DNA of 64,000 nt from an uncultured Actinomycetes bacterium (GTDB lineage Bacteria > Actinomycetota > Thermoleophilia > Gaiellales > Gaiellaceae): positions 15,080-79,079 of the forward strand of contig CAVZNV010000023.1 of assembly GCA_963776735.1 (NCBI GenBank), written 5' to 3'. Below are positions 1 to 64,000 of this stretch, in pieces. The position numbers and the translations under genes were made by a program. Below the pieces are notes generated by a model. That model ran no database searches. It saw only the letters and a list, made by a program, of their open reading frames with translations, and was not told where the DNA came from. Every line of letters begins with the position of its first letter. Positions within the stretch are counted from its first letter, which is position 1.

Positions 1-884
1 TTGCTGGTCTCATCCTGATCGGCATCCTGGCAGCCGTCCTCGGGACGGGCTCGAGCTCCGGGAAGAGCGGGAAGCTGCAGGTGGTCGCAGCTGAGAACTT
101 CTGGGGGAGCCTGGCTTCGCAGCTCGGCCGAACTCAGGTGCGGGTGCAGAGCATCATCACGAACCCGAACACCGATCCCCACTCGTACGAGCCGACCGCA
201 GCCGACGGGCGTACGATCGCCGGCGCGCAGCTCGTGATCGTGGACGGGATCGGCTACGACACCTGGGCCTCGCATCTGATCGCGGCAAACGGCTCGCATC
301 CAACCGTGCTTGACGTTGGAGGACTCGTCCACGTGTCCGCAGGCGGGAACCCGCACCAGTGGTACTCACCCGAGAGCGTCGCTGCGGTGATCGACCAGAT
401 CACGGCCGACTACAAGCAGCTCGACCCCAAGCACACGACCTACTTCGACCAGCAGCGCACAACACTTTTGCACAGTGGTCTTTCGACCTACCACCGGCTG
501 ATCGCGACGATCAGGTCCCGCTACGCCGGGGTGTCGATCGGCATCTCCGAGAGCATCTTCGAGCCCATGGCGCAGGCGCTCAAGCTCCGGCTGATCACTC
601 CTTCCGGTTTCTACGACGCCGTCGCCGAAGGCACCGACCCCACCGCCCAAGACAAGGCGACCGTTGACAAGCAGGCGACGAGCGGCCAGATCAAGGTCTG
701 GGTCTACAACAGCCAGAACGCGACCCCCGACGTGCAACGCGTGACGAGCGAGGCGAAGGCCGCTCACATCCCGGTCGTCACGGTGACCGAGACGCTCTCG
801 CCGGCAACCGCCAGCTTCGAAGCCTGGCAAGTCGCCGAACTCCAGGCGCTCGAACGAGCGCTCAAGCAGGCGACGGGCCGGTGA
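1..884 (+). CDS. metal (Zn/Mn) ABC transporter substrate-binding protein, 5' end outside window
   Basis: Frame is open from nt 3 and encodes a signal-peptide-like AGLILIGILAAVLGTGSSSGKSG before the listed ORF. ZnuA/TroA-like motifs (NPNTDPHSYEPT, GNPHQWYSP). First gene of an ABC importer operon. Confidence 0.8.
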   Translation, partial: AGLILIGILAAVLGTGSSSGKSGKLQVVAAENFWGSLASQLGRTQVRVQSIITNPNTDPHSYEPTAADGRTIAGAQLVIVDGIGYDTWASHLIAANGSHPTVLDVGGLVHVSAGGNPHQWYSPESVAAVIDQITADYKQLDPKHTTYFDQQRTTLLHSGLSTYHRLIATIRSRYAGVSIGISESIFEPMAQALKLRLITPSGFYDAVAEGTDPTAQDKATVDKQATSGQIKVWVYNSQNATPDVQRVTSEAKAAHIPVVTVTETLSPATASFEAWQVAELQALERALKQATGR

Positions 885-1744
885 CACTCGACGCCGAGCC
901 CTCGAGCGCGTCTCACCCTGATCAGGCTGTGCCGGCAATCGAGGTCGAGGGAGCGTCCGTTCGCCGCGGCGGAGACCTGGTCTGGCATGACGTCTCGTTG
1001 ACGATCGACCAGGGTGAGTTCGTCGCACTCCTGGGGCCAAACGGTGCCGGCAAGTCGACGCTGTTGCACGTGTTGCTCGGCCAACTGCCCCTCACCGCCG
1101 GGCAGGCCAGAGTCTTCGGATCAGCGGCAGGGAGCGCGAACGCGCAGATCGGCTACCTGCCGCAGCGGCGAAGCTTCGACTCTTCGATCCGGATACGCGG
1201 GGCCGATCTCGTCCGCCTCGGACTCGATGGCAACCGCTGGGGCTTGCCGCTGCCGTTCATCAACCGAGACCGCGAGCACGCAGCCGAGGAGCGCGTCCGT
1301 GAGGCGATCCGCCTGGTCTCCGCGGAGAGCTACGCCGGCCGACCGATCGGCGAACTCTCCGGTGGCGAGCAGCAACGGCTGCTGATCGCACAGGCGCTCG
1401 TTTCCGACCCGAAGTTGCTGATCCTCGATGAGCCGCTCGACAGCCTCGACTTGCCGAATCAGTCCGCGGTCGCAGCTTTGCTCAACCGCATCTGCCGCGA
1501 GGAAGGCATCGGCGTGCTGCTGGTCGCACACGACATCAACCCGATCCTGCCCTACCTCGACCAGGCCATCTACCTCGCCGGTGGCCGAGCGATCTCCGGT
1601 AGCCCGGACGAGGTCGTGACCAGCGAGATGCTCACTCGTCTCTACGGAGTGCCGATCGAGACGCTCAGGACCTCCGACGGCCGGGTGGTGGTCGTCGGTG
1701 AGCCGGACGCGCCGCATGTGCACGGGCACCGCCATGGGCACTAG
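881..1744 (+). CDS. metal ABC transporter ATP-binding protein
   Basis: Walker A GPNGAGKST, signature LSGGEQQR, Walker B LLILDEP. GTGA overlap with the upstream gene. Confidence 0.9.
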   Translation: MTLDAEPSSASHPDQAVPAIEVEGASVRRGGDLVWHDVSLTIDQGEFVALLGPNGAGKSTLLHVLLGQLPLTAGQARVFGSAAGSANAQIGYLPQRRSFDSSIRIRGADLVRLGLDGNRWGLPLPFINRDREHAAEERVREAIRLVSAESYAGRPIGELSGGEQQRLLIAQALVSDPKLLILDEPLDSLDLPNQSAVAALLNRICREEGIGVLLVAHDINPILPYLDQAIYLAGGRAISGSPDEVVTSEMLTRLYGVPIETLRTSDGRVVVVGEPDAPHVHGHRHGH

Positions 1745-2627
1745 CCTCCTCGCCGCGTTCGGCTGGAACCTGCTGGACGACCTGCGCCAACTGTTCGCCT
1801 ACCACTTCATGACCAACGCGTTCGCGGCCGGGACGATCGTCGCCGTCATGTCAGCTGCGATCGGCTGGTTCATGACGCTCCGCAGACAGACGTTCGTCGG
1901 CCACACGCTCGCGGTGATCGCCTTCCCGGGCGCGGCAGCCGCGACGCTTGCGGGGCTGCCCGCGATCGCCGGCTATTTCACCTTCTCGACTCTCGGTGCG
2001 CTTGCACTCGGCCGAACGGGAAGCGCACGCGTCGGCAGCCGCAGCCAAGAGAGCGCCCTGATCGGCACCGTCCAAGCCTTCGCACTCGGACTCGGCTTCC
2101 TCTTCGTCAGCCTCGACCACGGCCTGCTCGACAACGTCACCGCACTCCTCTTCGGAACCTTCCTCGGTATCACCGACAACCAGGTCCTCGCCCTGCTCGC
2201 CGTCGCGGTTGCGGCACTCGGTGTGCTCGCGCTAATTGGCCGGCCGCTCCTGTTCGCATCGCTCGACCCGGACGTCGCCGCCACCAAGGGAGTACCGGTC
2301 GGCAAGCTCTCGGTCGCCTTTCTCTTGCTCCTGGGCCTCGCGGTTGCCGAGACGAGTCAGATCACCGGAGCGCTGCTCGTCTTCGCCCTCCTCGTCACCC
2401 CCGCCGCCACCGCACAGACCTTGACCACGAGCCCGATCGAGAGTCTGACGCTCTCGATCGCGATCGCGCTCTGCGTCATCTGGCTCGGCCTCGCGATCGC
2501 CTACTTCTCCCCGTACCCGGTCGGGTTCTGGGTCACCACCCTCTCCTTCGGACTGTTCGTGCTCGCCCGACTGAGCCGGACGCTCGAGCTGTCCGGCCGG
2601 CTGCGTCCGCACACCGAGGCCGCCTGA
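1734..2627 (+). CDS. metal ABC transporter permease (ABC-3 family)
   Basis: Polytopic membrane protein of ZnuB/TroC type. ATG at 1734 chosen (MGTSLLAAFGW...); earlier in-frame starts at 1698 and 1716 are possible. Confidence 0.8.
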   Translation: MGTSLLAAFGWNLLDDLRQLFAYHFMTNAFAAGTIVAVMSAAIGWFMTLRRQTFVGHTLAVIAFPGAAAATLAGLPAIAGYFTFSTLGALALGRTGSARVGSRSQESALIGTVQAFALGLGFLFVSLDHGLLDNVTALLFGTFLGITDNQVLALLAVAVAALGVLALIGRPLLFASLDPDVAATKGVPVGKLSVAFLLLLGLAVAETSQITGALLVFALLVTPAATAQTLTTSPIESLTLSIAIALCVIWLGLAIAYFSPYPVGFWVTTLSFGLFVLARLSRTLELSGRLRPHTEAA

Positions 2628-3472
2628 TGTTCGCATCCGCCTTCATGCAGAACGCCCTACTTGCGGGCAGCTTCGTCGCGGTCGCGAGCGGGCTCACCGG
2701 CTACTTCCTCGTCCTCCGCGCCCAGGTCTTCGCCGGCGACGCGCTCAGCCACGTCGCCTTCACCGGCGCCCTCGCTGCCGCGGCCTTCACGATCGACATC
2801 CGCGTGGGGCTCTTCGCAGCCACGATCCTGGCCGGTGTAGCCATGGGCGCCCTCGGCGAGCACGCCCGGGCCGACGATGTCGTCATCGGCTCCTTCTTCG
2901 CCTGGATTCTCGGACTCGGCGTCCTCTTCCTGACCATCTTCACCACCAACGCCAGCGCCAGCGACGCGACCGCCGGCGTCCGCGTGCTGTTCGGGTCGAT
3001 CTTCGGTCTCAGTACCAGCGACGCGCAGCTCGCCGCGGTGATCGCAGGAGTGATCATCCTGATCACCCTCCTGATCGCCAGACCACTCCTCTTTGCCTCG
3101 CTCGACCTCGACGTGGCTCGAGCCAAAGGCGTCCCGATCCGGCTCCTCGGCATCGGCTTCCTCGCCCTCTTCGGCGCCGAAGCAGCCGAAGCCACCCAGG
3201 CCGTCGGCGCCCTGCTCCTCCTCGCGCTCGTCGCCGCGCCCGCCGGCGCCGCCCAGCTTCTCACCGCCCGCCCCTACCGCGGCCTCGCCCTCTCCGCGGG
3301 GATCGCACTCGGCTCCATGTGGGCGGGGCTCGCCCTGGCTTACGAAATCCCTTCCGTGCCGCCCAGCTTCTCGATCACCGCCGTCGCCACATCCGCCTTC
3401 GCGATCGCACTGCTCACGAGACACCACGATCGGCTTCGACGACCCCGTACCGTCTCGGCCGTGAGCACCTAG
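2627..3472 (+). CDS. metal ABC transporter permease (ABC-3 family), second subunit
   Basis: Paralogous polytopic permease. TGATG overlap with the previous permease. Confidence 0.85.
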   Translation: MFASAFMQNALLAGSFVAVASGLTGYFLVLRAQVFAGDALSHVAFTGALAAAAFTIDIRVGLFAATILAGVAMGALGEHARADDVVIGSFFAWILGLGVLFLTIFTTNASASDATAGVRVLFGSIFGLSTSDAQLAAVIAGVIILITLLIARPLLFASLDLDVARAKGVPIRLLGIGFLALFGAEAAEATQAVGALLLLALVAAPAGAAQLLTARPYRGLALSAGIALGSMWAGLALAYEIPSVPPSFSITAVATSAFAIALLTRHHDRLRRPRTVSAVST

Positions 3473-3481
3473 ACTGCCCGC

Positions 3482-4258
3482 GTGTCCGGGTGGCGACTCC
3501 TCGCCCTGGCCACGGTTTCCACCGCCCTTTTCGCTGCGACTCTCGTCGCGCCCGTGGCACGCGCCGACGGCGATCCCGCCAGCGACGTCCTCCTCAGCCA
3601 AGACGTCTTCCTCCCACAAGGCCAAACCACGCCGGCAGAACTCGCCGACCGACTCAACACCCTCACACGCGAAGCCGGCCAAGCAGGCAGCCCGATCAAG
3701 GTCGCGCTCATCGCCGCACCAACCGACCTCGGCTCGGTGAGCACCCTGTACGGCCAGCCGGACAAGTACGCACGCTTCCTCAGCCTCGAAATCGAGTTCG
3801 TCACCAAAGCCCCCGTTCTCGTCGTCATGCCCCAAGGCATCGGCTTCGCACGTGCCGGCGAGTCCATCCCCGGCAACCACCTCGCAGGCGTGACTGTCGG
3901 CAGCGGACCGCAAGCCCTCGCTCAGACCGCGATCGCCGCGATCAGCCGACTCGAGCCAAACCTCAAACCAGCCCCGACGCCAAAGCCCCACGGGAACGTC
4001 CAACCGCCGCCCCCGCCCGTGAGCAACCCGCCGGCTCCGACCCAGGCAGCGCCGGTCCCCGGAAACGGAAGCGCGTTGCACGGCCAGACGCAGCCCTCCG
4101 ACTCATTCGCACAAGTCATCGCAGATCGCTTCGAAACAGGCGCCAGCAAACCGATCGTCTGGGCGTCGCTCGGAATCACACTCGCCCTCGTCGGATTCGG
4201 GGCGTTCGGCGTCTACCTCGCCACCACGTGGAGGACGAGGCGAAGGCCGAGACGATAA
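3482..4258 (+). CDS. secreted hypothetical protein with Pro-rich linker and C-terminal membrane anchor
   Basis: Signal peptide ending VARADG, Pro-rich segment, C-terminal TM helix followed by RTRRRPRR. GC3-rich codons. Confidence 0.6.
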   Translation: MSGWRLLALATVSTALFAATLVAPVARADGDPASDVLLSQDVFLPQGQTTPAELADRLNTLTREAGQAGSPIKVALIAAPTDLGSVSTLYGQPDKYARFLSLEIEFVTKAPVLVVMPQGIGFARAGESIPGNHLAGVTVGSGPQALAQTAIAAISRLEPNLKPAPTPKPHGNVQPPPPPVSNPPAPTQAAPVPGNGSALHGQTQPSDSFAQVIADRFETGASKPIVWASLGITLALVGFGAFGVYLATTWRTRRRPRR

Positions 4259-4494
4259 GCGGTCAGCACATCGGAGTCACACGCACGGGAGCTGGGCCGA
4301 GCGGAACGCCGTAGTGCTTCGTAGTGGCGCTTCGCATAGGCAGCAGTCTCGGCCTTCCGCTTGGCTCCGAACGGAATCGGCTTCCAGACGATCGCCGGCC
4401 GCGGCACAACTCGCGGCGACGCGGCGCCCGACTCGCCTGTCACCAGCAGATCGGGGGGGTTGTCGCCCGCTGTCGCCTCTCGCACACTGAGAAC

Positions 4495-5445
4495 GTGGCC
4501 AGGTCGGCTTCGACACTCCTCGGCGTGATCGCTTTCCTTGCGCTTCTCGCCGGCTGCGGCCAGTCCGACCACGCAGCCCGGCGAAATGCCGCGATCAGCT
4601 TGCGGCCGGCCCCGTCGCGGCCCGCAGCCGCTGAGCGAGGGTTGCTGGCGGTGGGTTCCGACGAAGCCGTCTTCGTTGCGTGGACGCGGATCGGCAGGTT
4701 CCTCGTAGGCACCGTCTACACGAGCAGCCCGCCAAATGGCGAAAGGTTCACGGGCGAGATCGACGGGGCGCTCGTCACGCTCGAGCCGCGCCTCGGCAAC
4801 AGTTGGCACGGCACGCTCGTGGGAGGCAGCCTCACCATGAGCACCGTCGAGGGCAACGGCGCTGTGCGGACGTTCGCCTTCCGACGCGCCCAGGGTGCCG
4901 AGTACGACGTCGCGGAGAGATCTGTCCGGGCAGGCTCACATTTGCGACCAGATGCGGCGCGGGTCAGCGCCGACCTCGAGGAACTCCGAAACGATCTCGA
5001 GGCGGCGCGGCTCACCGGCCTGTCGACACCGAACCTGCTCGCCGCGGAGCAACGCGACGCCCGGGCCAGAGTCGTCGGCAGAACGTGCGCGTTCGTGGCG
5101 CTTCTGGATGGCGACACGAGGGCGATCCGCGCCGCGGGCCATGCCTTCGGGCAGACGGCCGTGACGGCGCAAACCGAAGCACGCCACTTACGGATCGCTC
5201 TTGCCCGCCACGGCGCCGCACCGCGGCTCACAAGCGCGGCCCGAAGCACGCTCGCGGAGGTTCAAGCCACACTCACGAACCTACGCGGCCTCGTCGCCGC
5301 AGAGATCACTGCCGCGGAGCGCCTGGACACGCGGGTCGGGAGGCCACGATCTGCCTGTGATGCCTCCCAAGCGCAGCGATCGTCGCAGGTCGCGCAGACA
5401 CCGGACGGGTCGCCCGGGCTCGACCCGTTCGGGTCCGAAGGATGA
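4495..5445 (+). CDS. putative lipoprotein, unknown function
   Basis: In-frame GTG at 4495 gives VARSASTLLGVIAFLALLAGCGQ with a lipobox LLAGC. The upstream part of the listed 373-aa ORF is Arg-rich and not protein-like. Confidence 0.55.
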   Translation: MARSASTLLGVIAFLALLAGCGQSDHAARRNAAISLRPAPSRPAAAERGLLAVGSDEAVFVAWTRIGRFLVGTVYTSSPPNGERFTGEIDGALVTLEPRLGNSWHGTLVGGSLTMSTVEGNGAVRTFAFRRAQGAEYDVAERSVRAGSHLRPDAARVSADLEELRNDLEAARLTGLSTPNLLAAEQRDARARVVGRTCAFVALLDGDTRAIRAAGHAFGQTAVTAQTEARHLRIALARHGAAPRLTSAARSTLAEVQATLTNLRGLVAAEITAAERLDTRVGRPRSACDASQAQRSSQVAQTPDGSPGLDPFGSEG

Positions 5446-5570
5446 TCAACGCCGGCCGCTCGTATGGCAGCGCGGATGCGCCCGATCGGATGACGACCCC
5501 GGCGCGCTGGCCGTCACGGGCCTCCGACCGGCGCGGTGATCGAATCCATAATGCCTGCTTAGCAGGCGTT

Positions 5571-5631
5571 TCCAGTGCCGGGGGAGGGAGTCGAACCCTC
5601 ATGCCCCACGGGGGGACACCTGATTTTAAGT
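5571..5631 (-). repeat. truncated copy of the tRNA-Leu(UAA) 3' half (att-like direct repeat)
   Basis: 61 nt, 59/61 identical to 9231-9291. It covers acceptor 3' strand, T-arm, variable arm and part of the anticodon loop. No D-arm or 5' acceptor strand follows. Confidence 0.85.
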
Positions 5632-5942
5632 TGCTCCGAACGATCTCCGGCTGTCTCCGTCAATCAGCGAAAACGCGCTGGAGCTTGTCTTTCCTCCACT
5701 CAGAGCGGTGGTCGGTCTACCGTTGTCTCAGAGCTTCGTCTTGCCACTCGCTTGCCACCCGATCTCTCGCACGTCTCGGACCGTCAGAAGGTGCCATTTG
5801 TCGTGAGGCGCTCGCTCGTACCAGAACATGCCGTCGAAATCGAGCGTCAGCCTGTACATCCTCGGATCGACGTTGCGGGCCAGAAGGGAGAAGTGGAGGG
5901 CCGGTGGACCCGGCCCTCCAGTCAATCCGCTGCGTCGTGACC

Positions 5943-7457
5943 CTAGAAGGTGGGGTCGTTGACGATGTTGTTCGGGTGGTTCAGGAGCACGAGGCCGCCC
6001 GCGACAGTGAGGGTCGCGCCGTCGGCGTTGAACACGCCTCCGCCGGTGATGAAGGCCTGGTTGCCGACGACGACCGCACCTGTACCGAGCGTGACGTCGG
6101 CCGGGCCTTGCATGGCCCAGTTGAAGATGCCGCCGCCGAACTCGGCCTGGTTCGGGTTGAGCGAGTAGGGCGGCTGCAGCCTCGTTGACCCGATCGTGGT
6201 CGACACGATCGAAGTGCTTGCGTCGGCTCCCTGGCTGACGTTGGCGATCGCTCCTCCGAGCCCTTGCCGTGCGAGGTTGCCGACGAGCGTCGATCCGGAC
6301 ATCGTCAGAACGGCGTTTCCGCCGCCGCTGCCCGGATCGCCGCTGATGTTGGCGATCCCGCCGCCGCCGGACTGCGCCCCTTTGACGATGTTCAGCGACA
6401 CGTCCGTGCTTGTCAGTTGCAGGGAGGCGTCGCCGCCGAAGGCACCGCTGAAGATGCCGCCGCCAAGGCCGGACTGGTTGCGCGTCACCTGGCTGTTCGT
6501 GATCGTCAGCTGGCCCGTGCCGGGAACGCCGAAGTTGGCGTTGAAGATGCCGCCACCATTCCCTTGATCTCCAGAGTTGTCGTCAGGGGCGAGGTTCCCG
6601 TTGATGGCGCTGCCGCTGATAGTGGCGACGCCGTGGTTGAGGATGCCGCCACCGACCCCGCCAACGGCCTGATTCCCCGACACCGTGCTGTTCGTCAATG
6701 TCAGCGTGCCACCGTTCGCGATCCCGCCAGCACCACCGGGCGGCCCGCCTGTCGCCGAGTTGCCCGAGACCACGCTGCCCGTGATCGTCATCGTGCCGCC
6801 TGCACCGGCGCTGCCACCGTTGCCGTTCGCGATCCCGCCCCCGCCCTGGGCAGAGTTGCCGCTCACGACGCTGTTGTTCAGCACCGCCGTGCCGTTGTGG
6901 TTCAGGATGCCGCCACCACCACCGTTTCCGGGGGCGGCAAGAACGACGTTATCCGTCACTCGCGTCGAGTTCAGGGTCAGCATCCCACCGGGAGGGCCTG
7001 GATTGGCTCCGCTGACAATCCCGCCACCGGCGTCCGCGGCGGTGTTTCCCGTCACCAGACAGTTGTTCAACGTCAGCGTGCTCTTGATGCTCCCAATGCC
7101 ACCGCCCACGTCGGGCGAGTTGCCTCCCGTCACCGTCAGATTGTTCAACGTCACCGTGTGGCCCGGGAAGACTTTGAGCGTGCTACCCGCCCCCTGGCCG
7201 TCCAAGGTCGCGCTCGGTGAGCCCGTGACCGTCACGTTCGCCGTCACCGTGAACGTGCCGTCACACGTACCACTCACAAACACGGTCCCCGGCACGCCCA
7301 ACGCCGCCTGAAAGGCCGCCGACCCACCGACCGCGTTGCAGTTGACCGTGGTCGATGCCGAAGCAACCCCCGCCCCAAACACCAACACCGCCAACACACC
7401 TGCCAACAACACGACTGGCGCAAAGTGGACCCGCCGACCGCAGTTCCCTACTCGCAT
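5943..7457 (-). CDS. secreted parallel beta-helix protein with Pmp-like GGGI-x-N repeats
   Basis: Start at MRVGNCGRRVHF...VASAST (signal peptide). About 15 repeats of GGGI(x)N / TL.NS.VSGN, as in polymorphic-membrane-protein / right-handed beta-helix repeats. Confidence 0.75.
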   Translation of the reverse strand: MRVGNCGRRVHFAPVVLLAGVLAVLVFGAGVASASTTVNCNAVGGSAAFQAALGVPGTVFVSGTCDGTFTVTANVTVTGSPSATLDGQGAGSTLKVFPGHTVTLNNLTVTGGNSPDVGGGIGSIKSTLTLNNCLVTGNTAADAGGGIVSGANPGPPGGMLTLNSTRVTDNVVLAAPGNGGGGGILNHNGTAVLNNSVVSGNSAQGGGGIANGNGGSAGAGGTMTITGSVVSGNSATGGPPGGAGGIANGGTLTLTNSTVSGNQAVGGVGGGILNHGVATISGSAINGNLAPDDNSGDQGNGGGIFNANFGVPGTGQLTITNSQVTRNQSGLGGGIFSGAFGGDASLQLTSTDVSLNIVKGAQSGGGGIANISGDPGSGGGNAVLTMSGSTLVGNLARQGLGGAIANVSQGADASTSIVSTTIGSTRLQPPYSLNPNQAEFGGGIFNWAMQGPADVTLGTGAVVVGNQAFITGGGVFNADGATLTVAGGLVLLNHPNNIVNDPTF

Positions 7458-7688
7458 CACAACCCCTTCTCTCAAAGTTTTTGCCAAACCCAACACCCAT
7501 CCAGCCTGTTCGTTCGTGCCAGTATCCACGAATCCCTCCGACAGCGGCAGAACCGGAAAACACGAGCCCGCGAGGGGCACGTTCGGGGAGCCGTACGAGC
7601 AGAGGTTACGCTGGCTAAAGGTTTCGGAGCGCGTCGCCAGCCGGGCTCGACCGCGTCAGCGGCCCTCTAGCGGCGACGAAACGCACGG

Positions 7689-8015
7689 CTAAGACGACAG
7701 ACAGGCCAGCAGTACGCGTGAGTAGTCGGGATGGACGTACTCGCCCCACTCGATAACGACGTTGCGGTGCTGTTCGACGAACTGGTTGAGTCGCCACGAA
7801 GGAGACGGGTAGAGCTTCCTCACGATGCGTAGAGCGGCTCGGAAGTACGCGTCTTCGGCAGTGCTGTCGGTGAAGAACGAGACGTAGCTCTGGTTCGGCC
7901 CCTCGCCCGACGGCGAGGAGCGGCCTCGAAATGGAGCGAAGGTGAGAAAAAGCTGCGGCACACCGGGAGGGTCTGCCTGAACCCAGATGCCGTCGCTGCC
8001 CGGACGTCTACGCAC
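7689..8015 (-). CDS. hypothetical protein
   Basis: The C-terminal ~108 codons of the 226-aa ORF look protein-like (FFTDSTAEDAYFRAALRIVRKLYPSPSW...). GTG at 8015 is the first start that does not overlap the upstream gene. No family recognised. Confidence 0.3.
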   Translation of the reverse strand: MRRRPGSDGIWVQADPPGVPQLFLTFAPFRGRSSPSGEGPNQSYVSFFTDSTAEDAYFRAALRIVRKLYPSPSWRLNQFVEQHRNVVIEWGEYVHPDYSRVLLACLSS

Positions 8016-8038
8016 GACGCTCAACTCCGGTATCGGCC

Positions 8039-8494
8039 CTACCGCGCTTGGTCTATCGAACTCAGGACGGTGACGCAGACACGCTGCCGTCTGCGCCGCC
8101 GAGTAGTTGTGCGGCTCCCCGCCTCCGCAAGCACCGCCGCGAATAAGAACACCGCACCGACGAGCCAGAGCCAAGACACCAGCGGCGTCAGCGGCGACGC
8201 CGCCGACCGTTCTTCTTCGGGTCGCCTCCACTCGACTTGCGGGCCACGAGCTTCCGCGAGATCGCGCTCGTACACGAGTACCTCCTGCCATCCAAACGGC
8301 CACGCTACGACCGCCGAGTCCGTGTCCCGGTACGAGCTGGCGATCCCTTTCGCCCGCAAGATTCCGCACACCACCTCGGCCTCCGCCGACGAGGCAACCG
8401 CCGTCAGGTGCACCTCGTTCGTCACTTCAGCACCATCGGCACCGCGACGCACCGCCGCGACCTCCTGGCGAGTGCCTGTCCCCCGCTCGGCCAA
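8039..8494 (-). CDS. hypothetical membrane-anchored protein, DUF2007-like N-terminal domain
   Basis: AEAEVVCGILRAKGIAS...VLVYERDLAEA resembles the small 'putative signal transducing' DUF2007 fold. One TM helix follows (LVSWLWLVGAVFLFAAVLA). Start uncertain. Confidence 0.45.
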   Translation of the reverse strand: MAERGTGTRQEVAAVRRGADGAEVTNEVHLTAVASSAEAEVVCGILRAKGIASSYRDTDSAVVAWPFGWQEVLVYERDLAEARGPQVEWRRPEEERSAASPLTPLVSWLWLVGAVFLFAAVLAEAGSRTTTRRRRRQRVCVTVLSSIDQAR

Positions 8495-8557
8495 GCAGCA
8501 TCGACGGCCGCTCCGCTACGTCAACCGCCCCGCCCGAGGGATTCGTTCCGCCCGTTG

Positions 8558-9121
8558 TTAGCGCACCCGGGCCTGGACAGCGTGCAAGTGCCGCCGGGCG
8601 GACTTCAGCAGGGCGAGCGCCGCCGGGACGTTGCCGGAGTCGATGGTGTCGGCCGAATCGGTGACGACCCCGACGAGCACGCTCCCGTCGGCGACCGCCA
8701 AGACCGTGATCCCATTCGTCACCGTCTTGCCGAAGGCGTTCTTGCCGGTGATCGACCCGGTGAACCAGATGCTCGGCAGCTTGTAGCCCGGCACCTTGCC
8801 CTGAACGTGGACGCTTCCAGGCGGTTTCGCGCCCGACAGGTCGGCCCGCGCGTCGCTCGGGTTCGGGAACACGGCGTAGAAGATCGCGTCGTCCGGGTCG
8901 GGGCCATCCACGGCGACGCCCACCTCGCCGACGACGTGGTGTCCCTTCGCCTTCGAGGACGGCTGCTCCAGGCTCACCTTCGCCGAGGAGAACCCCGACG
9001 GGAGTTGCGAGTCCGGGTAGGCGGTCGTGAGCAGGGCCGTGTACAGCGACTTTGGCGAGGCCGAAGCCGTCGCAGCGAATACCCCGGCGACCAGCGCGGC
9101 GATAACCAGAAGCCGTCTCAC
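8558..9121 (-). CDS. secreted hypothetical protein
   Basis: GTG at 9121 gives VRRLLVIAALVAGVFAATASASP (signal peptide). The listed 309-aa ORF runs through the tRNA gene, so it cannot be real upstream of this start. Confidence 0.6.
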   Translation of the reverse strand: MRRLLVIAALVAGVFAATASASPKSLYTALLTTAYPDSQLPSGFSSAKVSLEQPSSKAKGHHVVGEVGVAVDGPDPDDAIFYAVFPNPSDARADLSGAKPPGSVHVQGKVPGYKLPSIWFTGSITGKNAFGKTVTNGITVLAVADGSVLVGVVTDSADTIDSGNVPAALALLKSARRHLHAVQARVR

Positions 9122-9235
9122 AACGCAGACCCTAACCCGGGCCGGACCCGTACAACTTGCCACTTTGCTTGCTACCCAGCCCTCTGGCGCTTCGGCGGCG
9201 CTTAGCGGCCATACCCGCGAATGGCTTGAATCCAG

Positions 9236-9323
9236 TGCCGGGGGAGGGATTCGAACCCTCATGCCCCACGAGGGGACACCTGATTTTAAGTCAGGCGCGT
9301 TTGACCAATTTCGCCACCCCGGC
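9236..9323 (-). tRNA. tRNA-Leu, anticodon UAA
   Basis: Minus strand folds by hand: acceptor GCCGGGG/CCCCGGC, D-arm, anticodon stem CCTGA/TCAGG with loop CTTAAAA, long variable arm (class II), T-arm GAGGG-TTCGAAT-CCCTC, discriminator A. CCA is not encoded. Confidence 0.9.
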
Positions 9324-9351
9324 GCGAAGGGAAGCGTAGAGGGCGAGCGGG

Positions 9352-10122
9352 CTAGTAGCCCAAACGGGCGAAGTCGAACGAGCTCGGGATGCTGGACGGC
9401 TTCTTGCCGAGGACGAGCGCGATCTCCTGGTGGCTCTTGAGGACGAGCTTGGCCGGGTTGCCGACGTACTTCTTCCCGTTCACCCACATCTGCACCCGGC
9501 CGCAGCTGCCCTTGAAACTGCCGATGCAGCTCCGCGTCAGCCTCACGCCCCAGACGCCGAAGAACTGGCCGAGGTTGAACGTCACAGGACGGCCGGTCTC
9601 GACGTGGAGGATGTCGTTCGGCGCGTGCGTGTGCATCTCCGCGAACGTCGCCGACTGGCCTCCCGGCGCGATCTGGATGCCGACGTACTGCGGCACCGTC
9701 ACCTTCTGGCCGTTCACCCAGAGGTCGAGGTGCTGGTGGATGTGGTAGACGAGCTGCTCGTTGGCGGGCGGCTGCAGCCCGATGTCGCCCACGCGGGCGG
9801 TCAGGAGCGTGGCGTTCGCGGGCCAGGGCGGCGGTTTCGTCTGCAAGCCGGGCAGGTCGTGCCAGCTGATGTTCCCGGTCATCGACGGCTTCAGCTTCGT
9901 CGAGCTGCGCGTGAGGCCGATGCCGAGAGCGATGCCAAGGATCGCGAGCAGGACGACGACGGCGGCGATCGGCCAGAAGTGCTTCGAGGCCCAGCCGGTC
10001 GCGGACCCGCCCGAGCCGGGCGGCTTCTTCGCAGGCCCCGAGCGCTTCTGCGGCGCCTGCACCTGGCGTGCGCCGGCGTCGGTCGCGCGTGGAGGCTTCG
10101 GGGTGCGCGCCTTCTTCGCCAC
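9352..10122 (-). CDS. membrane-anchored hypothetical protein (basic N-terminus, one TM, extracytoplasmic domain)
   Basis: GTG at 10122 (VAKKARTPKPP...). TM helix FWPIAAVVVLLAILGIALGIGL. Conserved-looking domain with HIHQHLDLWVNG and EMHTHAPNDILH. Confidence 0.65.
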   Translation of the reverse strand: MAKKARTPKPPRATDAGARQVQAPQKRSGPAKKPPGSGGSATGWASKHFWPIAAVVVLLAILGIALGIGLTRSSTKLKPSMTGNISWHDLPGLQTKPPPWPANATLLTARVGDIGLQPPANEQLVYHIHQHLDLWVNGQKVTVPQYVGIQIAPGGQSATFAEMHTHAPNDILHVETGRPVTFNLGQFFGVWGVRLTRSCIGSFKGSCGRVQMWVNGKKYVGNPAKLVLKSHQEIALVLGKKPSSIPSSFDFARLGY

Positions 10123-10133
10123 GGCGCGCCAGG

Positions 10134-12017
10134 TTAGCAGGCTGCCGCAGTCACCTGGCCGGAGAGAAAACCGGCCACCTGCTCCCGGTCCGAGACGATC
10201 CGGCACGGCGGGAGCGCCTCGACGAACGTCCGCCCGTACGGTCGCGTCCGCAGGCGCGGATCGAGGATCGCGACCACGCCGCGGTCAGAGTGCGTGCGGA
10301 TCAGCCGGCCGAAGCCCTGACGGAGCTGGAGCACCGCCGCCGGCAGCGAGTAGTCGGAGAACCAGTCGCCTCCCTCGGCCGAGATCCGTTCGCAACGGGC
10401 CTCGACGAGCGGATCGCCGGGGGCCGGGAACGGCAGCTTGTCGATCACGAGCAGGCTCAGCGCCTCGCCCGGGACGTCGACCCCTTGCCAGAACGTCGCC
10501 GTGGCGACGAGCACCGTGTCGACCTCGCGCGCAAAGCGTTCGAGGAGGCGCTCGCGCGGAGCGTCGCCCTGGGCCAGCACGTCGTACGGCAGACGTCCGC
10601 GGAGCCGGCCGGCGATCGCGTCGAGCGCGCGGTACGAGCTCGTGAGGACGAGCGCACGGCCGGACGAGAGCGCGCACAGCGCGGCGACCTCCTCGGCGAC
10701 GAGCTCGAGCGCACCGTCGGAGCGCGGATCCGGCAGCCCCTCGGGCAGGTAGAGCAGCGCCTGTTCGTCGAAACGGAACGGCGAGCCGACGCGAAGCTCG
10801 GCGGCGCCGCGCAGCCCGAGCCGGTCGCGGACGAAACCGAAGTCGTCGCCCGTGCCGAGGGTGGCCGAGACGAGAATTGCTGTCGGCCCGTCGTCCCAGA
10901 GCCGCTCGCGTAGCGGCCGAGACACGTCGACGGGAGCCCAGGCGACCGCATCAGGCTCGGCCCAGACGACCCGCTCCAGCTCGCCGGGGTCGAGGCAGGC
11001 CTGGACGTCGAGCACCGCGCCGAGCGCCCGCGCCGCGAGCGCGTCAAGCTCGTCGTTCTCCCCGGACAGTGCTGCGGCGAGCTCGGACAGCCGCTCTGCC
11101 AGCGCGCCGAAGGCGAGCACCGGCGGCCGCCGCAGCCGTGTCCGCCCCGTCCCCGGGCAGACCTCGTCGAAGAGATCACCTGCAGCTCTCTCGACGCGGT
11201 CGAGCGCACGGGCGGGTGCCGGGACGTTCGCCTCGCGGCACGCTCGGTCGACGTCTCGCGCGAGGCGGTGCAGGCCCGAGCCGGAGACGCGCCCGCCGAG
11301 CCAGGTCGCCGCCGTCTCCTCGAGCCGGTGCGCCTCGTCGAAGACGACGGCGTCGTGCTCGGGCAGGACGCCGGCTCCGTCCCGGCGCTCGCGCAGGCCG
11401 AGGTCGGCGAAGTAGAGCGCATGGTTCGCGATCACGAGGTCGGCGTGCGAGGCGCGTTCGCGGGCCGCCTCCGAGAAACACGTGCCGACGTGAGCGCACG
11501 TGCGGCCGAGGCAGCGGTCCGACCCCACCGCGAGCTCCGTCCAGAGCGACGGCGACGGCTCGATCTCGAGCTCCGCCCGGTCGCCGGTCTCCGTCGCGTC
11601 GATCCAGCCGCGCATCGCGTCGAACGCACGCCCGTCCTCGGGACGCGCAAACAGTGATCCGCCGAGGAGGGCGAACCCCTGCAGGCGGTTGCGGCACAGG
11701 TAGTTCTGCCGGCCTTTCAGCACGGCGACGTTCACCTCACGGCCCAGCGCCGCCGCCGCGATCGGCACGTCCTTCGTGAGCAGCTGCTCCTGGAGCGCCT
11801 TCGTCGCGGTCGCGACGACGACGCGCCGGCCGGACGCGAGCGCGGGCACGAGATACGCGAGGCTCTTCCCCGTCCCGGTGCCTGCCTCCGCGAGCAGGTG
11901 CCGACCGTCCGCGAGCGCCCGCTCGACTGCATCGGCGAGCTCGGCCTGCTCCTCGCGGGCCTCGTACCGATCCAGCACGCGGGCGAGCGAACCGCCCACT
12001 CCGAACACCTCACGCAT
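10134..12017 (-). CDS. dinG: ATP-dependent DNA helicase, DinG/XPD (Rad3) family with Fe-S cluster
   Basis: AGTGTGKSLAYL Walker A, DEAH box (VVFDEAHRLEE), Cys cluster CLGRTCAHVGTC, C-terminal helicase domain. ATG at 12017 (MREVFG...). Confidence 0.85.
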   Translation of the reverse strand: MREVFGVGGSLARVLDRYEAREEQAELADAVERALADGRHLLAEAGTGTGKSLAYLVPALASGRRVVVATATKALQEQLLTKDVPIAAAALGREVNVAVLKGRQNYLCRNRLQGFALLGGSLFARPEDGRAFDAMRGWIDATETGDRAELEIEPSPSLWTELAVGSDRCLGRTCAHVGTCFSEAARERASHADLVIANHALYFADLGLRERRDGAGVLPEHDAVVFDEAHRLEETAATWLGGRVSGSGLHRLARDVDRACREANVPAPARALDRVERAAGDLFDEVCPGTGRTRLRRPPVLAFGALAERLSELAAALSGENDELDALAARALGAVLDVQACLDPGELERVVWAEPDAVAWAPVDVSRPLRERLWDDGPTAILVSATLGTGDDFGFVRDRLGLRGAAELRVGSPFRFDEQALLYLPEGLPDPRSDGALELVAEEVAALCALSSGRALVLTSSYRALDAIAGRLRGRLPYDVLAQGDAPRERLLERFAREVDTVLVATATFWQGVDVPGEALSLLVIDKLPFPAPGDPLVEARCERISAEGGDWFSDYSLPAAVLQLRQGFGRLIRTHSDRGVVAILDPRLRTRPYGRTFVEALPPCRIVSDREQVAGFLSGQVTAAAC

Positions 12018-12247
12018 GGAGTCGAGCTTAGGGATCGCGACGGCCGTGGAACAAAAATCCGCTCCGAGCGGCTTTTTCCACTTCGACACCACTTGACGAC
12101 CGGCCCGCCACCGTCGTATTGTCCTCGCGTCAGATCCGGTCGGCTTTCGGGCCAGCCGGATCTGGCGTTTTTATTGGGGTTTTTCGCGGCCCCGCAAGCC
12201 CTTTCAGTGGAGTGACGTCCGACGGCAGCCCTACTGTCTGTCGGCTC

Positions 12248-13441
12248 ATGATCGTTCTGGGATTCGTCCTCGGCCTCCTCGTCGGCGCATTCGCGGTCTG
12301 GCTCGTGATGCGCGCCCGGTCTTCCGCCGCCCGTGAGGCGCAGCTGGAGCTCGCAACGGCCTTCCGCGCCCTCTCCGCCGAGGCGCTGAAGTCGAACAAC
12401 GCGCAGTTCCTCCAGCTCGCCACGACCCAGTTCGAGGGGTTTCGACAGCAGGCACGCGGGGACCTCGACCAGCGCCGGCAGGCGTTCGAACAGCTGCTGG
12501 CTCCGCTCAAGGACACGCTGACGAAGTACGACCAACAGGCGCAGTCGCTCGAGGCATCCCGCCAGAAGGCGTACGGAGAGCTCTCGTCGCAGGTCGAGAC
12601 GCTGACGCAGACACAGGAGCGGCTCAGGAGCGAGACGAGCGACCTCGTCAAGGCGCTCCGGTCGCCGAGCTCACGCGGGCGCTGGGGCGAGATGCAGCTT
12701 CGCCGGACGCTCGAAACGGCCGGCATGCTCGCTCACTGCGACTTCGACGAGCAGGCCACGGTTTCGTCTGAGGACGGTGTTCTCCGGCCAGACGTCGTGA
12801 TCAGGCTCGCAGGCGGCAAGCAGGTCGTGGTCGACGCGAAGGTTCCGCTCGAAGCGCTGCTGGACATCTCCGACGCCGACGACGAGGCCACGCGCGAGCT
12901 GCACTACCAGTCGTTCATCCGTCACGTCCGGACACACCTCGCAAAGCTCAGCCTGAAGTCGTACTGGCAGCAGTTCGACCGGTCGCCCGAGTTCGTCGTG
13001 ATGTACCTCCCCTCGGAGGCGTTCTACCGGTACGCCCTCGAGAAGGACGACACGCTCATGGAGGCAGCGGCGAGCCAGAACGTCGTCCTGGCCGGCCCGA
13101 TGAACCTGATCGGGCTCCTCAAGATCATCGCACTGGGCTGGCGCGAAGAGGCACTCGCGGAGAACGCCGCGCACGTCAGCGAGCTCGGCCGCGAGCTCTA
13201 CGCCCGCCTCGCCACGATGGGCAGGCACTTCGCGAACCTCGGCTCGAAATTGACCAACGCCGTCGAGGCGTACAACGAGACCGTCGGGTCGCTCGAGACG
13301 CGCGTGTTGCCTTCCGCGCGCCGCTTCCGCGATGTCGGCGTGCCGGCGAAGGACGAGATCGGCCAGGTCGCGTCGATCGAGAGGCTGGTCAGGCCGCTGA
13401 CCGCCGACGAGCTCGTCGACGTGGACGTCGACGCCGCCTGA
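12248..13441 (+). CDS. rmuC: DNA recombination protein RmuC
   Basis: N-terminal TM helix, long coiled coil, RmuC nuclease-like C-terminal domain (GRWGEMQLRRTLE..., VVDAKVPLEA, VVMYLPSEAF). Confidence 0.85.
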   Translation: MIVLGFVLGLLVGAFAVWLVMRARSSAAREAQLELATAFRALSAEALKSNNAQFLQLATTQFEGFRQQARGDLDQRRQAFEQLLAPLKDTLTKYDQQAQSLEASRQKAYGELSSQVETLTQTQERLRSETSDLVKALRSPSSRGRWGEMQLRRTLETAGMLAHCDFDEQATVSSEDGVLRPDVVIRLAGGKQVVVDAKVPLEALLDISDADDEATRELHYQSFIRHVRTHLAKLSLKSYWQQFDRSPEFVVMYLPSEAFYRYALEKDDTLMEAAASQNVVLAGPMNLIGLLKIIALGWREEALAENAAHVSELGRELYARLATMGRHFANLGSKLTNAVEAYNETVGSLETRVLPSARRFRDVGVPAKDEIGQVASIERLVRPLTADELVDVDVDAA

Positions 13442-13470
13442 CGTACCGCCCGCAGGCGTACGATTGGCTC

Positions 13471-13707
13471 GTGGCCGACGCGTCCACGATCGAGCTGCTC
13501 GCCTGGGTGTCGAGCCGTCGGCGCACCTACGCCGAGGCGATGGACGCCTGGCGGACGCACTGCCCGCGGCTGACCGTCTGGGAGGACGCAGTCCTCGCCG
13601 GTCTCGTCCGGGTCGTTCGTGGGCCTGACGGGCAGCTCGTCGAGCTGACGGAGGCCGGCGAAACGGCCCTCGCGTCCGGGAATCGAGCGATACCGGCAAT
13701 CGTTTGA
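13471..13707 (+). CDS. small hypothetical protein
   Basis: 78-codon ORF with GC3-rich codon usage in the gap between rmuC and trxB. No family recognised. Confidence 0.4.
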   Translation: MADASTIELLAWVSSRRRTYAEAMDAWRTHCPRLTVWEDAVLAGLVRVVRGPDGQLVELTEAGETALASGNRAIPAIV

Positions 13708-13741
13708 CTACTCAAAGACATTTCTTCGACCTGGAGGGAAC

Positions 13742-14704
13742 GTGGCGACGAACGACGCACGCGAGCTGATCATCATCGGAGGCGGCCCAGCGGGGTACAC
13801 GGCCGCCCTGTACGCGGCCCGCGCGAACCTGAGCCCGCTCGTGATCGAGGGCATCCAGTGGGGCGGCCAGCTGATGATCACGAGCGACGTCGAGAACTAT
13901 CCCGGCTACCCCGAGGGTGTGCTCGGCCCGGCGATGATGGACGAGTTCCGTGCCCAGGCCGAGCGGTTCGGCGCCGAGTTCCTGACCGACGACGTCACCC
14001 GTGTCGACTTCTCCGAGCGGCCATTCCGCGTCTCCGTCGGCGACGAGGAGCATCGCGCCTGGACGGTGATCGTCGCGACCGGCGCGAACGCGCGCCAGCT
14101 CGGTCTCGAGACCGAGGTCGCTCTACAGGGTCGCGGCGTCTCGTACTGCGCCGTCTGCGACGCGGCGTTCTTCCGCGAGAAGACGGTCGTCGTGGTCGGC
14201 GGCGGCGACTCGGCGATGGAGGAGGCGACGTTCCTCGCCAAGTTCGCCAGCAAGGTGACGATCGTCCACCGCCGCGAGGAGTTCCGGGCGTCGCCGATCA
14301 TGGTCGACCGGGCCCGTCAGAACGAGAGGATCGACTGGGAGCTGAACGCGCTCGTCGACCGCGTGCTCGGCGAGGAGACCGGCAAGGTCACCGGCGTCGT
14401 GCTGCGCGACGTCCACTCCGGCGAGACCCGCGAGATCCCGGCCGACGGGGTCTTCGTCGCCGTCGGACACGACCCGACGACGAAGCTGTTCCTCGACTGG
14501 CTCGACCACGACGCCGCCGGCTACCTCGTGACGATGCCGGGCTCGACGAGGACGAACATCGAGGGTGTGTTCGCGGCCGGCGACGTCCAGGATCACGTCT
14601 ACAGGCAGGCGGTGACCGCCGCCGGATCGGGCTGCATGGCCGCCCTGGACGCGGAGCGCTTCCTCGCCGCCGAGCATCACCGTCAGCAGACGGCTGCCGT
14701 CTAG
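13742..14704 (+). CDS. trxB: thioredoxin-disulfide reductase
   Basis: FAD motif IIGGGPAGYTAA, redox-active CAVC, NADPH motif VVGGGDSAMEEA, GVFAAGDV. GGAGGGA ribosome-binding site before the GTG. Confidence 0.92.
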   Translation: MATNDARELIIIGGGPAGYTAALYAARANLSPLVIEGIQWGGQLMITSDVENYPGYPEGVLGPAMMDEFRAQAERFGAEFLTDDVTRVDFSERPFRVSVGDEEHRAWTVIVATGANARQLGLETEVALQGRGVSYCAVCDAAFFREKTVVVVGGGDSAMEEATFLAKFASKVTIVHRREEFRASPIMVDRARQNERIDWELNALVDRVLGEETGKVTGVVLRDVHSGETREIPADGVFVAVGHDPTTKLFLDWLDHDAAGYLVTMPGSTRTNIEGVFAAGDVQDHVYRQAVTAAGSGCMAALDAERFLAAEHHRQQTAAV

Positions 14705-14899
14705 CAGGCCAAAAGACACGGCTACGCTGAATCAAGTGCTCCGCCCAGCGATGCATACCGGCCTCTGGCCCGCGATCACGCAGCGCGTTGCCACGTCCTC
14801 AGTCGCGCCCGTATTTGCCAATACGAGAGCTCCCTGCGTCCTTGCATCGCTTGGTGCTCACGACCCAGCGACCCGGCAGCACCACTGGACGGAGCACTG

Positions 14900-15349
14900 A
14901 TGCCGTACTTCATCTGCCCGAACTGCAAGGCGCGGTCGATCGACCACGACCGGCGCGAGAGCCTGACCGACCCGACCGCGGTCGGCTGCCACCGCTGCGG
15001 CTTCGGCTTCCTGTTCGAGTTGATGGACGACTACTACCCCGCGCCCGGAACCGGCATGGTCGTCTGCGACGCGGACGGCCGGATCCTCGCCGCCGGCCGC
15101 GGACTGTTCGAGCTGACCGGCTATGAGGAGAAGGAGCTGATGGGACGCGAGGTCGTCGACGCGCTGCGCCTCGACGGCTTCCAGAACGGCCAGAACCCGT
15201 TCGCGCTCTCGCTCGAATGGGGCGTCCGCCGGCTCGGCGAGCAGTGCGAGCTGACCGCGGCCAGCGGCCTGCGCAAGCCGGTGACCGCGGACATCTTCCC
15301 CGCGTACGACGACGACGGCGGGTTGCTCGTCGCGTTTACCCCCCGCTAG
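14900..15349 (+). CDS. zinc-ribbon plus PAS domain protein
   Basis: N-terminal CPNC...CHRC four-Cys ribbon followed by a PAS-like fold (MVVCDADGRILAAGRGLFELTGYEEKELMGREV). Confidence 0.7.
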   Translation: MPYFICPNCKARSIDHDRRESLTDPTAVGCHRCGFGFLFELMDDYYPAPGTGMVVCDADGRILAAGRGLFELTGYEEKELMGREVVDALRLDGFQNGQNPFALSLEWGVRRLGEQCELTAASGLRKPVTADIFPAYDDDGGLLVAFTPR

Positions 15350-15734
15350 CGCGCGTCAGCTGCTCATTCGCTTCCTCGGCGCGGCGGGCGGACGTCATCA
15401 GGCGTTTGCTCCGTCGCGTGAATGCGAACAACCACCATCCGGCAACGACGAGATAGAGGGCGAACATGATCCACTCGCCGTCGACTGCGTGCGTTATCCC
15501 AATGCCGACCCAGCCTGCAGCAAGGGAATACATCAGCCAGGGCGACCTGATCCAGATAAGACGACCCTCGCCCGCCTGCAGCTTCCGTGCGCGCTCGACG
15601 GCGGCCGGCGCCAGGGCCGGATCGTGAACCGCTCGTCCCTCCACCACCGCATGGACGACTTCCGACCGCTGGTGAAATCGCCCGAACGCGAAGTAGAGCC
15701 GGTCACGCCACCGATCCACGACGCTCGACCCCAT
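15336..15734 (-). CDS. hypothetical membrane protein
   Basis: ATG at 15734 (MGSSVVDRW...). Two hydrophobic helices (WLMYSLAAGWVGIGI, IMFALYLVVAGWWLFAF). 14-nt convergent overlap with the PAS gene. Confidence 0.5.
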   Translation of the reverse strand: MGSSVVDRWRDRLYFAFGRFHQRSEVVHAVVEGRAVHDPALAPAAVERARKLQAGEGRLIWIRSPWLMYSLAAGWVGIGITHAVDGEWIMFALYLVVAGWWLFAFTRRSKRLMTSARRAEEANEQLTRASGG

Positions 15735-15768
15735 GCAACACAGTGTTGCAAGGTCGGACAGGGCTCGG

Positions 15769-16437
15769 CTAGACGCGGCTGCTCGGGCAGAGGTCGCTGA
15801 GCACGCAGTCCTCGCACCGTGGGGCACGCGCGATGCAAACCCGGCGACCGTGCCAGATCAGGAGGTGCGGGAAGATCCCCCACTCCGTCCGCGGCACGAG
15901 CCTGATCAAGTCGCGCTCGATCTTCACCGGGTCCTGCTGCTTCGTCAGCCCGAGCCGCTGCGACAGCCGCCGCACGTGCGTGTCGACCACGATGCCCTGC
16001 GGGTCGCCGAGCTCGGAGGCGACGACGTTCGCCGTCTTCCGCGCGACGCCCGGCAGTCGCACGAGCTCCTCGATCCGCCGCGGCACCCGCCCGTCGTACT
16101 CCTCGATCAGCATGCGCATCGTCCCGCGGATCGACTTCGTCTTCTGGCGGAAGAATCCGGTCTGGTAGATGTCGCGCTCGAGCTCCTCGACCGGCACCGC
16201 GAGGTAGTCCTCGGGTCGGCGGTACTTGACGAACAGGCGCTCCGTCACTTTGTTCACGTTCACGTCGGTCGTCTGCGCCGACAGCATCACGGCGACGAGC
16301 AGCTCGAGGTCGGATCGCGAGCGCAGGGCGATCCCTGCGTCCGGGTGCGCACGCTTCAGCCGTTCGACGATCGGACCGATGCGCTCGCGCTTCGGCCCGA
16401 CGCGCCGTCGCGCTTCCTCGACGTAGCTACGCGGCAC
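15769..16437 (-). CDS. nth: endonuclease III
   Basis: HhH-GPD motifs (LVAVMLSAQTTD, LPGVARKTANVV), C-terminal Fe-S Cys cluster C-x6-C-xx-C-x5-C. GTG at 16437 overlaps the addA stop. Confidence 0.9.
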   Translation of the reverse strand: MPRSYVEEARRRVGPKRERIGPIVERLKRAHPDAGIALRSRSDLELLVAVMLSAQTTDVNVNKVTERLFVKYRRPEDYLAVPVEELERDIYQTGFFRQKTKSIRGTMRMLIEEYDGRVPRRIEELVRLPGVARKTANVVASELGDPQGIVVDTHVRRLSQRLGLTKQQDPVKIERDLIRLVPRTEWGIFPHLLIWHGRRVCIARAPRCEDCVLSDLCPSSRV

Positions 16438-19400
16438 CCTGGGCCGCGCCGGTGAGCTCGGGAACCGGCTGCGGACCCCGACCCGGAAGTCGAGGACCTG
16501 CGCAGACGACGTCGAGAGCGGGACAGCCGGAGCATGCGCGTTCGCTCGGCCGCGGCTCGAACACGCCCGATCGCACGCGGGCGATCGCCTCGGAGAGCTC
16601 GGCCTCCAGCGCCGGGACATCGGCGCGGGAGTATTCCGCCGACACGGTCTCCTCCGGCCGCTCGAGGAACGTGTAGACGACCTCAACCTCGTCGGCTCCC
16701 GCCCGGAAGCACGCGAGCGCGTAGACGAGCCGCTGGATCCGGTACTCGTCGTCGACCACCTCGGCCGGCGACAGCTCGCCGAGCGAGTTCGTCTTGTAGT
16801 CGACGACGAGCGCGCGTCCCTCGGCGACGTTCAGCAGGTCGAGGAAGCCGTGGAAGAGGACGCCGTCGTGCTCGAATGCGAACGGACGCTCTGGCCGCAC
16901 GCCCTCGAGCCGGGCCAGCCGTGCCGCCAGCGCGGAGCCGCAGTACGCCTCGACGTGCTCCTGTGCCCGCTCGAGCTCTTCCCCGGTCACCGCCGGGTAC
17001 CAGGCCCGTACCTGCTCGACGTCGGGCACGGCGGGCGACGCCGGATCGACCAGCTCGAGCAGCCGGTGCACCGCGTCACCGAGCTCGGTCGCGAGCAGCC
17101 CGCCCGCCGTCTCGGCCGGCACAGCTCCGGGCCGGCGCTCGCGCATCCCCGCGACGCGCTCCGCGAAGAAGCGGTAGGAGCAGCGCTCGAAGAGCGCGAT
17201 CGCGCTGTAGGACAGCGAGCGCACGTTGTAGAGCGGTGGTGCCGGCAGCGGTGCCAGCGCAGGCAGCACCGGGGCGATGCGCGCTTCACCGTCCGGCTCG
17301 GAGTCGAACAGCGAGAGCTGCTCGTTCGCCTTCGTCGGCTCGAGCTCTGACGTGGCCGGCTCGCCGACGGCGTCCGCGTCGTACCGCTCGAGCCGCAGCA
17401 GGAGACGCGCCGTGCCGCGCTCCAGCTCCACGGGCGCCTCGGCCGAGCGTGCCAGGTCCTCGCCCGGGTCGATCCGTTGCAGCACCCAGCCGATCGGCGT
17501 TTCGTCGGCCTTGTCGGGATCGAGCGCGCCCGAGACGATCAGGCGGTCGATCGCCCGCGTCATGGCGACGTAGTAGAGGCGCAGCCGCTCGGCGCGGTCC
17601 TCCGCCTCGCGCGCCGCGCGCACCTCGTCGTAGGCGAACGCGGCGCGGCGCTTGCTCGTGTACGGGTCGGCGACCTTGAACCCGAAGCGACCGTCGGAGA
17701 GCGCGAGGATCTCGTCGGCGGCCGGAGCCGGCCGGTCGCGGCCCGCGTCGGCGACGATCACGACCTTGAACTCGAGTCCTTTGGCAGCGTGGATCGTCAG
17801 GAGCCGCACCGCGCCCGTTCCCTCCTCCTCCGCGACTGCTTCCAGCTCCCGCGCTCCGACGGCCTCCTGCCGCCGCACGAAGCGAACGAAGCCCTCGATG
17901 TCACGGCCGCGCAGCTCTTCGTACGACCGGGCAAGCCGCGCGAGCTTGCGCAGGTTGGCGTAACGGCGCTTGCCGTCCCACTGGGCGAGCACGGCCAGGT
18001 CGTAGTCGTGCTCCGAGACGATCTGCTCGCACAGGTGCTCGAGCGGCAGCCGCGCAGAGGCGGCGACGAGCCGGTCGTAGCGCTGGCGGAAGGCGCGGAG
18101 CAGCCGCCCGTCCTCCGGGGCGAGTGCCTGCGGAAGCTCGCGCTCGACCCCCGTGAACAGCGGCCGCCGCGGCGCAGCGCGACGGATCAGCACGAGCGCG
18201 TCGTTCGAGACGCCGACGAACGGCGAGGCGAGCACGGTCAGCAGCGACTCGTCGTCGTACCGGTTGTGCAGCAGGCGCAGGTACGCGAGCAGGTCGACCA
18301 CCTGCTGCTGCCCGAAGTACCCCTTGCCCGTGGCGCGGTATGTCGGCAAGCCGGCGCGGCGCAGCTCCTCCTCGTACCATTCGGCGTCCGTTCCGGCGGC
18401 GAAGAGGAGCACGATCTCGCCGGGCTGCGCGGCGCCGGTGTCGACGAGCTCGCGCACTCGGCGGGCGATGTTGCGCGCCTCGCCGCGCCGCCAGTGCTCA
18501 CCCGTTTCCTCGTAGCTCCCCTTGTCGGTGACGAGCAACTCGACCGGGTGGCCGAAGACCGGGTCGGGGAAGTCGCCGGAGGCTGCGAGCGGCTGGAACT
18601 CGTCGCCGAACTCGTCGCCGAAGAGATGGTTGACGGCCGCGAGGACCTCCGGCCGCGAGCGGTAGTTCCGCGTCAGCGCCAGCCCGCCACCCGACCGCTC
18701 GCGACGGTCGCGGAAGACGGCGACGTCCGCGTGCCGGAAGCCGTAGATCGACTGGAACTCGTCGCCGACGAAGAACATCTCGCGCTCGCCCGGGCCTTCG
18801 GTCAGCAAGTCGACGAGCTCGCACTGAAGGCGGTTCGTGTCCTGGAACTCGTCGACCATGACCGAGCGGAACCGCAGCTGCTCGCGCTCGCGGATCTCCT
18901 CGTGATCCGCCAGCAGGTCGCGCGCGGCGAGCTGGAGATCCTCGAAGTCGAGCGCCGACTCGCGCTCCTTCGCCGCCGAGTACGCGGCGTGGAAGCGCCC
19001 GAGCAACTCCTGCAGCAGCTCGCGGTCGCCGGCCGCGATCGTGTCCAGCGCCGCCTGCTCGACGCGCTTGCGCGCCTCCTCGTAGCTCGCCGCGCGCTCA
19101 CCGCTCGCGCGGAATGCCGACAGGTCGAGCAGCCGATCAGGGATCGGATTCGCGTCGAGCAGATCGCGGAGCGCCGTGGACTGGTCTCGCTGCCGCGCGG
19201 TGGCCTTGACGTCGCCGGCGAGGCAGCCAGCCGCCTCGCGCAGCTCGTCGAGCCGCGCCTCCAGCGGCGCCGCCTCGCCCAGCTCAAGCTCGAGCGGCCG
19301 GCCGGCTGCGCGGAGCGTCTCGTAGATGCCGATCAGCATCCCGCGGAGGCGGCCGCCACCGTAGGCGACGAGCAGCCGCGTGCGGTCGGGCTCCCCGCCT

Positions 19401-19813
19401 GCGCAGAACGCGCCGAGCGCCTCGTCGAAGGCCTCGCCGCGTAGGACGGACGCCTGCGCCTCGTCCAGCTCCCGGAAGCGCGGGTCGAGCCCGGCGGCGA
19501 ACGGATAGGCGCGCAGCAGGCGGTTGCAGAAGCCGTGGATCGTGGAGATCCAGGCGCCGTCCAGCTCGCGCGCCGCGTCCGGACGTCCGCGCGCGAGGAG
19601 CGCCTCGCGGATGCGCGACCGCAGCTCGCCGGCCGCCTTGCGCGTGTAGGTGATGACGAGGATCGAGTCGACGTCGAGCCCGTCGTCGCAGACCGCACGG
19701 ACGAAACGCTCGACGAGCACGGCCGTCTTGCCCGTACCCGCGCCGGCCGAGACGAAGACCTCGCCGCGCGCGTCGATCGCGGCCTGCTGCTCGGGGTTCG
19801 GCTGCCAGCTCAT
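16427..19813 (-). CDS. addA: ATP-dependent helicase/nuclease subunit A (UvrD-type motor plus RecB-type nuclease)
   Basis: GAGTGKT Walker A, UvrD/PcrA helicase motifs, C-terminal PD-(D/E)XK motif (LDLL...VVDYKTN). Its ATG overlaps the addB stop as ATGA. Confidence 0.85.
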   Translation of the reverse strand: MSWQPNPEQQAAIDARGEVFVSAGAGTGKTAVLVERFVRAVCDDGLDVDSILVITYTRKAAGELRSRIREALLARGRPDAARELDGAWISTIHGFCNRLLRAYPFAAGLDPRFRELDEAQASVLRGEAFDEALGAFCAGGEPDRTRLLVAYGGGRLRGMLIGIYETLRAAGRPLELELGEAAPLEARLDELREAAGCLAGDVKATARQRDQSTALRDLLDANPIPDRLLDLSAFRASGERAASYEEARKRVEQAALDTIAAGDRELLQELLGRFHAAYSAAKERESALDFEDLQLAARDLLADHEEIREREQLRFRSVMVDEFQDTNRLQCELVDLLTEGPGEREMFFVGDEFQSIYGFRHADVAVFRDRRERSGGGLALTRNYRSRPEVLAAVNHLFGDEFGDEFQPLAASGDFPDPVFGHPVELLVTDKGSYEETGEHWRRGEARNIARRVRELVDTGAAQPGEIVLLFAAGTDAEWYEEELRRAGLPTYRATGKGYFGQQQVVDLLAYLRLLHNRYDDESLLTVLASPFVGVSNDALVLIRRAAPRRPLFTGVERELPQALAPEDGRLLRAFRQRYDRLVAASARLPLEHLCEQIVSEHDYDLAVLAQWDGKRRYANLRKLARLARSYEELRGRDIEGFVRFVRRQEAVGARELEAVAEEEGTGAVRLLTIHAAKGLEFKVVIVADAGRDRPAPAADEILALSDGRFGFKVADPYTSKRRAAFAYDEVRAAREAEDRAERLRLYYVAMTRAIDRLIVSGALDPDKADETPIGWVLQRIDPGEDLARSAEAPVELERGTARLLLRLERYDADAVGEPATSELEPTKANEQLSLFDSEPDGEARIAPVLPALAPLPAPPLYNVRSLSYSAIALFERCSYRFFAERVAGMRERRPGAVPAETAGGLLATELGDAVHRLLELVDPASPAVPDVEQVRAWYPAVTGEELERAQEHVEAYCGSALAARLARLEGVRPERPFAFEHDGVLFHGFLDLLNVAEGRALVVDYKTNSLGELSPAEVVDDEYRIQRLVYALACFRAGADEVEVVYTFLERPEETVSAEYSRADVPALEAELSEAIARVRSGVFEPRPSERACSGCPALDVVCAGPRLPGRGPQPVPELTGAAQGAA

Positions 19814-22725
19814 GCGCGCCGGATCCTGCAGACGGTCCAGAGGTCGCACCAGGACGGGCATTCGTCGCCGCGCGGGTCGTGGCGCACGTCGCCCTCCTGG
19901 ATGCGTACCGCGAACTCGCGCGCCTTCTCGCGGGCGGTCTCGACGCGCGACCAGAACGTCTCGTCGTCCACGTAGTCCTTGTCCGAAAGCCCGGGGAGCC
20001 CGTCCTCGCGTGCGTCCTCACGCAGGAGCCCGCGCATCTTGCGCGCGCCCGCGAGCGGCCGGTAGAGCCCTCCGAGTGGCTCGATCCCGACCAGGTCACG
20101 CAGGACGAGCATGTAGAGCGGGATCTGGAGCCGCAGCTCCTTCTCGATCTCGGTCGCCGAGTGCGCCGCCTTGCCCGACTTGTAGTCGATCACGATCCCG
20201 CGCGCGCTGAACGGGTCGACGTCGATCCGGTCGATCTTTCCCGAGAGCGTGACGCCGCCGAGGTCGAGGCCGCGCTGGAGGTTCTGCGGCGAGCGCTCCG
20301 AGCCGAACGAGACCTCGAACCGCCGCGGGACGAGCGGCAACGGCTGCTCCGCCTCGGCGTGGACGAGCGCCTCGAGGTCGCGCCAGAGCGTCTGGTCGAG
20401 CTCGCGGCGCTGCAGGTCGCTCATGTCCATGCGGATGCCGGAGAGTGCGTCGTCGAGGCACGAGCGCATGAAGCGCACGGCGTCGTCCACACGGTCGGGC
20501 TCGACCCGGTCGGAGCCGAGCTCCTTCGGGAGCCCGTTGAAAAATCGGTTCAGCGCCGTGTGCGCGATGCTCCCCTTCAGCTTGGCGTCGACTTCCGCGT
20601 CGATGGAGCGCGGGTCGAGGAAACGCTCGACAAACCAGGCGGACGAGCAGTCGGCGAAGCGCTCGAGCTCGGTCACGCTGAAGGAGTCGCGTGCGCCGAG
20701 CGACTCGAGCACGAGCGGGTGCGTGAGCTTCGTCCGCCGCGTGAACGCCCGGCGAGCCCGGTCGAGGCGCCGATCCCAGCCGTTCGCGCAGGCGAGCGCC
20801 GACGCCTCGGCCGAGTCGGTCGCGTCGAGCCGCGCCAACGCGCGCAGCCGCTCGCGGTCGGTCCTCGCCTCCGGAAGCTCCCGCGTGAGCGCCGACAGCG
20901 GGCGGCGGATCGTCCAGCGGGCGACGTCGTCGGGCTCGAAGACGGCGCGGACGTCGTCCCAGAACGGGCTCGCCTCGCGCGGCGACCCGTCGTCCGTCGC
21001 GGCTTCGCGAACGAGGTAGAGGCGTCGCGAGGCGCGGGCGCAGGCGGTGTAGAAGAGATAGCGGTCGCGCTCGACGGCGCCGGCTCGCGCGAGCCGACCT
21101 CCGAGTCGCCGCCGGGCGGCGTCGTCGAGGAACGGCGACTCGCGCTCGCGCCGCGGCAGGCCGCCCTCTTCCAGCCCGAGCACGAACACGACCTCGAAGC
21201 GCCGCGTGCGGGCGCGGGCGAGGTCGAGCACCGCGAGCCGGCCCGATTCGCCCGCGCGGGGGCCGGGCACGGTCGCGTCCTCGAGCGCCGCGAGTACATC
21301 CTCGCGGGACAGGTCTCCTCCCCCGATCTGCCAGGCGGCAAGCTCGTCGAGCAGGCGGTGGACAGCCTCGAACGCGCGTAGATCGCGTCGTGCGTCCTCG
21401 GTCGCCGCAGGGCGGAAGGGCGAGTGCGCCGCCGCAGCCATGGCGCGGGCCTGCTCGCGCACGGCCTCGACCGGGTCGAGCTCCGAGCGCAGCGCGTTCA
21501 CGTCGTGCAGCACGCCCGGGCGAAGCTTCTCGATCTCCTCTTCGACCCGTTCCGGCTCCGCGATCCCACGCCCGCGCAACCGGCCCTCGGCGAAGTCGAC
21601 CTGGCGGCGCGAAAGGCCGGAATACGGCGAGCGCAGGAAGCCGAAGAGGCTCGCGCGGTCGCCGCCGAGCCACGCGAAGCGCAGGAGCGAGCACAGCGCG
21701 GCACCGAACGGCGTGCGCGACAGCCGCGCCGGGCCTTCGAGCGCGTAGGGGATGCCGGCGGTCCCGAAGGCGGTGCCGAGCGGCCCGGCGAAGCGCTCGA
21801 CCGACGGGCCGACGACGGCGATCGCCTCCGGCGCGAGCCCGCCGCGCACGAGGTCGAGCACCTCGTCTGCAACCAGCTCGAGCGCGGCCCGGGTGCCGGC
21901 GCCTTCGAGGAAGCGAACGGCCCCTCCGATCTCGACCGGCGAGGGCGGTGCATCCGCGAAGAGCGCCCGTTCCAGATGGGCCAGTGCGGGGTGCGCAACT
22001 TCGCCGAAGCGCGGCGGCAGTTCCTCGATGCGGCCGCCCGCGAGCCGGGCGAGATCCTGTGCTGTCTCCTGCACCGCGGCAAAGGCGGGCCGCCCCGGCT
22101 CGTACGGGAGCGAGACGGTGACGTCGACCCGGCCGGCGAGGGTCTCGAGCAACCGCCACTCGGCACCCGTGAGGTCCTCGAAGCCGTAGGCGAAGACCGG
22201 GCGCCCGTCCCAGGCGTCCAGCTCGCCCGAGATCCGCTCGGCGGCCCTGGCGCGGAGGAGGTCGCGGTCCCAGAGATCGGCGCGGTCGAGCTCGGCACGA
22301 TAGGCCGCGTACAGGCGGCCGAGATCCCCGTCGACCGCGGCCGGCTCGTGCAGCCCCGACTCGAGCTCGCCGATCGCGGCCAGCAGCACCGGGACGAACC
22401 CGCTCCGCCGAGCCGAGGCGCCGAGGCCGTTGAGCGTGACCGAGCCGAGTGCCCGCCTCGCGACGAGCGCCCGCTGCGCGTCGGACGCGGACGTGCGGTA
22501 GCCGGGCGAGGCCTGCGCGATCTCCGTGAACAGGTCGTCGAAGGTCACGATGCGCCCGCCGAGAAGCGCGCCGGCCGTCGCGAGCAACTCCCGCTCGACC
22601 CGGTCGACGTCCGCCCGGTTTGGCACGATCAGGATAGGCTCCCGATCGATGTCGGCCAGGTAGCGATCGAGGAGTCGTGCGACTTTTCCGGCGTTCGCGG
22701 GGCCCGCGAGCAGCGTCAGCGGCAT
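19810..22725 (-). CDS. addB: helicase/nuclease subunit B with C-terminal Fe-S nuclease domain (AddB/RexB-like)
   Basis: Starts MPLTLLAGPANAGKV at ATG 22725. PD-(D/E)XK nuclease (VIDYKSG). One Cys upstream (FADCSSAWF) plus terminal CPSWCDLWTVC, matching the AddB 4-Cys Fe-S arrangement. Confidence 0.8.
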   Translation of the reverse strand: MPLTLLAGPANAGKVARLLDRYLADIDREPILIVPNRADVDRVERELLATAGALLGGRIVTFDDLFTEIAQASPGYRTSASDAQRALVARRALGSVTLNGLGASARRSGFVPVLLAAIGELESGLHEPAAVDGDLGRLYAAYRAELDRADLWDRDLLRARAAERISGELDAWDGRPVFAYGFEDLTGAEWRLLETLAGRVDVTVSLPYEPGRPAFAAVQETAQDLARLAGGRIEELPPRFGEVAHPALAHLERALFADAPPSPVEIGGAVRFLEGAGTRAALELVADEVLDLVRGGLAPEAIAVVGPSVERFAGPLGTAFGTAGIPYALEGPARLSRTPFGAALCSLLRFAWLGGDRASLFGFLRSPYSGLSRRQVDFAEGRLRGRGIAEPERVEEEIEKLRPGVLHDVNALRSELDPVEAVREQARAMAAAAHSPFRPAATEDARRDLRAFEAVHRLLDELAAWQIGGGDLSREDVLAALEDATVPGPRAGESGRLAVLDLARARTRRFEVVFVLGLEEGGLPRRERESPFLDDAARRRLGGRLARAGAVERDRYLFYTACARASRRLYLVREAATDDGSPREASPFWDDVRAVFEPDDVARWTIRRPLSALTRELPEARTDRERLRALARLDATDSAEASALACANGWDRRLDRARRAFTRRTKLTHPLVLESLGARDSFSVTELERFADCSSAWFVERFLDPRSIDAEVDAKLKGSIAHTALNRFFNGLPKELGSDRVEPDRVDDAVRFMRSCLDDALSGIRMDMSDLQRRELDQTLWRDLEALVHAEAEQPLPLVPRRFEVSFGSERSPQNLQRGLDLGGVTLSGKIDRIDVDPFSARGIVIDYKSGKAAHSATEIEKELRLQIPLYMLVLRDLVGIEPLGGLYRPLAGARKMRGLLREDAREDGLPGLSDKDYVDDETFWSRVETAREKAREFAVRIQEGDVRHDPRGDECPSWCDLWTVCRIRRA

Positions 22726-22794
22726 CGCCGCCAGTCTACGGACGGGGTGGGACGATTCCGGGCGCGCCCGGAACGCGCTGTCCGGAACGTGCGG

Positions 22795-22829
22795 AGAAAA
22801 GCGAACGGGCGGTCGGCCCGCCCGTTCGC
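22795..22829 (-). terminator. rho-independent terminator downstream of the small zinc-ribbon gene
   Basis: Perfect 12-bp stem GCGAACGGGCGG / CCGCCCGTTCGC with a 5-nt loop, followed on the minus strand by TTTTCT. Confidence 0.65.
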
Positions 22830-22852
22830 ACGCCTGCCCTAGCCCATGGTTG

Positions 22853-23050
22853 CTACGCCGTGACCGACTTCGGCCGACGCCCGCGCCGGGCGACTGCGTT
22901 GCCGGGCATCCCGCCGGCGCACCCGTCGCAGAGATCTGCCTGCTTCGATCCGCGACGTGCGTCGGTGTAATTGATGCGCATGAGGGCGCCCTTCCCGTCG
23001 CCGACTTCTGTGCCGCAGCTGTCGCACACCAGAACTGTCTTGCGAGCCAC
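22853..23050 (-). CDS. small zinc-ribbon protein with basic RGR-rich tail
   Basis: GAAGGAGGA ribosome-binding site 6 nt before GTG 23050. 65 aa with CDSC...CDGC and a C-terminal ARRGRRPKS tail. Strong terminator downstream. Confidence 0.6.
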   Translation of the reverse strand: MARKTVLVCDSCGTEVGDGKGALMRINYTDARRGSKQADLCDGCAGGMPGNAVARRGRRPKSVTA

Positions 23051-23169
23051 TTCTCGTCCTCCTTCGTTGGTTCGCCGCAGAACGGAAAAGAGTGTAGAGC
23101 AAAACGAGCGCGCGAACGAGTGAACATTTCTCTTCCATTTCACTGCCACTTGTCAATAGCAGCGCCGCG

Positions 23170-23175
23170 TAGAAT
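23170..23175 (+). promoter_or_regulatory. candidate -10 box (TAGAAT) for a leaderless transcript
   Basis: TAGAAT lies 6 nt before ATG 23182 and no Shine-Dalgarno sequence is present, a geometry typical of actinobacterial leaderless mRNAs. The -35 region is poor. Confidence 0.3.
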
Positions 23176-23181
23176 CGCGCG

Positions 23182-24249
23182 ATGGACGCGAACACGATCG
23201 TCGTGCTGGAGGGAGACGAGACCGGTCAGGAGCTTCTCGAAGAGGCGTTGCGAGTTCTCGAACCGGGCGTCGTCGACCTTTCGCTCGACTTCGAGCACTT
23301 CGACCTGTCGCTCGAGAGCCGGCGCGCCACCGACAATCGCGTCGTCTACGACGCCGCGCACGCGGTTCGCGACCGCGGACTTGGACTGAAGGCGGCGACC
23401 GTCACGCCGGAGCAGGCGGGCGACGTCGGTTCGCCGAATCGCATCCTGCGCGAGGAGATCGGCGGGCGCGTCATCGTCCGCACCGGACGGCGGATTCCCG
23501 GTATCGCACCGCTCGGCGGCGTGCACGCCCCGATCTCGGTCGTCCGGATGGCGGTCGGCGACGCGTACGGCGCGAAGGAATGGCGCGAGGGCGAAGGCGA
23601 GGACGAAGCGGCATTTCGAACCGAGCGGATCGAGCGGCGCATCTGCCGTTCGGTGGCCGAATTCGCCTTTCGACTCGCCGAGCGGACCGGCGCCCGTGTC
23701 TTCGGCGGCCCGAAGTACACCGTCAGCCCGATCTACGAGGGAATGCTCAAGGAAGAGATGGACGCAGCCGCAGAACGGCATCCGCTCGTCACCTACCAGC
23801 CGCAACTCATCGACGCCACGTTCGCGCTGCTCCTCTCCGCGAGCGGTGATCCTCTGGTGATCCCGGCGCTGAATCGCGACGGCGATATCCTCTCCGACCT
23901 CGTCCTGCCGCTGTTCGGGTCGATCGCCGGATCGGAGTCGCTGATCGTCGGCTTCGGCGACGACTACGTGCCGACGGTCGTGCTGGCGGAAGCCGCGCAC
24001 GGGACCGCACCGGCGTTGCGGGGGAAGAACGTCGCGAACCCGATGGCGATGATCCTCGCTGCCGCGGCGCTGCTCGCGTATCTCCCGGGTGGCGAGCCTG
24101 CGTCTCGGGCGATCCGGGAGTCGTGCCTGGAATCGGTCGCCGACGGCATCCGCACGGCCGACCTCTCCGGCCACTCCTCGACGACCGAGTTCACGGACGA
24201 GGTGATCCGGCGCGTGCGCCAGAAGCTCGAGATCTGGTCCGCGCTCTAG
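23182..24249 (+). CDS. isocitrate/isopropylmalate dehydrogenase family protein
   Basis: Family motifs (LKAATVTP, NRDGDILSDL, AHGTAPAL..KNVANPMAMILAAA). The substrate cannot be assigned by eye. Confidence 0.85.
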   Translation: MDANTIVVLEGDETGQELLEEALRVLEPGVVDLSLDFEHFDLSLESRRATDNRVVYDAAHAVRDRGLGLKAATVTPEQAGDVGSPNRILREEIGGRVIVRTGRRIPGIAPLGGVHAPISVVRMAVGDAYGAKEWREGEGEDEAAFRTERIERRICRSVAEFAFRLAERTGARVFGGPKYTVSPIYEGMLKEEMDAAAERHPLVTYQPQLIDATFALLLSASGDPLVIPALNRDGDILSDLVLPLFGSIAGSESLIVGFGDDYVPTVVLAEAAHGTAPALRGKNVANPMAMILAAAALLAYLPGGEPASRAIRESCLESVADGIRTADLSGHSSTTEFTDEVIRRVRQKLEIWSAL

Positions 24250-24272
24250 CCAAGTAACACTGTGTTACTTGG
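24250..24272. terminator. perfect AT-rich hairpin between convergent genes
   Basis: CCAAGTAACA-CTG-TGTTACTTGG: 10-bp perfect stem starting immediately after the TAG of the dehydrogenase gene. No clear T-tract. Confidence 0.45.
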
Positions 24273-24336
24273 TCAGGCGGTGGCGGCACTTGCGCGTGCG
24301 TCCTCGCGCGTGGCGTCCGCGAGCGAGCCGTCGCGC

Positions 24337-24927
24337 TCAGCTTGCTGCACGCTGGCGCGTGTCTGACGCGACGGTCAAGGAACCGTCGCGCCAGGCTTCG
24401 GCGAATACGCGCACGACCTCGGGGTCGAACTGTGTCCCGGCGCAGCGCTCGAGCTCGGCGAGCGCGAGCTGCTCCGTCATTGCGCGGCGGTAGGGCCGGT
24501 CGCTCGTCATCGCGTCGAACGAGTCCACCACCGCCAACACACGCGCCTCGGGCGGGATCGCCTCGCCCTCGACGCCGACCGGATAACCGCTCCCGTCCCA
24601 CCGCTCGTGGTGGTAGAGCACGCCCGGCACGGCGAGGCGCAGCGAGCGAACCTTCGCGACCATCCGCGCGCCTTCCTCGGGATGGCGGCGCATCTCGGCA
24701 AGCTCGTCCGCGCCCAGCGGCCCCGGCTTGCGCAGGATCCGCTCCGGGACGCGCAGCTTGCCGACGTCGTGGAGCGCCGCGCACATGCGCAGCACGTCGA
24801 CGTCCGCCTCGTCCCAGCCGAGCCGCTCGGCGACCACTTCCGCCATCACGGCGACCCTGGCCGCGTGTCCGGCCGAGTGGGGATCGCGCGCTTCGATCGC
24901 GCGCGACAATGCCAGTAGATCCGACAT
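24337..24927 (-). CDS. HD-GYP domain protein (putative c-di-GMP phosphodiesterase)
   Basis: ATG at 24927 (MSDLLALSRAIEARD...). HDVGK and HHERWDGSGYP motifs. The rest of the listed 557-aa ORF is antisense to pntAA. Confidence 0.8.
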   Translation of the reverse strand: MSDLLALSRAIEARDPHSAGHAARVAVMAEVVAERLGWDEADVDVLRMCAALHDVGKLRVPERILRKPGPLGADELAEMRRHPEEGARMVAKVRSLRLAVPGVLYHHERWDGSGYPVGVEGEAIPPEARVLAVVDSFDAMTSDRPYRRAMTEQLALAELERCAGTQFDPEVVRVFAEAWRDGSLTVASDTRQRAAS

Positions 24928-25008
24928 GGCCCGGCTGAGTTCTCCCCGGGCCGCCGCGCTCCTTCCCCGGGCGGCCGTCCGACCGAACGGTATAGGCTCG
25001 GCTACGGC

Positions 25009-26097
25009 ATGCGGATCGGCGTTCCGAAGGAGACCGCGCCCGGCGAGCGCCGCGTGGCCCTCGTGCCAGAGGTCGTAGGCAAGCTCGCAGGCTCCGGCTT
25101 CGAGGTGCTGGTGGAGAAAGGCGCCGGAACCGACGCGTCCTTCACCGACGCGGCCTACGCGGACGCGGGCGCGAGCCTCGTCGACGACGTCTTCGGCCAG
25201 GCCGAAGGCGTCGTCAAGGTGCAGAAGCCGAGCGCGGACGAGGCCGCGAAGCTGCGCCGGGGCGACGTCCTGATCGGCTTCCTGCAGCCGCTGACGGATC
25301 AGGAGGGGATCGAGCAGCTCGCCAAGGCGGGCGTGGTCGCCTTCGCGATGGAGTCGATCCCGCGCATCACGCGCGCACAGCCGATGGATGCGCTCTCCTC
25401 CCAGGCGACGGTGTCCGGCTACAAGGGCGCGCTGCTCGCGGCCGACCGCCTGCCGAAGTTCTTCCCGATGCTGACGACCGCTGCGGGCACCGTGCCGCCC
25501 GCGAAGGTGCTCGTCCTCGGCGCGGGCGTCGCCGGCCTGCAGGCCATCGCGACCGCGCGCCGTCTCGGCGCCGTCGTGTCCGGCTTCGACGTGCGGCCGG
25601 TCGTGAAGGAGCAGGTCGAGTCGCTCGGCGCGAACTTCCTCGACCTGGGCATCCGCGGCGAGGAGACGGAAGGCGGGTACGCAACCGAGCTGACGCCGGA
25701 GCAGCAGACGCAGCAGCAGGCCGAGCTCGAGAAGCGGCTGCCCGACTTCGACGTCGTGATCACGACCGCCGCGATCCCGGGGCGGCCGGCACCGAAGCTG
25801 ATCCCGGCGACGGCCGTCCGCGCGATGCGGCCCGGCTCCGTGATCGTCGACCTCGCCGCCGAGACGGGTGGCAACTGCGAGCTGACGAGACCCGGCGAGG
25901 AGACCGTCGAGAGCGGCGTCACGATCGTGGGCCTCACCAACCTGCCGAGCACGATGCCCGCGCACGCCAGCCAGCTCTACTCGCGCAACGTCGCCGCGCT
26001 CCTCACGCACCTGGCGCCCGAAGGCACGCTCACGCTCGACTTCTCGGACGAGATCACGGCCGGCGCGTGCGTGAGCAGAAAGGACGATGCCGCGTGA
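25009..26097 (+). CDS. pntAA: NAD(P) transhydrogenase subunit alpha, part 1
   Basis: Alanine-dehydrogenase/PNT N- and C-domains, Rossmann motif VLVLGAGVAGLQAIATA. Confidence 0.9.
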   Translation: MRIGVPKETAPGERRVALVPEVVGKLAGSGFEVLVEKGAGTDASFTDAAYADAGASLVDDVFGQAEGVVKVQKPSADEAAKLRRGDVLIGFLQPLTDQEGIEQLAKAGVVAFAMESIPRITRAQPMDALSSQATVSGYKGALLAADRLPKFFPMLTTAAGTVPPAKVLVLGAGVAGLQAIATARRLGAVVSGFDVRPVVKEQVESLGANFLDLGIRGEETEGGYATELTPEQQTQQQAELEKRLPDFDVVITTAAIPGRPAPKLIPATAVRAMRPGSVIVDLAAETGGNCELTRPGEETVESGVTIVGLTNLPSTMPAHASQLYSRNVAALLTHLAPEGTLTLDFSDEITAGACVSRKDDAA

Positions 26098-26405
26098 CCT
26101 CTTCGTTCATCATCGAGCTGACGATCCTGATCCTGGCCGCGTTCCTCGGCCTCGAGGTGATCTCGAAGGTGCCGACGCTGCTGCACACGCCGCTGATGTC
26201 GGGCACGAACGCGATCCACGGCATCGTCGTCATCGGCGGGATCATCGTCGCGGCGCAGCCGCATCAGTCCACGTGGATCCATATCGTTGCGCTGCTCGCG
26301 GTCGCGCTCGGCACGGCCAACGTCGTCGGCGGGTTCGTCGTGACGGACCGCATGCTCCAGATGTTCAAGCGGCGGAAGCCCGCGAACGAGGAGAAGCCCG
26401 AGTGA
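26094..26405 (+). CDS. pntAB: NAD(P) transhydrogenase subunit alpha, part 2 (membrane)
   Basis: Three TM helices and the motif HTPLMSGTNAIHGIV. GTGA overlap with pntAA. Confidence 0.85.
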   Translation: MTSSFIIELTILILAAFLGLEVISKVPTLLHTPLMSGTNAIHGIVVIGGIIVAAQPHQSTWIHIVALLAVALGTANVVGGFVVTDRMLQMFKRRKPANEEKPE

Positions 26406-27826
26406 CCGTCGCTCTCCCGCTGGCGTCGATCAGCCGGACCGACTGGATCTCGCTCGCTTACATCGTCGCGATCGTCAGCTTCATCCTCGCGCTGCGGTTC
26501 CTCTCCGACCCGGCCCGCGCGCGGCACGGAAACTGGATCGGCGCCTTCGGCATGACCGTTGCGATCGTCGCGACGTTCTTCCTGCCTGAGCTCGATTCGA
26601 GCCAGTTCGTCTGGATCCTGATCGTCATGGCCGTGACCGCGCCGATCGGCGCTTATGCCGCCCGCGCCGTGAAGATGACCGCGATGCCGCAGATGGTGGC
26701 GCTGTTCAACGGCGTCGGCGGCGGCGCGGCGGCGCTGATCGCGCTCGCCGACTTTCACCAGCACGCCCCGGCCCCCGGACGGCTGGCCCTGAACAGCTCC
26801 GTCGCGATCGTGCTCTCGGCGATGATCGGCTCGATCTCGTTCGCGGGCAGCATGATCGCGTTCGCGAAGCTGCAGGAGCTGATCGGCGGCCGGCCGATCC
26901 AGTACCCGGGGCAGAAGTTCGGCAACCTCGCGCTGCTCGCAGCGATCGTCGGCCTCGGTTTTGCGATCATCGCGGGCTACGAGCACCAGTGGGTGCTCGG
27001 CCTGATCATTCTCGGCTCGCTCGGGTTCGGCGTTCTGTTCGTGCTGCCGATCGGCGGCGCCGACATGCCGGTCGTCATCTCGCTCCTGAACGCCTTTACC
27101 GGCGTCGCCGCCGCCGCCACGGGCTTCGTCCTACATTTGAACGTGTTGATCGTGGCCGGCATGCTCGTCGGCGCCTCGGGCACGCTCCTGACGCTGATGA
27201 TGGCCCGCTCGATGGGCCGCTCGGTCACCAACGTGCTCTTCGGTGCCTTCGGGACGCTGCAGGTGACCGGCGAGGCGCTCGCCGCCTCGGGCGGGTCGGT
27301 GCGCCCGACCACGCCGGAGGACGTGGCGGTCATGCTCGCCTACGCCCACCGCGTGATCATCGTCCCCGGCTACGGGCTCGCGGTCGCGCAGGCGCAGCAC
27401 GCCGTGCGAGAACTGGCGACCGAGCTCGAGAAGAGGAACGTCGAGGTGGTCTACGCGATCCATCCCGTCGCCGGCCGCATGCCGGGGCATATGAACGTGC
27501 TCCTCGCGGAGGCCAACGTGCCGTACGACCAGCTGAAGGAGATGGACGAGGTCAACCCGTCGTTCGACCAGACCGACGTGGCGCTCGTCATCGGCGCCAA
27601 CGACGTCACCAACCCGGCGGCGCGCAGCGACCCCGGCAGCCCGATCTACGGCATGCCGATCCTGAACGTCGACCACGCGCAGAACGTCGTCGTCCTCAAG
27701 CGGAGCATGAACCCGGGCTTCGCGGGGATCGACAACCCGCTGTTCGTCGACCCGAAGACGGTGATGCTCTTCGGCGACGCAAAATCGTCGGTCGAGAAGC
27801 TCGTCGCCGCCGTCAAGCAGGTGTAA
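26402..27826 (+). CDS. pntB: NAD(P) transhydrogenase subunit beta
   Basis: Polytopic N-terminal part plus NADP(H)-binding dIII domain (IIVPGYGLAVAQAQH, HPVAGRMPGHMNVLLAEA). GTGA overlap with pntAB. Confidence 0.9.
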   Translation: MTVALPLASISRTDWISLAYIVAIVSFILALRFLSDPARARHGNWIGAFGMTVAIVATFFLPELDSSQFVWILIVMAVTAPIGAYAARAVKMTAMPQMVALFNGVGGGAAALIALADFHQHAPAPGRLALNSSVAIVLSAMIGSISFAGSMIAFAKLQELIGGRPIQYPGQKFGNLALLAAIVGLGFAIIAGYEHQWVLGLIILGSLGFGVLFVLPIGGADMPVVISLLNAFTGVAAAATGFVLHLNVLIVAGMLVGASGTLLTLMMARSMGRSVTNVLFGAFGTLQVTGEALAASGGSVRPTTPEDVAVMLAYAHRVIIVPGYGLAVAQAQHAVRELATELEKRNVEVVYAIHPVAGRMPGHMNVLLAEANVPYDQLKEMDEVNPSFDQTDVALVIGANDVTNPAARSDPGSPIYGMPILNVDHAQNVVVLKRSMNPGFAGIDNPLFVDPKTVMLFGDAKSSVEKLVAAVKQV

Positions 27827-27834
27827 GTGCACTA

Positions 27835-28773
27835 GTGGCAGTCCCGCTCTTCCGAGCCGCCGACGTGTACGAGGCCGTCTCGCCCGAGCGGGCGGTGGAC
27901 GCCGTGCGCGACGCGTTCGTCGCCTACGCGCGGAACGAATGGTCGATGCCGCCGAAGGTCTACGTGCCCGCGTATCCGGCCGGGGACTTCCGCGCCATGC
28001 CGGCACACGGCGGCGGCTTCGCGCTGCTCAAGTGGATCTCGTCCTTCCCCGGCAACCCGGCGCAGGGCCTGCCGACCGTGCTCGGGACGGCGCTGCTCTC
28101 CGACGCGTCGACGGGGAGGCTCGTCGCGGTCTTCGACGCGGCCTCGCTGACGGCGTTGCGGACCGGCGCTGCGGCCGTACTCGCGGCAGAGACGCTGGCG
28201 CGCGAGGACGCGGGCTCCGCGGCGGTGATCGGCTCCGGCGTGAACGGGAAGGCGGTCGCCCGCACGTTCCTCGCCCGCGGCCGCAAGGTTGCGATCCACG
28301 ACGTCGACCGCTCGCGCGCCGAGGCTGCCGCGTCCGAGCTGGGCGCGGACGTCGCCGAGTCGCAAGACGAGGCCCTCGCGGCGGACATCGTCGCCACCGT
28401 CACGCCCGGCAAGAACGTCCTCTTCCCCGAGGGGTCGCTCCGGCCGGGCCAGCACGTGAGCCTGATGGGAGCGGACGGGCCGGACAAGCAGGAGATCGCG
28501 GCCGGCGAGCTCTCGCGGGTCTCGACGTTCTGCGACGACTGGGGCCAGGCGAGCCACGCCGGCGATCTTGCGCACGCGGTCGAGGTCGGCCTCGTGACGC
28601 GCGACGACGTGACCGAGCTAGGCACCGTGCTGCTCGGCGATGCCCCCGGCCGCCGCTCGGACGACGAGATCACCGCGTTCGACTCGACCGGGCTCGCGAT
28701 CCAGGATCTCGCGATCGCACTGGCCGCTTTCGAGGCCGCGGGCAGCCTCGACCTGGCGCGCATCGACCTCTAG
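27835..28773 (+). CDS. ornithine cyclodeaminase / mu-crystallin family protein
   Basis: Family pattern (MPAHGGGFALLKWISSFPGNP, LTALRTGAA, IGSGVNGKA Rossmann). GTG at 27835, just after the pntB stop. Confidence 0.8.
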   Translation: MAVPLFRAADVYEAVSPERAVDAVRDAFVAYARNEWSMPPKVYVPAYPAGDFRAMPAHGGGFALLKWISSFPGNPAQGLPTVLGTALLSDASTGRLVAVFDAASLTALRTGAAAVLAAETLAREDAGSAAVIGSGVNGKAVARTFLARGRKVAIHDVDRSRAEAAASELGADVAESQDEALAADIVATVTPGKNVLFPEGSLRPGQHVSLMGADGPDKQEIAAGELSRVSTFCDDWGQASHAGDLAHAVEVGLVTRDDVTELGTVLLGDAPGRRSDDEITAFDSTGLAIQDLAIALAAFEAAGSLDLARIDL

Positions 28774-29624
28774 CCGCTGCGGCGGTAGACGCAGCTGCTG
28801 TGATCGGGCCGGAAGCCGGCGCCGAGGTAGGTCTTCTTCGCGCCGGGGTTCTTGTCCCAGTAGCTCACCTTCAACCGCTCGCAGCCGCGCGCCGCGAGCC
28901 GATCGACTCCAGCCGTGAAGACGTGCCGTGCCAGGCCGCGGCGCTGATAGTCGTCCTCGGTGCGCATCGGCTCGACGAGGCCCACGCGGGTGACCGGGTC
29001 GGGCCAGAACAGCCCATATGCGGCCACATCTCCGTTGGGAGCCTCGACGAACAAGTCGAGCTCGGGGTCGTAGAGCGAGCACTCGGCCAGACGCTCAGCG
29101 ACGTGCTCGCCGTTGCGGCGAACGAAGTGATGTGGCCGGTCGGCGGTCTCCGCCCGCGAGCGGAGCCGGAACCCATCCGGGAGGGGCGCAACCGGAGGGC
29201 GTCGCGCCGCGTCGAGCCAGCTCGTCGTGTCCTCGTCGCCCCCGGCCGCAAAGCCGGCGTCGCCGAGCGCGCCGAGCAGCAACGGATCGTCGTTGCGGGC
29301 GCGAATCGACACGGACTCGAGCCCGAGCTCGGCGAACCGCTCCAGCGCGCGCTTCCAGACCGGCCCGAAGTCCCCCGGGTCGACGATCACGTCGCACTCC
29401 CACTTGCCGTCCCAGTCGTTGAGCGTGACGGCCGCGACCGGCTCGTCCGCGTCATCCAGCCAGAACAGCTGCCCGAGCTCGTCGGACGGCCGCTCCCTGC
29501 GCCACCACCAATGGAAGTCCGCTGCCTCCCAGACGCCGCCGGTCGGATCAGCGAGTCGCCGTCGCTGCAGGAGCCGCGTGATGGCGTCGAGATAGTCCCG
29601 TCCGGCGAGCTCGACGAGGCGCAC
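28770..29624 (-). CDS. GNAT family N-acetyltransferase
   Basis: Acetyl-CoA motif A (YQRRGLARHVFTAGVDRLAARG) in the C-terminal half. GTG 29624 overlaps the upstream TAG by 1 nt. Confidence 0.75.
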   Translation of the reverse strand: MRLVELAGRDYLDAITRLLQRRRLADPTGGVWEAADFHWWWRRERPSDELGQLFWLDDADEPVAAVTLNDWDGKWECDVIVDPGDFGPVWKRALERFAELGLESVSIRARNDDPLLLGALGDAGFAAGGDEDTTSWLDAARRPPVAPLPDGFRLRSRAETADRPHHFVRRNGEHVAERLAECSLYDPELDLFVEAPNGDVAAYGLFWPDPVTRVGLVEPMRTEDDYQRRGLARHVFTAGVDRLAARGCERLKVSYWDKNPGAKKTYLGAGFRPDHSSCVYRRSG

Positions 29625-30748
29625 TAGAGAAGCCGGGCCGGATCGAACAGCTCGAGGTCCGGCGCGTCGCGGCCGAGGATTGCGTTCGCGACCAGCTCGC
29701 CGCACATGAACCCGAGCACCATCCCGTGCCCCGAGTAGCCCCCGGCGACCCAGAGACCGTCTTCGCCCGGCACAGGCCCGACGACCGGCATGAAGTCCGG
29801 CACGAGCCCGAACAGCCCGGCCCAGCGGTGCGTGACGACGACGGGCCAGCCGACGAGGTCGGACACGAAGCCGTCGAGTGCCGCCTGGATCTCCTCTGTC
29901 GTCTCCTCGTTGGTCGTGAACTCGGTCGCGAGCGACGTGTCGCGGAAGCCGCCGGCCAGGATGCGCCCGTCCTCCCGCTGCTGCCAGTAGTCGAAGCCGT
30001 GGCGGCTGTAGTGCGGGCAGTCGAAGAGGCGCTCGGGGATCGGCTCGGTGGCGACCATCTGCGCCCGCGTCGGGATGATCGAGCCCTCGAGCGGGCCGAG
30101 CAGCCCGCTGGGGTAGCCGTCGGTGCAGACGACGACCTGCTCGGCGTCGAGCTCGTCCCGCGAGTCGACGCGGCTGCCCTCGCGGATGTCGGCACCCGCC
30201 TCGGCTGCAAGCGCGGCGAGACGTCGCGTCCAGCGCGCCGGCTGCAGCGCGCCGTCGCCCGGGTGGAAGATCGCCGCGGTGAACGTCGCGTCGAGCGGGT
30301 GCTCGAGCCGGTCGCGCCATTCGACCTCGAACCCGTCCTCGCGTAGCAGCTCGTACTCGGCGCGGAGACTCTCGCGCTCCTCGTCGTCTGCGGCGAGGCG
30401 CAGGCTCCCCGTGCGGACGAGTGCGTCGCCGCCGAGCACGGCCATCCGGTCGAGAGCCTGCTCGGTCGCGCGCCAGTACGACGCCGTTCGCTCTCTTCCG
30501 ATCGCCTCGGCGGTGACGTCGTACGACGCCGCACCGCCGCGCAGCGCGAAGCCGCCGTTGCGTCCGCTCGCGCCCCAGCCCACGGCGCGCGCGTCGTAGA
30601 GACGCACCCTCTTGCCGGCTTCGGCGAGGGCGCGGGCGCACGCACAGCCCGTGACACCGCCGCCGACGATCGCGACGTCGACGGGCCCGTCCAGCCTCCG
30701 GTCGAGCCGCTCCGGGAACGGCTCCTCCAGCCAGTACGTCGAGCTCAC
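29624..30748 (-). CDS. FAD-dependent oxidoreductase (DAO / glycine oxidase-like)
   Basis: N-terminal dinucleotide fold VAIVGGGVTGCACARALAEAG, then SGRNGG. DAO-family length and layout. Confidence 0.85.
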   Translation of the reverse strand: MSSTYWLEEPFPERLDRRLDGPVDVAIVGGGVTGCACARALAEAGKRVRLYDARAVGWGASGRNGGFALRGGAASYDVTAEAIGRERTASYWRATEQALDRMAVLGGDALVRTGSLRLAADDEERESLRAEYELLREDGFEVEWRDRLEHPLDATFTAAIFHPGDGALQPARWTRRLAALAAEAGADIREGSRVDSRDELDAEQVVVCTDGYPSGLLGPLEGSIIPTRAQMVATEPIPERLFDCPHYSRHGFDYWQQREDGRILAGGFRDTSLATEFTTNEETTEEIQAALDGFVSDLVGWPVVVTHRWAGLFGLVPDFMPVVGPVPGEDGLWVAGGYSGHGMVLGFMCGELVANAILGRDAPDLELFDPARLL

Positions 30749-31377
30749 GCCGTCCGCTCGTACAGCTCGACGAGCGCGGCTCTCGGATCGTCGTCGATGT
30801 AGCCGCCGTGCGACAGACAGAGGAGGTCGATCTCGAGGTCGAGCAGGCTCGCCAGGCTGTCACGGGAGATACCGGCACGGAGCCGGGTGTGGTCTTCGGA
30901 GAGCTGGAGCGGGCCCGACGAGTCGCGGCGCGTGACGAGATCGCCGATGAAGAGGATGTTCGGCTCCCCCGGCCGGTAGAGCGAGTAGTGGTCGTACTCG
31001 GGGCCGGGGGTCCGGATCGCCCGGAAGTCCGCCGGTAGGTGGGTGCCTTCGACGTAGTGCTGGTCGGGCTCGGTGAGCAGGCCCCACGACCCGCGAGGCG
31101 CGACGACGCGCGCGCCGTGCTCGAACCTGTAGCGCCACGAGGCGCGCTGGTGGCAGCCTCGGGTGAGCAGCGCATACGACACCGCGGGGAACCGGTCGGC
31201 GGCCGCGTAGGTCATCGGGAGCGGGTCGACGAAGATGACGCCCGCCCGCGTGTAAACCGAGTACGAGTCGCTCTGAGCGCCTCCGATCCGCTCGTCGGAG
31301 ACAGACCAGTGCTCGGTCGCCTCGGCGATCGACCGCGTCCTCTGCGCCCGTTCGGTCGGCTCCTTCACGCCGATCAT
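30745..31377 (-). CDS. MBL-fold-like protein with degenerate metal-binding motif
   Basis: C-terminal ...LLCLSHGGYIDDDP resembles the MBL fold. The position of HxHxDH reads TRGCHQRAS. ATGA overlaps at both ends. Confidence 0.5.
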   Translation of the reverse strand: MIGVKEPTERAQRTRSIAEATEHWSVSDERIGGAQSDSYSVYTRAGVIFVDPLPMTYAAADRFPAVSYALLTRGCHQRASWRYRFEHGARVVAPRGSWGLLTEPDQHYVEGTHLPADFRAIRTPGPEYDHYSLYRPGEPNILFIGDLVTRRDSSGPLQLSEDHTRLRAGISRDSLASLLDLEIDLLCLSHGGYIDDDPRAALVELYERTA

Positions 31378-32372
31378 CCTAGGGGCCGGGCGAGCCGAAA
31401 GAAACCGTCTCTTTCGGACACGGCTCCGGCGAGCTCGAGCTCCGTCAGGGCTGCGGCGAGCGCACCCGGGTCGAGCTCGAGCGCGCGCGCGAGCGCGTCC
31501 GCTGGCAGCGGCTCGGCCTCGAGCCGGGCGAGGACGAGGGCCGCTGTCTCCCCCAGCCCGGCCGCGACGACGACGGGCTGCTCGGGCTCGATGCCGAACG
31601 TCTCGAGCACGTCCGCGATCGCGGTGAGCGGTGTCGCGCCGTTCCGGAGCAGCCGGTTCGAGCCGACCGAGAGCGAGGAGGTGATCTCGCCCGGCACCGC
31701 GAACACCTCGCGCCCCTCCTCGAGCGCGAGGTCGGCGGTGATCAGCGCGCCGCTCCGCTCGCGCGCCTCGACGACGATCGACGCCTGCGCGAGTCCCGCG
31801 ACGATGCGGTTCCGAGCGGGAAAGCGCCACGGAGCCGGCTCGACACCGGGCGCGTATTCCGACACCACCAGGCCGCGCTCCCCGATCCGGGCGGCGAGCT
31901 CCGCGTGCGCCGCGGGGTAGTCGCGGTCGACGCCGCAACCGAGGACTGCGACGGTCAGCCCTCCCGCGTCGAGCGCGCCCCGGTGGGCATGGCCGTCGAC
32001 GCCGCGCGCGAGGCCGCTGACGACGACGAGCCCGGCGGCGGCGAGTTCGCGGCCGAGCATCCGCGCGACGTCGGCGCCGTAGGCGGAGCAGCTGCGGGCA
32101 CCCACGACGGCGACCGAGGGACGATCGAGCATCGCGAGCTCGCCCCGCCCGCGGACGAAGAGGCCTGCCGGCGCGTCGAAGATCGCGGCCAGCGCCGACG
32201 GGAACTCCCTCGCCGAGCGCGGCAGCCAGCGCAGGCCGCGTTGCTCGAGGCCGGCAAGGTACGCGCGCTCGTCGAACTCGCGCCGGAAGCGCGCGAAGCG
32301 ATCGCTCCGTGGAGCCTCGAGCACGTGCGAGTCCGTGTGCGCGGCGAACGCGGCGAGGGCGAGCTCGCTCAC
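31374..32372 (-). CDS. dprA: DNA-processing protein DprA
   Basis: Rossmann-like DprA core (VVGARSCSAYG, VVSGLARGVDGHAHRGAL, RNRIVAGL, SGALITADLALEEGREVFAVPG). GTGA overlap with the comM 3' fragment. Confidence 0.85.
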   Translation of the reverse strand: MSELALAAFAAHTDSHVLEAPRSDRFARFRREFDERAYLAGLEQRGLRWLPRSAREFPSALAAIFDAPAGLFVRGRGELAMLDRPSVAVVGARSCSAYGADVARMLGRELAAAGLVVVSGLARGVDGHAHRGALDAGGLTVAVLGCGVDRDYPAAHAELAARIGERGLVVSEYAPGVEPAPWRFPARNRIVAGLAQASIVVEARERSGALITADLALEEGREVFAVPGEITSSLSVGSNRLLRNGATPLTAIADVLETFGIEPEQPVVVAAGLGETAALVLARLEAEPLPADALARALELDPGALAAALTELELAGAVSERDGFFRLARPLG

Positions 32373-32953
32373 GCGGACTGGAGCTCCGTCGGAGTGCGGT
32401 ACGAGAGCGCTTCCGAGACGTGTTCGGGCAGGACGTCCGCCGTCCCGGCCAGGGCCGCGATCGTCTGGGCGGTGCGGGCGACTCGGGCACGCCCGCGGCC
32501 GGAGAGAGGAAGCCGCTCGACCGCGCGCGTGAGCAGCTCGTCGGCCTCGGCCGTGCGCAGAGGCAACTTGCCGCGGAGCCGCTCACGCGCTGCGCAGACG
32601 CGCTCGCGTACCGGCGCGGAGGCTTCGGACGGCCCGGCTGCGAGCTCGGCCCCGCGCGGACGCGGCACGGTGACGACGAGGTCGAAGCGGTCGAGCAGAG
32701 CGCGCGAGAGCTTGTTCCGGAAGGCGGCGAGCCGCTGCGGCGAGCATGCGCACTCGGCGGCCGGATCGCCGCGCGCCCCGCAGGGGCACAGGTTCATCGT
32801 CGCAACGAGCTGGAACCGCGCCGGGTACAGCGCCTGGCCGGCGGCCCGCGCGACGCTGACGATGCCGTCCTCCAGCGGTTGCCGCAGCGACTCCAGCGCC
32901 GGCCGCATGAACTCGGGCAGTTCGTCGAGCAACAGGACGCCGCGGTGGGCCAG
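32369..32953 (-). pseudogene. comM: comM (YifB/Mg-chelatase-like ATPase), 3' fragment
   Basis: Encodes LAHRGVLLLDELPEF...LRQPLEDG...NLCPCG...RFDL (Walker B onward). An in-frame TGA at 32957-32959 lies just upstream. Confidence 0.85.
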
Positions 32954-32974
32954 CGTTCAGGAATGTCGCTTGAG
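32946..32974 (-). repeat. module-tail repeat, copy 1 (abuts comM 3' fragment)
   Basis: TGGGCCAGCGTTCAGGAATGTCGCTTGAG, 25/29 identical to 33415-33443. Confidence 0.8.
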
Positions 32975-32996
32975 ACTCGTGAGGTGTCGTAGGCGC

Positions 32997-33344
32997 TCAA
33001 AGGACGGGGCAATCGGTGAGCGACGAGACTTTCAGCGTGTTGCCGCCTACACGGTCGCCGATACCGAGCGTGAGGCAACCAAGCCGATCGCCGTTCCCGT
33101 TTGTGACGAGCCACCAGCTCGTCCCGTCTCCGTAGTCGTGGGCGGTCACGGAGACGCCGGGCGGCAGGTACTTGACGTACCGAAACCGGTCGCACGCTGA
33201 CGTGCGGCAATCGCGAACGACAACCGCGGTCGTTGTGTCGTTCCGCAGCGCTATCGTCCACGTCCCGTCCTCCCGGTTCAAATCACAGCCAGCGGCCGCC
33301 CAAACGAGAGCAAGCAAGGCCACACACCCGGTGATCGCGCGCAT
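32997..33344 (-). CDS. small lipoprotein, unknown function (cargo of comM insert, module 1)
   Basis: MRAITGCVALLALVWAAAGC lipobox, Cys-rich 115 aa, same strand as comM. Confidence 0.6.
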   Translation of the reverse strand: MRAITGCVALLALVWAAAGCDLNREDGTWTIALRNDTTTAVVVRDCRTSACDRFRYVKYLPPGVSVTAHDYGDGTSWWLVTNGNGDRLGCLTLGIGDRVGGNTLKVSSLTDCPVL

Positions 33345-33414
33345 GGGTTAGTTGTACGCCACCTCGCTAGTCAGCGCATCGCCAGAACAGGCGATCAGGC
33401 GGGAAGGGTCTCGG

Positions 33415-33443
33415 ATGGGCCAGCGTGCGGGAATGTCCCTTGA
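33415..33443 (-). repeat. module-tail repeat, copy 2 (between the two modules)
   Basis: TGGGCCAGCGTGCGGGAATGTCCCTTGAA. It sits 31 nt past the stop of the 240-aa ORF, in the same relative position as copy 1. Confidence 0.8.
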
Positions 33444-33473
33444 AGTAGTCCGCTGTCCGACCGGGGCGTGCTT

Positions 33474-34196
33474 CTAGCCGCCAGCAGCCCAGCCTTGGAA
33501 GGGTGAGAGCGAGCGTCCCGGCGGATCGAGAGTGCCTGCGGTGAAGTTCCAGTAGCCGGGGCCAAACATCACCCGACGCACGATGATCCGCTGGGCGCGT
33601 GCCCTTGCCCATTCGAGGGCCTCTGACAAGCGGACGCCGTCAACTTGCTCGATCACCGTCGCGTCGAGTTCGGTGAACTTCTCGACTTGTTGATGCGGGT
33701 TGTACTCGAGCAGTTGCCCCGAGTACATGCGCGTGCCGATCCGACGCTCCGGCGTCCACTGCTCTGTGACGTGGACGTAGCCTCCGTAGCGGCGCTCAGT
33801 CTCCGGCTCGCGCTGTCCGACTGTCGCGATGTGTGTCGGCCAGCGAGGGATGTCCGCCGTCTCGTCGCAGAGTTCCCCGGCCTCAAACTGCTGTTCGGGT
33901 TCCTCGTCGTCGTCTGCGTGTTTATCCGTGATTACGTTCACGTAGACGTAGGGGGCACGCTGACGACCCCACGTGATCGCGTCTCCGACGTCATCGAAGT
34001 ACGGCCCGGTGATGTCGGATCGCCCCTCGGCGTCGGCCACGAGCCAATAAGTGCCGAACTTCCCTTCACTGGCTTCGTAGGCGAACTCGTACGCCGATTC
34101 GCTTTCGACGCGTGCCAGACCACTGACCAACCGATACCCCTCGGCGATGACAACAAGGCGCTCGCCCATCGACCCGAAACCATAGAGCGAGGGCAA
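33474..34196 (-). CDS. acidic hypothetical protein (cargo of comM insert, module 2)
   Basis: 240-codon ORF (TTG 34196; alternative ATG 34169), GC3-rich, no signal peptide, no family recognised. Possible internal two-domain duplication. Confidence 0.55.
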   Translation of the reverse strand: MPSLYGFGSMGERLVVIAEGYRLVSGLARVESESAYEFAYEASEGKFGTYWLVADAEGRSDITGPYFDDVGDAITWGRQRAPYVYVNVITDKHADDDEEPEQQFEAGELCDETADIPRWPTHIATVGQREPETERRYGGYVHVTEQWTPERRIGTRMYSGQLLEYNPHQQVEKFTELDATVIEQVDGVRLSEALEWARARAQRIIVRRVMFGPGYWNFTAGTLDPPGRSLSPFQGWAAGG

Positions 34197-34242
34197 CGGT
34201 CAGTAGTCGTGGTTCCGCCTGATCGCGCCAAGTTCCTGGCGA

Positions 34243-35142
34243 CTACGCCATGGCCTGCGCGAGGCTCGCCTCGCCCGGCCTCGGCCCGGGGCCACCACCG
34301 ACGATCGCCGCCGTCGAGGCAGAGTGGTGCGGCGCTCGAAACGGCGGCTCGTCGATCAGCGGTCGTCCCGGCTGGAGCGTGCCGGCAACGGAGTGGATGC
34401 GCGTCACCTCCAGCGCTTCGTCCGACGCGAGCGGCGGCAGGATCCCCGGCAATCGGCGGGCGAGCATCGTCTTCCCCGTCCCCGGCGGCCCGGCGAACAG
34501 CAGGTTGTGCGATCCGGCGGCTGCGATCTCGAGCGCTCGGCGGGCGCGTTCCTGACCACGGACGTCGGCAAGGTCGGGATGGACGCGGCGCGGCCCGTTG
34601 CCGTTCGCGGGCGCCGAGTACGGCGGGGGTTCGCCCTCGCCGCGCAGATAGGCGACCGCCTCGGCAAGGTGCCGCAGAGGCACTGCGTCGACGCCGGCCA
34701 GCTCGGCCTCCGGGGTCGACTCGGCGGCGCAGAGGAGCCGCGTGAAACCGGCTCGTCGCGCGCCTTCGGCAGCCGCGAGGACGCCGCCGACGGGCCGGAT
34801 GCGCCCGTCGAGCGCAAGCTCGCCGAGCGCCGCGTGCCCCGCCAGCGCCGTCGCCGGGATCTGCCGCGAGGCGGCGAGAATCGCAAGGGCGATCGGCAGG
34901 TCGAAGCCCGAGCCCTCCTTCCGCAGCCCGGCCGGAGCGAGGTTGACGGTGATCCGCCGAACCGGCCACTCGAGCTCGGCCGACGCGATGCCGACGCGGA
35001 CGCGCTCCTTCGCCTCCTGGCAGGCGCGGTCGGCAAGCCCGACAATCGCGAACCCGGGGACGCCGAGCTGGAGGTGCGCCTCGACCTCGACGCGGCGCGC
35101 CTCGAGGCCGACGAGCGCATGCGTGACCGTCCGCGCAAGCAC
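34243..35142 (-). pseudogene. comM: comM (YifB/Mg-chelatase-like ATPase), 5' fragment
   Basis: Lon-protease-like N-domain plus AAA+ Walker A (LLFAGPPGTGKTMLA), ending ...RPGEASLA. It then reads QAMA-stop into the insert. Confidence 0.85.
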
Positions 35143-35191
35143 GGGTCGACCGTAGCCCGGACTTCGTGACGTGTCTGTGCCGGTTTTGCGC

Positions 35192-36319
35192 CTATTCGGG
35201 CACGGCGACGAGCACGTCCTCGAAGTACTCGCCGGCCCGGCGACCGGTACGGCGGTTCACGTGCCTCCGCAGCCGTCCGCGGAGCTTCAGCCCGGCCTGC
35301 GACAGGATCCCCGGATAGAGCTCGCGGCGGTCGTTGACGACGATCAGCAGCGGCGCGCCCGGGTGGAGCGCGTCTGCGGCACGGCGCAGTGTCGCGGCGA
35401 TTCCGTCGCAGTAAGCCGCCAGCGACGCCTTGCTCGTCCCGCCGGCAGCAGCGCCGATCTCGTGCTCGCGCCGGTCGTCCAGGTCGAGTAGCTCGTAGGC
35501 GTAGCGGTGCTGCTCGTGGTAGTCGATCAGACCCGGATAGGGCGGCGAGGTGATGACCGCGTCGAAGCGGCCGTCCCAGTCGAGCTCGCGCGAGTCGCCG
35601 TGCCGGACGAGTGCCTCCCGACCTCGGGCGCGCACGCGCGCGAACGCCTTGATCCGTGCCAGCGTGTCGAGCGCGTAGCGGCTGAGGAAGTGGGAGGCGT
35701 GGTCGACGGGCCGGCACTCGCGCCGGTGCTTGTGGCACCAGTACGGCTCGAGCTGCGGCGTCCGCGGGAAGTCGAGGTCGAAGTGTGTGGTCAGCCGGGC
35801 CGACCGCGCGGCGCGCGCGAGCACGACGCGCATGACGTCGGCGTGCTCGTACTCCTCGAGCAGCGTCCGCCAGCAGAGCAGGTCGGCGGCCGCCTGCGGA
35901 GCGAACCACTGTCCGACGTAACCGTGTCCGAGGGACAGTCCCTCGGACGTGTCCGGACCGGACGCGATGCGCCGGACTGCGTCGCGCAGCTCCTTCTCGA
36001 GGACGAACTCGTTGTACCGAGCAGTCTTGACCCGCATGAGCAGGCAGTTGAACGCAGCCAGGTCGGCGCCGGCCGCGTCATGACCGGACTCGAGCGCCTG
36101 CACGAGCGTCGTCCCCGAGCCGGCGAACGGGTCGAGGGCGCTCCCGCCGGGCGCGACGTACCGGTCGAGCAGCACCTCGACGAGCTGCGGAATGAACTTG
36201 CCCAGGTACGGATGGAGCCGGTGAACGTGCTTTGTCCGCTCCCGCTCCGGTAGCTGCCCCTCCGACCACGACAGGTCGAGGTCGATCTTCGCGTAGAGCG
36301 CGCTTTGAGTGTGCGCCAT
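35192..36319 (-). CDS. site-specific DNA methyltransferase (N4/N6 amino-MTase; motif I precedes SPPY)
   Basis: HPYLGKFIPQLV...LDPFAGSGTTLVQA (AdoMet motif I) lies N-terminal and DAVITSPPYPG (motif IV) C-terminal. No adjacent endonuclease ORF. Confidence 0.85.
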   Translation of the reverse strand: MAHTQSALYAKIDLDLSWSEGQLPERERTKHVHRLHPYLGKFIPQLVEVLLDRYVAPGGSALDPFAGSGTTLVQALESGHDAAGADLAAFNCLLMRVKTARYNEFVLEKELRDAVRRIASGPDTSEGLSLGHGYVGQWFAPQAAADLLCWRTLLEEYEHADVMRVVLARAARSARLTTHFDLDFPRTPQLEPYWCHKHRRECRPVDHASHFLSRYALDTLARIKAFARVRARGREALVRHGDSRELDWDGRFDAVITSPPYPGLIDYHEQHRYAYELLDLDDRREHEIGAAAGGTSKASLAAYCDGIAATLRRAADALHPGAPLLIVVNDRRELYPGILSQAGLKLRGRLRRHVNRRTGRRAGEYFEDVLVAVPE

Positions 36320-36517
36320 AGTCCTCTCTCAGTTCGTCGAGACTGAAGAGGACCCCTTCTTCGACTCGTGGCCGAAGGACCCTTCTAGGTCACGTCCTGG
36401 TCCGTTGCTTGACCGCGGCTCGGCGAGTCAAATCCGCAGTCAGATCCTCGGAGCGAGTGCCGGGCTCGGCCCGGTACTCGCACGCTCAGGACGCATGACC
36501 GACTAGGAAACGGGGCT

Positions 36518-36546
36518 CACGGGGGAAACCGGCCGTTTCCCCCGTG
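36518..36546 (-). terminator. stem-loop immediately downstream of htpX
   Basis: CACGGGGGAAA-7 nt loop-TTTCCCCCGTG, 11-bp perfect stem 3 nt past the htpX stop. The T-tract is weak. Confidence 0.5.
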
Positions 36547-36549
36547 CTG

Positions 36550-37437
36550 TCAGCCGTAGTGCAGACCCTGCGCCGCGTCATACTCGCGCAGGCGGCGGAT
36601 GCGCTCCTCGAGCGGCGGGTGCGTCGAGAACAGGTTCGCCATGCTCTGACCGCGGAACGGGTGGACGATGTAGAGCGAGGCCGTCGCCGGGTTCACGTTC
36701 AGCGGCGCGCCCGACTGCACGCCCCGCTCGAGCGTCTCGAGCGCGTCCGCGAGCGGCTTGCCGGTGCCAAGCAGGCGCGCGCCGGTGGAATCGGCGAGGA
36801 ACTCGCGCTGTCTCGACACGGCCATCTGCAGGAGCGCGGCCGCGATCGGCGCGAGGATGATCGTGGCCAGCGCGCCGATGAACCCGAGCGGGCCGTCCTC
36901 GTCGTCCGAGAACCCGCCGAACAGGAACGAGAACTGCAGGATGTTCGCGACGGCGGCGATCGCGCCGGCGATCATCGCGGCGACCGACGTGACGAGGATG
37001 TCGTGGTTCTTCACATGCGAGAGCTCGTGCGCGAGCACGCCGCGGATCTGGTCCTCGGGCAGGGAGCGCATCAGCCCTTCGGTCACGGCGACCGCGGAAT
37101 GGCCGGCGTTGCGGCCGGTGGCGAAGGCGTTCGGCTGCTCGGACGGGACGATGTACACGCGCGGCATCGGTAGCTCGGCGCGCGCCGTCAGGTCGCGCAG
37201 GATCTTGTAGAGCTGCGGTGCCTCCTGCTCCGACACCGGCTTCGCGCGACTCGCCGTCAGCGCGATCCTGTCGGAGAACCAGTAGCCGGCCACGTTCATC
37301 AGCACGGCGAAGACAACGAAGACGTAGAGGAACTTGCCGCCGAGCAGCGCGCCTATGCCGATCAGCAGCGCGGTCAGGGCGGCAACCAGGATCCACGTAC
37401 GCAGCTGCGACGTGAACCTCGCCTCGGTGATGCTCAT
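36550..37437 (-). CDS. htpX: M48 family zinc protease HtpX
   Basis: HELSH zinc motif, four TM helices, C-terminal THPPLEERI. GAAAGGAG ribosome-binding site before ATG 37437. Confidence 0.9.
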   Translation of the reverse strand: MSITEARFTSQLRTWILVAALTALLIGIGALLGGKFLYVFVVFAVLMNVAGYWFSDRIALTASRAKPVSEQEAPQLYKILRDLTARAELPMPRVYIVPSEQPNAFATGRNAGHSAVAVTEGLMRSLPEDQIRGVLAHELSHVKNHDILVTSVAAMIAGAIAAVANILQFSFLFGGFSDDEDGPLGFIGALATIILAPIAAALLQMAVSRQREFLADSTGARLLGTGKPLADALETLERGVQSGAPLNVNPATASLYIVHPFRGQSMANLFSTHPPLEERIRRLREYDAAQGLHYG

Positions 37438-37609
37438 GTTGGGCACTCCTTTCGACTGAACGTCGGAAAGCAACGAACAGCCGAAGGTTTCTCCCGCCCC
37501 ATGAGGCCGACGCGCCCGGGCAGATTGGGCCTGCCTTTCTGCCGTTCTGACGAGCCACGTCCGATCGGGGATAGTGCCCCTCGGCACCTTGAAGGGTACC
37601 GGAGAGGCT

Positions 37610-37939
37610 CTAGGCGAACGCGTCGCGGATGCGCTCGAGGCGGCCGTCCCGCACGGCGACGACGTCGAACGTCGCCTCGAGGCGCGCAAGCTCGGGATGT
37701 TGCGCGAGCCACGACTCGGCAGCGCGACGCAACCGCCGCTGCTTCTCCGGACCGACCATCTCCAGCGGATCGCCGCGCCCCGGACCGCCTTTCGACTTCA
37801 CCTCGCAGAACACGATCCGGTTGCCGCGGCGCGCGATCACGTCCAGCTCGTTCCCGCCCGCCCACACGTTTGTCCCGAGGATCCGATAGCCGCGGAGGCG
37901 GTAGTGCCGGACTGCCTGACGCTCCGCGTCGTTCCTCAC
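37610..37939 (-). CDS. yraN: YraN family (UPF0102) endonuclease-like protein
   Basis: ERQAVRHYRLRGYRILGTN...ELDVIA...VFCEVK. GTGA overlap with the rnhB stop. Confidence 0.8.
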   Translation of the reverse strand: MRNDAERQAVRHYRLRGYRILGTNVWAGGNELDVIARRGNRIVFCEVKSKGGPGRGDPLEMVGPEKQRRLRRAAESWLAQHPELARLEATFDVVAVRDGRLERIRDAFA

Positions 37940-38536
37940 ACCGCGTAGCAGAGCGCCTGGAACGAGCGGCGGTGCACCTCGGACGGCCCGTGCTGGCGGA
38001 CGCGCGACGAGTGCTCGGGCGTGATGTAACCGACGTGCGAGGCGAAGCCGTACGCCGGGTAGAGGCTGTCCATCCGGTGCATCAGCCGGTCGCGGACGAC
38101 CTTGGCGACAATCGAGGCGGCGGCGATCGCGGCACTGCGCTCGTCGCCGTCGACGACGGCCGTGTGTTCCGGCGCCTCGGGGCCGAGCCGGAAGCCGTCG
38201 ACGAGGCAGACTTCGCCGGGCGGCGTCAGCGCGCGGAGGCAGCCGCGCAGGCCGCGGAGGTTGCAGACGTGAAGCCCGTTGCGGTCGATGCACGCCGGCG
38301 AGAACGCGTGCACCGAGAATCTGCTCGGCGCAGCCGACGACGGCGTGGAACAGCTCCTCGCGCTGTGCGTGCGTGAGCTGCTTCGAGTCGTTCAGCAGCG
38401 CGAGCGGGCGAACCTTCGAGCCGCGCAGCGCGTCGTAGTCGAGCAGGACGCCGGCGACGAGCAGAGGGCCGGCGAGCGATCCGCGGCCGGCTTCGTCGGC
38501 GCCGACGACGTAGCGCGCGCCGATGCTGCGGTCGAA
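37936..38536 (-). pseudogene. rnhB: ribonuclease HII, reading frame broken near 38313 as assembled
   Basis: The N-terminal part (VVGADEAGRGSLAGP...LNDSKQLT) and the C-terminal part (VHAFSPACID...AAASIVAKVVRD...YGFASHVGYIT...HRRSF) are in different frames. Start codon unresolved. Confidence 0.75.
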
Positions 38537-38537
38537 G

Positions 38538-39077
38538 CTAAGAAGTCTCTTCCCCGTCCGCCTCGGCGGCGACGGGTGCTTCCTCGGGCTCTGCGTCGGG
38601 CTCTGGCTCGACGTCGGCGGCGGCTTCGGGTTGCTCTGCGACGGGCTCTTCGACGACCTCTGCCTCTGCCGCGGGAGCTTCTTCGGGAGCTTCCTCGGCT
38701 GCCTCGTCGACATCGGCCGAGACTACCTTCCCCCCGTACTGCTTGGCCCTCACGCGCGCCTTCTTTCCCACTTTTTCCCGCAAGTAGTAGAGCTTTGCGC
38801 GGGAGACGTCGCCGATCTGGACGACTTCGATCTTCTCGATCTTCGGCGAGTGGAGCGGGAACGTCCTCTCGACGCCGACGCCGAACGATTGCTTGCGGAC
38901 GGTGAACGTCTCGCGGACGCCGGCGCCCTGGCGCTTGATGACGATGCCCTCGAAGACCTGGACGCGCGAGCGCGAGCCCTCGATCACGCGGAAGTGCACG
39001 CGCACGGTGTCGCCGGCCTTGAACCGCGGCAGACCTTTGCGCAGCTGGCGCTTCTCGATCGTCTCGATAGCTGTCAT
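38538..39077 (-). CDS. rplS: 50S ribosomal protein L19 with ~65-aa acidic C-terminal extension
   Basis: Canonical L19 core ([16 protein letters not shown]...[10 protein letters not shown]...[18 protein letters not shown]) followed by an E/A/P-rich tail. Confidence 0.9.
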
Positions 39078-39116
39078 AGCGAGAGAGCGGCCCCACGACG
39101 GGGCCGACGATTCATG

Positions 39117-40103
39117 CTAGCGGAAGCCGATTCGATTAGGTGGCCAGTAGACGAAGAAGACCGTGCCGATCAGGTTGCCGCGCGGGACCGTGCCCCAGTC
39201 GCGGGAGTCGCACGACGACGGACGGTTGTCGCCCATGAAGAAGTACTGGCCCTTCGGAATCGGCCCCCACTTCATGTTGAAGTGCTGCGTGTCCCCCAGA
39301 CGGACAGTCTTCGAGATGTACGGCTCGTTGAGGCGCTTCCCGTTGATGTAGATGTAGCCCTGGCCGTCTTCGTGGATCGTTTCGCCCGGGAGCCCGATCA
39401 GCCGCTTGACGAACGTTCCGCCTTCGCCGCATTTCGCGGCCGCCGCGGGCGGCGTATTGAAGACGATGATGTCCTTGCGCGAGGGGCTCGAGAAGTCGAG
39501 GCAGATGCGGCACGCGAGGACCCGGTCGGAGAAGTGCGCCAGGCAGCCCGGGCCGGGATGCGCGCAGTGAAGCGTGGGCTCCATTGACGACGACGGGATC
39601 CGGTACGGGTTGACGATCCACTGCTTGAGCGCGAGGACGATCAGGATCGCGCCGATGATCGTCACTGCCCAGTCGATCGCGATGCGCCACGGGCGCGGGA
39701 GGTTGCGGGTCATGCGGTCGACCGGGTTCCGCGACGTCCGCGCCGCGCCGGTCGGGGTGTACGCGGACTCCTCGCTCAGGCGCGCGCGGTCGTAGGCAGC
39801 CCGTCGCGTGGGGTCGGAGAGCAGGCGGTAGGCAGCCTGGATCCGGGCCAGGCGCTCCTCGCGCGCGGGGTCGGTGCCGAGCCAGAGATCGGGCGCCTGC
39901 GAGTACCGGCCGTACGCCTCGCGAATCTCTTCGTCCGACGCGTTCGGCGAGACGCCGAGGATCTCGTACGGATCGGCCGAGCCGGCGGCAGCGCTCGGAC
40001 CGTCGGGCGGCGGTGACGGAGCCTGGCTCTCGGGTGACGGATCGGGTGGCGTCTCCGGCGGAGTGTCCGGCGGCGTCTCCGGCGGGTCCTGTCCGTAGCT
40101 CAA
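39117..40103 (-). CDS. lepB: signal peptidase I with N-terminal Pro-rich and J-domain-like extension
   Basis: S26 motifs (IPSSSMEPTL, FVKRLIGLPGE, GDNRPSSCDSRDWG). The ORF is continuous and GC3-rich from a TTG that overlaps the trmD stop. Confidence 0.8.
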   Translation of the reverse strand: MSYGQDPPETPPDTPPETPPDPSPESQAPSPPPDGPSAAAGSADPYEILGVSPNASDEEIREAYGRYSQAPDLWLGTDPAREERLARIQAAYRLLSDPTRRAAYDRARLSEESAYTPTGAARTSRNPVDRMTRNLPRPWRIAIDWAVTIIGAILIVLALKQWIVNPYRIPSSSMEPTLHCAHPGPGCLAHFSDRVLACRICLDFSSPSRKDIIVFNTPPAAAAKCGEGGTFVKRLIGLPGETIHEDGQGYIYINGKRLNEPYISKTVRLGDTQHFNMKWGPIPKGQYFFMGDNRPSSCDSRDWGTVPRGNLIGTVFFVYWPPNRIGFR

Positions 40104-40759
40104 GGCGTGCTCCGAAGCCGGCTCTGGTCACGGCGCCACACGTCGATCCGCTCGTGGTGGCCCGAGAGCAGAACCTCCGGCACGTGCCAGCCGCGGAAGT
40201 CGGCCGGCCGCGTGTAGTGCGGGTACTCGAGCCCGCCTTCGAGCTCGGCAGAGAAGCTCTCGATCCGCGTCGACTCCTCGCTCCCGGTCGCCCCCGGCAG
40301 CAGCCGGGCAACCGCGTCGACGACGACCATCGCCGCCAGCTCGCCGCCCGAGAGCACGTAGGGGCCGATCGAGATCGCGCCCGAGCAGAGGTGGACGAGA
40401 ATCCGCTCGTCGAACCCCTCGTATCGCGCAGACAGGAGCGTCAGGCGCTCCTCTCCGGCGAGCTCCTCGACCACCTGCTGGTCGAGCGGGCGGCCCTGGG
40501 GAGTCAGCGCGACGACCCGGTGGGAAGGAGCGCCGCCGTAGACCGCGTCGAGAGCAGCCGCCGCAACGTCGACCCGGAGCACCATCCCGGCCCCGCCGCC
40601 GTACGGCTCGTCGTCGACCTGCCCTGCGCGCAGCGGCGAGAAGTCGCGGTAGTTGAGGAGCCGCAGCTCGAGCTCGTCGCCGAGAACGGCTGCGAGCGGC
40701 CGCTGCTCGGTGAGCCAGGCGAAGGCGTGAGGAACCAGCGTGAAGACGTCGAGCTGCAT
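40100..40759 (-). CDS. trmD: tRNA (guanine37-N1)-methyltransferase
   Basis: TrmD motifs (VDDEPYGGGAGMVL, LLSARYEGFDERI, ISIGPYVLSGGELAAMVVVDAV). ATG at 40759. Confidence 0.9.
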   Translation of the reverse strand: MQLDVFTLVPHAFAWLTEQRPLAAVLGDELELRLLNYRDFSPLRAGQVDDEPYGGGAGMVLRVDVAAAALDAVYGGAPSHRVVALTPQGRPLDQQVVEELAGEERLTLLSARYEGFDERILVHLCSGAISIGPYVLSGGELAAMVVVDAVARLLPGATGSEESTRIESFSAELEGGLEYPHYTRPADFRGWHVPEVLLSGHHERIDVWRRDQSRLRSTP

Positions 40760-40766
40760 GCCTAGA

Positions 40767-41274
40767 TCAGTGAGGGTAGTCGGGATCGACGAAACCGGGC
40801 GCGACAACGATTCTGCCTGCGTCGAGGTCGACCTCGAGGATGCAGTCCTCGTGCATCGGAAGGAGAAGGCCGGATTCGAGCTCCAGCACGTCGTTCGCGA
40901 CGCTCGGCGTCGACGTCGCGAACTCGTCCGAGCGACCGCCCGCCCTCCTCCTCGACGGCGAGGCCGACGAGCTGGAAGACGTAGAAGGCGTCAGACTCCG
41001 CAGGCGGCAGCGCCGAGACGGGAACGGCCAGCTCGACACCACGCTCGACCGGGCGGTCGAGCCGGATCACCACGCGGCCGCCGGCACGCTTGGACGCGAC
41101 GACCCGGGCCGGCTCGCCGCCGACGAGCAGCTCGGCACCGGCCTGGAAGCGTGTCGGGTCGTCGCTCGGCCTCTCGACGACGAACGACCCGTCGAGCCCG
41201 TGCGGCTTGCCCACGCGGCCGATCCGGACGGTGCGCTCGGTCGTCGCGCTACTCGGCAATCTCGAGCAGGACAC
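40767..41274 (-). pseudogene. rimM: 16S rRNA processing protein RimM, reading frame broken near 40908-40916 as assembled
   Basis: The N-terminal domain (IGRVGKPHGLDGSFVV...) is in one frame. The PRC-barrel C-terminus (VANDVLELESGLLLPMHEDCILEVDLDAGRIVV) is in another. Confidence 0.75.
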
Positions 41275-41488
41275 GGCGGTCGGATCGTGCCCCCGCCGCT
41301 CGGGCGAGCGTGCGGAGCGACTGCACCATCCGGCCGCGCCTGCCGATCACCTTGCCCCGGTCCTGCTCCGCGACGTGGAGCCGCAGGATCAGGTCACCGC
41401 CCTCCTCGACCTCCTCGACCCTGACGGCGTCGGGCTCGTCGACGATCTTCTTCGCCAGGAAGCCGACGAGATCTGCGGGGACGGACAC
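41249..41488 (-). CDS. KH domain RNA-binding protein (YlqC/KhpA-like)
   Basis: GKVIGRRGRMVQSLRTL KH motif, in the conserved position between rpsP and rimM. Confidence 0.8.
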   Translation of the reverse strand: MSVPADLVGFLAKKIVDEPDAVRVEEVEEGGDLILRLHVAEQDRGKVIGRRGRMVQSLRTLARAAGARSDRRVLLEIAE

Positions 41489-41491
41489 GAG

Positions 41492-41734
41492 CTAGCCCAG
41501 ATTCCTGGCTTTGAGCAGGCGCGCAACCGGGTCCGACGGCTGAGCGCCCTTCGAGAGCCAGTCCTTGACCTTGGCCTCGTCGAACTCGATCAGCGAGGGC
41601 TCGTGCTGCGGGTTGTAACGCCCGACGATGTCGATGAACCTGCCGTCGCGCGGCGAGCGCGAGTCGGCGACCACGACGCGGTAGATCGGGTTCTTCTTCG
41701 AACCGACCCGCGTCAACCTCATACGTACTGCCAT
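41492..41734 (-). CDS. rpsP: 30S ribosomal protein S16
   Basis: [34 protein letters not shown]... is the canonical S16 sequence. Confidence 0.92.
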
Positions 41735-41752
41735 ACCTCTCCTCTCTCCGTA

Positions 41753-43070
41753 CTAGCGGCCCATGCCGGGAAGCACGGGCATCTTGCCTTTCGAGAACTG
41801 CTTCATCATGCGCTGCATCTGCTTGCGGGCGGCGAGCAGCTGGTTCACCTGCTGCACGGTCGTCCCGCTTCCTCTGGCAATCCGCTGGCGGCGCGAGCCG
41901 TCGATCACGTGCGGGAGCCTGCGCTCGCGCGGCGTCATCGAGAGGATGATCGCCTCGACGCGCTTCAGCTCCTGCTCGTCGACGTCGACGTCCTTCATCT
42001 GCTTGCCCATGCCCGGAATCATCGAGACCACGCTCTTGAACGAGCCCATTCGCCGCATCATCCGGTAGCTCGCCAGGAAGTCGTCGAAGTTGAGCTCGCC
42101 GGCCATCAGGCGCGCTTCCATGTCCTTCTGCTCGTCCTCGCTGGCGGCGGCCTCGGCTTTCTCGATCAGCGTCAGCACGTCGCCCATGCCGAGGATGCGC
42201 GAGGCCATGCGGTCCGGATGGAAGACCTCGAGCTGGTCGAGCTTCTCGCCGACCGACGCGAACTTGATCGGCTTCCCGGTCACGGCTTTTACGGATAGCG
42301 CCGCGCCGCCGCGCGCGTCACCGTCGAGCTTGGTCAGGACGACGCCGTCGAACGCGATCCGGTCGTGGAACGCCTCGGCGACCTCGACCGCCTGCTGGCC
42401 GGTCATCGCGTCGAGCACGAGCAGCACGTCGTGTGGGCGGATCTTCTTGTGGATCTGCTCGAGCTCGTCCATCAGCTCCTCGTCGACCTGTAGCCGGCCC
42501 GCGGTGTCGACGATGACCGCGTCGAATCCCTGCGAGCGGGCCTGCTCGACGCCTCGTATGGCTGCGTCGACCGCGTTCTCGCGCTCGGAGCTCGCGACCG
42601 GGATCTCGGATCTGCTTCCCGAGCTGCTCGAGTTGCGTGATCGCAGCCGGACGCTGGAGATCGGCCGCCACGAGCAGCGGTTTCTTCTTCTCCTTGCGGA
42701 GCATCAGCGCGAGCTTGGCGGCGGCCGTGGTCTTGCCGGAGCCCTGGAGCCCGGCGAGGAGGATCACGGTCGGAGGCCGGGACGCGAACGCGAGCCGCGA
42801 GTCGCTCGAGCCCATGATCCGCGCCAGCTCGTCGTGGACGATGCGGACGACTTCCTGGCCCGGCGTCAGGCTCTTCGTGACCTCGGCGCCGAGCGCGCGC
42901 TCCCTGACGGCGGCCGTGAACTCCTTGACCACGGCGAGGTTGACGTCGGCCTCGAGCAGCGCGAGCCGGATCTCGCGGAGAGCTTTCGAGATCGTCTCCT
43001 CGTCCAGCTTCCCGCGCGAGCGGAGGCCGCCGAGGATCGACTGCAGCTTGTCGCCGAGGGCGTCGAACAT
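41753..43070 (-). pseudogene. ffh: signal recognition particle protein Ffh, 1-nt frame break near 42605-42611 as assembled (probable indel artefact)
   Basis: N domain plus G1 (GLQGSGKTT) run to ...QLEQLGKQI in one frame. ...EIPVASSE...VIVDTAGRLQVDEELMDEL...DGDARGG plus the M domain continue in another frame. Confidence 0.85.
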
Positions 43071-43091
43071 CGCGGAACAGCGTACCGAGGT

Positions 43092-44048
43092 CTATTCGTC
43101 GTCTTCGCCGACGCCGACGAGCGCCTGTGCGAACTCGGCCGGATCGAACGGCTGGAGGTCTTCGAGCGTCTCCCCCACGCCGACAAGCTTCACGGGCAAG
43201 CCGAGCTCGACCGCGACCGGGAGGACGATGCCGCCCTTCGCCGTCCCGTCGAGCTTCGTCAGCGCGACGCCCGTCACGTCGACCGCCTCGCCGAAGAGCC
43301 GCGCCTGCTGGAGCCCGTTCTGGCCCGTCGTCGCGTCGAGGACGAGCAGCGTCTCGTGCGGCGCGCCGTCGAGCCGGCCGGAGATCACGCGGCGGATCTT
43401 GCGCAGCTCGTCCATCAGATTCGACTGCGTGTGCAGGCGACCGGCGGTGTCGACGAGCACGACGTCGCGGCCTCGGCCGACGGCCGCCTCGAGCGCGTCG
43501 TAGGCCACCGCTGCAGGATCGGCGCCCCTTCGCGAACCGACGAAGTCTGCGCCGGCGCGCTGCGACCAGATCTCGAGCTGCTCGTCGGCGGCGGCGCGGA
43601 AGGTGTCGGCGGCCGCGATCAGCACCGAGCGCCCGTGCTCGGAGAGCCGGTGGGCAAGCTTGCCGACGGTGGTCGTCTTGCCGGTGCCGTTGACGCCGAC
43701 GACCAGGACCACGCTCGGATGCTCGTTCACGGCCAGGGTGCCCGGCTCGCCGAACAGTGCGGTGATCTCCTCGGCGAGCGCCAGCCCGAGATCGTCGACG
43801 TCGCGCCGCCTGCGGAGCCGCTCCACCAGCTCGTCGGTCGCGGCCATCCCCACGTCGGCCGTGATCAACGCCTCCTCGAGTGCCTCCCACGACTCGTCGT
43901 CGCGCGGGTCGAAGCGCCCAATCGGGAGTCGGATCGCGGTGCGCGTCCGGCCGAGCGAGCTGCGCAGCCGTCCGAAGAAGCGTCGTCGCTGCTCCGGCTC
44001 GTCGGCGTCGTGCTCGTCGCCGAGCAGCTCTGACCAGCTTCGCGCCAT
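43092..44048 (-). CDS. ftsY: signal recognition particle receptor FtsY
   Basis: NG domain motifs (VVGVNGTGKTTT, VLVDTAGRLHTQ, TKLDGTAKGG). Confidence 0.9.
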   Translation of the reverse strand: MARSWSELLGDEHDADEPEQRRRFFGRLRSSLGRTRTAIRLPIGRFDPRDDESWEALEEALITADVGMAATDELVERLRRRRDVDDLGLALAEEITALFGEPGTLAVNEHPSVVLVVGVNGTGKTTTVGKLAHRLSEHGRSVLIAAADTFRAAADEQLEIWSQRAGADFVGSRRGADPAAVAYDALEAAVGRGRDVVLVDTAGRLHTQSNLMDELRKIRRVISGRLDGAPHETLLVLDATTGQNGLQQARLFGEAVDVTGVALTKLDGTAKGGIVLPVAVELGLPVKLVGVGETLEDLQPFDPAEFAQALVGVGEDDE

Positions 44049-44144
44049 CCGGGCGCGCAGGATAGTCGGGCGAGCTCTGGTATCGGCTGCGCAGGAGTCG
44101 TCACAGTCCCGCCACCCACGCGTGCGACTTTCCGAGCTACGCTC

Positions 44145-44180
44145 AAAACCGGGGGCAGGGCGCGAATGCGCCCCCGGGGG
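44145..44180 (-). terminator. candidate rho-independent terminator after smc
   Basis: The minus strand reads CCCCCGGGGGCGCATTCGCGCCCTGCCCCCGG followed by TTTT. The GC stem is imperfect. Confidence 0.45.
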
Positions 44181-44222
44181 AAAGACAAATGGAGTGTCTG
44201 TCGGCGGCTCGGCCGGGACGGG

Positions 44223-46703
44223 TCAGGCGGCGGCTTCGGCGTCCTCGCGCGGGAGGCGGCGGGACACGACCTGCGAGACGCCGTCGCCGCCCATCGTCAC
44301 GCCGTAGAGGATGTCGGCGGCCTCCATCGTCCGCTTCTGGTGCGTGACGACGATGAACTGCGCCCGCTCCGAGAACTGCCGCAGCAGCGCGACGAAGCGG
44401 CCGATGTTCGTGTCGTCGAGCGCCGCCTCGACCTCGTCAAGGAGGTAGAACGCGCACGGCCGGGCGAGGAAGAGCGCGAACAGGAACGAGATCGCGCCGA
44501 TCGCCTTCTCGCCGCCCGAGAGCAGCGACAGCCGGGTGATCCGCTTGCCCGCCGGACGCAGCTCGACCTCGACGCCGGCTTCGGACTCTCCGTCCTCGGC
44601 TTCGGCCTCGGTCAGCCGCAGCCTCCCCTCGCCGCCCGGGAACAGCGTGCCCGCGACCTCGGCGAAGTTCCGCTCGACGGCGGCGAACGTCTCCGCGAAA
44701 CGCCGCTCGACCGTCTCCGTCAACTCGCGCCGCAGCTTCTCCAGCTCGTCGAGCGACCGCTCGAGATCGGCGCGCTGCGTTCGCAGCTCTTCGAGGTGCT
44801 CCTTCTCCCGCTCGTACTCCTCCTTTGCGAACGGGTTGACGCCGCCGAGCTGCTCGCGCCGGCGCTCGAGCCGTTCGAGCTTCGTCGCCAGCTCGTCCCG
44901 CGGACCTTCCGTCGGCTCGGCGTTCGCCTCGGCGAGCCGGCGCCTCGCCTCGCCTGCCTCCGCCTCGAGCCGCGCGAGCTCGACCTCGACTGCCGACGCC
45001 CGCTCGCCCGCGGCGGTCGCCTCGTGACGGAGCTCCGCCTCGGCCGCACCGAGCCGGCGCAGGTCGGCCGCGAGCTCGCCCGCCCGACTCGACTCCGTCC
45101 GCGTCTCCGCTTCGAGCGGCGACTCAGAGCGCCTACTCGCCTCGACGCACCGACCGAGCTCGCGCTCCAGGCGTTCGGCGAGTGCGACGAGCCGCGGGTC
45201 GGAGTGCCGGAGACGCGGCTCGGCGGCTTCGGCCCGGGCGGCGAGGTCGCGCGCCTGCGTCTGCATCAGCCGGAACTGCGCCTCGAGCTCGAGCTGCACC
45301 GCCTCGGCAGCCTCGCCCACGAACCACAACTCGCCGCGGCCCGGGTCGAAGCCGATCCCCTCGCGCGTCACGGCCGGAACGGGCGAGCCCAGCAGCTCCT
45401 CGAACGGCACGACCGGAAGCTCCGCGACCAGCTCCGAGGGATCGCGGCCGACGAGGACGACGAGGTTCCCGAGCCCGGCCTTGCGAGCATGCTCGACGAG
45501 TTCGAGCCCGCGCTCCGGGGTGTCCGCGAGCACCGCCGCCGCGCGGTGGCCGAGAGCCGCCGCAACCGCCCGCTCGAGTCCCGGCTCGACCTCCAGCTCC
45601 CCGAGCGCGAGGCGCTCGCCGCGCTCGGACAGTGCGCGCGCCGCCGGCGGCAGCCCTTCGCGCTCGTCGAGCGCGCGCCGGAGCACGCCCGCGCGCGACT
45701 CCGCGATCCGCGCCTGCTCGAGCAGTTGCTCGCCGTGGTGCTCGACGACCGGCTCGCGGAGTCGCGCCGCCAGCTCCCCGGCCGCCTCACGCCGCAGTTC
45801 GATCCGCTCGCGGCCCGACCGCAGCCGGTAGAGCACGGCGGCGGCGCCCTCGCGACCGCCGGCGACCGCGGCCAGCTCTTCCTCGGCCCGCTCGCGCGCC
45901 TCCAGAAGCGCTTCGAGCTGCTCCTCGAGCTTGTGCCGCTCGGCCACGACCGTCCGTCCGCGACCCTCGGCGTCCGCGATCCGCACGTCGAGCTCGACGA
46001 GATCGATCGTCGCGATCCCCGCCCGCAGCCCGGCGATCTCGACACCGAGCTTTTCCGCGCGCTCCGCTGCGGTCGCCTGCAGCGCCAACGGACGAAGGCG
46101 CTTTGCGACCTCGGTCTCGAGGTCGCGCGCGCGTTCGACCTGCTGCGCCACGCGGGCGAGCTTCAGCTCGGCGCGGTGGCGGCGGCGCTTGAAGCGGCCG
46201 AGGCCGGCGGCGTCCTCGACCAGCGCACGCCGCTCGGGAGCGCTCGAGGTCAGGATCGCCTCGACCTTGCCCTGGCTAACGATCGAGCCGGCGCCCGGCC
46301 CGAGGCCGGCGTCGGCAAGCAGCTCGACGACGTCCAGCCGGCGTACCTGCGCGCCGTTGACGATGTACTGGCCCTCGCCGCCGCGGTGGAGCCGCCGGAC
46401 GATCGAGACCTCCGAGAAGTCGAGCCCCGGGATGGCCTGGTCGGCGTTGTCGAAGAGGAGCTCGACCTCGCAGAACTCCGCGGGCGAACGGCCGGCGGCG
46501 CCGTTGAAGAGCACGTCGTCCGGCTTCTCCGCACGCAGCTCGCTCGGTGCCAGCGATCCGGACGCCCAGACGATCGCGTCGCCGATGTTCGACTTGCCCG
46601 ACCCGTTCGGGCCGACGACGACGGCGACGCCCGGCTCGAGCCGCACCTCGACCTGGTCGGGGAACGACTTGAACCCCCGCATGCGAACGGACCTCAGGTA
46701 CAC
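44223..46703 (-). CDS. smc: chromosome segregation protein SMC, unusually short (826 aa)
   Basis: N-head Walker A GPNGSGKSN, reduced hinge, C-head LSGGEKA signature and Walker B LLDEVEAALD. The frame is continuous. Confidence 0.85.
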   Translation of the reverse strand: MYLRSVRMRGFKSFPDQVEVRLEPGVAVVVGPNGSGKSNIGDAIVWASGSLAPSELRAEKPDDVLFNGAAGRSPAEFCEVELLFDNADQAIPGLDFSEVSIVRRLHRGGEGQYIVNGAQVRRLDVVELLADAGLGPGAGSIVSQGKVEAILTSSAPERRALVEDAAGLGRFKRRRHRAELKLARVAQQVERARDLETEVAKRLRPLALQATAAERAEKLGVEIAGLRAGIATIDLVELDVRIADAEGRGRTVVAERHKLEEQLEALLEARERAEEELAAVAGGREGAAAVLYRLRSGRERIELRREAAGELAARLREPVVEHHGEQLLEQARIAESRAGVLRRALDEREGLPPAARALSERGERLALGELEVEPGLERAVAAALGHRAAAVLADTPERGLELVEHARKAGLGNLVVLVGRDPSELVAELPVVPFEELLGSPVPAVTREGIGFDPGRGELWFVGEAAEAVQLELEAQFRLMQTQARDLAARAEAAEPRLRHSDPRLVALAERLERELGRCVEASRRSESPLEAETRTESSRAGELAADLRRLGAAEAELRHEATAAGERASAVEVELARLEAEAGEARRRLAEANAEPTEGPRDELATKLERLERRREQLGGVNPFAKEEYEREKEHLEELRTQRADLERSLDELEKLRRELTETVERRFAETFAAVERNFAEVAGTLFPGGEGRLRLTEAEAEDGESEAGVEVELRPAGKRITRLSLLSGGEKAIGAISFLFALFLARPCAFYLLDEVEAALDDTNIGRFVALLRQFSERAQFIVVTHQKRTMEAADILYGVTMGGDGVSQVVSRRLPREDAEAAA

Positions 46704-46746
46704 GAGGGTGCAACGCTAACGAGCGTCGCGGACGGGCCCCGAACCT

Positions 46747-47409
46747 CTATGCCTCTGCTCCCTCGGCCACCCACTCGAGTGCTTGGAGCGCTGCCTCCTG
46801 CTCGGCCCCCTTTTTCGTCGAGCCGCTGCCGACGCCGCGCTGCTCCCCGTCGACCGTCGCGGCGCACGTGAAGCGCCGGTCGTGCGCCGGTCCCTCCATC
46901 TCGACGACGGCGTAGACGACCTGCTTGCGCATCCGCGCGAGCTCCTCCTGGAGCTCGGTCTTGTAGTCGACCGAATGCGTCGCCGCGTACTCCATGTGGC
47001 CGCGAAAGGCGTCGACGATCGGCTTCTCGACCGCCGCGAAGCCGTGCTCGAGGAAGATCGCAGCCAACGCCGCCTCGAGCAGTGCCGCGAGCACGTTGCG
47101 GTTCTTGGCGAGCCGGGTCAGCTCCTCGGGCTGCGTCGTCGCGCCGCCGCGCGCGAGCAACTCGGGCCCGAGCTCGAGCTCGTCCGCGACGAGCGCGCAG
47201 GCACGCCGCGACACAGCGTGCGAGCGGATCTTCGCCAGGCGCCCCTCGGTCAGGTCCGGATAGCGGTCGTACAGATGCCGGGCGACCGCCAGCTCGAGCA
47301 CGCTGTCGCCGAGGAACTCGAGCCGCTCGTACGACGACGCGCGATCGCCCGCCCAGGAGGAGTGCGTGAAGACGTGCTCGAGCCGGTCCAGCGGCAGCGT
47401 GCGAATCAG
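46747..47409 (-). CDS. rnc: ribonuclease III (start codon unresolved; CTG at 47409 proposed)
   Basis: Catalytic ERLEFLGDS lies just upstream of the listed GTG (47301) in the same open frame. A dsRBD sits at the C-terminus. No ATG/GTG/TTG occurs upstream in that frame. Confidence 0.75.
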   Translation of the reverse strand: MIRTLPLDRLEHVFTHSSWAGDRASSYERLEFLGDSVLELAVARHLYDRYPDLTEGRLAKIRSHAVSRRACALVADELELGPELLARGGATTQPEELTRLAKNRNVLAALLEAALAAIFLEHGFAAVEKPIVDAFRGHMEYAATHSVDYKTELQEELARMRKQVVYAVVEMEGPAHDRRFTCAATVDGEQRGVGSGSTKKGAEQEAALQALEWVAEGAEA

Positions 47410-47449
47410 CTCGGCGAGCGGCCGAACGTCGCCTGCCTGCGTGTCGCCG

Positions 47450-47695
47450 CTACTGGTGCGTCGTGACGTAGTCGACGGCCTGTCCGACTGTCGTGATCTT
47501 CTGGGCGTCCTCGTCGGAGATCTTGATTCCGAACTGATCCTCCAGCTCCATGATCAACTCGACGAGATCGAGCGAGTCGGCGTCGAGATCCTCCTGGAAG
47601 GACGCCTCGTCGGTGATCTCGTTCTCGTCGACGCCGAGTTGCTCGACCAGGACCTCCTTGACTCGCTCGGAGACTTCCTCGCGCGAAGCTGCCAT
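47450..47695 (-). CDS. acpP: acyl carrier protein
   Basis: [33 protein letters not shown] with the phosphopantetheine Ser in DSLD. ATG at 47695. Confidence 0.9.
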
Positions 47696-47696
47696 G

Positions 47697-48731
47697 TCAC
47701 CTCTCTTGCGGGTTGGATTCGGAAAGCGCGCGGATGCTAACACGGTCGACCGCCATTTCCTCGGCTTCGCGTGCCATCCGCTCGCCGAGCCGCGTGACGA
47801 CACCGTGGTCGATGCCGCGCGCGGCGTGCCGGATCGCGTTCGCGATAGCCGCTCTCGACGAGTTCCCGTGGGCGATCACCGACAGGCCGCGAAGGCCGAG
47901 AAGGTAGGCGCCGCCGTACGTGTCCGGGTCGAGATGGGCGCGGAGACGGCCGACCGCGGGCTTGATCAGCACCCCTCCCGCCTTGCCCCGGGCGGTCGCC
48001 GTGATCTCGCTGCGAAGCCAGTCGAACGTCGTCCGGATCGTCCCCTCCATCGTCTTCAGGACGACGTTGCCCGTGAAACCGTCGCAGACGACGACATCGG
48101 CGGCATGCGCGAGGATGCCGCGGCTCTCGATGTTGCCCTGGAAGCGGAGGTCGCTCGCCCGCAGCAGCTCGTGCGCCTCGAGCGTGAGCTGGTTTCCCTT
48201 CTCCGGCTCCTCGCCGATCGAGAGCAGCGCGACCGTCGGCGCGGGGACGTCGAGGATCTCCTGCGCGAACACGGAGCCCATCAGGCCGAACTGCAGGAGG
48301 TGTTCGGCGCGGCAATCTGCGGTCGCGCCGGCGTCGATCAGCACAGACGGGCCTTTCGGCGTCGGGATGACGACGGCGATCGCCGGCCGCAGCACGCCCC
48401 TCAGGCGCCGGACGTAGACCAGGCCGGCGGCGAGCATCGCGCCGGTGTTCCCGGCCGAAACGACCGCCGCGGCCTGTCCTTCGTGGACGGCCCGGCAGGC
48501 GGCGACGAGCGAGCTGTCCGGCTTGCCGCGGACGGCGTCGGCCGGCTTCTCGTCCATGGCGATCACCTGCGTCGTCACGACGAGCTCCAGCCCGTGAGTG
48601 ACGAGTCCCGCCGGCCCGAACAGCACCGGCTCGATCCGGTCGGAACGGGCGTCGATCGCGCCCGCGACGATCTCCTCGGGCCCGTGGTCGCCCCCGAGGG
48701 CATCGACCGCAACCCGGATCGGGCCCGTCAT
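47697..48731 (-). CDS. plsX: phosphate acyltransferase PlsX
   Basis: [18 protein letters not shown]..., [21 protein letters not shown] at 48731. Confidence 0.9.
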
Positions 48732-48748
48732 TGGCGCGGAGTCTAGAG

Positions 48749-48937
48749 CTACGGGAGGGGAGTGCGAAGCGGCTCGATCTCGCGCCCGCGGTACTGCTTG
48801 CAGTTGGGACACATCTCGTGCGAGCGCTTCGGCTGGTGGCAGTGCGGGCAGACGCTCAGGCGGGGCGCCTTGATGCCGTGCTGCGCGCGACGCTTGTCGC
48901 GGCGCGCCTTGGACGTTTTGCGCTTCGGGACTGCCAT
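48749..48937 (-). CDS. rpmF: 50S ribosomal protein L32
   Basis: MAVPKRKTSKARRDKRRA..., with Zn-ribbon CPHC...CPNC. Confidence 0.9.
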   Translation of the reverse strand: MAVPKRKTSKARRDKRRAQHGIKAPRLSVCPHCHQPKRSHEMCPNCKQYRGREIEPLRTPLP

Positions 48938-48976
48938 GCGGCCGCGCAGTATAGCGGCGCGTTAGGCTCCGTCCGC

Positions 48977-49333
48977 ATGGGCTACAGCGTCGTCAACGTC
49001 GAGGAGATCGAGGGAGCCGGGCCGGGCGGCGCGGTTCGCTTCGTCCGCCGTGAGCTCGGTCTCGAGGCGTTCGGGATCAACTGGTTCGAGTTGCCGCCCG
49101 GCGCGCAAGGCCTCGAGCACGACGAGTCGTCGACCGGGCAGGAGGAGGTCAACGTCGTCGTCCGCGGCTCGGGGATCTGGCGCGTCGACGGCGAGGAGGT
49201 CCCGGTCCGCGAGGGCTCGTTCCTCCGCTTCGACCCGGGGACGACCCGCTGCCCCGTCGCCGGACCGGACGGGATGACGTTCATCGCCGTCGGCGCCCGC
49301 CGCGGCGGGTACGAGCCTCACGGCCCGTTCTAG
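48977..49333 (+). CDS. cupin domain protein
   Basis: ATG at 48977. Single cupin barrel (FELPPGAQGLEHDE...EEVNVVVRGSG). The upstream part of the listed ORF is antisense to rpmF. Confidence 0.65.
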   Translation: MGYSVVNVEEIEGAGPGGAVRFVRRELGLEAFGINWFELPPGAQGLEHDESSTGQEEVNVVVRGSGIWRVDGEEVPVREGSFLRFDPGTTRCPVAGPDGMTFIAVGARRGGYEPHGPF

Positions 49334-50889
49334 AGCCGGATCTCCCGCGTAGCGCGGAACCGTTCCAGGAAACGCCGGTCGTGGCTGACGAGGACGACCG
49401 TGCCGTCGTAGTCGCGGAGCGCCGCCTCGAGCTGCTCGACTGCCTCGAGGTCGAGGTGGTTCGTCGGCTCGTCGAGGACGAGCAGGTTCACCTTGCGTGC
49501 CTGCAGCTCGGCGAGCAGCGCGCGCGTCCGCTCGCCGGGCGAAAGCGACGAGCCCGGTCGGCCGACGTGCTCCGGGGCGAGCCCGAACTTCGCGAGTAGC
49601 GTGCGGGCCTCTTCGGCGCGGAGGCCGGCACGCCTCCGGAAGTGCTCGAGCAGCGGCTCGTCGCCGGCGTAGGCGCCGCGGCCCTGCTCCAGCGTCCCGA
49701 TCACCGTCCGGCGTCCGACGAACCGCGTCCCGCCGGCGAGCGGAACGTCGCCGAGCAGCAGCCCGATCAGCGTCGACTTGCCGCTGCCGTTGCGCCCGGA
49801 GACGACGACCCGCTCGCCGGGACCGAGCAAGAGGTCGACGGGGCCGAGAGTGAACGCGCCGCGCTGTGCAACGGCGCCCTGCAGCGCCGCGACGCGGTCG
49901 CCGAGGCGCTCGCCGGCTTCGAGCCGGAGCTTCAGCTCCCACGGCTCGAACGGCTTCTCGGGCCGGTCGGCCCGCTCGAGCGCCCGCTCTGTCTGCCGCA
50001 CCTTGCCGCGGAGCGCATTCGTCCCGCGCCGGTCCGCCATTGCCCCGCCTGCGCGCGCCTCGGTCCGACGCTGCACGAGCAGCGTCTCGACGTGACGCCG
50101 ACGCTCCTCCGCCTGCTCGAAGGTCGCGTATGCGGTCTCTCGCGCGGCATCGCGTGCCGCCTCGTACTCGCTGAAGCCGCCCGCCCACTCCCGTACGTGA
50201 CGCGAGCCGGGCTCGATCTCGACGATGCGCGTCACCGTGCGGTCGAGGAACTCGCGGTCGTGCGAGACGACGACGAGCCCGCCGTCGCGGCCGCCCAGGA
50301 ACCGTTCGAGCCGCTCGAGGCCGTCAAAGTCGAGGTCGTTCGTCGGCTCGTCGAGGAGCAGCACGTCGAAGCGGGAGAGCAGGATCGCTGCCAGCGACAC
50401 GCGTGCCGCCTCGCCGCCCGACAGCGCCGTCGTCGGCCGGTCGAGCGAGACCGGCAACCCGAGCTCGGCGGCAACGGTGCGGGCGCGCGCCTCGAGGTCA
50501 CCGCCGCCGAGCCCGACGAACCGGTCGAGCGCGACCGCATACCGGTCGTCAGCGACTTCGCCGGCCGCGAGCGCCGTCGAGGCGAGCTCGAGCTCGCGTT
50601 CAGCCGCGGCGACGCCGGTGCGGCGCGCGAGCAGCCCGAGCAGCGTCTCCCCCTCGTGCCGCTCCGGCTCCTGCGGCAGGTATCCGACCGTCAGCGTCGC
50701 CGGCGTCCTCAGCACACGGCCGTCGTCCGGCTCGTCGAGCCCGGCGATCAGCCGGAGCAGCGTCGACTTGCCGACCCCGTTCGGGCCGACGACGCCCAGC
50801 CGGCGCTCGGGCGTGACCGAGAGCGTGACCCTGTCGAGAACCGTTGTGGCGCCGTGGTGCTTCGAGACGCCGTCGAGTGAGATACGCAT
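49330..50889 (-). CDS. ABC-F family ATPase (two ABC domains, no permease)
   Basis: Two Walker A motifs (GPNGVGKST; GRNGSGKST), two signatures (LSGGEAAR; LSPGERTR) and an inter-domain linker. Confidence 0.88.
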   Translation of the reverse strand: MRISLDGVSKHHGATTVLDRVTLSVTPERRLGVVGPNGVGKSTLLRLIAGLDEPDDGRVLRTPATLTVGYLPQEPERHEGETLLGLLARRTGVAAAERELELASTALAAGEVADDRYAVALDRFVGLGGGDLEARARTVAAELGLPVSLDRPTTALSGGEAARVSLAAILLSRFDVLLLDEPTNDLDFDGLERLERFLGGRDGGLVVVSHDREFLDRTVTRIVEIEPGSRHVREWAGGFSEYEAARDAARETAYATFEQAEERRRHVETLLVQRRTEARAGGAMADRRGTNALRGKVRQTERALERADRPEKPFEPWELKLRLEAGERLGDRVAALQGAVAQRGAFTLGPVDLLLGPGERVVVSGRNGSGKSTLIGLLLGDVPLAGGTRFVGRRTVIGTLEQGRGAYAGDEPLLEHFRRRAGLRAEEARTLLAKFGLAPEHVGRPGSSLSPGERTRALLAELQARKVNLLVLDEPTNHLDLEAVEQLEAALRDYDGTVVLVSHDRRFLERFRATREIRL

Positions 50890-50997
50890 GACCGAGACCT
50901 CCGAGAACGCAGGCGCGCCGCTCGCTTCGGGCGCGCAAGAGACGTGGATGGCTCGGTCAGTCCGTCATGGTGAGGCGCCGCAGCGCCGACACCGATC

Positions 50998-51507
50998 CTA
51001 CAGCTCGTCGCGGAGCTCGGCGAGCGCGGCCCAGCGCGGGTCGCTCTCCTCGCCTTCGTGCTCGTGCGGCTCGGCGTTCAGGTCGAGTCCGCAGACGGGG
51101 CAGAGCCCGGCGCAGTCGGCCCGGCAGAGAATCTTGTCCGGAAGCGCGAGCACGAGCCCGTCCCGCGCCCAGGCGGAAAGGTCGAGACGGTTGTTCTTCA
51201 CGTACGGCGTCGTCAGCTCCTCGGCTCCTCCCGGACTCTCAGCCTGGTACTCGCGCAGAGAGAGATCCTCGTCGAGAGCCGCGTCGCCGAGGCACCGGAA
51301 GCACGGGCCGTGGAGACGGACGTGGAAGCGGAGCTCGAAGACGGTGCCGGTCGACGCGCGCGTGATCGTCAGCTCGGCGGGGACGTTCTCGGGCACGACG
51401 AGATAGCGCTGGCCGCCCAGTTCGATCGGCGCGATCTCGACTTCCTGCTCGTCGCGGAGCGACTCTCCGGACCGCAGCCGGTACTTCCTCAGATCCAGCG
51501 TGGTCAC
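50998..51507 (-). CDS. yceD: YceD/DUF177 family protein
   Basis: C-terminal CRADCAGLCPVCGLDLN motif and acidic tail, typical of the gene found with rpmF. Confidence 0.8.
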   Translation of the reverse strand: MTTLDLRKYRLRSGESLRDEQEVEIAPIELGGQRYLVVPENVPAELTITRASTGTVFELRFHVRLHGPCFRCLGDAALDEDLSLREYQAESPGGAEELTTPYVKNNRLDLSAWARDGLVLALPDKILCRADCAGLCPVCGLDLNAEPHEHEGEESDPRWAALAELRDEL

Positions 51508-51520
51508 AGAGCCAGACTAG

Positions 51521-52453
51521 CTAGCGACCCCGCACCGGGACCGCGGCCGGCTCGGTCGCGATCTCGCCCTTCGGCGGCGTCACGATCAGCGCCACCGCGC
51601 AGAGGATCACGGCACCCGCGACGACCGTCCGCACGCTCACGGACTCGTTCTCGACCGCCCAGCCCAGGAAGACGGCGACCAGCGGGTTCACGTACGCATA
51701 GGTGGAGACGAGCGACGTCCGGGTATGCCTGAGGAGCCACGAGTAGCAGGTGAACGCGAGCCAGGATCCGATCACGATCAGATAGAGGAGGGCGAGCAGC
51801 GACTCGGTCGAGACGTGGTGAACGTCGGTCACCTCGCCGGTCGCGGCAGCGACGATCGCGAGCAGCACACCGCCCGCGATCATCTGCATCGAGGCGTTGA
51901 CGAAGGGCCGTCGCGGCAGCGGCGCGCGGCGCGAGTAGAGCGAGCCGGCGGCCCAGCCCGCGCCTGCGATCAGGAGCGCGACGGCACCGGCGACGTCGAT
52001 GTGACTCGGCCCCGTCGGCCACGCGAGCAGTGCGACACCGGCGAACCCGAGCGCGAGCCCGATCACGGCGGTCCGGCTCAGCCGCTGCCCGCACACGGCG
52101 CGGTCGAAGAGCGCCATCCAGAGCGGGACGGCGGCGATGATCAGGGACGCGACTCCCGTGTCGACGCGCTTCTCCGCCCAGGCGACACCCGCGTTCCCGA
52201 TCAGGAACAAGAGGGCGCCGACGACGGCTGCGGCAGCCCACTCCCGCTTTCCCGGCCGGTCGCCGACCGTGTCGCCGCGCCGGATCGACCACGCGTACAG
52301 CAGCGTGCCGGCGATCAGGAAGCGCAGGGACGACATCACGAACACCGGCAACGCCCGGCTCGCGAGCAGGATGAACAGGTAGGTCGAGCCCCAGACGACG
52401 TAGACGACGGCGAGCGCGGCCCAGACGCGGGCCGGGCCCGCAGGGCCGCTCAC
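51521..52453 (-). CDS. EamA/DMT family transporter
   Basis: Ten predicted TM helices in two EamA repeats. Confidence 0.8.
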   Translation of the reverse strand: MSGPAGPARVWAALAVVYVVWGSTYLFILLASRALPVFVMSSLRFLIAGTLLYAWSIRRGDTVGDRPGKREWAAAAVVGALLFLIGNAGVAWAEKRVDTGVASLIIAAVPLWMALFDRAVCGQRLSRTAVIGLALGFAGVALLAWPTGPSHIDVAGAVALLIAGAGWAAGSLYSRRAPLPRRPFVNASMQMIAGGVLLAIVAAATGEVTDVHHVSTESLLALLYLIVIGSWLAFTCYSWLLRHTRTSLVSTYAYVNPLVAVFLGWAVENESVSVRTVVAGAVILCAVALIVTPPKGEIATEPAAVPVRGR

Positions 52454-52656
52454 GACACGCCTAGCGATAGTTCCGCCAGGAGCCGCGCTTGTCCCTGAAG
52501 CGCAGGTCGCGAGACCCGGCCAGCGGGGAGAGCACGATCACGGCGAGGGGGATGAGAAGCCAGATAGCTGTCATAACGATCGTCACGATGCCAGTCGAAG
52601 GTCAATTAGCACAAATCGTGTTAGTGTTGGTTTCCATTATGCAAACTGATGAATGG

Positions 52657-53577
52657 ATGGGACTGGAACTGCGCCACCTCGTCGCGCTCAAAGCCGTCGC
52701 CGAGGAAGGCTCGTTCGGACGCGCCGCAGGGCGGCTCGGATACACGCAGTCGGCCATCAGCCAGCAGATCGCGGTGCTCGAGCGAATCGTCGGTCAGCGC
52801 CTGATCGATCGCCCCGGCGGCCCGCGCCCGATCTCGCTCACCGAAGCCGGCCGGCTCATGCTCTCTCACGCCGACGGCATCACGGCCCGGCTCCGCGCGG
52901 CGCAGGCCGATCTGAGCGCGCTCGGCGCCGGTGACGCAGGGCCGCTCCGGGTCGGCACGTACCAGAGCGTGGGCGCACGCGTCCTCCCGTCCCTGTTGCA
53001 GAGCTTCAAGGCGGACTGGCCGAAGATCGACGTCACGCTCGTCGAGTCGACCGACGACCGTGAGCTGCTCGCGCTGATCGAGAGCGGCGAGGTCGACCTC
53101 AGCTTCGTCGTCTTCCCGCTCCGCCCGGGCCCGTTCGAGTCGGTCGACCTGATGCGCGATCCCTACGTCCTGCTCGTTCCGCGCGACTCGCCGCTCGCCG
53201 GGCGCGACCGGCCGCCCTCGCTGCGCGAGATCGTCGAGATGCCGCTGATCGGCTACCGCTCCTGTCGCACCACGGAGCAGGTCGAGGAACGTCTCCGAGT
53301 CGCCGGCCGCGAGCCGCACGTGGTCTTCCGCTCCGACGACAACTACACGGTGCAGGGCATGGTCGCCGCCGGTCTCGGCGCCGCGCTCGCTCCGCTCCTG
53401 ACCGTCGATCCGAGCGACGACCGGATCGCGGTGATCGACCTCGCCGACCGCGTGCCGGCGCGCCTGATCGGCATCGCGTGGCACCGGGACCGTCTCCGAA
53501 CCCCGGCTGCGACCGCCTTCGTCGACGCGGCACGGAGCCTCTGCGAGCAGTTCGAGGCGCGCTCCGAGGCCGCCTGA
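52657..53577 (+). CDS. LysR family transcriptional regulator
   Basis: HTH (LRHLVALKAVAEEGSFGRAAGRLGYTQSAISQQIAVLE) plus LysR substrate-binding domain. Divergent from the EamA gene. Alternative ATG at 52639. Confidence 0.85.
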   Translation: MGLELRHLVALKAVAEEGSFGRAAGRLGYTQSAISQQIAVLERIVGQRLIDRPGGPRPISLTEAGRLMLSHADGITARLRAAQADLSALGAGDAGPLRVGTYQSVGARVLPSLLQSFKADWPKIDVTLVESTDDRELLALIESGEVDLSFVVFPLRPGPFESVDLMRDPYVLLVPRDSPLAGRDRPPSLREIVEMPLIGYRSCRTTEQVEERLRVAGREPHVVFRSDDNYTVQGMVAAGLGAALAPLLTVDPSDDRIAVIDLADRVPARLIGIAWHRDRLRTPAATAFVDAARSLCEQFEARSEAA

Positions 53578-53618
53578 GAAACCGGAATAGCCCCCTCCGC
53601 GAACACGTTGTAGTCGAC

Positions 53619-53861
53619 GTGCGATCACTAAACGACATCCGAGCCGAGATCGAGCAGCTGACCGAGCGGAGGGCGCGGCTTCTGCGCGTCCTGAGCGAGC
53701 AGCACGATGCGACTCTGACCGCCGAGCACGCGAGCCTCGAAGACGAGATCGCGAAGCTGTGGGAGGAGCACCGGATCGAGCGGGCCCGTATCCGTTTCGG
53801 CGAGCGTGACGAGATCATCCAGCGCGCCAGGCACGAAGAGCGCCTCGAGCGCGCCGCGTAG
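53619..53861 (+). CDS. small coiled-coil hypothetical protein
   Basis: GTG-initiated 80-codon ORF, charged heptad-like sequence, hairpin downstream. No family recognised. Confidence 0.35.
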   Translation: MRSLNDIRAEIEQLTERRARLLRVLSEQHDATLTAEHASLEDEIAKLWEEHRIERARIRFGERDEIIQRARHEERLERAA

Positions 53862-53887
53862 CCCAGGGGCCCACCCCCCTGACCCAG

Positions 53888-53916
53888 GAGCCGCCCCGTC
53901 TAAGATGGGACGGCTC
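53888..53916 (+). terminator. candidate terminator hairpin upstream of tRNA-Ala
   Basis: GAGCCGCCCC-9 nt loop-GGGACGGCTC (9/10 paired), followed by TTGGT. Confidence 0.4.
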
Positions 53917-53930
53917 TTGGTCGTTGGTTG

Positions 53931-54003
53931 GGGGCGTTAGCTCAGCTGGGAGAGCGCCGGCTTTGCAAGCCGGAGGTCACCGGTTCGATCCCGGTACGCT
54001 CCA
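53931..54003 (+). tRNA. tRNA-Ala, anticodon UGC
   Basis: Acceptor GGGGCGT/ACGCTCC with the G3:U70 Ala identity pair, D-loop AGCTCAGCTGGGAGAGC, anticodon loop CTTTGCAAG, T-arm CCGGTTCGATCCCGG. CCA is not encoded. Confidence 0.92.
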
Positions 54004-54029
54004 TTTTCGATGAAGTTGAAGTGTGTCGG

Positions 54030-54626
54030 CTATGGGGCGGTCGCGCAGTAGGCGCTCGCCTCCGCCGTGCCAGAGATCGACCCTGACGGGTTGTAGAACT
54101 GCACCTCCCAGGTCCTGAGCGACGGCCGGTATGAGACCGTCGCAACAACAGGCGCGGCCCCGTCGAAATGGGTTACGAAGTAGCCGCCTGAAACAACGAT
54201 CGTTCCGACAGGGCACCTTGCCTGCGCGTCCACGAGGGTCTGCGGCGGGACGCTCACGGATTGACTGAAGACGTCGGTTGTGTCGAGGGAGGAGGAGCCT
54301 GTCGGACCGGTCGCACCCTTCGTCCCGGTAGCACCCTTCGGGCCTGTAGAGCCGGTCGGTCCATGCGCGCCGGTCGGGCCGGTCTGATTCCAGTTCAGCG
54401 GCGTCTCCCAGGACGCACAGTTCCCGTTCGGCCTGGAGGTGTCGATCACCCGCAACGCCCCGGTCGGGTTGCCGTGCGCGAGGCTGGTGTTGTAACAGCC
54501 CTGGATCACCCCGCTCACGTCCGGGATGCTCGCCTGTACCGCCGAGGCGATCCCGAACAATGCTCCGCCGACGGCGAACGCCAGCACAAGCCGCCCGCCT
54601 CGACTCAACCGTCGAAGTCTGTGCAT
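54030..54626 (-). CDS. secreted protein with collagen-like G-x-y repeats
   Basis: ATG at 54626 (MHRLRRLSRGGRLVLAFAVGGALFGIASAVQA signal peptide). GPTGAHGPTGSTGPKGATGTKGATGPTG triplet run, then a Cys-containing C-terminal domain. Confidence 0.65.
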   Translation of the reverse strand: MHRLRRLSRGGRLVLAFAVGGALFGIASAVQASIPDVSGVIQGCYNTSLAHGNPTGALRVIDTSRPNGNCASWETPLNWNQTGPTGAHGPTGSTGPKGATGTKGATGPTGSSSLDTTDVFSQSVSVPPQTLVDAQARCPVGTIVVSGGYFVTHFDGAAPVVATVSYRPSLRTWEVQFYNPSGSISGTAEASAYCATAP

Positions 54627-55628
54627 ACCAGTCCCCCTCTCCACCTTCGATCCGTACTCCGTTGCACCGTCTCGAACTGAGCCTCGGCGCCTTCGGCGAG
54701 GGAACGCACGAGCTGTGAGGCGGGCAGGACGGTGTTGACGAGGGCGACGGATTCGCCTGCATACATGCACATCGCCTCGATGTGACCCGCTGACGTCTCG
54801 GGTCGGCGGTATCCAGGAGCGGCGCGGCACGGGCATCTCCCCGTCGGCGCCCTGCATCGTCCCGACCACGTCGACGTCGATCGCCTCCACAGCATCGATC
54901 GCCGAGATGAGCACCCGCGCGCGCGGCGATGACGCGCACAGCGGACAGTCGTCGAACGCGTCGGTGATGCGCGTGCTGTTCGCGCCTGCCGCGAGAATCG
55001 CGGCGACGTAGTCGGAATGCGCTGCCGATTCCTCTGTGGCGATGAACCGCGTCCCCATCCGCACGCCCGAGGCTCCCGCAGCGAGAGCGGCGGCGACGCC
55101 GCGGGCGTCCGCGATGCCTCCGGCGGCAAGGACGGGCACGTCGACGGCGTCGAGCACCTCGCAGAGCAGCGGCAGCAGGGGGGTGTCGCCGCGACAGTGA
55201 CCGCCGGCCTCGACACCCTGGGCGCTGACCATGTCGGCGCCCGCCCGGGCCGCGGCTCGCGCCTCCCCCACCGATCCGACCTGCCAGTTGACCAGCGCTC
55301 CACCCCTGTGGGCGAGGTCGACCAGATCCGGCCGGGGGTCGCTCCAGAAGAAGTCGACGATGCGCACACGCGATGCGGCATCCGCGACGGCGTCGTCGTC
55401 GATGTCGTCGGTGAGGAAGCTCACCGCGAGCACGCCGTCGGTCTGCTCACGCATCTCGTCGAGACGCTGCCTGAGGGCTTTCCGCGCAACGCCGAGGGTA
55501 TTGATCGAGCCGATGCCCCCGGCCTCGGCGACGGCGACCGCGAGGCGCGGCGAGGAGACCGTGCCCATCGGAGCCTGCTGGATGGGCGCCGTGCATCCGA
55601 CGAGATCCGTGAGGCGCGTCCGAATCAT
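54605..55628 (-). pseudogene. nitronate monooxygenase (NMO/2-nitropropane dioxygenase family), frame broken near 54784-54792 as assembled
   Basis: MIRTRLTDLVGCTAPIQQAPMG...AAGGIADARG...MGTRF are in one frame. The conserved C-terminus GHIEAMCMYAGESVALVNTVLPASQLV is in another. Confidence 0.75.
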
Positions 55629-55795
55629 CCTGTCCGTGTCTCCCCGCGTGCCCGTGCACGGCCGGCACCAGACAGCCCGGTCGCGCGCTTCGGCCTTACC
55701 GACATCCCAGCCTCCCACGATCACTCACGACGGCCACCGCACAAGCTTCCCCGCCGAGCAGTGAACGCGCCTCGGGAGAACTGCCGATCTTTCGG

Positions 55796-57343
55796 TCAGA
55801 CGAGCCCGTGCTCGGTGGCGAAGAGGCTCGCGCCGACGCGATTGGACGCGCCGATCTTCGTGTAGATGTGCTCGATGTGCGTGCTGACGGTCTTCGGCGT
55901 GATCACGAGCTCCTTTGCGATCTGCTTGGTCGGCAGTCCGCGCGCGAGCAGCCGCAGCACCTCGATCTCGCGCGCGGTCAGGCCGGCGGCCTGCTCCGGC
56001 CGCTTCGTGACCTTGTGCCCCGCCGCCTGCAGGACCGCGGCGGCCGCGTTCGCGTCGATCCTCCCCGCGTGCACTTCGGCGCGCAGCTGCGCGCCGGCCT
56101 CGGCGCCGGAACGGCCGTCGCGGTGCGGCCGCGGCTCGGTCATCGCCTGGTAGACGTCGGCCGCGGCGAGGATCCGCGCGCTCGGCGAGAGCGCGTCCCC
56201 GCGCAGCCCGCGTGGATAGCCGGAGCCGTCCACGCGCTCCTGATGCGAGGAGGCGAGCGGCGCGAGGACTGCGAGCTTCGGCGACCTCGACAGCATCCGC
56301 TCCGTCAAGTACGGCGCCAGGCGGATCCGCTCCTGCTCGGACGCCGACAGCGGATCGCGCTTGTCCCAGATCGCGTTCGAGATCCCGAGGCGCCCGAGGT
56401 CATGCAGCAGGCCGGCGCGCCGCACGAGCTCGACCTCCTCCGCCGGCAGCCTCGCCACGCTCGCGGCCTCGGCCGCGAGGTCCGCCACGGCGCGGGAGTG
56501 CCCGAGCGTGTACGGCGACTTGAGGTCGATGAAGTCCGCGATCGCCTCCAGCGCGGCCGTCACCTGCTCGTCGGACAGCGGTGTGTTGAGCGCGGGCTGC
56601 GCCGTGAGGACGTCCCAGCTGAGCGCCGAGTCGAGCGGCGCGAGTACCTCGGCCGCGTGCGCGCAGAACAGATCGACGATCTCGGGATCGAATTGCGTGC
56701 CGCGCCGCGCCCTGGCCATCTCGACCGCCGCCTCGACGCCGCCCTCGCGGTGGTAGACCTCGGCGGTGTCGGACAGATGCACGATCCGGACCGCAAGCCC
56801 GATCTCCTCGCCTGATGCCGCGCCGGGGTCGCCCTGGCCGTCCCAGCGCTCGAACATCTGCAGCAGCGCCGGCCGGATGTCGTCGCGCAGGCCGAGACGA
56901 AGCGCGAGCTCGCCGGCGAGCCGGCAGTGGCTGGCGCGCATGCCGACCGTCAACTCTTGCCCGACCGTCACGAACTCCGCCAAACGCCGCGCCCGCTGGA
57001 CCGGTGGGAGCCCCGAGCCGACGAGGCCCATGATCACGCGCTGCTGGGTCCGCGGCGTCCGATCGATCGCGTGCAACGCGGCGCGCCTTGCGATGTCGTC
57101 GCCGAACCAGTACGCCTGCTCGTAGGAGTCGGTGTGGCAGCCGACCCAGGCGAGCAGTGCGGTGAGAGAGACGAGCTCGGTGTCCACCGGGTCGAGCGGC
57201 GAGCGCTCCGCGAGCGCAACCGCGATCGTGCAAGACCGCAGCATGTGCTCCATCGACAGTCCGAGGCCGAGGTCGATCCCGAGAGAGAGCACGCCCAGCA
57301 GCTCGCCGACGCTCGCGCCTGAGCCCGGAGCAGCGGCCGCCAC
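55796..57343 (-). CDS. LuxR-family regulator with tandem HD-GYP-type domains
   Basis: First domain degenerate (FERWDGQGDP), second canonical (LLHDLGRL...HQERVDGSGYP). C-terminal LuxR HTH (LTAREIEVLRLLARGLPTKQIAKELVITPKTVSTHIEHIYTKIG). Confidence 0.8.
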   Translation of the reverse strand: MAAAAPGSGASVGELLGVLSLGIDLGLGLSMEHMLRSCTIAVALAERSPLDPVDTELVSLTALLAWVGCHTDSYEQAYWFGDDIARRAALHAIDRTPRTQQRVIMGLVGSGLPPVQRARRLAEFVTVGQELTVGMRASHCRLAGELALRLGLRDDIRPALLQMFERWDGQGDPGAASGEEIGLAVRIVHLSDTAEVYHREGGVEAAVEMARARRGTQFDPEIVDLFCAHAAEVLAPLDSALSWDVLTAQPALNTPLSDEQVTAALEAIADFIDLKSPYTLGHSRAVADLAAEAASVARLPAEEVELVRRAGLLHDLGRLGISNAIWDKRDPLSASEQERIRLAPYLTERMLSRSPKLAVLAPLASSHQERVDGSGYPRGLRGDALSPSARILAAADVYQAMTEPRPHRDGRSGAEAGAQLRAEVHAGRIDANAAAAVLQAAGHKVTKRPEQAAGLTAREIEVLRLLARGLPTKQIAKELVITPKTVSTHIEHIYTKIGASNRVGASLFATEHGLV

Positions 57344-57427
57344 GCGGCCAGTCTATCTCTCTGCCCGCGCCATCCTGGCCCGCGGGGGTTCAGATCGGCG
57401 GTGGAGCTGAGCGAGGAGGGATCGGAT

Positions 57428-58369
57428 TCACCGCAGCCTTGTCCACCAGCCGGACGCGAAGCTCCGCCAACCGGCAGAGCTCAACCCTGGCTTGAGGCTT
57501 CGAACGTGCCCCGTTGTCTTCCATCGCAAGGCGTCGCCGCGTGCCATGCCGGCGACTTCGATGCGGTTCTTGCCGAGCTGCTTCGCGCGCCGTTGCGCTT
57601 GCTGTGCGCGAGCGAGGAAGACGCGGGGCGACTCGCCGTGCCCGAGCGTCGCGACGCCGGCCGAGAAGGTGATGCGCCCGACAGCGACGATGGGCGCCTG
57701 GAGCTCGGCCAGCAGGCGTCTCGTCGTGCTCACGGCGTCCTCCGGATTCGCCTCCGGGAGCAGGACGACGAACTCGTCCCCTCGGTAGTGCGCGACGAGA
57801 GCGTCGACTCCCGGGAGCGCGCGGGCGAGGCGCGCGCCGGTCTCCGCCAGCACGTCGTCGCCGGCTCGCAAGCCGTGCGTGGCGTTGACCTCGCGGAGAT
57901 CGTCGCCGTCGAACACGATCAGCGAGAGCTGCGTGTCCGGCTCCCGGCGCCGCGCACGGTGCGTTCGCCTGACGTGCTGCTCGAGCGCTGCGAGGAAGGA
58001 CGGCTGGTTGGAGAGCATGGTCCTCGCATCGAGGGACGCCAGCGAGCCGTTCTGCGTCGGCCGCACGCCGGCCTGCGCCGCGTCGAACTCGTCCCGGCTC
58101 ACGATTCCCTCGTGCGTCCCGTCGCCCATGTAGACGGGATTTCGGATCAGCGCGGCAACCTCCGGCTTCGACCAGCGCTCACCCCCGGTGGTCGGGTGAA
58201 CGTCGCGCGCTGTCAGGAAGTCGGCCAGCTCAGCCCAGGACGCCCCGATCGCCCGCCTGCGGAACGCTTCTGCGATCTCGGACGCTTCGGGCTCGTCCCG
58301 CACCAGACGGCGCGAGCCGTTCCGCCGGTAACCGGCAGGGCTCCTGGCGATGTGACGAAGGACTCGCAT
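57428..58369 (-). CDS. chimeric ORF: large-serine-recombinase 'Recombinase' domain fragment fused to a GGDEF (RGDEF) domain
   Basis: About aa 10-105 (PAGYRR...LVRDEPEASEIAEAFRR..GASWAELADFL...ERWSKPEVAALIRNPVYMG...IVSRDEFDAAQ) match the LSR Recombinase domain. About aa 113-290 form a GGDEF fold (LSLIVFDGDDLREVNATHGLRAGDDVL...YRGDEFVVLL). Confidence 0.7.
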   Translation of the reverse strand: MRVLRHIARSPAGYRRNGSRRLVRDEPEASEIAEAFRRRAIGASWAELADFLTARDVHPTTGGERWSKPEVAALIRNPVYMGDGTHEGIVSRDEFDAAQAGVRPTQNGSLASLDARTMLSNQPSFLAALEQHVRRTHRARRREPDTQLSLIVFDGDDLREVNATHGLRAGDDVLAETGARLARALPGVDALVAHYRGDEFVVLLPEANPEDAVSTTRRLLAELQAPIVAVGRITFSAGVATLGHGESPRVFLARAQQAQRRAKQLGKNRIEVAGMARGDALRWKTTGHVRSLKPGLSSAGWRSFASGWWTRLR

Positions 58370-58487
58370 GTGCCGTCTGATTCGATCCGGTTGCGAGTCT
58401 CGGCCCCTGCCGGACGGAAGTCAAGGGTCGTGCAGCTCGAAAGCCCTGGAAACAGGGCTTTCGGCGCGCAGGCCGAACTCTCCGGAC

Positions 58488-59780
58488 GTGGCGACTGCTT
58501 CGCTTCTGCCTGCGATCGGCGGATACCGGCTCGACCGTGTCCTCCGGCACGACGAAACCGGAACGGTCTACCTCGCCGAGGAGATCGCTGCGCGCCGCTT
58601 CGTGTCGCTGAAGGTGGTCGCACCGGAGCTCGCCGGCGACGACCGCTTCCGCGCGCGCTTCCCCGGCGACTGCCTGCTCGTCGCCGAGGTCGACCACCCG
58701 GCCGTGCTGCCCGTCTTCGACGCCGGCACTGCCGACGGCACCGTCTGGGCGGCCTCGAAGTTCGTCGAGGCGACCGACCTCGGCACCGTCCTGGCCGACG
58801 GGCCGCTCACCGCCGAGCAGGCAGTCGCGGTCGTCGAGCAGGCCGCCGCCGCCCTGCACGCTGCGCACAGCTCAGGCGTCGTCCACCGCGGCTTTCGGCC
58901 CGCGGCCGTCCTCCTCGAGGCCGGCACGCACCGCACGCTCGTCACCGACTTCGGGATTCCCGGCGCGCTGGACGAATACGCAGCGCCGGAACGAATTGCC
59001 GGAGAGCGGCTCGATGGCCGCGCCGACGTCTACTCGCTCGGCCGGGTTCTCGCACGCTGCCTGCCGGACGAGGACTTCGAGACCGTCGTGCGGAAGGCCA
59101 CGGCCGACGATCCCGACGACCGTTTCACGACGACGGTCGAACTCGCGCGGGCGTGCCGGCGGGTGATCGCGTCACGTCCGGCCCCCGGCCCCGCACCGCC
59201 CGCTGTCCCCACGAAGCCGCGACGGCGCAGCCGGCGAACGCTGCTGCTGGTCGCCGCTGCCGGACTCGTGGTCGCGGCCGTCGCGGCGCTCGTCCTCACG
59301 ACGCACCACGGCAAGCACGCCCCGCCTGTCGCTGCGCCTCCGCCTCCGGCCCCGTCTCCGCCGTTCCGTCCGGTCATGCCTGCGCGGACGGCAACTGCGC
59401 TCGCCCTGACGCTGGCGCCGATCCCGACGACGCTGAACGGGCTCGCGGCGGCCGCTGCTGTCTCGCCGGAGCCGACCGTCGTCTACGACCGGGTCGCCGG
59501 CTCGGGCGACGGCGTTCGCTACCGCTCGACGCCGAACCACTGGTGCGGCTCCGGGCCGGGCAATCCCGTGCCGCAGAGCAACCCGTGCTGGCGCGACGTC
59601 CTGCCGGGTGCCGGCGCAGCCGACGGCCAGCTCGTGCGCGTCTACTGCTACGCCGCCGGGACCCCGGTGCACGGGGACTCGCTCTGGGCCAGAGTGCGGC
59701 TCCAGCCCGTCGAGTACGTCCCGGCCACGTTCCTCGCGGCGAGCAGCTCGCGTAAGCTCGCCGGCGTCGCGACCTGCTAG
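58488..59780 (+). CDS. membrane Ser/Thr pseudokinase with extracytoplasmic SH3b-like domain
   Basis: Kinase fold with VSLK, DFG and APE, but no Gly-rich loop and HRG in place of HRD. One TM helix. C-terminal GQLVRVYCYAAGTPVHGDSLWARV is SH3b-like. GTG 58488 proposed. Confidence 0.7.
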   Translation: MATASLLPAIGGYRLDRVLRHDETGTVYLAEEIAARRFVSLKVVAPELAGDDRFRARFPGDCLLVAEVDHPAVLPVFDAGTADGTVWAASKFVEATDLGTVLADGPLTAEQAVAVVEQAAAALHAAHSSGVVHRGFRPAAVLLEAGTHRTLVTDFGIPGALDEYAAPERIAGERLDGRADVYSLGRVLARCLPDEDFETVVRKATADDPDDRFTTTVELARACRRVIASRPAPGPAPPAVPTKPRRRSRRTLLLVAAAGLVVAAVAALVLTTHHGKHAPPVAAPPPPAPSPPFRPVMPARTATALALTLAPIPTTLNGLAAAAAVSPEPTVVYDRVAGSGDGVRYRSTPNHWCGSGPGNPVPQSNPCWRDVLPGAGAADGQLVRVYCYAAGTPVHGDSLWARVRLQPVEYVPATFLAASSSRKLAGVATC

Positions 59781-60040
59781 AAGCGGCCGGCGGCGTGCGG
59801 CGGCTCGCGATGCCCGCAGAGGTCGCACACCCACTGGTCGTAGGTGATCGCGCGCTCCCACCCGCCGATACCGCCTGGATGGACGACGCGGCGCTGGTCG
59901 ATCCGCACCTGGTGGATCCGCATCTCGTGCCCCCGCGGGCACAGATGCTCGGAGCCCCGGCTTGTCCGCTTCGCCTGCACGAAGAGTGAAACGGCTGTCG
60001 CGAAGTCCGGTTGTTGAGCACGCGTAAGGTTCTCGTTCAC
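59777..60040 (-). CDS. small hypothetical Cys/His-containing protein
   Basis: 87-codon ORF filling the gap, with C/H pairs (CPRGH...CDLCGH). 4-nt convergent overlap with the pseudokinase gene. Weak support. Confidence 0.3.
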   Translation of the reverse strand: MNENLTRAQQPDFATAVSLFVQAKRTSRGSEHLCPRGHEMRIHQVRIDQRRVVHPGGIGGWERAITYDQWVCDLCGHREPPHAAGRF

Positions 60041-60069
60041 CGCGGTTAACCCGCGACTAGCCTCTCGGC

Positions 60070-61305
60070 GTGCCCAGCCGCGCGACGGATCCGACCGGCC
60101 CCGCCGCCGCGTGGCGGCTCATGCGGACCCGCGACTTCGGGCCGTACTTCGCCGGCAACGCGCTCTCCGGCAGCGGCACGTGGTTCCAGAACCTCGCCGC
60201 GTCGCTCCTTGTCTACCGGCTCACGCACTCGCCGTTCCTGCTCGGCGTGCTGAACGTGGCGCAGTTCGCCCCCGTGCTGCTGCTCGCGCCTTGGACGGGC
60301 CTCGCCGCCGACCGCTTCGACCGACGCCGGCTCCTGCTCGTCACGCAGATCGCGGCAGCGGTTCTCAGCGGAATGCTCGCGCTGCTCGCCTGGGCAGGCC
60401 TGGCGCCGGTCTGGGTCGTGATCGTGTTCGCACTCGCGCTCGGCGTCTCGAGTGCCTACTCGGCACCGGCGTCGGGCGCGCTCGTCGGCCAACTCGTCGA
60501 CCGCCACGACCTGCCGACCGCGGTCGCCCTGAACTCGATGACGTACAACCTGGCGCGGGCCGTCGGCCCGGTGTTGGCAGCCGTGGCTGTGCACACCCTC
60601 GGCATTCCCGCCGCCTTCGGCATCAACAGCGCCTCGTATCTCGCACTCGTGGCGGGGCTGCTCGTCGTGCGGGCGCGGCCGCAGGTGGCGGTGCCGCGGG
60701 AGGAATCACGGTTGAGGGCGAGCCTGCGCTTCGTCTGGGAGCGCCCTCGCCTCCTCGCCCTCCTGCTCGTGATCGCCGCCGTCGGCTTCGCCTCCGATCC
60801 GGTGAACACCGAGGCGCCTGCGTTCGCCCACGCATTCGGCGAGATGGATACGAAGGCCGGCTTCCTGATCGGGATCTTCGGCGCCGGAGCGGTGCTCGCC
60901 GCGTTCACGCTGGCCGGGCGCGTCGCAGGCTCGCCGAGCCGTATGGCGGCGACGCTGATCATGCTCGGCGGGGGGATCGTGGCGCTCGCGCTCTCGCCCT
61001 GGCTCTGGCTCGCGTATGTCGTCCTTTTCGTGGCCGGCTTCGGCTACCTCGCGTCGAACACGTCGGCAACGGCTCGGCTCCAGCTCGGCGTCGAAGAGGC
61101 GCAGCGAGGCCGGATCATGGCCCTCTGGAGCGTTGCCTTCCTCGGCCTGCGGCCGCTCGCGAGCCTCGTCGACGGGACGCTCGCCGGAGCCTTCGGCGTG
61201 CGCGTGGCCGGCGTCTGCCTCGCGCTTCCGGCCCTGGCCGCCGCGGCTGTGATCCTCCGACTTCGTGACCGGCCCCTACGCGAAGAGCAACCGGCTCGCG
61301 CCTAG
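60070..61305 (+). CDS. MFS transporter
   Basis: Twelve TM helices. DRFDRRRLL motif between TM2 and TM3, typical of MFS (EntS/MFS_3-like). Confidence 0.8.
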   Translation: MPSRATDPTGPAAAWRLMRTRDFGPYFAGNALSGSGTWFQNLAASLLVYRLTHSPFLLGVLNVAQFAPVLLLAPWTGLAADRFDRRRLLLVTQIAAAVLSGMLALLAWAGLAPVWVVIVFALALGVSSAYSAPASGALVGQLVDRHDLPTAVALNSMTYNLARAVGPVLAAVAVHTLGIPAAFGINSASYLALVAGLLVVRARPQVAVPREESRLRASLRFVWERPRLLALLLVIAAVGFASDPVNTEAPAFAHAFGEMDTKAGFLIGIFGAGAVLAAFTLAGRVAGSPSRMAATLIMLGGGIVALALSPWLWLAYVVLFVAGFGYLASNTSATARLQLGVEEAQRGRIMALWSVAFLGLRPLASLVDGTLAGAFGVRVAGVCLALPALAAAAVILRLRDRPLREEQPARA

Positions 61306-61339
61306 ATGAGTGATGCCACGAGATCGTGGCGTCACCCAT

Positions 61340-62680
61340 CTAGGTCGTCGCGGGCCGTCCGAAGCGGGCGCGGGCGGCCGCGAGGAACCAGGCCACGTCG
61401 CTGCGGCGGGGAAGCAGGTCAGACGGCCTCGCACCGAGGGCCCGGACGAAGAGCGCCGCCATCACCAGGCCGCCCGCGGTGTAGGACACCATCGACGCGA
61501 GCGAGGCGCCGAGATCCGCGTGCGACGGGATCAGGACGATGTCGGTGACCGCCGTGACGGCGAAGGCGACGAGGATGCCTGCCGTCTCGAGCCAGGGCTT
61601 GTTCTGTGACGTCAGGGCGGTGCCCAGCTGCTTGATCGCCGCAATCCCGAAGGCGCCGAGGGCGAGGATGCGGAGATCGCGGATCGAGCCGTGGAAGTCG
61701 CTGCCGAAGATCGTGACGCAGAGGAACGGCGCGGCGGCGATCAGGAAGACGGCCGAGACGAGGGTGAGCAGCGTGCCGGCCCGGAAGCCGATCGACGCCT
61801 GACGCGACGCCTCCTTCCCGTCCGCACGGACGAGGTCGGGCCGCTGGACGTTCGCGACCGCGTTCGGCAGGAAGAACAGCACCTCCGACCAGGCCACGGC
61901 GACGCTGTACAGGCCGAGGGAGCGAGCGCCCGAGACGGCGCCCAGGATCCACTGGTCGAGGCGGTAGTTCCCGACCATGCCGATCTGGCCCGCATGGGTC
62001 TTCAGACCGAAGCCCACCATGCGTTTGGCCAGGCGCCGGTCCGCGCGGCCGAAGCTGCCGAGACGGGCGTGGACGTACCAGATCAGGACGACCAGGCCGG
62101 CCCACTGGCCGGCCGACCAGGCGATGACCGCACCGCGAACGCTGAGATGCCCGGTGGAGGCCAGGGTGAGGTTCGTCAGCGCGTTGAAGATCGGCCCGAG
62201 GAGGACGACGATGTTGGCGACCGCGAAGCGGTACTCGACCATCGCGAGCATGTAGAGGTAGTACGCGAGGATCAGCCCCGGCACCGTCCCGAGGGCGATC
62301 CAGCGGGTCGTCGGGTCGACGTGGCCGCCGATCGCCGGGAACAGCTGGATCAGGACGGTGATGACGACCATCGAGAGGCAGCCGAGCACCAGCGAGATCG
62401 CGACCGACGTTCCCGCGAGCGACGGCAGCAGCTTGCGGTCGCGACCGCCGAAGTTCATCACAGCGGTCTGGACGCCCAGATTGGAGAGCTGCGAGACGAA
62501 CATGGCCATGGTCAGGACGAACGCGACCTCGCCGCGGCCCGCGGGACCGAGCGCCCGCGAGACGATCAGGACGTTCACGAGGCCCAGGGCGGCGCCGGCG
62601 ACCTGCTGGCCGTACGTGCCGATCATGTTCAGGATCGGCGAGCGCCGTTTCGGCACGCCTGCGCCGGGGTCTCGACCCAT
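61340..62680 (-). CDS. polysaccharide/oligosaccharide flippase (MOP/Wzx-like)
   Basis: About 12-14 TM helices. The N-terminal pattern (VAGAALGLVNVLIVSRALGPAGRGEVAF) is typical of polysaccharide biosynthesis flippases. Confidence 0.8.
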   Translation of the reverse strand: MGRDPGAGVPKRRSPILNMIGTYGQQVAGAALGLVNVLIVSRALGPAGRGEVAFVLTMAMFVSQLSNLGVQTAVMNFGGRDRKLLPSLAGTSVAISLVLGCLSMVVITVLIQLFPAIGGHVDPTTRWIALGTVPGLILAYYLYMLAMVEYRFAVANIVVLLGPIFNALTNLTLASTGHLSVRGAVIAWSAGQWAGLVVLIWYVHARLGSFGRADRRLAKRMVGFGLKTHAGQIGMVGNYRLDQWILGAVSGARSLGLYSVAVAWSEVLFFLPNAVANVQRPDLVRADGKEASRQASIGFRAGTLLTLVSAVFLIAAAPFLCVTIFGSDFHGSIRDLRILALGAFGIAAIKQLGTALTSQNKPWLETAGILVAFAVTAVTDIVLIPSHADLGASLASMVSYTAGGLVMAALFVRALGARPSDLLPRRSDVAWFLAAARARFGRPATT

Positions 62681-62798
62681 GGACTCATCTTCGGCTCGAA
62701 TCGGGCTCCTCTCAAGGGGTTGCGACGTTCACCCAATTGACTCATAACGAGACGAGACCCCGAAACTCACCCGGCACGGGGCCAAACCAGGGAGACGC

Positions 62799-63737
62799 GT
62801 GATGACACTGAGCCTGTCGCGGAACGGCCATTCCTCGAACGGCCTGCATGAACCCGCTCACCGGCCGGCGAGAGCGACGATCAAGAGCTTGCTCGCAGGC
62901 CCGAAAGCGGCCGTGATCTTCGGCGTGCACAACGCGCTCGGGGCGAAGATCGCCGAGGAGGCAGGCGCCGACGGGCTCTGGATCTCGAGCTTCGAGCTTC
63001 ACGCCGCGCACCGGCTCCCGGACGCCGACATCCTCGGCGCGGAGGACTACGTCTCCGTCGTCCACCAGATCGTCGACCGCGTGCAGATTCCCGTCTTCGT
63101 CGACGGCAACGCCGGCGGCGGCAACGCGATCAACACGATCCGGCTGGTGCGCGAGTTCGAGAAGGCAGGCGCGTCGGGGATGTGCATCGAGGACAACCCG
63201 TTCCCGAAGCGCTGCTCGTTCTACGACGGCATGCAGGAGGAGCTCGAGCTCGAGAGCACCTTCTGCGGGAAGATCGAGGCCTGCCTCGACAAGCGGCGCC
63301 ATCCGGAGTTCGCGGTCGTCGCGCGCACCGAGGCGCTGATCAAGGAGCTCGGGCTCGACGTCGCGCTCGACCGCACGAAGGCGTACGCGGCGGCCGGCGC
63401 CGAGGGGGTCCTCATCCACCACAAGGGCTCCGACCCTGAGCCGGTGCTCGAGTTCGCCGACCGCTGGTACCGCACCGAGGACGTACCGCTCGTGTGCGTG
63501 CCGACGACCTACAACTCGGTCACCTACCGCGAGCTGAACGACGCGGGCTTCCGCCTGATCATCTTCGCGAACTACGGCGTGCGCGCGATCGTCAAGGCGC
63601 TGCAGACGACGTTCGAGGCGGTCATGGCCCACAAGCGCCTGGCGGACGCCGACGAGCAGGTCGTCCCGATGGAAGAGGTCTTCCGCCTGATCTACGTGGA
63701 CGAGCTGAAGGAGAATGAGGCGCGTTACGTCAGATAG
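62799..63737 (+). CDS. pepM: phosphoenolpyruvate mutase (isocitrate lyase/PEP mutase superfamily)
   Basis: Superfamily core (FGVHNALGAKIAEEAGADGLWISSFE, VDGNAGGGN) and the PepM-type motif CIEDNPFPKRCSF (compare EDKxFPKxNS). Confidence 0.8.
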   Translation: MMTLSLSRNGHSSNGLHEPAHRPARATIKSLLAGPKAAVIFGVHNALGAKIAEEAGADGLWISSFELHAAHRLPDADILGAEDYVSVVHQIVDRVQIPVFVDGNAGGGNAINTIRLVREFEKAGASGMCIEDNPFPKRCSFYDGMQEELELESTFCGKIEACLDKRRHPEFAVVARTEALIKELGLDVALDRTKAYAAAGAEGVLIHHKGSDPEPVLEFADRWYRTEDVPLVCVPTTYNSVTYRELNDAGFRLIIFANYGVRAIVKALQTTFEAVMAHKRLADADEQVVPMEEVFRLIYVDELKENEARYVR

Positions 63738-64000
63738 CGGACTGCTCGACGAGCTCGTCGCCGAGGGACACGACTTCTTCACAGGCGTCCCCGACAGCGG
63801 GCTCAGGCGCTTTCTGGAGGACGTCTACGCGCTGCCGCCCGAGCAGCACGTCGGCGCGACCTGGGAGGCGGAGGCGGTCGGCATCGCGGCCGGCGCGTAC
63901 CTCGCCGGGCGGAAGCCGTGCGTCTACCTGCAGAACGCCGGCCTCGGCCACGCCGTCAACCCGCTCGCGTCCCTCTGCATCCCCTACGGGATCGAGATGA
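63716..64000 (+). CDS. phosphonopyruvate decarboxylase, 3' end outside window
   Basis: ATG 63716 follows a GAAGGAGA ribosome-binding site and overlaps the pepM end. The frame is open to the window edge. The N-terminal TPP-enzyme pattern (FFTGVPDSGL...VGATWEAEAVGIAAGAYLAG...YLQNAGLGHAVNPLASL) matches Ppd/AepY. Confidence 0.75.

Follow-up and report, generated by a model that had tools for sequence, protein, structure and literature searches.

Two tandem recombinase-less cassettes split comM in an uncultured Gaiellaceae bacterium and are probably mobilised by a serine recombinase acting in trans

Islands of the AbaR/Tn6022 type, which target comM (yifB) in Acinetobacter, are Tn7-like transposons that possess terminal inverted repeats (TIRs) and tns genes and duplicate 5 bp of their target. 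In integrons, co-oriented small mobile cassettes with adaptive genes are handled by the tyrosine recombinase IntI at attI and attC sites. Staphylococcal cassette chromosome (SCC) elements such as SCCmec are integrated by large serine recombinases (LSRs) of the Ccr type, which use an attB located within a conserved housekeeping gene, and their units typically measure 20–60 kb. Serine integrases of phages and AICEs, for example those of the Listeria A118 type (PMC3783163) or of the int-rep-FtsK module on plasmid pS2b of M. avium, combine Resolvase, Recombinase and Zn_ribbon_recom domains and use a pseudo-palindromic attP around a 2-bp centre, with the int gene abutting an attP arm. Their distal zinc-ribbon-domain (ZD) motif is shifted by 5 bp between attB and attP, and canonical serine integrases are described as recombining only attP with attB (PMC3783163). 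Within SCC regions, short direct repeats delimit tandem units, some of which (psiSCC; 8.9 kb in the cited case) lack recombinase genes (PMC4723332).

Here we describe a locus in a 64-kb stretch of DNA, hereafter the window, that combines traits of several of these systems. It shares the target gene with AbaR/Tn6022, as stated in the first-pass annotation, and competence is presumably lost in both cases. The parallel does not extend to the mechanism, as TIRs, tns genes and a 5-bp duplication are all absent and the evidence points to an LSR acting in trans. As in SCC regions, tandem units are separated by direct repeats of an att core, some units are devoid of a recombinase, and the attB used by the LSR would lie within a conserved housekeeping gene. 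However, SCC elements comprise many kb and reside at a single locus, the 3' end of rlmH, which is kept intact, whereas the cassettes reported here have a median size of ~0.8 kb, occur at many loci, carry one-armed attP halves and destroy comM; integration at the rlmH 3' end by a recombinase of the Ccr clade is not seen here.

The comM gene is split into two same-strand pieces (Table 1), and all statements of the first-pass annotation on the sequence of this split hold, including the GTGA overlap with dprA. Native codons of the 5' piece extend to ...GEASLA and terminate in the crossover dinucleotide CA (34257-34256), from where the frame (...RPGEASLA) reads on into QAMA and a TAG stop at 34243-34245. 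The 3' piece reads (T)LAHRGVLLLDELPEF down to 32369 and is preceded by an in-frame TGA (32959-32957), which is provided by CTGGCCCA of the right-junction cassette site, a sequence that also mimics the comM codons L-A-H. The Mg_chelatase (Pfam) profile, which breaks off in the 5' piece, is taken up again in the 3' piece at positions 103-204. Rejoining both pieces yields a ComM protein of 487 aa containing ChlI, Mg_chelatase and Mg_chelatase_C with a contiguous Walker B region, as is typical for the AAA+ ATPase ComM/YifB, and intact 487-aa orthologues match this reconstruction at 95-96% identity and 100% coverage. The insertion presumably inactivates comM and competence. A promoter/terminator scan bearing on dprA expression found nothing.

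Table 1. Features of the interrupted comM locus (window coordinates).
Feature	Position	Strand	Description
comM (yifB), 5' part	34256..35142	-	ChlI; Mg_chelatase (positions 1-106 of the profile); 34256 is the last base aligned to intact L119
comM, 3' part	32369..32945	-	Native sequence restarts at CCGCGGCGTC...
dprA	31374..32372	-	Directly downstream of comM; GTGA overlap with comM stop; intact
attB-like B arm in comM	34258..34279	-	GCCGGGCGAGGCGAGCCTCGCG, encodes P-G-E-A-S-L-A
Cassette 1 (840 bp)	33416..34255	-	Starts with GGCCATGG (proximal P'-like start); ends in P arm + CA
Cargo ORF240	33474..34196	-	Near-orphan protein
Internal cassette site	33410..33444	-	P arm 33444-33418 (CTTCAAGGGACATTCCCGCACGCTGGCC), CA 33417-33416, then TCCGAG
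Cassette 2 (470 bp)	32946..33415	-	Starts with TCCGAGAC; ends in P arm + CA at right comM junction
Cargo ORF115	32997..33344	-	Small protein; signal peptide and lipobox-like LVWAAAGC
Right-junction cassette site	32946..32974	-	P arm 32974-32948 (TCTCAAGCGACATTCCTGAACGCTGGCC), CA 32947-32946; nhmmer E = 1.6e-7

Alignment to intact comM orthologues, as proposed in the first-pass annotation, defined the empty site. At the syntenic locus L119, comM is uninterrupted and reads ...GGCGAGGCGAGCCTCGCGCA directly followed by CCGCGGCGTG..., and the flanks in the window align to L119 up to position 6887 and from 6880 on. The insertion hence comprises exactly 1,310 bp (window 32946-34255), with no base lost and no true target duplication. 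It had been considered that relatives might possess an uninterrupted reading frame spanning the segment; the opposite was found, that is, their comM is uninterrupted and the segment is absent. GC content of the insert is 60-66% as compared to 74-78% in the flanks, no TIRs are present on the 1,310-bp insert, and neither of its two ORFs, which are oriented like comM, encodes a recombinase or transposase. These comparisons corroborate the earlier view of a precise foreign insertion with two cargo ORFs on the comM strand and without TIRs, target-site duplication or recombinase.

The size of the insert and its lack of a recombinase were thus correctly noted, but it is not a single featureless block: it consists of two tandem cassettes of 840 and 470 bp, each ending in a recombination site. 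A 28-nt direct repeat with copies at the right junction (32946-32973) and within the insert (33416-33443) has a chance expectation of 0.01. Both cassettes terminate in the same ~29-nt site, CTCrGGkGACATTCCCGmACGCTGGCC-CA. The internal copy matches the site model with an nhmmer E of 1.5e-10, and the TCCGAG following it represents the start of cassette 2. Position-specific GC contents (GC1/GC2/GC3) are 0.67/0.47/0.76 for ORF240, a coding-like pattern, and 0.60/0.55/0.78 for ORF115, which is a putative lipoprotein because of its signal peptide and lipobox-like motif.

Genome stretches with the cassette site number at least 118, and most of them come from MAGs of Gaiellales/Thermoleophilia; 311 sites were counted across these loci. 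All data used for comparison stem from MAGs or metagenome assemblies. Sites are intergenic, located close to the 3' ends of genes and co-oriented in 188 of 191 adjacent pairs, with a median spacing of 771 bp and up to 10 units within 8 kb. Each is one-armed: on its right side, no more than 6-8 proximal nt (GsCGAG) remain and the distal motif is missing. The same unit was found in different genomes, with divergence beginning exactly at the site, and the ends of homology blocks accumulate at site edges: the units lying between sites are reshuffled among genomes. The arrays carry accessory genes as cargo, including AadA-like, beta-lactamase-fold, GNAT and transporter genes. Targets of insertion comprise comM, which is disrupted, the 3' region of mqnA, the flank of a tRNA-Arg gene and others. 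No gene is conserved at the 55 array starts inspected. This apparently undescribed integron-like cassette system is widespread in soil Actinobacteria and probably relies on a recombinase encoded elsewhere.

A clue to this recombinase comes from nine related loci, in which an LSR gene has a P' arm directly upstream and which all contain a B-CA-P' junction. LSR genes adjoin an attP arm at L165, L059 and L240-L249; the LSRs share the Resolvase + Recombinase + Zn_ribbon_recom architecture with phage and AICE integrases, and their nearest annotated relatives are actinobacterial integrases (33-47% identity). At L059, the order is tRNA-Arg, B-CA-P', LSR, Rep and five canonical sites. Six loci were scored for agreement between the reverse complement of P' and the cassette P arm: 19-21 of 27 positions are identical in five of them and 16 of 27 in L244, as compared to 7.7 +/- 2.3 matches for random 27-mers. 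All 22 further sites at LSR loci are located downstream of the LSR gene in co-orientation and none upstream; L244 and L249 possess an LSR and no P-type sites nearby. Two imperfect inverted-repeat arms around the centre are present in the autonomous elements, whereas the cassettes keep one full arm. In addition, the distance between CA and the start of the distal motif is 21-22 nt in the nine B arms (TCrGGyG) and 27 nt in 88 P arms with the exact motif (CTCrGGkG). The distal motif is hence 5 bp nearer to CA in the chromosomal arms, which is the shift that distinguishes attB from attP in serine integrases. All junctions fall at the non-palindromic 2-bp centre CA, as seen for the window as compared to L119, for L085, L140, L165 and L223, for synteny breaks at array heads and for the nine LSR junctions, the resolution being limited to ...C[GC]CA| because flanking bases are similar. 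Judged by these sequence matches, the cassette site is the P arm of an LSR attP.

The comM target resembles such an attB. Of the 22 positions in its B arm, 15 agree with the B consensus derived from the LSR junctions, a moderate match (random 22-mers: 6.7 +/- 2.3), and the B'-like arm (32945-32924), i.e. the first 22 nt of the 3' part, matches the mirrored B consensus more weakly (13/22). When scored against a two-sided attB template, the empty comM site reaches 28/44 (z ~4.7) and ties for best among the 5,402 CA positions in the window, one other CA being equal. At least five independent insertions, in the window, L085, L140, L165 and L223, hit the same CA of comM, in ComM lineages down to 45% identity, which bears out the suggestion that comM is a recurrent target; an adjacent LSR is found in one of them (L165). 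Stubs of comM also occur inside other arrays. The conserved codons P-G-E-x-S/T-L-A-H are thus a predicted mimic of attB in high-GC genomes.

We consider it probable, at roughly 0.7, that the insert represents two tandem non-autonomous cassettes of an LSR-driven system. Each cassette consists of cargo followed by the 27-nt P arm and the crossover CA; of the opposite arm, it has at its start no more than the 6-8 proximal nt (GsCGAG). Autonomous relatives are integrative mini-elements of ~3.5 kb or more encoding the LSR and a rolling-circle Rep, with an attP of the type P-CA-P' whose P' arm is situated just upstream of the LSR gene. In the chromosome, the target is an attB-type sequence with its distal motif 5 bp nearer to CA. 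Because the comM codons mimic attB, the cassettes would have recombined at the CA of Ala-His and split comM without loss or duplication. The cassettes are most likely mobilised in trans by an LSR encoded elsewhere in the genome or population, which would provide catalysis. They presumably move as circles and would be added to arrays at the B-arm head. It counts against this model that LSR genes are absent from the 64-kb window and from 117 of the 118 site-centred genome loci, that the cassette sites are one-armed, that comM matches the B arm moderately, with another CA tying its score, and that L244 and L249 lack P-type sites near their LSR.

Could the insert instead be a decay product, i.e. 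the remnant of a full LSR-Rep element that entered the comM attB and later lost recombinase and Rep? L165 indeed harbours a full LSR-bearing element of >6.4 kb at the exact comM dinucleotide, with its LSR abutting the comM junction, and a canonical P arm also terminates LSR elements (e.g. L240, at 3917). However, both units of the insert possess a P arm of their own and start in the GsCGAG manner, as do hundreds of array units; different genomes contain near-identical units beside different neighbours with breakpoints at the sites, and the left junction bears no trace of LSR, Rep or a long P' arm, which makes decay unlikely. Still less probable is that the sites are REP-like or terminator-like repeats of the host, and that the cassettes reassort and entered comM through short-homology or illegitimate recombination, e.g. 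after transformation, without a dedicated recombinase. Such a scenario is in line with the lack of a linked recombinase at most arrays, a microhomology of 6/8 nt between comM flank and site at the junction, and the intergenic position of sites near gene 3' ends. It does not account for the co-orientation of 188 to 3, for at least five independent insertions at an identical CA across divergent ComM lineages or for an arm beside LSR genes that mirrors the site with a 5-bp B/P shift, and hairpin covariation is absent.

HUH-type elements integrate on the 3' side of a short target, which is not duplicated, and their 3' end is conserved. Single-strand transposition of non-autonomous elements of this type (IS200/IS605 PATEs, IS91/Helitron-like) would agree with the absence of TIRs and duplication, the conserved 3' and minimal 5' ends, the head-to-tail tandems, and a weak hairpin that could form 12 nt from the cut, positions -4 and 9 being slightly associated (p = 0.009). 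Yet the putative stem frequently contains A-C mismatches, no hairpin exists at the second end as would be expected for subterminal hairpins at both ends, no Y1 transposase (nor any Y1/Y2 HUH transposase) was found in ~0.9 Mb around sites, and the asymmetry is better explained by the LSR evidence, leaving this mechanism very improbable. We regard a classical integron or CALIN, with the sites acting as attC for a tyrosine integron integrase, as hardly credible: the co-oriented, small, mostly promoterless-looking cassettes with integron-like cargo fit, but the sites of only ~35 nt lack R''/R' GTTRRRY boxes, a bipartite hairpin, covariation and an inverted copy upstream, and the crossover lies at CA, beside a dyad typical of serine recombinases. 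Moreover, no intI next to attI and an array was detected at 55 array starts and in ~0.9 Mb, where the sole tyrosine recombinase is an unrelated truncated integrase. Just as little speaks for an assembly artefact, that is, a 1.3-kb segment misjoined into comM of a MAG; the source is evidently a metagenome-assembled contig and repeated sites of 28-38 nt may confuse assemblers, but both junctions are base-exact relative to the empty site, and the same architecture occurs in the independent assemblies L085, L140, L165 and L223.

The putatively LSR-driven cassettes resemble those of integrons in being small, mobile and co-oriented with adaptive genes, in entering at the array head beside a recombinase gene at some loci (L059, L245) and in occasionally inserting at secondary sites. 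In contrast to integrons, the recombinase is of the serine type and resides on a mobile element, usually unlinked, and there is no folded attC, GTT crossover or covariation. Phage and AICE elements, with which the system shares the pseudo-palindromic attP, the 5-bp motif shift and the int gene abutting attP, are single autonomous units, and we know of none that seeds arrays of recombinase-less half-site mini-cassettes. More tentatively, and at somewhat less than even odds, we propose a 'serine integron', in which an LSR on a ~3.5-kb LSR-Rep mini-element would shuttle hundreds of recombinase-less mini-cassettes with one attP arm in soil Thermoleophilia, with head growth, intrinsic reversibility and comM hit as an attB mimic. 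Right-half exchange between a B-CA-x head and a P-CA-x cassette would yield products of the same two types, so no directionality factor would be needed for the reaction to reverse, and the head would be the point of array growth, as attI is in integrons. As the sites are one-armed and canonical serine integrases are described to recombine only attP with attB, array growth and excision would need relaxed behaviour. Interruption of comM may even be to the advantage of the cassettes via shutdown of transformation.

If this holds true, serine integrases may use one-armed sites in both directions without a directionality factor, which would interest engineers of serine-integrase genome insertion, and the site model would be a simple handle to mine a large pool of mobile accessory genes in soil metagenomes. 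The recurrent targeting of comM would have a reason at the sequence level, the PGExS/TLAH codons serving as a natural attB mimic. Reports of classical integrons from Actinomycetota are, to our knowledge, rare or lacking; an integron lifestyle would have evolved independently on a serine-recombinase chassis in these abundant uncultured soil bacteria.

The comM gene is split by a 1,310-bp insert, as the first-pass annotation had reported: both pieces of the gene are recognizable by their Pfam profiles, dprA follows downstream with a GTGA overlap, and an intact comM is present in L119, a syntenic contig from another genome (coordinates of features are collected in the table). The 5' piece reads through ...RPGEASLA into QAMA and a TAG stop, the 3' piece is directly preceded by a TGA, and GC content is 60-66% between the two pieces as compared to 74-78% in the flanks. 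Rejoining the pieces yields a ComM protein of 487 aa, for which orthologues of the same length show 95-96% identity. The contig L119, which carries one of these 487-aa orthologues, is syntenic with the window over rimM-trmD-lepB-rplS-rnhB-yraN-htpX-MTase-comM-dprA. When the flanks were aligned to L119 at the nucleotide level, one alignment ended at L119 position 6887 and the other resumed at 6880, the 8 nt common to both being CTCGCGCA of comM at the left end and, at the right end, CTGGCCCA, which belongs to the insert itself. Therefore, the insertion is exact, with no loss and no true target duplication, and the uninterrupted site reads ...AGCCTCGCGCA/CCGCGGCG... (the slash marks the junction here and below). 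The insertion presumably inactivates comM. A scan for promoters and terminators, which is uninformative for this type of organism, detected nothing. Between htpX and comM lies a gene for a type II N6/N4 DNA methyltransferase with no adjoining restriction enzyme; the closest relatives, L119 and the P0002 contig, keep it in the same place. Inside this gene, outside the insert, the ASdes sRNA family has a weak match (23.6 bits at E = 0.05, the gathering score being 40), which is most likely due to chance.

The strongest direct repeat of the region comprises 28 nt, with copies at the right junction and 470 bp further in (chance expectation 0.01). As the second copy lies inside the insert, the insert consists of two units, which share the end ...GACATTCCyGmACGCTGGCCCA. 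Neither of their reading frames, ORF240 and ORF115, has a match in Pfam, PHROGs or PADLOC. ORF240 is a near-orphan that retrieved itself only in a word-indexed search and six weak relatives in an exhaustive search. GC1/GC2/GC3 values of both frames follow a coding pattern, with GC below that of host genes.

Coordinates of features in the window and in the comparison loci (L-numbers)
Feature	Location	Strand	Remarks
comM 5' ORF	window 35142-34243	minus	299 codons; ChlI and Mg_chelatase profile positions 1-106 (Pfam)
comM 3' frame	window 32956-32369	minus	Mg_chelatase positions 103-204 and Mg_chelatase_C
TGA before 3' piece	window 32959-32957		
Insert	window 32946-34255		1,310 bp
Unit 1	window 33416-34255		840 bp; carries ORF240
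Unit 2	window 32946-33415		470 bp; carries ORF115, lipoprotein-like signal
DNA methyltransferase gene	window 35192-36319	minus	type II N6/N4
ASdes match	window 35793-35854	plus	
comM stub cassette	L211:4236-4304		directly after a site
comM stub cassette	L134, just after site at 10041-10000	minus	directly after a site
Array starts after mqnA-like gene	L037 ~4640; L072 ~2774; L106 ~2144		
Truncated tyrosine integrase	L023:3667-4257	plus	phage-type
tRNA-Met	L023:5994-6067		ARAGORN
LSR-Rep module and eight-site array	L245:1017-9045 and 10001-20814		
LSR of L059	L059:2568-3971		
LSR, second lineage	L134:985-2724	minus	
LSR, second lineage	L155:11888-13585	minus	

The shared end belongs to a family of sites. 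An exact-pattern scan with a 22-nt core, using one genome per species, revealed at least 118 stretches, and among the matches listed nearly all derive from soil MAGs labelled Gaiellaceae, Gaiellales, Solirubrobacteraceae, Thermoleophilia or 'Actinomycetes'. A profile made from site copies identified 311 sites in the 118 listed loci and, in the window, its two copies only; the conserved stretch spans ~35 nt (cTCrGGk GACATTCCCGmACGCTGGCCCA GsCGAg). In the listed loci, the two sites of a neighbouring pair share a strand in 188 of 191 cases; their spacing has a median of 771 bp (range 237-5,517), and 8 kb may contain as many as 10 sites. Units that are nearly identical recur in different genomes, divergence beginning exactly at the site on either side. 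Endpoints of inter-genome homology blocks concentrate at both site edges, with 31% of them no more than 40 nt away from a site. As cargo, the units have accessory genes in either orientation, among them alpha/beta-hydrolases, SAM methyltransferases, AadA-type nucleotidyltransferases, beta-lactamase-fold proteins, GNATs, MFS and chromate transporters, and cupins. No copy of the site is present in IMG/VR viral contigs, hits in PLSDB plasmids are at chance level only, and the searchable literature contains no match to its sequence. The exact site is also present on contigs binned as Gemmatimonadales, Eisenbacteria, Thermoanaerobaculia and Acidimicrobiia (L103, a 698-kb contig, and L006, L025, L056, L022, L051 and L052), reflecting either cross-phylum spread or binning error.

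Several explanations for the insert and its sites were weighed. A self-splicing intron was rejected, as a scan of positions 31000-36500 at E <= 1 placed no Rfam family, including group I/II introns, in the insert. An element specific for comM is at odds with the finding that just 2 of the 308 sites of the listed genome loci abut this gene. A site acting as a folded hairpin was dismissed because the flanking inverted repeat lacks covariation, pairings within the own cassette, in situ and at random scoring 3.2, 3.2 and 3.1, respectively; an inverted copy of the core was not found upstream of the site, and the inner mini-hairpin received weak support. By inspection, the site is not Xer/dif-like either, since the crossover lies at its edge and its arms lack the palindromy of dif. 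The position of the crossover is revealed by the comM junctions, which are hybrid, comM-type CTCGCGCA on the left and cassette-type CTGGCCCA on the right; exchange therefore occurs at the CA or immediately after. In three genomes, array heads that follow an mqnA-like gene likewise show a crossover at or just after CA. In these, the array begins ~28 nt past the stop codon of one housekeeping gene, mqnA-like by sequence, with a degenerate site ending in GTCGCCCA/ or GTCGTCCA/, and this recurrence marks a conserved native entry point.

Which enzyme may catalyse the exchange was approached through related loci. The window contains no large serine recombinase (LSR). Most arrays have no recombinase linked to them, and neither clustering of ORFs nor clustering of array flanks (55 upstream, 41 downstream) revealed one. 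A first screen, with XerD, IntI1, gamma-delta resolvase and IS200 TnpA as probes, did not pick up LSRs. Its sole match, in L023, was a tyrosine integrase that is truncated, lies ~200 bp away from a cassette site and appears unrelated to the cassettes. A tRNA-like fragment seen by eye beside this integrase is not called by ARAGORN, which gives a single tRNA-Met in that locus. LSRs were found in a second screen with the L165 and L134 proteins as probes. The comM junction in L165 is adjoined by a 468-aa protein, which its Resolvase, Recombinase and Zn_ribbon_recom domains identify as an LSR. L059, from a Gaiellales MAG, encodes a close homologue (E = 7e-140) in the order tRNA-Arg, ...CACTGGCC-CA-TCCGAGTGTTCGTGTATGTTCCC, LSR gene, gene for a rolling-circle replication protein (Rep) and five co-oriented canonical sites. 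The family comprises 1,848 proteins at E <= 1e-40. In nine LSR loci on long contigs, CA and the arm GsCGAGTGTTCGTGTATGTTCCCTGAG always precede the LSR gene and a Rep gene follows. Six loci were scored for agreement between the reverse complement of this arm and the cassette-end consensus: 19-21 of 27 positions agree in five of them and 16/27 in L244, as compared to 7.7 +/- 2.3 for random 27-mers. Ranked against all 27-mers of its own locus (up to 43,000), the arm takes a place between 1 and 7. By this mirror match, the cassette end is a P arm and the LSR-proximal sequence a P' arm, which together form one attP of ~56 bp with CA at its centre. All 22 further P-type sites in the nine loci lie downstream of the LSR gene in the same orientation and none upstream (97 kb covered downstream versus 67 kb upstream). 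In related genomes, LSR genes are physically linked to array heads. Two loci, L244 and L249, have a normal B-CA-P' junction; within 10 kb downstream a P-type site is absent, and right ends were not found. In L245, an LSR-Rep module and an eight-site array adjoin type IV secretion/conjugation genes (TraG, TrwB, TrbL-like), which points to conjugative elements as possible carriers of some arrays.

The chromosomal arms at the nine LSR junctions (B arms) have the consensus GTCAGGCGAGAGCACGCTCGCG. They share the distal motif TCrGGyG with the P arm, starting 21-22 nt from CA versus 27 nt in the P arm; in serine integrases, the zinc-ribbon-domain motif lies 5 bp further in for attB than for attP half-sites (PMC3783163). 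Of the 22 B-arm positions, 15 are matched by the comM sequence CCG GGC GAG GCG AGC CTC GCG CA, and on its downstream side 13 of 22 agree with the mirrored B arm. The resulting two-sided score of 28/44 (z ~4.7) ties for the best among the 5,402 CA positions of the window, and against a single template, from locus L240, the comM CA is the unique best. Intact comM genes of many bacteria reach on average 15.9/22, 9 positions being preset by the search pattern.

Insertions at one and the same CA of comM have occurred repeatedly. In L085, from a Gaiellales MAG whose ComM is 54% identical, one ~555-bp cassette lies between ...GGCGAGATCACCCTCGCCCA/ and ...GCTGGCCCA/CCGTGGCGTG. A metagenome scan with the right-junction signature returned mostly intact comM genes, in which the codons for TLAHRGV equal the final 11 nt of the site together with the bases downstream, and also the split genes of L140, L223 and L165. 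Moreover, stubs of 70 nt and 28 nt from the 3' side of comM open cassettes in the arrays L211 and L134; they look like fossils, comM sequence carried off as cassettes left a comM insertion. The LSR of L155 was rejected as a further case, as it marks a comM position other than the TLAH site. It belongs to a second LSR lineage beside comM broken at about residue 345-347 (...QLVAT/MNLCPCG), found in L134, with L198, and in L155. Thus, serine integrases seem to have two or more distinct targets in comM.

The closest mechanistic relatives of the cassette system are SCC elements, whose recombination is LSR-mediated with an attB in a conserved gene, and in which att-core repeats part tandem units, some without recombinase (PMC4723332). 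Integrons are alike in function, but the cassette system has neither of their defining features, IntI and attC. The nearest annotated relatives of the LSR are actinobacterial integrases; identity is 47% to an AICE-like int-rep-FtsK module of an M. avium plasmid and 33-38% to phage serine integrases. The first-pass annotation had likened the insert to the AbaR/Tn6022 islands of Acinetobacter, a comparison that holds for the target gene only. Overall, its interpretation is borne out in part. We found no description of serine-recombinase mini-cassette arrays in the searchable literature, the coverage of which is incomplete, and the claim of novelty is therefore provisional.

Taken together, our data are best explained by non-autonomous LSR cassettes that entered comM at an attB mimic, a reading to which we assign a probability of about two in three. 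A family LSR, encoded elsewhere in the genome or population, would act on the cassette in trans, and a circular cassette or two-cassette circle with P-CA-GsCGAG would recombine with the attB-like CA in comM. A circle of both cassettes, or of cassette 1 by itself, is predicted to have the junction ACGCTGGCCCA/GGCCATGGCG; a circle of cassette 2 by itself would have ACGCTGGCCCA/TCCGAGACCC. The right side of cassette sites lacks any distal motif, and canonical serine integrases are described as recombining attP with attB only (PMC3783163). Exchange of right halves, B-CA-x with P-CA-x, may yield the same two site types. As both would be regenerated, the reaction would be reversible and arrays would grow at the B-arm head, and the comM stubs point to a possible route for the capture of new sequence into cassettes.

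Follow-up and report, generated by a model that had tools for sequence, protein, structure and literature searches.

Two cargo-only gene cassettes in a split comM gene, probable members of a site-specifically recombining family in soil Thermoleophilia

Introduction

The storage and shuffling of single genes in the form of recombinase-less cassettes is, to our knowledge, well described only for integrons, which, as far as we know, are essentially absent from Actinomycetota. Integron cassettes are small, mostly single-gene and promoter-independent units without a recombinase of their own, which stand head to tail in arrays, carry small accessory enzymes and each end in a recombination site with one fixed crossover point; the units described here share these features. 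Their hosts, Gaiellaceae and Solirubrobacterales, are among the commonest and least cultured soil bacteria.

The insert in comM that we describe also resembles several other systems. CIMEs (PMC5704250, PMC6323972) are integrase-less and bounded by the att sites of integrase-bearing relatives, and in the ICE/IME accretion of Streptococcus, elements mobilisable in cis or in trans form tandem arrays at an att site. Tycheposons of Prochlorococcus (bioRxiv 10.1101/2020.12.28.424599) integrate repeatedly at one site, pushing older elements inward. In Gram-negative bacteria, mobile elements such as AbaR/Tn6022 disrupt comM (PMC12378983, PMC11014353), which plausibly reduces the transformation-mediated curing of mobile genetic elements. 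We consider it probable that the insert consists of two cargo-only cassettes of a large, site-specifically recombining family in soil Thermoleophilia (Gaiellaceae, Solirubrobacterales).

Results and Discussion

Two cassettes split comM at a site that is empty in a relative

In the window, that is, the whole 64-kb stretch of DNA analysed, comM (minus strand) is interrupted by a 1,310-nt insert (32946-34255) with a lower GC content (0.61-0.66) than its flanks (0.72-0.78). The insert consists of two head-to-tail units of 840 and 470 bp, here cassettes A and B, each with one ORF and each ended by a tail of ~28 nt. The features of the region are as follows.

31374..32372, minus strand: dprA, downstream neighbour (Pfam DNA_processg_A; same order in L124 and L175)
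32369..32945, minus strand: comM 3' part, beginning C CGC GGC GTC CTG (H-R-G-V-L-L-L-D-E); Mg_chelatase 111-204 and Mg_chelatase_C
32946..33415, minus strand: cassette B, 470 nt (5' arm, one ORF, 3' tail)
32946..32973, minus strand: tail B, 28-nt 3' arm ending CTGGCCCA, joined to the comM 3' part (right junction); nhmmer E=1.1e-7
32997..33344, minus strand: cassette B cargo ORF, 115-aa predicted lipoprotein (lipobox Cys20 and four further invariant Cys)
33416..34255, minus strand: cassette A, 840 nt (5' arm, one ORF, 3' tail), from the left-junction CA to the CA of tail A
33416..33443, minus strand: tail A, conserved 28-nt 3' arm ending CTGGCCCA; nhmmer E=2.7e-8 against the family profile
33474..34196, minus strand: cassette A cargo ORF, 240 aa (231 aa with an alternative start), near-orphan
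34256..34263, minus strand: left junction core CTCGCGCA, codons L-A-H, native comM allele, with unit A directly next
34256..35142, minus strand: comM 5' part (YifB/Mg-chelatase-like AAA+ helicase), native up to core CTCGCGCA; Pfam ChlI and Mg_chelatase 1-106
35192..36319, minus strand: N6/N4 DNA methyltransferase, upstream neighbour (Pfam N6_N4_Mtase; present in L124 and L175)

The insert divides the Pfam Mg_chelatase profile, of which positions 1-106 match the ORF at 34243-35142(-) and positions 111-204 the ORF at 32369-32932(-). In the syntenic relative L124, whose intact comM is 97% identical at the amino acid level, cassette A is missing and the site is empty, which indicates that the insertion is recent. 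Window positions 36318..34256 align to L124 4825..6887 and positions 32953..29229 to L124 6880..10606, the comM 5' part being collinear with the intact gene up to L124 position 6887 and the 3' part from position 6880. The 8 nt CTCGCGCA of the empty site, present there in a single copy, align to both junctions, as CTCGCGCA at 34256-34263 and as CTGGCCCA at 32946-32953, and these imperfect junction cores agree at 6/8 positions; the left one is the same as in the empty sites, AGCCTCGCGCAC, of both L124 and L175. The left junction carries the native allele (-6 C, -3 G) followed by the cassette G at +1, and the right junction the tail allele (-6 G, -3 C) followed by the native C at +1. Compared with L124, this pattern places the crossover between -3 and +1, which, as judged from the alignment, maps it to the CA within the S/T-L-A-H codons. 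The sequence that follows, H-R-G-V-L-L-L-D-E, is the region of comM leading into Walker B.

No tails were found close to the intact comM of L124 or L175. Among the 120 closest comM relatives (79-97% amino acid identity), the gene reads uninterrupted through ...SLAHRGVLLLDE wherever the sequence was checked, and nearly all of the proteins have the full length of ~487 aa; a split at SLAH occurs in none of them, and those of odd length break elsewhere. Unlike the AbaR/Tn6022 islands, which belong to a different phylum, the insert has no 5-bp duplication, no terminal inverted repeats and no tns genes, and its insertion point lies inside the S/T-L-A-H codons; Tn7-like features are thus lacking, as the core is single in the empty site and the 1.3-kb insert holds no transposition genes. 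Unlike tycheposon targets, the target here is internal to a protein-coding gene and is not restored; the units are also much smaller than tycheposons, most of which retain their integrase and replication modules.

The two-unit structure had been recognised in the preliminary description of this DNA, and the unit sizes given there (841 and 469) are right to within 1-2 nt. The two ~29-nt tails that it reported are indeed 25/29 identical, and at ≤3 mismatches nothing else in the 64-kb window matches, with 0 matches expected from shuffles; the position of the first, 32946-32974, is right, whereas that of the second, 33415-33443, was one base off (33416-33444). What had been taken for a third, partial tail at 34250-34260 is really the native comM core (34256-34263) together with the first 6 nt of unit A.

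Both cassettes carry cargo without matches in Pfam or PADLOC. For the 240-aa ORF of cassette A, which stops 29 nt before its tail, a word-indexed search of 5.8 G returned only the ORF itself, and among 1.84 G representatives there were just six weak relatives (E 4e-7 to 8e-4). The 115-aa lipoprotein of cassette B, which stops 22 nt before its tail, has seven metagenome homologues at 54-60% identity, and homologues of cassette B, tail-bounded and with different neighbours, occur in L001/L002 and L178. Tail A and the 5' arm of cassette B together form an internal full site, and the right-junction type of tail B recurs in L094 and in 50 metagenome contigs. With one ORF each, the units encode no recombinase, so that any recombinase must act in trans; no tyrosine recombinase is encoded in the 64-kb window.

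The tail bounds a large family of shuffled units

A profile search recovered at least 471 tail copies in at least 172 loci, mostly from Gaiellaceae and Solirubrobacterales MAGs, with at least 120 genome loci coming from a genome scan with the tail profile. The tails delimit at least 289 units of median 688 bp, one gene being present in 114 of 196 units, and arrays can be dense, with 8-10 tails in 6 kb in L001 and 15 in 10 kb in L150. Tail orientation is nearly always constant within a locus (exceptions at 3 of ~120 genome loci), whatever the orientation of the genes, which run with the tail in 85 cases and against it in 97. The cargo includes GNAT, cupin, glyoxalase, SnoaL and RibD_C proteins, small accessory enzymes of a kind that recalls chromosomal integrons. 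Clustering of the ORFs of 122 loci gave no shared non-cargo family, the largest families being cargo. We found no published description of these arrays in the literature searched; the cassette family that soil Thermoleophilia stack into arrays is large and apparently undescribed.

Several cassettes recur in other genomes at 84-96% nucleotide identity, with homology ending at the CA and unrelated flanks. In L026/L049 (96% identity) the limits fall at -20 to +5 around the cassette, and homology stops at +1 in L005/L069 (91%), at -1 in L021/L054 (94%), at 0 in L021/L059 and at +9 in L106/L150 (94%). Pure vertical synteny, under which shared cargo would always come with shared flanks, is contradicted by these pairs. 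The earlier proposal of a serial accretion of recombinase-less cassettes at one site is supported both by this recurrence with changed neighbours, homology stopping at the CA, and by the empty site of L124 together with the hundreds of mostly single-gene units that the tail bounds. Among diverged homologous cassettes, tail similarity was no higher than in random pairs, which counts against our reading, and comparison of cargo similarity with that of its upstream and downstream tails gave no signal below 90% amino acid identity.

These data also bear on the idea that the insert is the decayed stump of a larger element (prophage, ICE or IME) in comM, in which the tails would be attL/attR-type scars and the two ORFs surviving cargo, without any movement of single-gene cassettes. 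In its favour, the same site also bounds units that carry an integrase, in some cases along with a relaxase, an excisionase or phage-like genes, and tycheposons and ICE/CIME systems are documented to accrete and then decay (PMC5704250). A deletion, however, would not generate a complete site in the interior, between one gene and the next, nor do scars of decay account for cassettes that recur with unrelated flanks and homology up to the CA, for a median unit of 688 bp or for tails that outnumber integrases ~70 : 1, and we regard a decayed stump as improbable.

The site copies comM codons and has no hairpin

The 28-bp 3' arm is strongly conserved, with the consensus TC(A/G)GGgG(A/T)CATTCCsG(A/c)AC(A/G)CT(G/c)GC(C/G)CA, whereas the 5' arm is weakly conserved and consists of GGCGAG.GTCCT or of a longer comM 3' fragment. 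In 324 tail copies, variation within the final 12 nt falls on -12, -9, -6 and -3, the wobble positions of x-T-L-A-H, and the remaining positions are 94-100% conserved; the synonymous-codon mimicry of comM first noticed in the window therefore holds family-wide. The CA is conserved in 97-98% of copies while -3 and +1 vary, and the best dyad centre of the region falls between -2 and -1, i.e., between C and A. A short site with an imperfect dyad around the crossover, from whose direct repeats circles would be excised, recalls Cre/loxP or hix/res, but of the two arms here the left is by far the longer and the better conserved, and the enzymes are candidates only.

When 120 copies were folded on both strands with DNA parameters, the mean z scores were +0.07 and +0.32, with only 2.5-3% of copies below -2; the strongest covarying pair in a mutual-information scan for paired columns (-21/-14) was not Watson-Crick, and an Rfam search of three arrays gave no match at E<=1. 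This lack of structure weighs against reading the tail as an intergenic repeat, REP-like or regulatory (terminator, operator or small-RNA site), whose presence in comM is incidental. The tail is abundant, short, intergenic and dispersed, mostly away from comM, as such a repeat would be, but within arrays it points one way whichever way the genes run, coincides exactly with the ends of the insertion against the empty site and with the ends of homology in shuffled cassettes, mimics comM codons and has comM fragments next to its CA. The repeat reading is largely refuted, and we give it very little credence.

Non-autonomous transposons mobilised by a transposase of the HUH (IS200/IS605- or IS91-like) or another type, inserting 3' of a short target word and needing only one conserved end, would fit the single strongly conserved end, the target word CTSGCSCA, the absence of a target-site duplication and the strict orientation. 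They would not fit the lack of subterminal hairpins, the dyad symmetry centred on the crossover or the integrases that flank the site, and no HUH transposase was noticed, the only such passengers being occasional putative IS110 and IS3 genes in large units, identified by eye without Pfam confirmation; such transposons seem to us highly improbable.

Resemblance to integrons and Xer/dif modules without a match in detail had been noted at the outset, and membership in the integron, Xer/dif or Tn7-like systems fails in each case. A true integron, an integrase-less attC cluster (CALIN) or Xer/dif modules would be suggested by arrays of small, mostly single-gene cassettes with integron-like cargo and by a 28-nt site of dif length. 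Unlike integrons, these Thermoleophilia arrays are dispersed and adjoin neither an IntI-type gene with adjacent attI/Pc nor any conserved platform (no Pc-type arrangement, and no shared non-cargo family among the ORFs of 122 loci). Their site, 28 bp (up to ~40 bp) and of a double-strand type, lacks the hairpin potential of attC on either strand and mimics host comM, and their genes are not co-oriented with the array. With the actinobacterial dif model CACGCCGATAATGCACATTATGTCAAGT (PMC3025954), a 28-bp site with XerC/XerD arms and a 6-bp spacer, the best ungapped match is 10/28 (null mean 10.6, p=0.82), and the copies are direct in all but the 3 exceptional loci rather than alternating as in pdif modules. 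Platform, hairpin, orientation and dif tests thus refute these readings, to which we attach almost no weight. A blastn search of PLSDB plasmids and INPHARED phages with the 42-nt consensus site gave only chance-level partial matches.

comM is a recurrent target

The same junction nucleotides occur in L094, which has at least three tails and a comM only 51% identical to that of the window. In 50 metagenome contigs a tail is joined to comM-like 3' sequence, a few with the full 3' part of comM and most with fragments of 12-50 codons. In the preliminary description, the cassette reading had been set against the possibility of a common dispersed repeat unrelated to comM; the tail is indeed common, dispersed and mostly far from comM, but it is tied to that gene, since its CA is often followed by a comM 3' fragment of 12-50 codons and the 50 contigs use exactly the same site. 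Tycheposon islands hold partial tRNAs and degenerate elements, from tRNA integration with partial tRNA repeats; the cassette arrays hold relics of comM, a coding target. Fragments of the comM 5' part (PGExSLA) stand beside arrays only in the window and L147.

Most tails of array genomes do not adjoin comM, which in 120 genome blocks lay next to tails only in L094. The notion that all arrays lie inside comM was dropped, as one tail (P0120/L037) is ~340 kb from an intact comM. That most tails lie outside comM, and that the arrays have no conserved flanking platform gene, counts against our reading. Like CIMEs, the cassettes share att sites with integrase-bearing elements and hold neither integrase nor transfer genes. 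Unlike CIMEs, they outnumber the integrase-bearing units by ~70 : 1, have a median of 688 bp and form arrays of 10-15. Cassettes occupy comM, the putative primary attB, in the window, L094 and a few of the 50 contigs, whereas most tails in genomes lie elsewhere; no parental ICE/IME carrying this cargo was found.

Tyrosine integrases occur in rare units that share the site

While the cassettes of the window are recombinase-less, as had been claimed, tyrosine integrases are encoded in rare units that have this site, and a source of recombinase in trans thus exists. In each of L092, L097 and L155 the CA is followed at a distance of 91-452 nt by an integrase gene whose 3' end faces the site, L155 having a 20-codon comM-like arm too, and in L094 and L114 an integrase lies 0.8-1 kb before a tail. 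All five contain the Pfam Phage_integrase domain, above the curated cut-off in L092, L097, L155 and L094 (partial) and below it in L114 (25.9 bits vs 27.1). L114 also has a TrwC relaxase and L092 an excisionase-like gene; the L092 and L114 integrases have no relatives in IMG/VR. Motif and phmmer searches gave only six scattered, mutually distant tyrosine recombinases. Adjacency, at 5-6 of ~170 loci, is the only tie between recombinase and site, which counts against the assignment, and the pairwise identity of just 27-31% among the integrases is odd for enzymes with one common site.

The same cassettes and site could instead be served by a serine recombinase that exchanges strands at the central CA of an imperfect palindrome, with the 28-nt arm as a long P-type half-site and comM as the B-type site. 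In hix/res site I and in the att sites of large serine recombinases, half-sites abut a central crossover dinucleotide, and here the crossover interval of -3 to +1 is essentially the conserved CA between variable neighbours, with half-sites abutting at a dyad centre exactly between C and A. A crossover of ~2 nt at a dyad centre suits a serine recombinase at least as well, and this counts against a tyrosine enzyme. A large serine recombinase element also lies in the same comM in L125, but it abuts a different site (between ...QLVA and TMNLCPCG), and no serine recombinase adjoins any tail in ~1.1 Mb of tail-centred DNA (phmmer, two queries). Large serine recombinases normally do not recombine P-type sites with each other, whereas the shuffling of arrays would need P-type x P-type recombination, and a tyrosine mechanism that tolerates heterology or exchanges a single strand would leave the same junction pattern after replication. 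We regard a serine recombinase as unlikely and infer a tyrosine recombinase, in a cycle that may be active at present.

A model for cassette movement and its implications

In our best reading, the cassettes are moved in trans by site-specific recombination and work like integron cassettes or CIMEs, being members of neither. A cassette would extend from the base after one CA through the next CA and comprise a 5' arm, usually one gene, and the 28-bp 3' arm; circularised, it would carry one site, 3' arm-CA-5' arm. Neither circular junctions nor excision products were observed, which counts against the model. We infer a recombinase that would exchange strands at or next to the near-invariant CA, the best dyad centre, with a partner that is either another such site or the natural comM look-alike ACN/AGC CTN GCN CA followed directly by Y, which codes for S/T-L-A-H immediately ahead of the stretch that leads into Walker B. 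A full site would be recreated with every insertion, allowing cassettes to pile up head to tail, and two cassettes would so have entered comM of the window strain and inactivated it. The most likely source of the enzyme is the tyrosine integrases of the rare autonomous units with the same site.

It is quite possible, though we would stop short of calling it probable, that Thermoleophilia possess a gene-cassette system besides the integron, one that evolved independently and performs the same task by different means. Such a system would use a non-hairpin site of ~40 bp with a core that copies the wobble-tolerant S/T-L-A-H codons of comM; it would have many dispersed arrays per genome, with cassettes in either orientation and no fixed platform or dedicated integrase beside the arrays. 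comM would then be a natural landing pad, where the gain of a cassette can also switch off a transformation gene.

If true, this cassette system would account for part of the accessory genome of Gaiellaceae and Solirubrobacterales, the 28-nt tail would offer a handle for recovering a mobile gene pool from metagenomes, comparable to attC-targeted PCR, and site and enzyme would make a compact new pair for genome engineering. As the site copies the conserved codon positions of comM and varies at the wobble, either recombinase specificity or the history of strand exchange may have been shaped by the genetic code. The targeting of comM, the natural-transformation helicase, by mobile elements would be a pattern extended to Gram-positive soil bacteria.

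Some minor observations concern single loci. The 5' regions of the two window cassettes share a 12-nt perfect inverted match that is absent elsewhere in 1.1 Mb and is near chance expectation. In L051, L058 and L065 one 650-bp block travels with 81 nt past the CA, a point against the simple model, which does not predict it. A search of IMG/VR gave one tail match, L123.

Two cassettes interrupt comM in the window

The window carries, on its minus strand, the gene order HtpX, DNA methyltransferase, comM, dprA and FAD oxidoreductase, and the same order is found on the metagenome contig L124, which encodes P0010, the nearest homologue (97% amino-acid identity; 487 aa, intact) of the window's ComM, an AAA+ helicase of the competence system. 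Judged by its closest comM relatives, the window derives from a Gaiellaceae MAG. Using blastn, we found window 36318..34256 to correspond to L124 4825..6887, and window 32953..29229 to L124 6880..10606.

Features of the split gene
34243-35142, minus strand: comM 5' part, an ORF with ChlI plus Mg_chelatase profile positions 1-106 (Pfam), the first half of this AAA+ domain
32946-34255: insert in comM, 1,310 nt, with limits from blastn against the empty site of L124
33416-34255: unit A, 840 nt, 5' arm, one ORF and tail
32946-33415: unit B, 470 nt, 5' arm, one ORF and tail
32946-32974 and 33416-33444: the two 29-nt tails, 25/29 identical
32369-32932, minus strand: comM 3' part, an ORF with Mg_chelatase profile positions 111-204 and Mg_chelatase_C (Pfam)

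The stretch separating the comM halves has a GC content of 0.61-0.66, and the window around it 0.72-0.78. The insert indeed consists of two head-to-tail single-gene modules, as the preliminary description had proposed, with both ORFs (240 aa and a 115-aa lipoprotein-like product) on the comM strand and neither matched in Pfam or PADLOC. The two similar tails that it had noted, i.e., the conserved 3' arms ending in CA, were likewise recovered as the only tail matches in the 64-kb window at ≤3 mismatches, where 0 were expected. The 5' regions of the units share a perfect 12-nt inverted match, GCGATCAGGCGG / CCGCCTGATCGC (33391-33402 and 34215-34226), 14-40 nt in from their ends; it had no other copy in related loci totalling 1.1 Mb and is near chance expectation.

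Because the two blastn blocks overlap on L124, the 8 nt CTCGCGCA of its empty site match both insert junctions. At the left junction the native CTCGCGCA is retained and followed by GGCCATGG, at the right junction ...ACGCTGGCCCA is followed by the native CCGCGGCGTCCTG, and neither junction has a target duplication. Counting the A of CA as -1 and the next base as +1, native and cassette sequence differ at -6, -3 and +1, which places strand exchange between -3 and +1, essentially inside CA. None of the 120 closest comM homologues (79-97% identity) is split at this point, and no tails occur near comM in L124 or in a further comM locus, L175, indicating a recent and strain-specific insertion.

Tails form arrays of discrete units

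The feature is real and widespread. The window lipoprotein has seven metagenome homologues, one of them in L001, a locus with 8 same-orientation tails in 6 kb, small genes between them and, by eye, one or two more degenerate copies. A degenerate tail pattern, run against a single genome for each GTDB species, returned at least 120 matches, those listed being nearly all from Gaiellaceae, Solirubrobacterales or other Thermoleophilia MAGs, with a few on short contigs binned to other phyla. With an nhmmer tail profile, we obtained at least 471 tails in at least 172 loci and at least 289 tail-to-tail units, of median length 688 bp (5th-95th percentile 269-2,700 bp). One gene was called in 114/196 units, two in 24/196 and none in 52/196; 97 genes ran opposite to the tail and 85 were co-oriented. 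Among the matches listed, tail orientation was uniform per locus except in three genome loci, and the densest arrays held 11 tails per 8 kb (L017) and 15 per 10 kb (L150).

The site was absent from PLSDB and INPHARED and occurred once in IMG/VR (L123, IMGVR_UViG_3300012211_000254, 92-119). In addition to the site, L123 encodes an AAA_25 protein, part of a terminase and, at its far end, a tyrosine integrase (7527-8711), which puts the site at the border of a region resembling a provirus. Upstream of the L001 array, adjoining an HTH gene, lies an A/C-rich low-complexity non-coding stretch (480-660, caaacagcaaacgaacgacaacgaaaaacgaacagcaaag...), atypical for a genome of ~70% GC.

Cassettes behave as discrete mobile units. 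Pairs in different genomes (L026/L049, L005/L069, L021/L054, L021/L059, L059/L106 and L106/L150) share 84-96% DNA identity within unrelated flanks, the homology covering only the cassette and the generic upstream tail and stopping 0-10 nt from CA. The tail-bounded lipoprotein cassette lies beside a deaminase cassette in L001, a 94-aa ORF in L178 and comM in the window.

Three genomes share, at 97-98% identity and between unrelated flanks, a block of 650 bp that codes for an RNase H/RVT_3 protein (tail-oriented coordinates: L051 2838-3491, L058 2424-3077, L065 5795-6451). On the left the block ends in a CTCGCGCA half-site; on the right it ends 81 nt beyond the CA of the tail, within a decayed relic resembling comM. 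The arrangement resembles a cassette lodged in a portable 'landing pad'.

The site resembles comM

Across 324 copies, conservation is strong from -28 to -1, with the consensus TC(A/G)GGgG(A/T)CATTCCsG(A/c)AC(A/G)CT(G/c)GC(C/G)CA, and weaker from +1 to +12, with GGCGAG.GTCCT. Within the last 12 nt of the tail only -12, -9, -6 and -3 vary, the third codon positions in an x-T-L-A-H(Q) reading, which bears out the earlier suggestion that the tail end mimics comM with synonymous codons; the sequence past CA resembles comM CAC CGC GGC GTC CTG. We found no folding of either strand (mean z ~0), no Rfam match and no likeness to actinobacterial dif. Dyad symmetry is best centred exactly on the step from C(-2) to A(-1), with complementarity in 57-75% of copies at the mirrored pairs -5/+3, -7/+5, -4/+2 and -10/+8.

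Among the genome blocks listed, comM adjoins an array only in L094, where at least three tails precede TLAHHGVLFLDE..., at the same nucleotide as in the window, in a comM 51% identical to the window's. A junction-specific metagenome scan yielded 50 contigs with a tail joined to comM-like 3' sequence. A few run on into the full comM 3' half; in most, the comM 3' sequence breaks off after 12-50 codons and gives way to unrelated DNA, some of these fragments sitting within arrays (e.g., L150). Cassette 5' arms are thus derived from comM to varying degrees. Despite this link, tails are dispersed, one MAG having a tail ~340 kb from an intact comM on a single contig. Hence, of the alternative that the tail is a common repeat unrelated to comM, 'common' and dispersed hold, but 'unrelated' conflicts with the 50 junction contigs. 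In Gram-negative bacteria, comM is an established hot spot of mobile elements (PMC12378983).

comM has a second insertion hot spot, ~48 codons further downstream (...ARFQL(V/I)A|TMNLCPCG). It is abutted in L125 by a 9-kb element that encodes a large serine recombinase (Resolvase+Recombinase+Zn_ribbon; features 7438-9123 and 9060-9545, given with the tail on the plus strand, an orientation that may be opposite to that of the stored locus), and several metagenome ComM proteins (P0035, P0060, P0128, P0076) diverge or end at or near these residues.

Candidate recombinases

Among the matches listed, the arrays have no conserved flanking platform gene. Tyrosine integrases are carried by rare units bearing the same site. 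In L092, alongside an excisionase-like gene, in L097, as a fragment, and in L155, behind a 20-codon comM-like arm, the integrase gene is 91-452 nt past CA and has its 3' end towards the site; in L094 (within comM) and L114 (with a TrwC relaxase; Pfam score 25.9 vs 27.1 bits, just under the curated cut-off) it is 0.8-1 kb upstream of a tail. Their pairwise identity is only 27-31%. This adjacency points towards a tyrosine integrase that acts in trans. A serine recombinase, none of which was found next to any tail in the loci searched, would likewise be compatible with a crossover ~2 nt wide at the dyad centre. A tyrosine integrase with a heterology-tolerant or single-strand-exchange mechanism, together with replication, would give the same junctions, and the wobble variation would then represent target alleles copied into the tail core.

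Elsewhere in the window, a stop-to-stop ORF (57431-58420, minus strand) combines a GGDEF domain with a fragment (residues 45-118) of the 'Recombinase' domain found in large serine recombinases and may be a recombinase remnant adjoining, or fused to, a diguanylate cyclase gene.

Comparison with known systems

Functionally, integron cassettes and CIME-type accretion are nearest. Membership among integrons was rejected, as the system has no IntI or attI platform, no hairpin at the site and genes in mixed orientation; Xer/dif and Tn7-like membership failed on their own tests. The initial impression of an integron- or dif-reminiscent arrangement matching neither is thus upheld. The units fit the descriptive definition of CIMEs but differ in scale, with ~70 tails per integrase, single-gene units and dispersed arrays, and the target-fragment litter parallels that of tycheposon islands. 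The proposed serial accretion of recombinase-less cassettes gains support from the empty site in L124, the arrays and the varied cassette neighbours. We found no prior description of such arrays in the literature searched, and the feature is probably an undescribed integron-like cassette system for which the recombinase is a candidate only.

Cassette cargo

The cargo is ordinary accessory enzymology: RibD_C, cupins, GNAT acetyltransferases, glyoxalase, SnoaL-like proteins, DUF1801, dienelactone hydrolase, deaminase, APH, a P-loop (AAA_18) kinase-like protein and large cyclase-AAA-TPR regulators. The commonest family (20/122 loci, including L009, L054, L062, L075, L120 and 15 others) comprises Guanylate_cyc-AAA_16-TPR regulators (980-1,195 aa) and alpha/beta-hydrolase-cyclase fusions, each gene occupying one large tail-bounded unit. 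IS1111/IS110 elements target integron attC sites; here, large tail-bounded units contain an IS110-family transposase and an IS3-family orfA/orfB pair (identified by eye), so insertion sequences are also collected by the arrays.

Follow-up and report, generated by a model that had tools for sequence, protein, structure and literature searches.

Two small gene cassettes interrupting comM as probable members of a large-serine-recombinase cassette-array system in soil Actinomycetota

What kind of element splits comM in this uncultured Actinomycetes bacterium, and what machinery could have placed it there? Within the window, by which we mean the whole 64,000-nucleotide stretch that was analysed, an insert of 1308 bp (32948-34255) interrupts comM and leaves two gene parts on the minus strand: a C-terminal part at 32369-32945 (a yifB-type Mg-chelatase-like AAA ATPase, with Pfam matches to positions 111-204 of the Mg_chelatase profile and to Mg_chelatase_C) and an N-terminal part at 34258-35142 (ChlI and the first half of the Mg_chelatase domain, from ORF and Pfam), such that the Mg_chelatase profile is broken between positions 106 and 111. 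Removing 32948-34257 in silico (1310 bp, which is the insert plus one TG) rejoined the two parts as an in-frame 487-aa ComM ORF, with a predicted restored-gene junction of ...GACGCCGCGGTGCGCGAGGCTCG.... Unless the insert is removed, comM is inactivated and expression of dprA, which lies 3' of comM in a shared operon (31374-32372, minus strand, called as an ORF), is probably affected; the insert accounts for the former and probably for the latter, and natural transformation would suffer in this genome. An Rfam search of 32000-35500 returned no match.

Comparison with a related locus (L096), in which comM is intact with 93% amino-acid identity and the gene order is that of the window, including a downstream gene at the corresponding place called DNA_processg_A, located the insert boundaries. 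The left flank of the window aligns to position 3579 of L096rc at most and the right flank aligns from 3578 onward, so the flank overlap is exactly 2 bp (TG) with no longer duplication. The first-pass annotation had placed the junctions at a shared TG without a multi-bp duplication and had named an empty site in a relative as the check on that placement, and the L096 site agrees with it to the base. On the plus strand the left junction (TG at 32946-32947, the putative crossover) reads GCCGCGG-TG-GGCCAGCGTTCAGGAATGTCGCTTGA, the middle junction (33416/7) reads TCTCGGA-TG-GGCCAGCGTGCGGGAATGTCCCTTGA and the right junction (TG at 34256-34257) reads CCATGGCC-TG-CGCGAGGCT.

The insert consists of two cassettes, each of which opens with a conserved 26-bp arm and closes with a weaker one. 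Cassette 1 begins with a P'-type arm (GGCCAGCGTTCAGGAATGTCGCTTGA; 32948-32973, plus strand; PWM score 46.9), carries a 115-aa ORF with a lipoprotein-like N-terminus (…AAAGC) on the minus strand (32997-33344) and ends in a B-type arm (33395-33415, plus strand; TCCGAGACCCTTCCCGCCTGA when read outward) whose B-arm PWM score of 7.3 compares with a training median of 4.4. Junction reading and repeat alignment both place a single shared TG, without duplication, between the cassettes (33416-33417, plus strand). Cassette 2 follows with its own P'-type arm (GGCCAGCGTGCGGGAATGTCCCTTGA; 33418-33443, plus strand; PWM score 50.1), an orphan ORF of 231 aa on the minus strand (33474-34169) and a B-type arm (34235-34255, plus strand; GGCCATGGCGTAGTCGCCAGG outward; B-arm PWM 6.6). 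The two P'-type arms are the only P'-arm PWM matches across the 64 kb; the 28-nt direct repeat that they form has copies 89% identical, and its motif occurs twice in the window versus 0 times expected in shuffles. Neither cargo ORF has a family match in Pfam or NCBIfam, and the cassette 2 protein matched only itself in a search of 5.8 billion proteins.

Evaluating the arms further, we read the cassette start as a 26-bp P-type half-site (S-GCCAGCGT, a spacer of 5-6 nt, then GAATGTCNCTTGA) and the cassette end as a weaker B-type half-site of ~21 bp, the proximal GCSAGYGT block being common to both. In the B-type arm the distal block lies 5 bp nearer the centre than in the P-type arm, and it fits the strong arm only at this 5-bp shift (6.7 bits versus ≤1.2 at other shifts). 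The same shift was reproduced in 8 LSR-proximal arms (10.4 bits; LSR, large serine recombinase) and in 119 independent metagenome junctions (5.2 bits), a B-arm set reused from the matches of a metagenome scan aimed at free attP. The published rule for LSRs (PMC3783163) pairs positions 16-24 of an attP half-site (~25 bp) with positions 11-19 of attB, placing the distal, zinc-ribbon-domain motif 5 bp further in on the B-type side. The register shift between our arms matches this attP/attB signature.

The logo of 246 related junctions (..CTCGCC-TG-GGCCAG..) revealed inverted half-sites symmetric about TG, a single base separating TG from GCSAG in either direction, and the central dinucleotide was TG in 263 of 308 related junctions. 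Distal parts of the cassette B arms are weakly conserved, and positions 8-10 are the most variable within the otherwise conserved 26-bp arm. The TGGCC/GGCCA arms around TG described from the window alone are present as claimed; 5-bp arms in DNA of 70% G+C are weak evidence by themselves, and the 246 junctions add both the arm symmetry and the conserved T(-3) (97%) and G(-2) (89%), two positions that lay outside the search pattern. Strand exchange would fall at the 2-bp TG between the half-sites. Because cassettes start P-type and end B-type, every cassette-cassette junction in an array is attL-like (B-TG-P'). This also refines the dyad that had been predicted for a circularised insert, in that its arms are there but the junction, being B-type arm-TG-P-type arm, is attL-like and not a true attP. 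The circle junctions predicted in silico are ...ACGCCATGGCCTGGGCCAGCGTTCAGG... for the whole insert, ...GGTCTCGGATGGGCCAGCGTTCAGG... for cassette 1 and ...ACGCCATGGCCTGGGCCAGCGTGCGGG... for cassette 2.

Genome scans for the arm revealed 89 loci, nearly all of them in Gaiellaceae, Thermoleophilia or other Actinomycetota MAGs, with directly oriented arrays in 64 of 90 sources. These arrays run head to tail for up to 17 cassettes or more, each junction centred on TG, and the median cassette size is 715 bp (n = 209). Their cargo includes genes of resistance type (for Arr rifampin ADP-ribosyltransferase, GNAT acetyltransferases and glyoxalase/bleomycin-resistance proteins) and toxin-antitoxin-like gene pairs; tblastn and blastn of both window cassettes against all loci found nothing in common except the 26-bp arm. 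Cassettes have been shuffled among relatives: in 28 junction pairs the right-hand cassette is common (mostly at ≥90% identity) and the left neighbours are unrelated, and in several other pairs the left cassette is common and the right neighbours differ. Homology between alternative neighbours breaks at TG, and arm variants travel together with the right-hand cassette. Among arrays that lack an LSR gene, a strong B-TG-B' end with the same B' arm was found in 8 of 20 versus 0 of 19 control flanks (p = 0.003), and the remaining 12 have no clear end of this type. The sites occupied are comM and various intergenic positions. Viral contigs scanned for the arm gave one uninformative match, so the system is apparently not carried by phages.

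A conserved LSR family of ~463 aa (Resolvase, Recombinase and Zn_ribbon domains) accompanies these arrays, and it has 2433 relatives scoring below 1e-30, Gaiella occulta among them; its relatives in soil metagenomes number in the thousands. All 8 loci examined carry the LSR gene and a Rep gene at one array end, flanked by the same arms, and the LSR start codon is directly preceded by a B-type arm, CA and a P-type arm in 8 of 8 related loci with DNA. Where gene calls exist, Rep (PF23343) lies downstream of the LSR, and P' sites are found downstream of the LSR on the other strand in 7 of 8 loci, the G. occulta contig ending before that point. In these relatives the LSR gene and the convergent Rep gene form a unit of 2.3-4.5 kb that sits consistently at the B' end of the array, where its outer junction is attR-like (P-TG-B'). 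Only this unit is bounded by P-type arms on both sides, and a circle formed from it would therefore have a true attP. The LSR has a coiled-coil-like segment after the zinc ribbon, as read from its sequence, and among PDB structures it weakly matches the catalytic domain of TnpX. No recombinase gene, this LSR included, was found in the 64-kb window, and no occupied/empty pair was found for the LSR-Rep unit itself. For a free attP-type junction (P-TG-P'), 0 of 125 metagenome matches were P-type with a pattern that is poorly selective and also matches ordinary cassette junctions.

Why the cassettes lie in comM is suggested by the target itself, since the stretch coding for ...EASLAHRGVLLLDE... 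happens to make a good attB-like B-TG-B' site. Scored with a B-arm PWM trained on other genomes, the comM site as reconstructed comes first among 62,646 window positions (z = 4.7). Its B arm at 32925-32945 (plus-strand coordinates; the left half of the attB-like site, whose outward reading from TG runs along the opposite strand) scores 6.8 (z = 3.1) and its B' arm at 34258-34278 (plus strand) scores 8.9 (z = 3.7), the latter forming an attB-type B-TG-B' junction with the B arm of cassette 2. A second genome (L088) has comM interrupted at the same TG, and there the arm adjoining comM is B'-like and not P'-like, an arrangement that the simple model did not foresee. The N-terminal half of comM is missing at that locus (contig CAVRPZ010000003.1), and an LSR-mediated inversion between two attB-type sites may have split the gene.

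From these sequence comparisons we put at about three in four the probability that the 1308-bp insert is a pair of non-autonomous gene cassettes belonging to an LSR-run cassette-array system. The earlier proposal, in which the modules are non-autonomous and a serine recombinase would act on them in trans, gains support from the TG-bounded shuffling, the 5-bp arm shift, the LSR at array ends in 8 of 8 loci, the rank of comM as the best attB-like site of the window and the 64 kb in which no recombinase was found. We infer that exchange is catalysed by this LSR family, and the order of pick-up and drop-off events is likewise our inference: a circle with the LSR-Rep unit and cassettes would have entered comM through recombination of attP with attB, and the LSR unit would later have excised through an internal attL-type junction rather than the outermost one. 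Excision of this kind would leave cassettes 1 and 2 in comM, together with a leftover attB-type junction (cassette 2 B, TG, comM B') at 34235-34278 that would be open to the next docking. To recombine attL with attR, canonical LSRs depend on a directionality factor; the small ORFs of the LSR unit have no family match and gave no candidate for one.

With moderate confidence we extend this to a wider proposal, that the LSR-Rep replicon may dock at the conserved B' site ending arrays and leave by pairing attR with any attL-type cassette junction, which would take up, release and reshuffle variable sets of single-gene cassettes between genomes and act as a general gene-capture platform, the serine-recombinase counterpart of the integron in Gaiellales/Thermoleophilia and some neighbouring lineages. 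As read here, such a platform would obey canonical LSR directionality rules. The cassette-array system is widespread in soil Actinomycetota and apparently undescribed: the literature that we searched, which mostly lies outside subscription journals, held no description of the platform or of serine-recombinase cassette arrays, nor of Gaiellales/Thermoleophilia in that context.

The same LSR and the same sites could also work without a travelling LSR unit, each cassette being mobile alone as a small integron-like circle that is excised by recombination of two B-TG-P' junctions and re-inserted at any B-TG-P' or B-TG-B'. Single cassettes do occur with differing neighbours on both sides, the reaction would be symmetric since all array junctions are of one type, and no lost LSR unit would be needed for the window insert; some LSRs, such as the Ccr recombinases of SCC elements, are moreover promiscuous in site pairing. 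We nevertheless regard this possibility as unlikely, because the LSR unit always lies at the B' end with true P arms at both of its ends, as canonical attP x attB docking predicts, and because LSR-less arrays end in B-TG-B' in 8 of 20 cases. It is further opposed by the coiled-coil motif of characterised LSRs, which blocks every pairing other than attP x attB and, where a directionality factor is present, attL x attR (PMC3783163), in view of the coiled-coil-like segment in our LSR. A MITE- or MIC-like passenger of the DDE transposon type, non-autonomous, bounded by short terminal inverted repeats and duplicating a TG of its target, would account for the TG on both sides of the insert and for the short inverted repeat at its ends (GGCCA/TGGCC; consensus GGCSAG), but we consider it very improbable. 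Adjacent cassettes have one TG in common rather than a separate duplication per copy, the ends are strongly asymmetric (26 bp versus ~10-21 bp) with the 5-bp register shift, a specific 44-bp dyad, the top-ranked site of the window, serves as target, and ~700 kb of array loci contain no recurrent transposase family.

Least probable of all are two readings that invoke tyrosine recombinases. The first-pass annotation had offered an 11-6-11 Xer-type site as its alternative, which for a XerC/D reaction inside the 28-mer, as in IMEX elements or pdif modules, would fit both the 28-nt length of the repeat and the variability of arm positions 8-10. That alternative fails on where the breakpoints fall, since homology ends at TG outside the 28-mer and polymorphisms on both sides of the hexamer move with the right-hand cassette; in addition, the proposed 11-bp arms are not mutual inverted repeats when read from the sequence, the copies are all direct rather than alternating as in pdif modules, and the target is comM and no dif site. 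Classical integron cassettes, or an integrase-less attC cluster moved by IntI on folded single-stranded attC, would explain arrays of small, mostly single-gene cassettes and an integron-like cargo (GNAT, glyoxalase/bleomycin-resistance, Arr, toxin-antitoxin-like pairs), yet the RYYYAAC/GTTRRRY boxes are absent from the junction logo and single-strand folding of the junctions is no better than shuffled (z -1.3 to +1.2), which also rules out an attC-hairpin reading of the 28-mer. A phmmer search of all ORFs of the 89 loci and the window, with IntI1 and XerD queries, found one unrelated tyrosine-recombinase fragment beside a tRNA-like stretch in the ~700 kb of array loci. REP/RAYT and IS200/IS605-type elements were considered separately and ruled out, since a conserved hairpin is lacking and HUH genes do not recur.

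The LSR-run array system that we favour has counterparts among known elements. SCC and SCCmec elements are integrated inside a conserved chromosomal gene by the LSRs CcrAB or CcrC, regenerate an attB-like site at one end and form tandem composites that include recombinase-less members served in trans, and the arrays described here resemble them in their B-TG-B' ends and recombinase-less members. Unlike in SCC, the LSR is not a Ccr (28-55 bits for NCBIfam CcrA/B/C against cut-offs of 700-900) and travels with a Rep gene, the cassettes are tiny (one gene in the median length given above) and stand 17 or more in a row, each with a full 26-bp P-type half-site, and the hosts are Thermoleophilia with targets in comM or intergenic sites and not in rlmH (orfX). 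Integrons share the one-gene head-to-tail cassettes, a recombination site split across the two ends of a cassette, the location of the recombinase gene at one array end beside a docking site, stray cassettes at secondary sites and similar cargo including Arr and GNAT genes, whereas they differ in using a tyrosine recombinase on folded single-stranded attC, with structure rather than sequence conserved; here a serine recombinase would act on double-stranded dyads with a 2-bp crossover and conserved sequence, and its gene lies inside the mobile unit with its own attP.

Tandem elements that share att sites are also known from CIMEs and from ICESt1/ICESt3, where alternative att sites allow an autonomous element to take its non-autonomous neighbours along on excision or to leave them behind. 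The logic that we propose for the LSR unit and its cassettes is the same as in this accretion and cis-mobilisation, although ICESt1/ICESt3 use tyrosine integrases and few large elements in place of an LSR and long single-gene arrays. Coding sequences that contain an LSR att site with a 2-bp crossover, and that precise excision would restore, are familiar from Listeria A118/phi10403S in comK (comK and comM both being competence genes), Bacillus SPbeta in spsM and the skin element in sigK, and the comM insert is alike in that its site lies within a coding sequence and its removal restores the ORF in silico. It differs in being 1.3 kb of cargo without a recombinase, and as it has no attR partner under canonical rules it may be stranded and not a switch. 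Tn4451 and Tn5397, moved by the LSRs TnpX and TndX, are flanked by a conserved dinucleotide (GA, where ours is TG) and excise as circles, but each is a lone autonomous transposon that is not strict about its target, and they are not known to form arrays or to have separate P- and B-type arms.

If our reading is true, bacteria reached integron-like cassette arrays independently by means of an LSR and double-stranded attP/attB half-sites. Gaiellales are dominant yet poorly studied soil Actinomycetota, and the system is abundant in them with adaptive cargo that includes rifampin ADP-ribosyltransferase genes. It also poses a question of LSR directionality, namely how one attR would choose among many attL sites. 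LSRs already serve as genome-engineering tools (PMC3783163), and the system offers that field a family of naturally occurring LSRs with their sites, including a separate lineage with a changed dinucleotide, seen in one contig where the centre is TC in 14 of 15 sites.

We found that a comM/yifB-type gene on the minus strand, encoding an Mg-chelatase-like AAA ATPase, is split by 1308 bp (32948-34255) into an N-terminal part (34258-35142, minus strand; with the ChlI domain and residues matching 1-106 of the Mg_chelatase profile) and a C-terminal part (32369-32945, minus strand; Mg_chelatase positions 111-204 and Mg_chelatase_C), with G+C of about 70% in the DNA around the insert. In-silico deletion of 32948-34257 yielded an uninterrupted 487-aa ComM ORF, and relatives carry an intact ComM that is 93-95% identical to this restored protein. 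One such relative, locus L096, has the gene order of the window (M48 peptidase, DNA methyltransferase, comM, dprA), with window dprA at 31374-32372 after comM. Because the N6/N4 DNA methyltransferase-like gene directly upstream of comM (35192-36319, minus strand) occupies the same place in L096, it belongs to the conserved neighbourhood and not to the insert. Alignment of the flanks to L096 revealed that the left flank runs to a TG and the right flank starts from that same TG, so that the 2-bp overlap claimed in the first-pass annotation is exactly what this natural empty site gives, with no longer duplication there of the kind that would have counted against that annotation.

The insert holds two minus-strand ORFs, one per cassette: a 115-aa lipoprotein-like ORF in cassette 1 (32997-33344) and a 231-aa orphan in cassette 2 (33474-34169), the latter matching no protein family and lacking relatives in a set of 5.8 billion proteins. 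A 26-bp sequence lies 3' of each ORF, as the reverse complement on the ORF's own strand; its plus-strand copies at 32948 and 33418 read GGCCAGCGT(T/G)C(A/G)GGAATGTC(G/C)CTTGA, each directly preceded by TG, and the window holds two copies of the motif vs none in shuffled sequence. This arm was the sole sequence that the window cassettes shared with other loci, their cargo being unique to the window.

Scanning one genome per species revealed the arm in 89 stretches, hosted almost entirely by Gaiellaceae, Thermoleophilia, Solirubrobacterales or genomes labelled only Actinomycetes/Actinomycetota, with a minority in a few Acidimicrobiia and one Chloroflexia-binned contig. Multiple copies were present in 64 of 90 sources (≤6 mismatches allowed), in direct orientation without exception within any one array and typically spaced 280-1800 bp apart, reaching 11 copies in 8 kb in locus L003 and 17 in the contiguous loci L084 and L002; median cassette length was 715 bp (n=209). 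A logo of 246 junctions showed 97% conservation of the T and 89% of the G that immediately precede the search pattern, with a weaker consensus, ..AC.CTCGCC, to their left. On CAVYGJ010000006.1 (L003 and L078; binned Chloroflexia), the centre was TC and not TG in 14 of 15 sites with the arm otherwise identical, which suggests an orthogonal site lineage; L076 was grouped with these loci.

Comparing junctions between loci, we found 28 pairs that have the right-hand cassette in common, mostly at ≥90% identity, next to unrelated left sequence, and in these the similarity stops at TG(G/C). Rare arm variants (e.g. CCGAGTG.., GTTAGGG and ..GAATGACGCC) travel with the right-hand cassette. Several pairs present the reverse case, with the left cassette common up to ...CGCC-TG and divergence from the first bases of the arm. 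Breakpoints of both kinds thus put the exchange at TG or directly beside it. The first-pass annotation had also offered a Xer-type reading, with exchange inside the 28-mer repeat; this fails, since homology breaks at the TG and the arm variants follow the right-hand cassette.

The arms themselves have the architecture of large serine recombinase (LSR) sites. In the direction away from TG, the strong arm reads S-GCCAGCGT-KCGGG-AATGTCNCTTGA and the weaker arm of about 21 bp is G-GCGAGcGt-cc-tctCgCc..., and their proximal blocks coincide, while the distal block of the weak arm, a portion only weakly conserved in cassettes, fits the strong arm at a 5-bp shift only. This shift scored 6.7 bits in 244 cassette weak arms (other shifts ≤1.2 bits), 5.2 bits in 119 independent metagenome junctions (next best 2.3 bits) and 10.4 bits in the eight arms adjoining an LSR gene (other shifts below -2.9 bits). 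Published LSR attP half-sites are 25 bp long, and the attB motif for the zinc-ribbon domain is "shifted by 5 bp toward the center", such that attP bp 16-24 are the counterparts of attB bp 11-19 (Rutherford et al. 2013, PMC3783163). As the 5-bp shift matches this rule, we refer to the strong arm as P-type and to the weak one as B-type, which makes the array junctions B-TG-P' and thereby attL-like. Single-strand folding of the junctions was no better than that of shuffled sequence, and attC boxes were absent from them.

An ORF screen of the related loci recovered a 467-aa LSR in L048, along with a frameshifted copy (L069) and a fragment (L021); the 64-kb window held no LSR gene. The family is large and well conserved (about 463 aa; Resolvase, Recombinase and Zn_ribbon_recom domains), with 2433 relatives below 1e-30, and is only distantly related to XisF, CcrA/B, the TP901-1 integrase and TnpX. 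Cultured Gaiella occulta is among the relatives, on a contig that stops before any array could show. In all eight LSR loci with DNA (L048, L069, L090, L091, L092, L094, L098 and L099), the LSR start codon is directly preceded by [TCAGGCGWRAGGACGCTSGCG]-CA-[Y-GCCAGTGT....AATGT...], which on the cassette strand reads P arm, TG, B' arm and is thus attR-like. Where genes were called, a convergent Rep gene follows (PF23343, 50.8 bits vs a cut-off of 27.8), and beyond this LSR-Rep unit lie P'-type sites on the opposite strand, from 2 to at least 11 per locus, with none on the other side of the LSR in these loci. The unit spans 2.3-4.5 kb, always sits at the B' end of the array and carries P-type arms at both ends, which would make a true attP when circular; the chromosomal genes beside it vary (secA, dsbA, a short-chain dehydrogenase, a GntR regulator, an HNH gene). 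Among the metagenome matches scanned there was no free attP (P-TG-P'), and no candidate directionality factor was identified.

The P arm that immediately precedes the LSR gene contains a -10-like hexamer (TAATGT or TAAATG; L090:9975-10003, L098:9975-10003, L048:393-420), whose end is 7-9 nt from the start codon; the LSR transcript may therefore be leaderless, and predicted binding of the LSR at its own att site could regulate its expression. Within the L021 array, the LSR fragment (1067-1744) has a P' site on either side, as if later insertions had buried a decayed LSR unit. Elsewhere, the LSR-Rep pair around protein P0008 (JGI 3300056388) adjoins a TraG/TrwB-like coupling protein, TrbL and a VirB4-like ATPase (type IV secretion), which hints at some of these platforms travelling on a conjugative element or lying next to one.

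The data show two P'/B-armed cassettes with a TG boundary, an attB-like target, shuffling of such cassettes in related genomes and a dedicated LSR at array ends. Under the mechanism we propose, the LSR-Rep unit would circularise, alone or together with neighbouring cassettes, by attL x attR recombination, any attL-type junction being usable; the circle, which may replicate through Rep, would then integrate into B-TG-B' sites by attP x attB. Exit via an inner junction would strand the outer cassettes and regenerate an attB-type site. The three window junctions, B(comM)-TG-P'1 (32925-32973) and B1-TG-P'2 (33395-33443), both attL-like, and the attB-like B2-TG-B'(comM) (34235-34278), are most likely exactly the end state predicted after such an inner-junction exit. 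If an LSR is indeed at work, the main alternative is that single cassettes move on their own by recombination between two attL-like sites, which we consider less likely.

Evaluating LSR-less arrays whose end lay within the locus, we found a strong B-TG-B' site 350-2700 bp past the last P' in 8 of 20, whose B' arm (e.g. GGACAGCGTCCTCTCGCCTGA) is the same as the one adjoining the LSR elsewhere; no control flank from the other array side reached the same score (0/19; p = 0.003), and a clear B-TG-B' end was absent from the remaining 12. This terminal site looks like an unoccupied docking site. With a B-arm position weight matrix trained on other genomes' cassettes only, the comM site, centred on TG, had the top two-arm score among the 62,646 positions of the reconstructed empty window (z = 4.7), and cassettes 1 and 2 likewise have good B arms at their right ends, scoring 7.3 and 6.6 where the median of the training set was 4.4. 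In another genome, L088, whose ComM is 72% identical over the C-terminal part, comM is interrupted at the same TG. There (L088:3400-5120, CAVRPZ010000003.1), the arm touching comM was unexpectedly B'-like (CGCGCCGTCCGCTCC...) and not a P' tail, the first P' site lies 730 bp further in, and the 5 kb upstream lack the N-terminal half of comM; the LSR could have caused this by a rearrangement between two attB-type sites.

The arrays resemble SCC composite islands, and the accretion and cis-mobilisation of non-autonomous elements, in their logic, and integrons in their look and cargo, but the system belongs to neither the SCC nor the integron family. Such cassette arrays were undescribed in the literature searched, whose incomplete coverage means that this is not proof. 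The 140 cassette ORFs of L002-L099 included 6 GNAT acetyltransferases, 5 cupins, 4 methyltransferases, 3 glyoxalase/bleomycin-resistance proteins and 2 Arr-ms rifampin ADP-ribosyltransferases (E = 7.5e-50), as well as SnoaL-like proteins and ABM monooxygenases. One cassette (L094:16061-16512) is filled by a pair of short ORFs of 76 and 73 aa that overlap in a toxin-antitoxin-like layout, and another, in L091, carries an Imm53 immunity protein. About 200 bp from a single P' arm in L007, a tyrosine recombinase C-terminal fragment and a tRNA-like stretch (3667-4290) were seen, probably left over from an unrelated integrative element. Of the ORF clusters near the arm, the largest was formed by adenylate/guanylate-cyclase-domain proteins (about 25 loci, including L043:4647-7772 and L007:4473-5938), which are large and in some cases also have ATPase and regulator portions; in both loci inspected, the 3' end of the gene comes shortly after a P' arm, as it would in a very large cassette or in a gene that opens an array.
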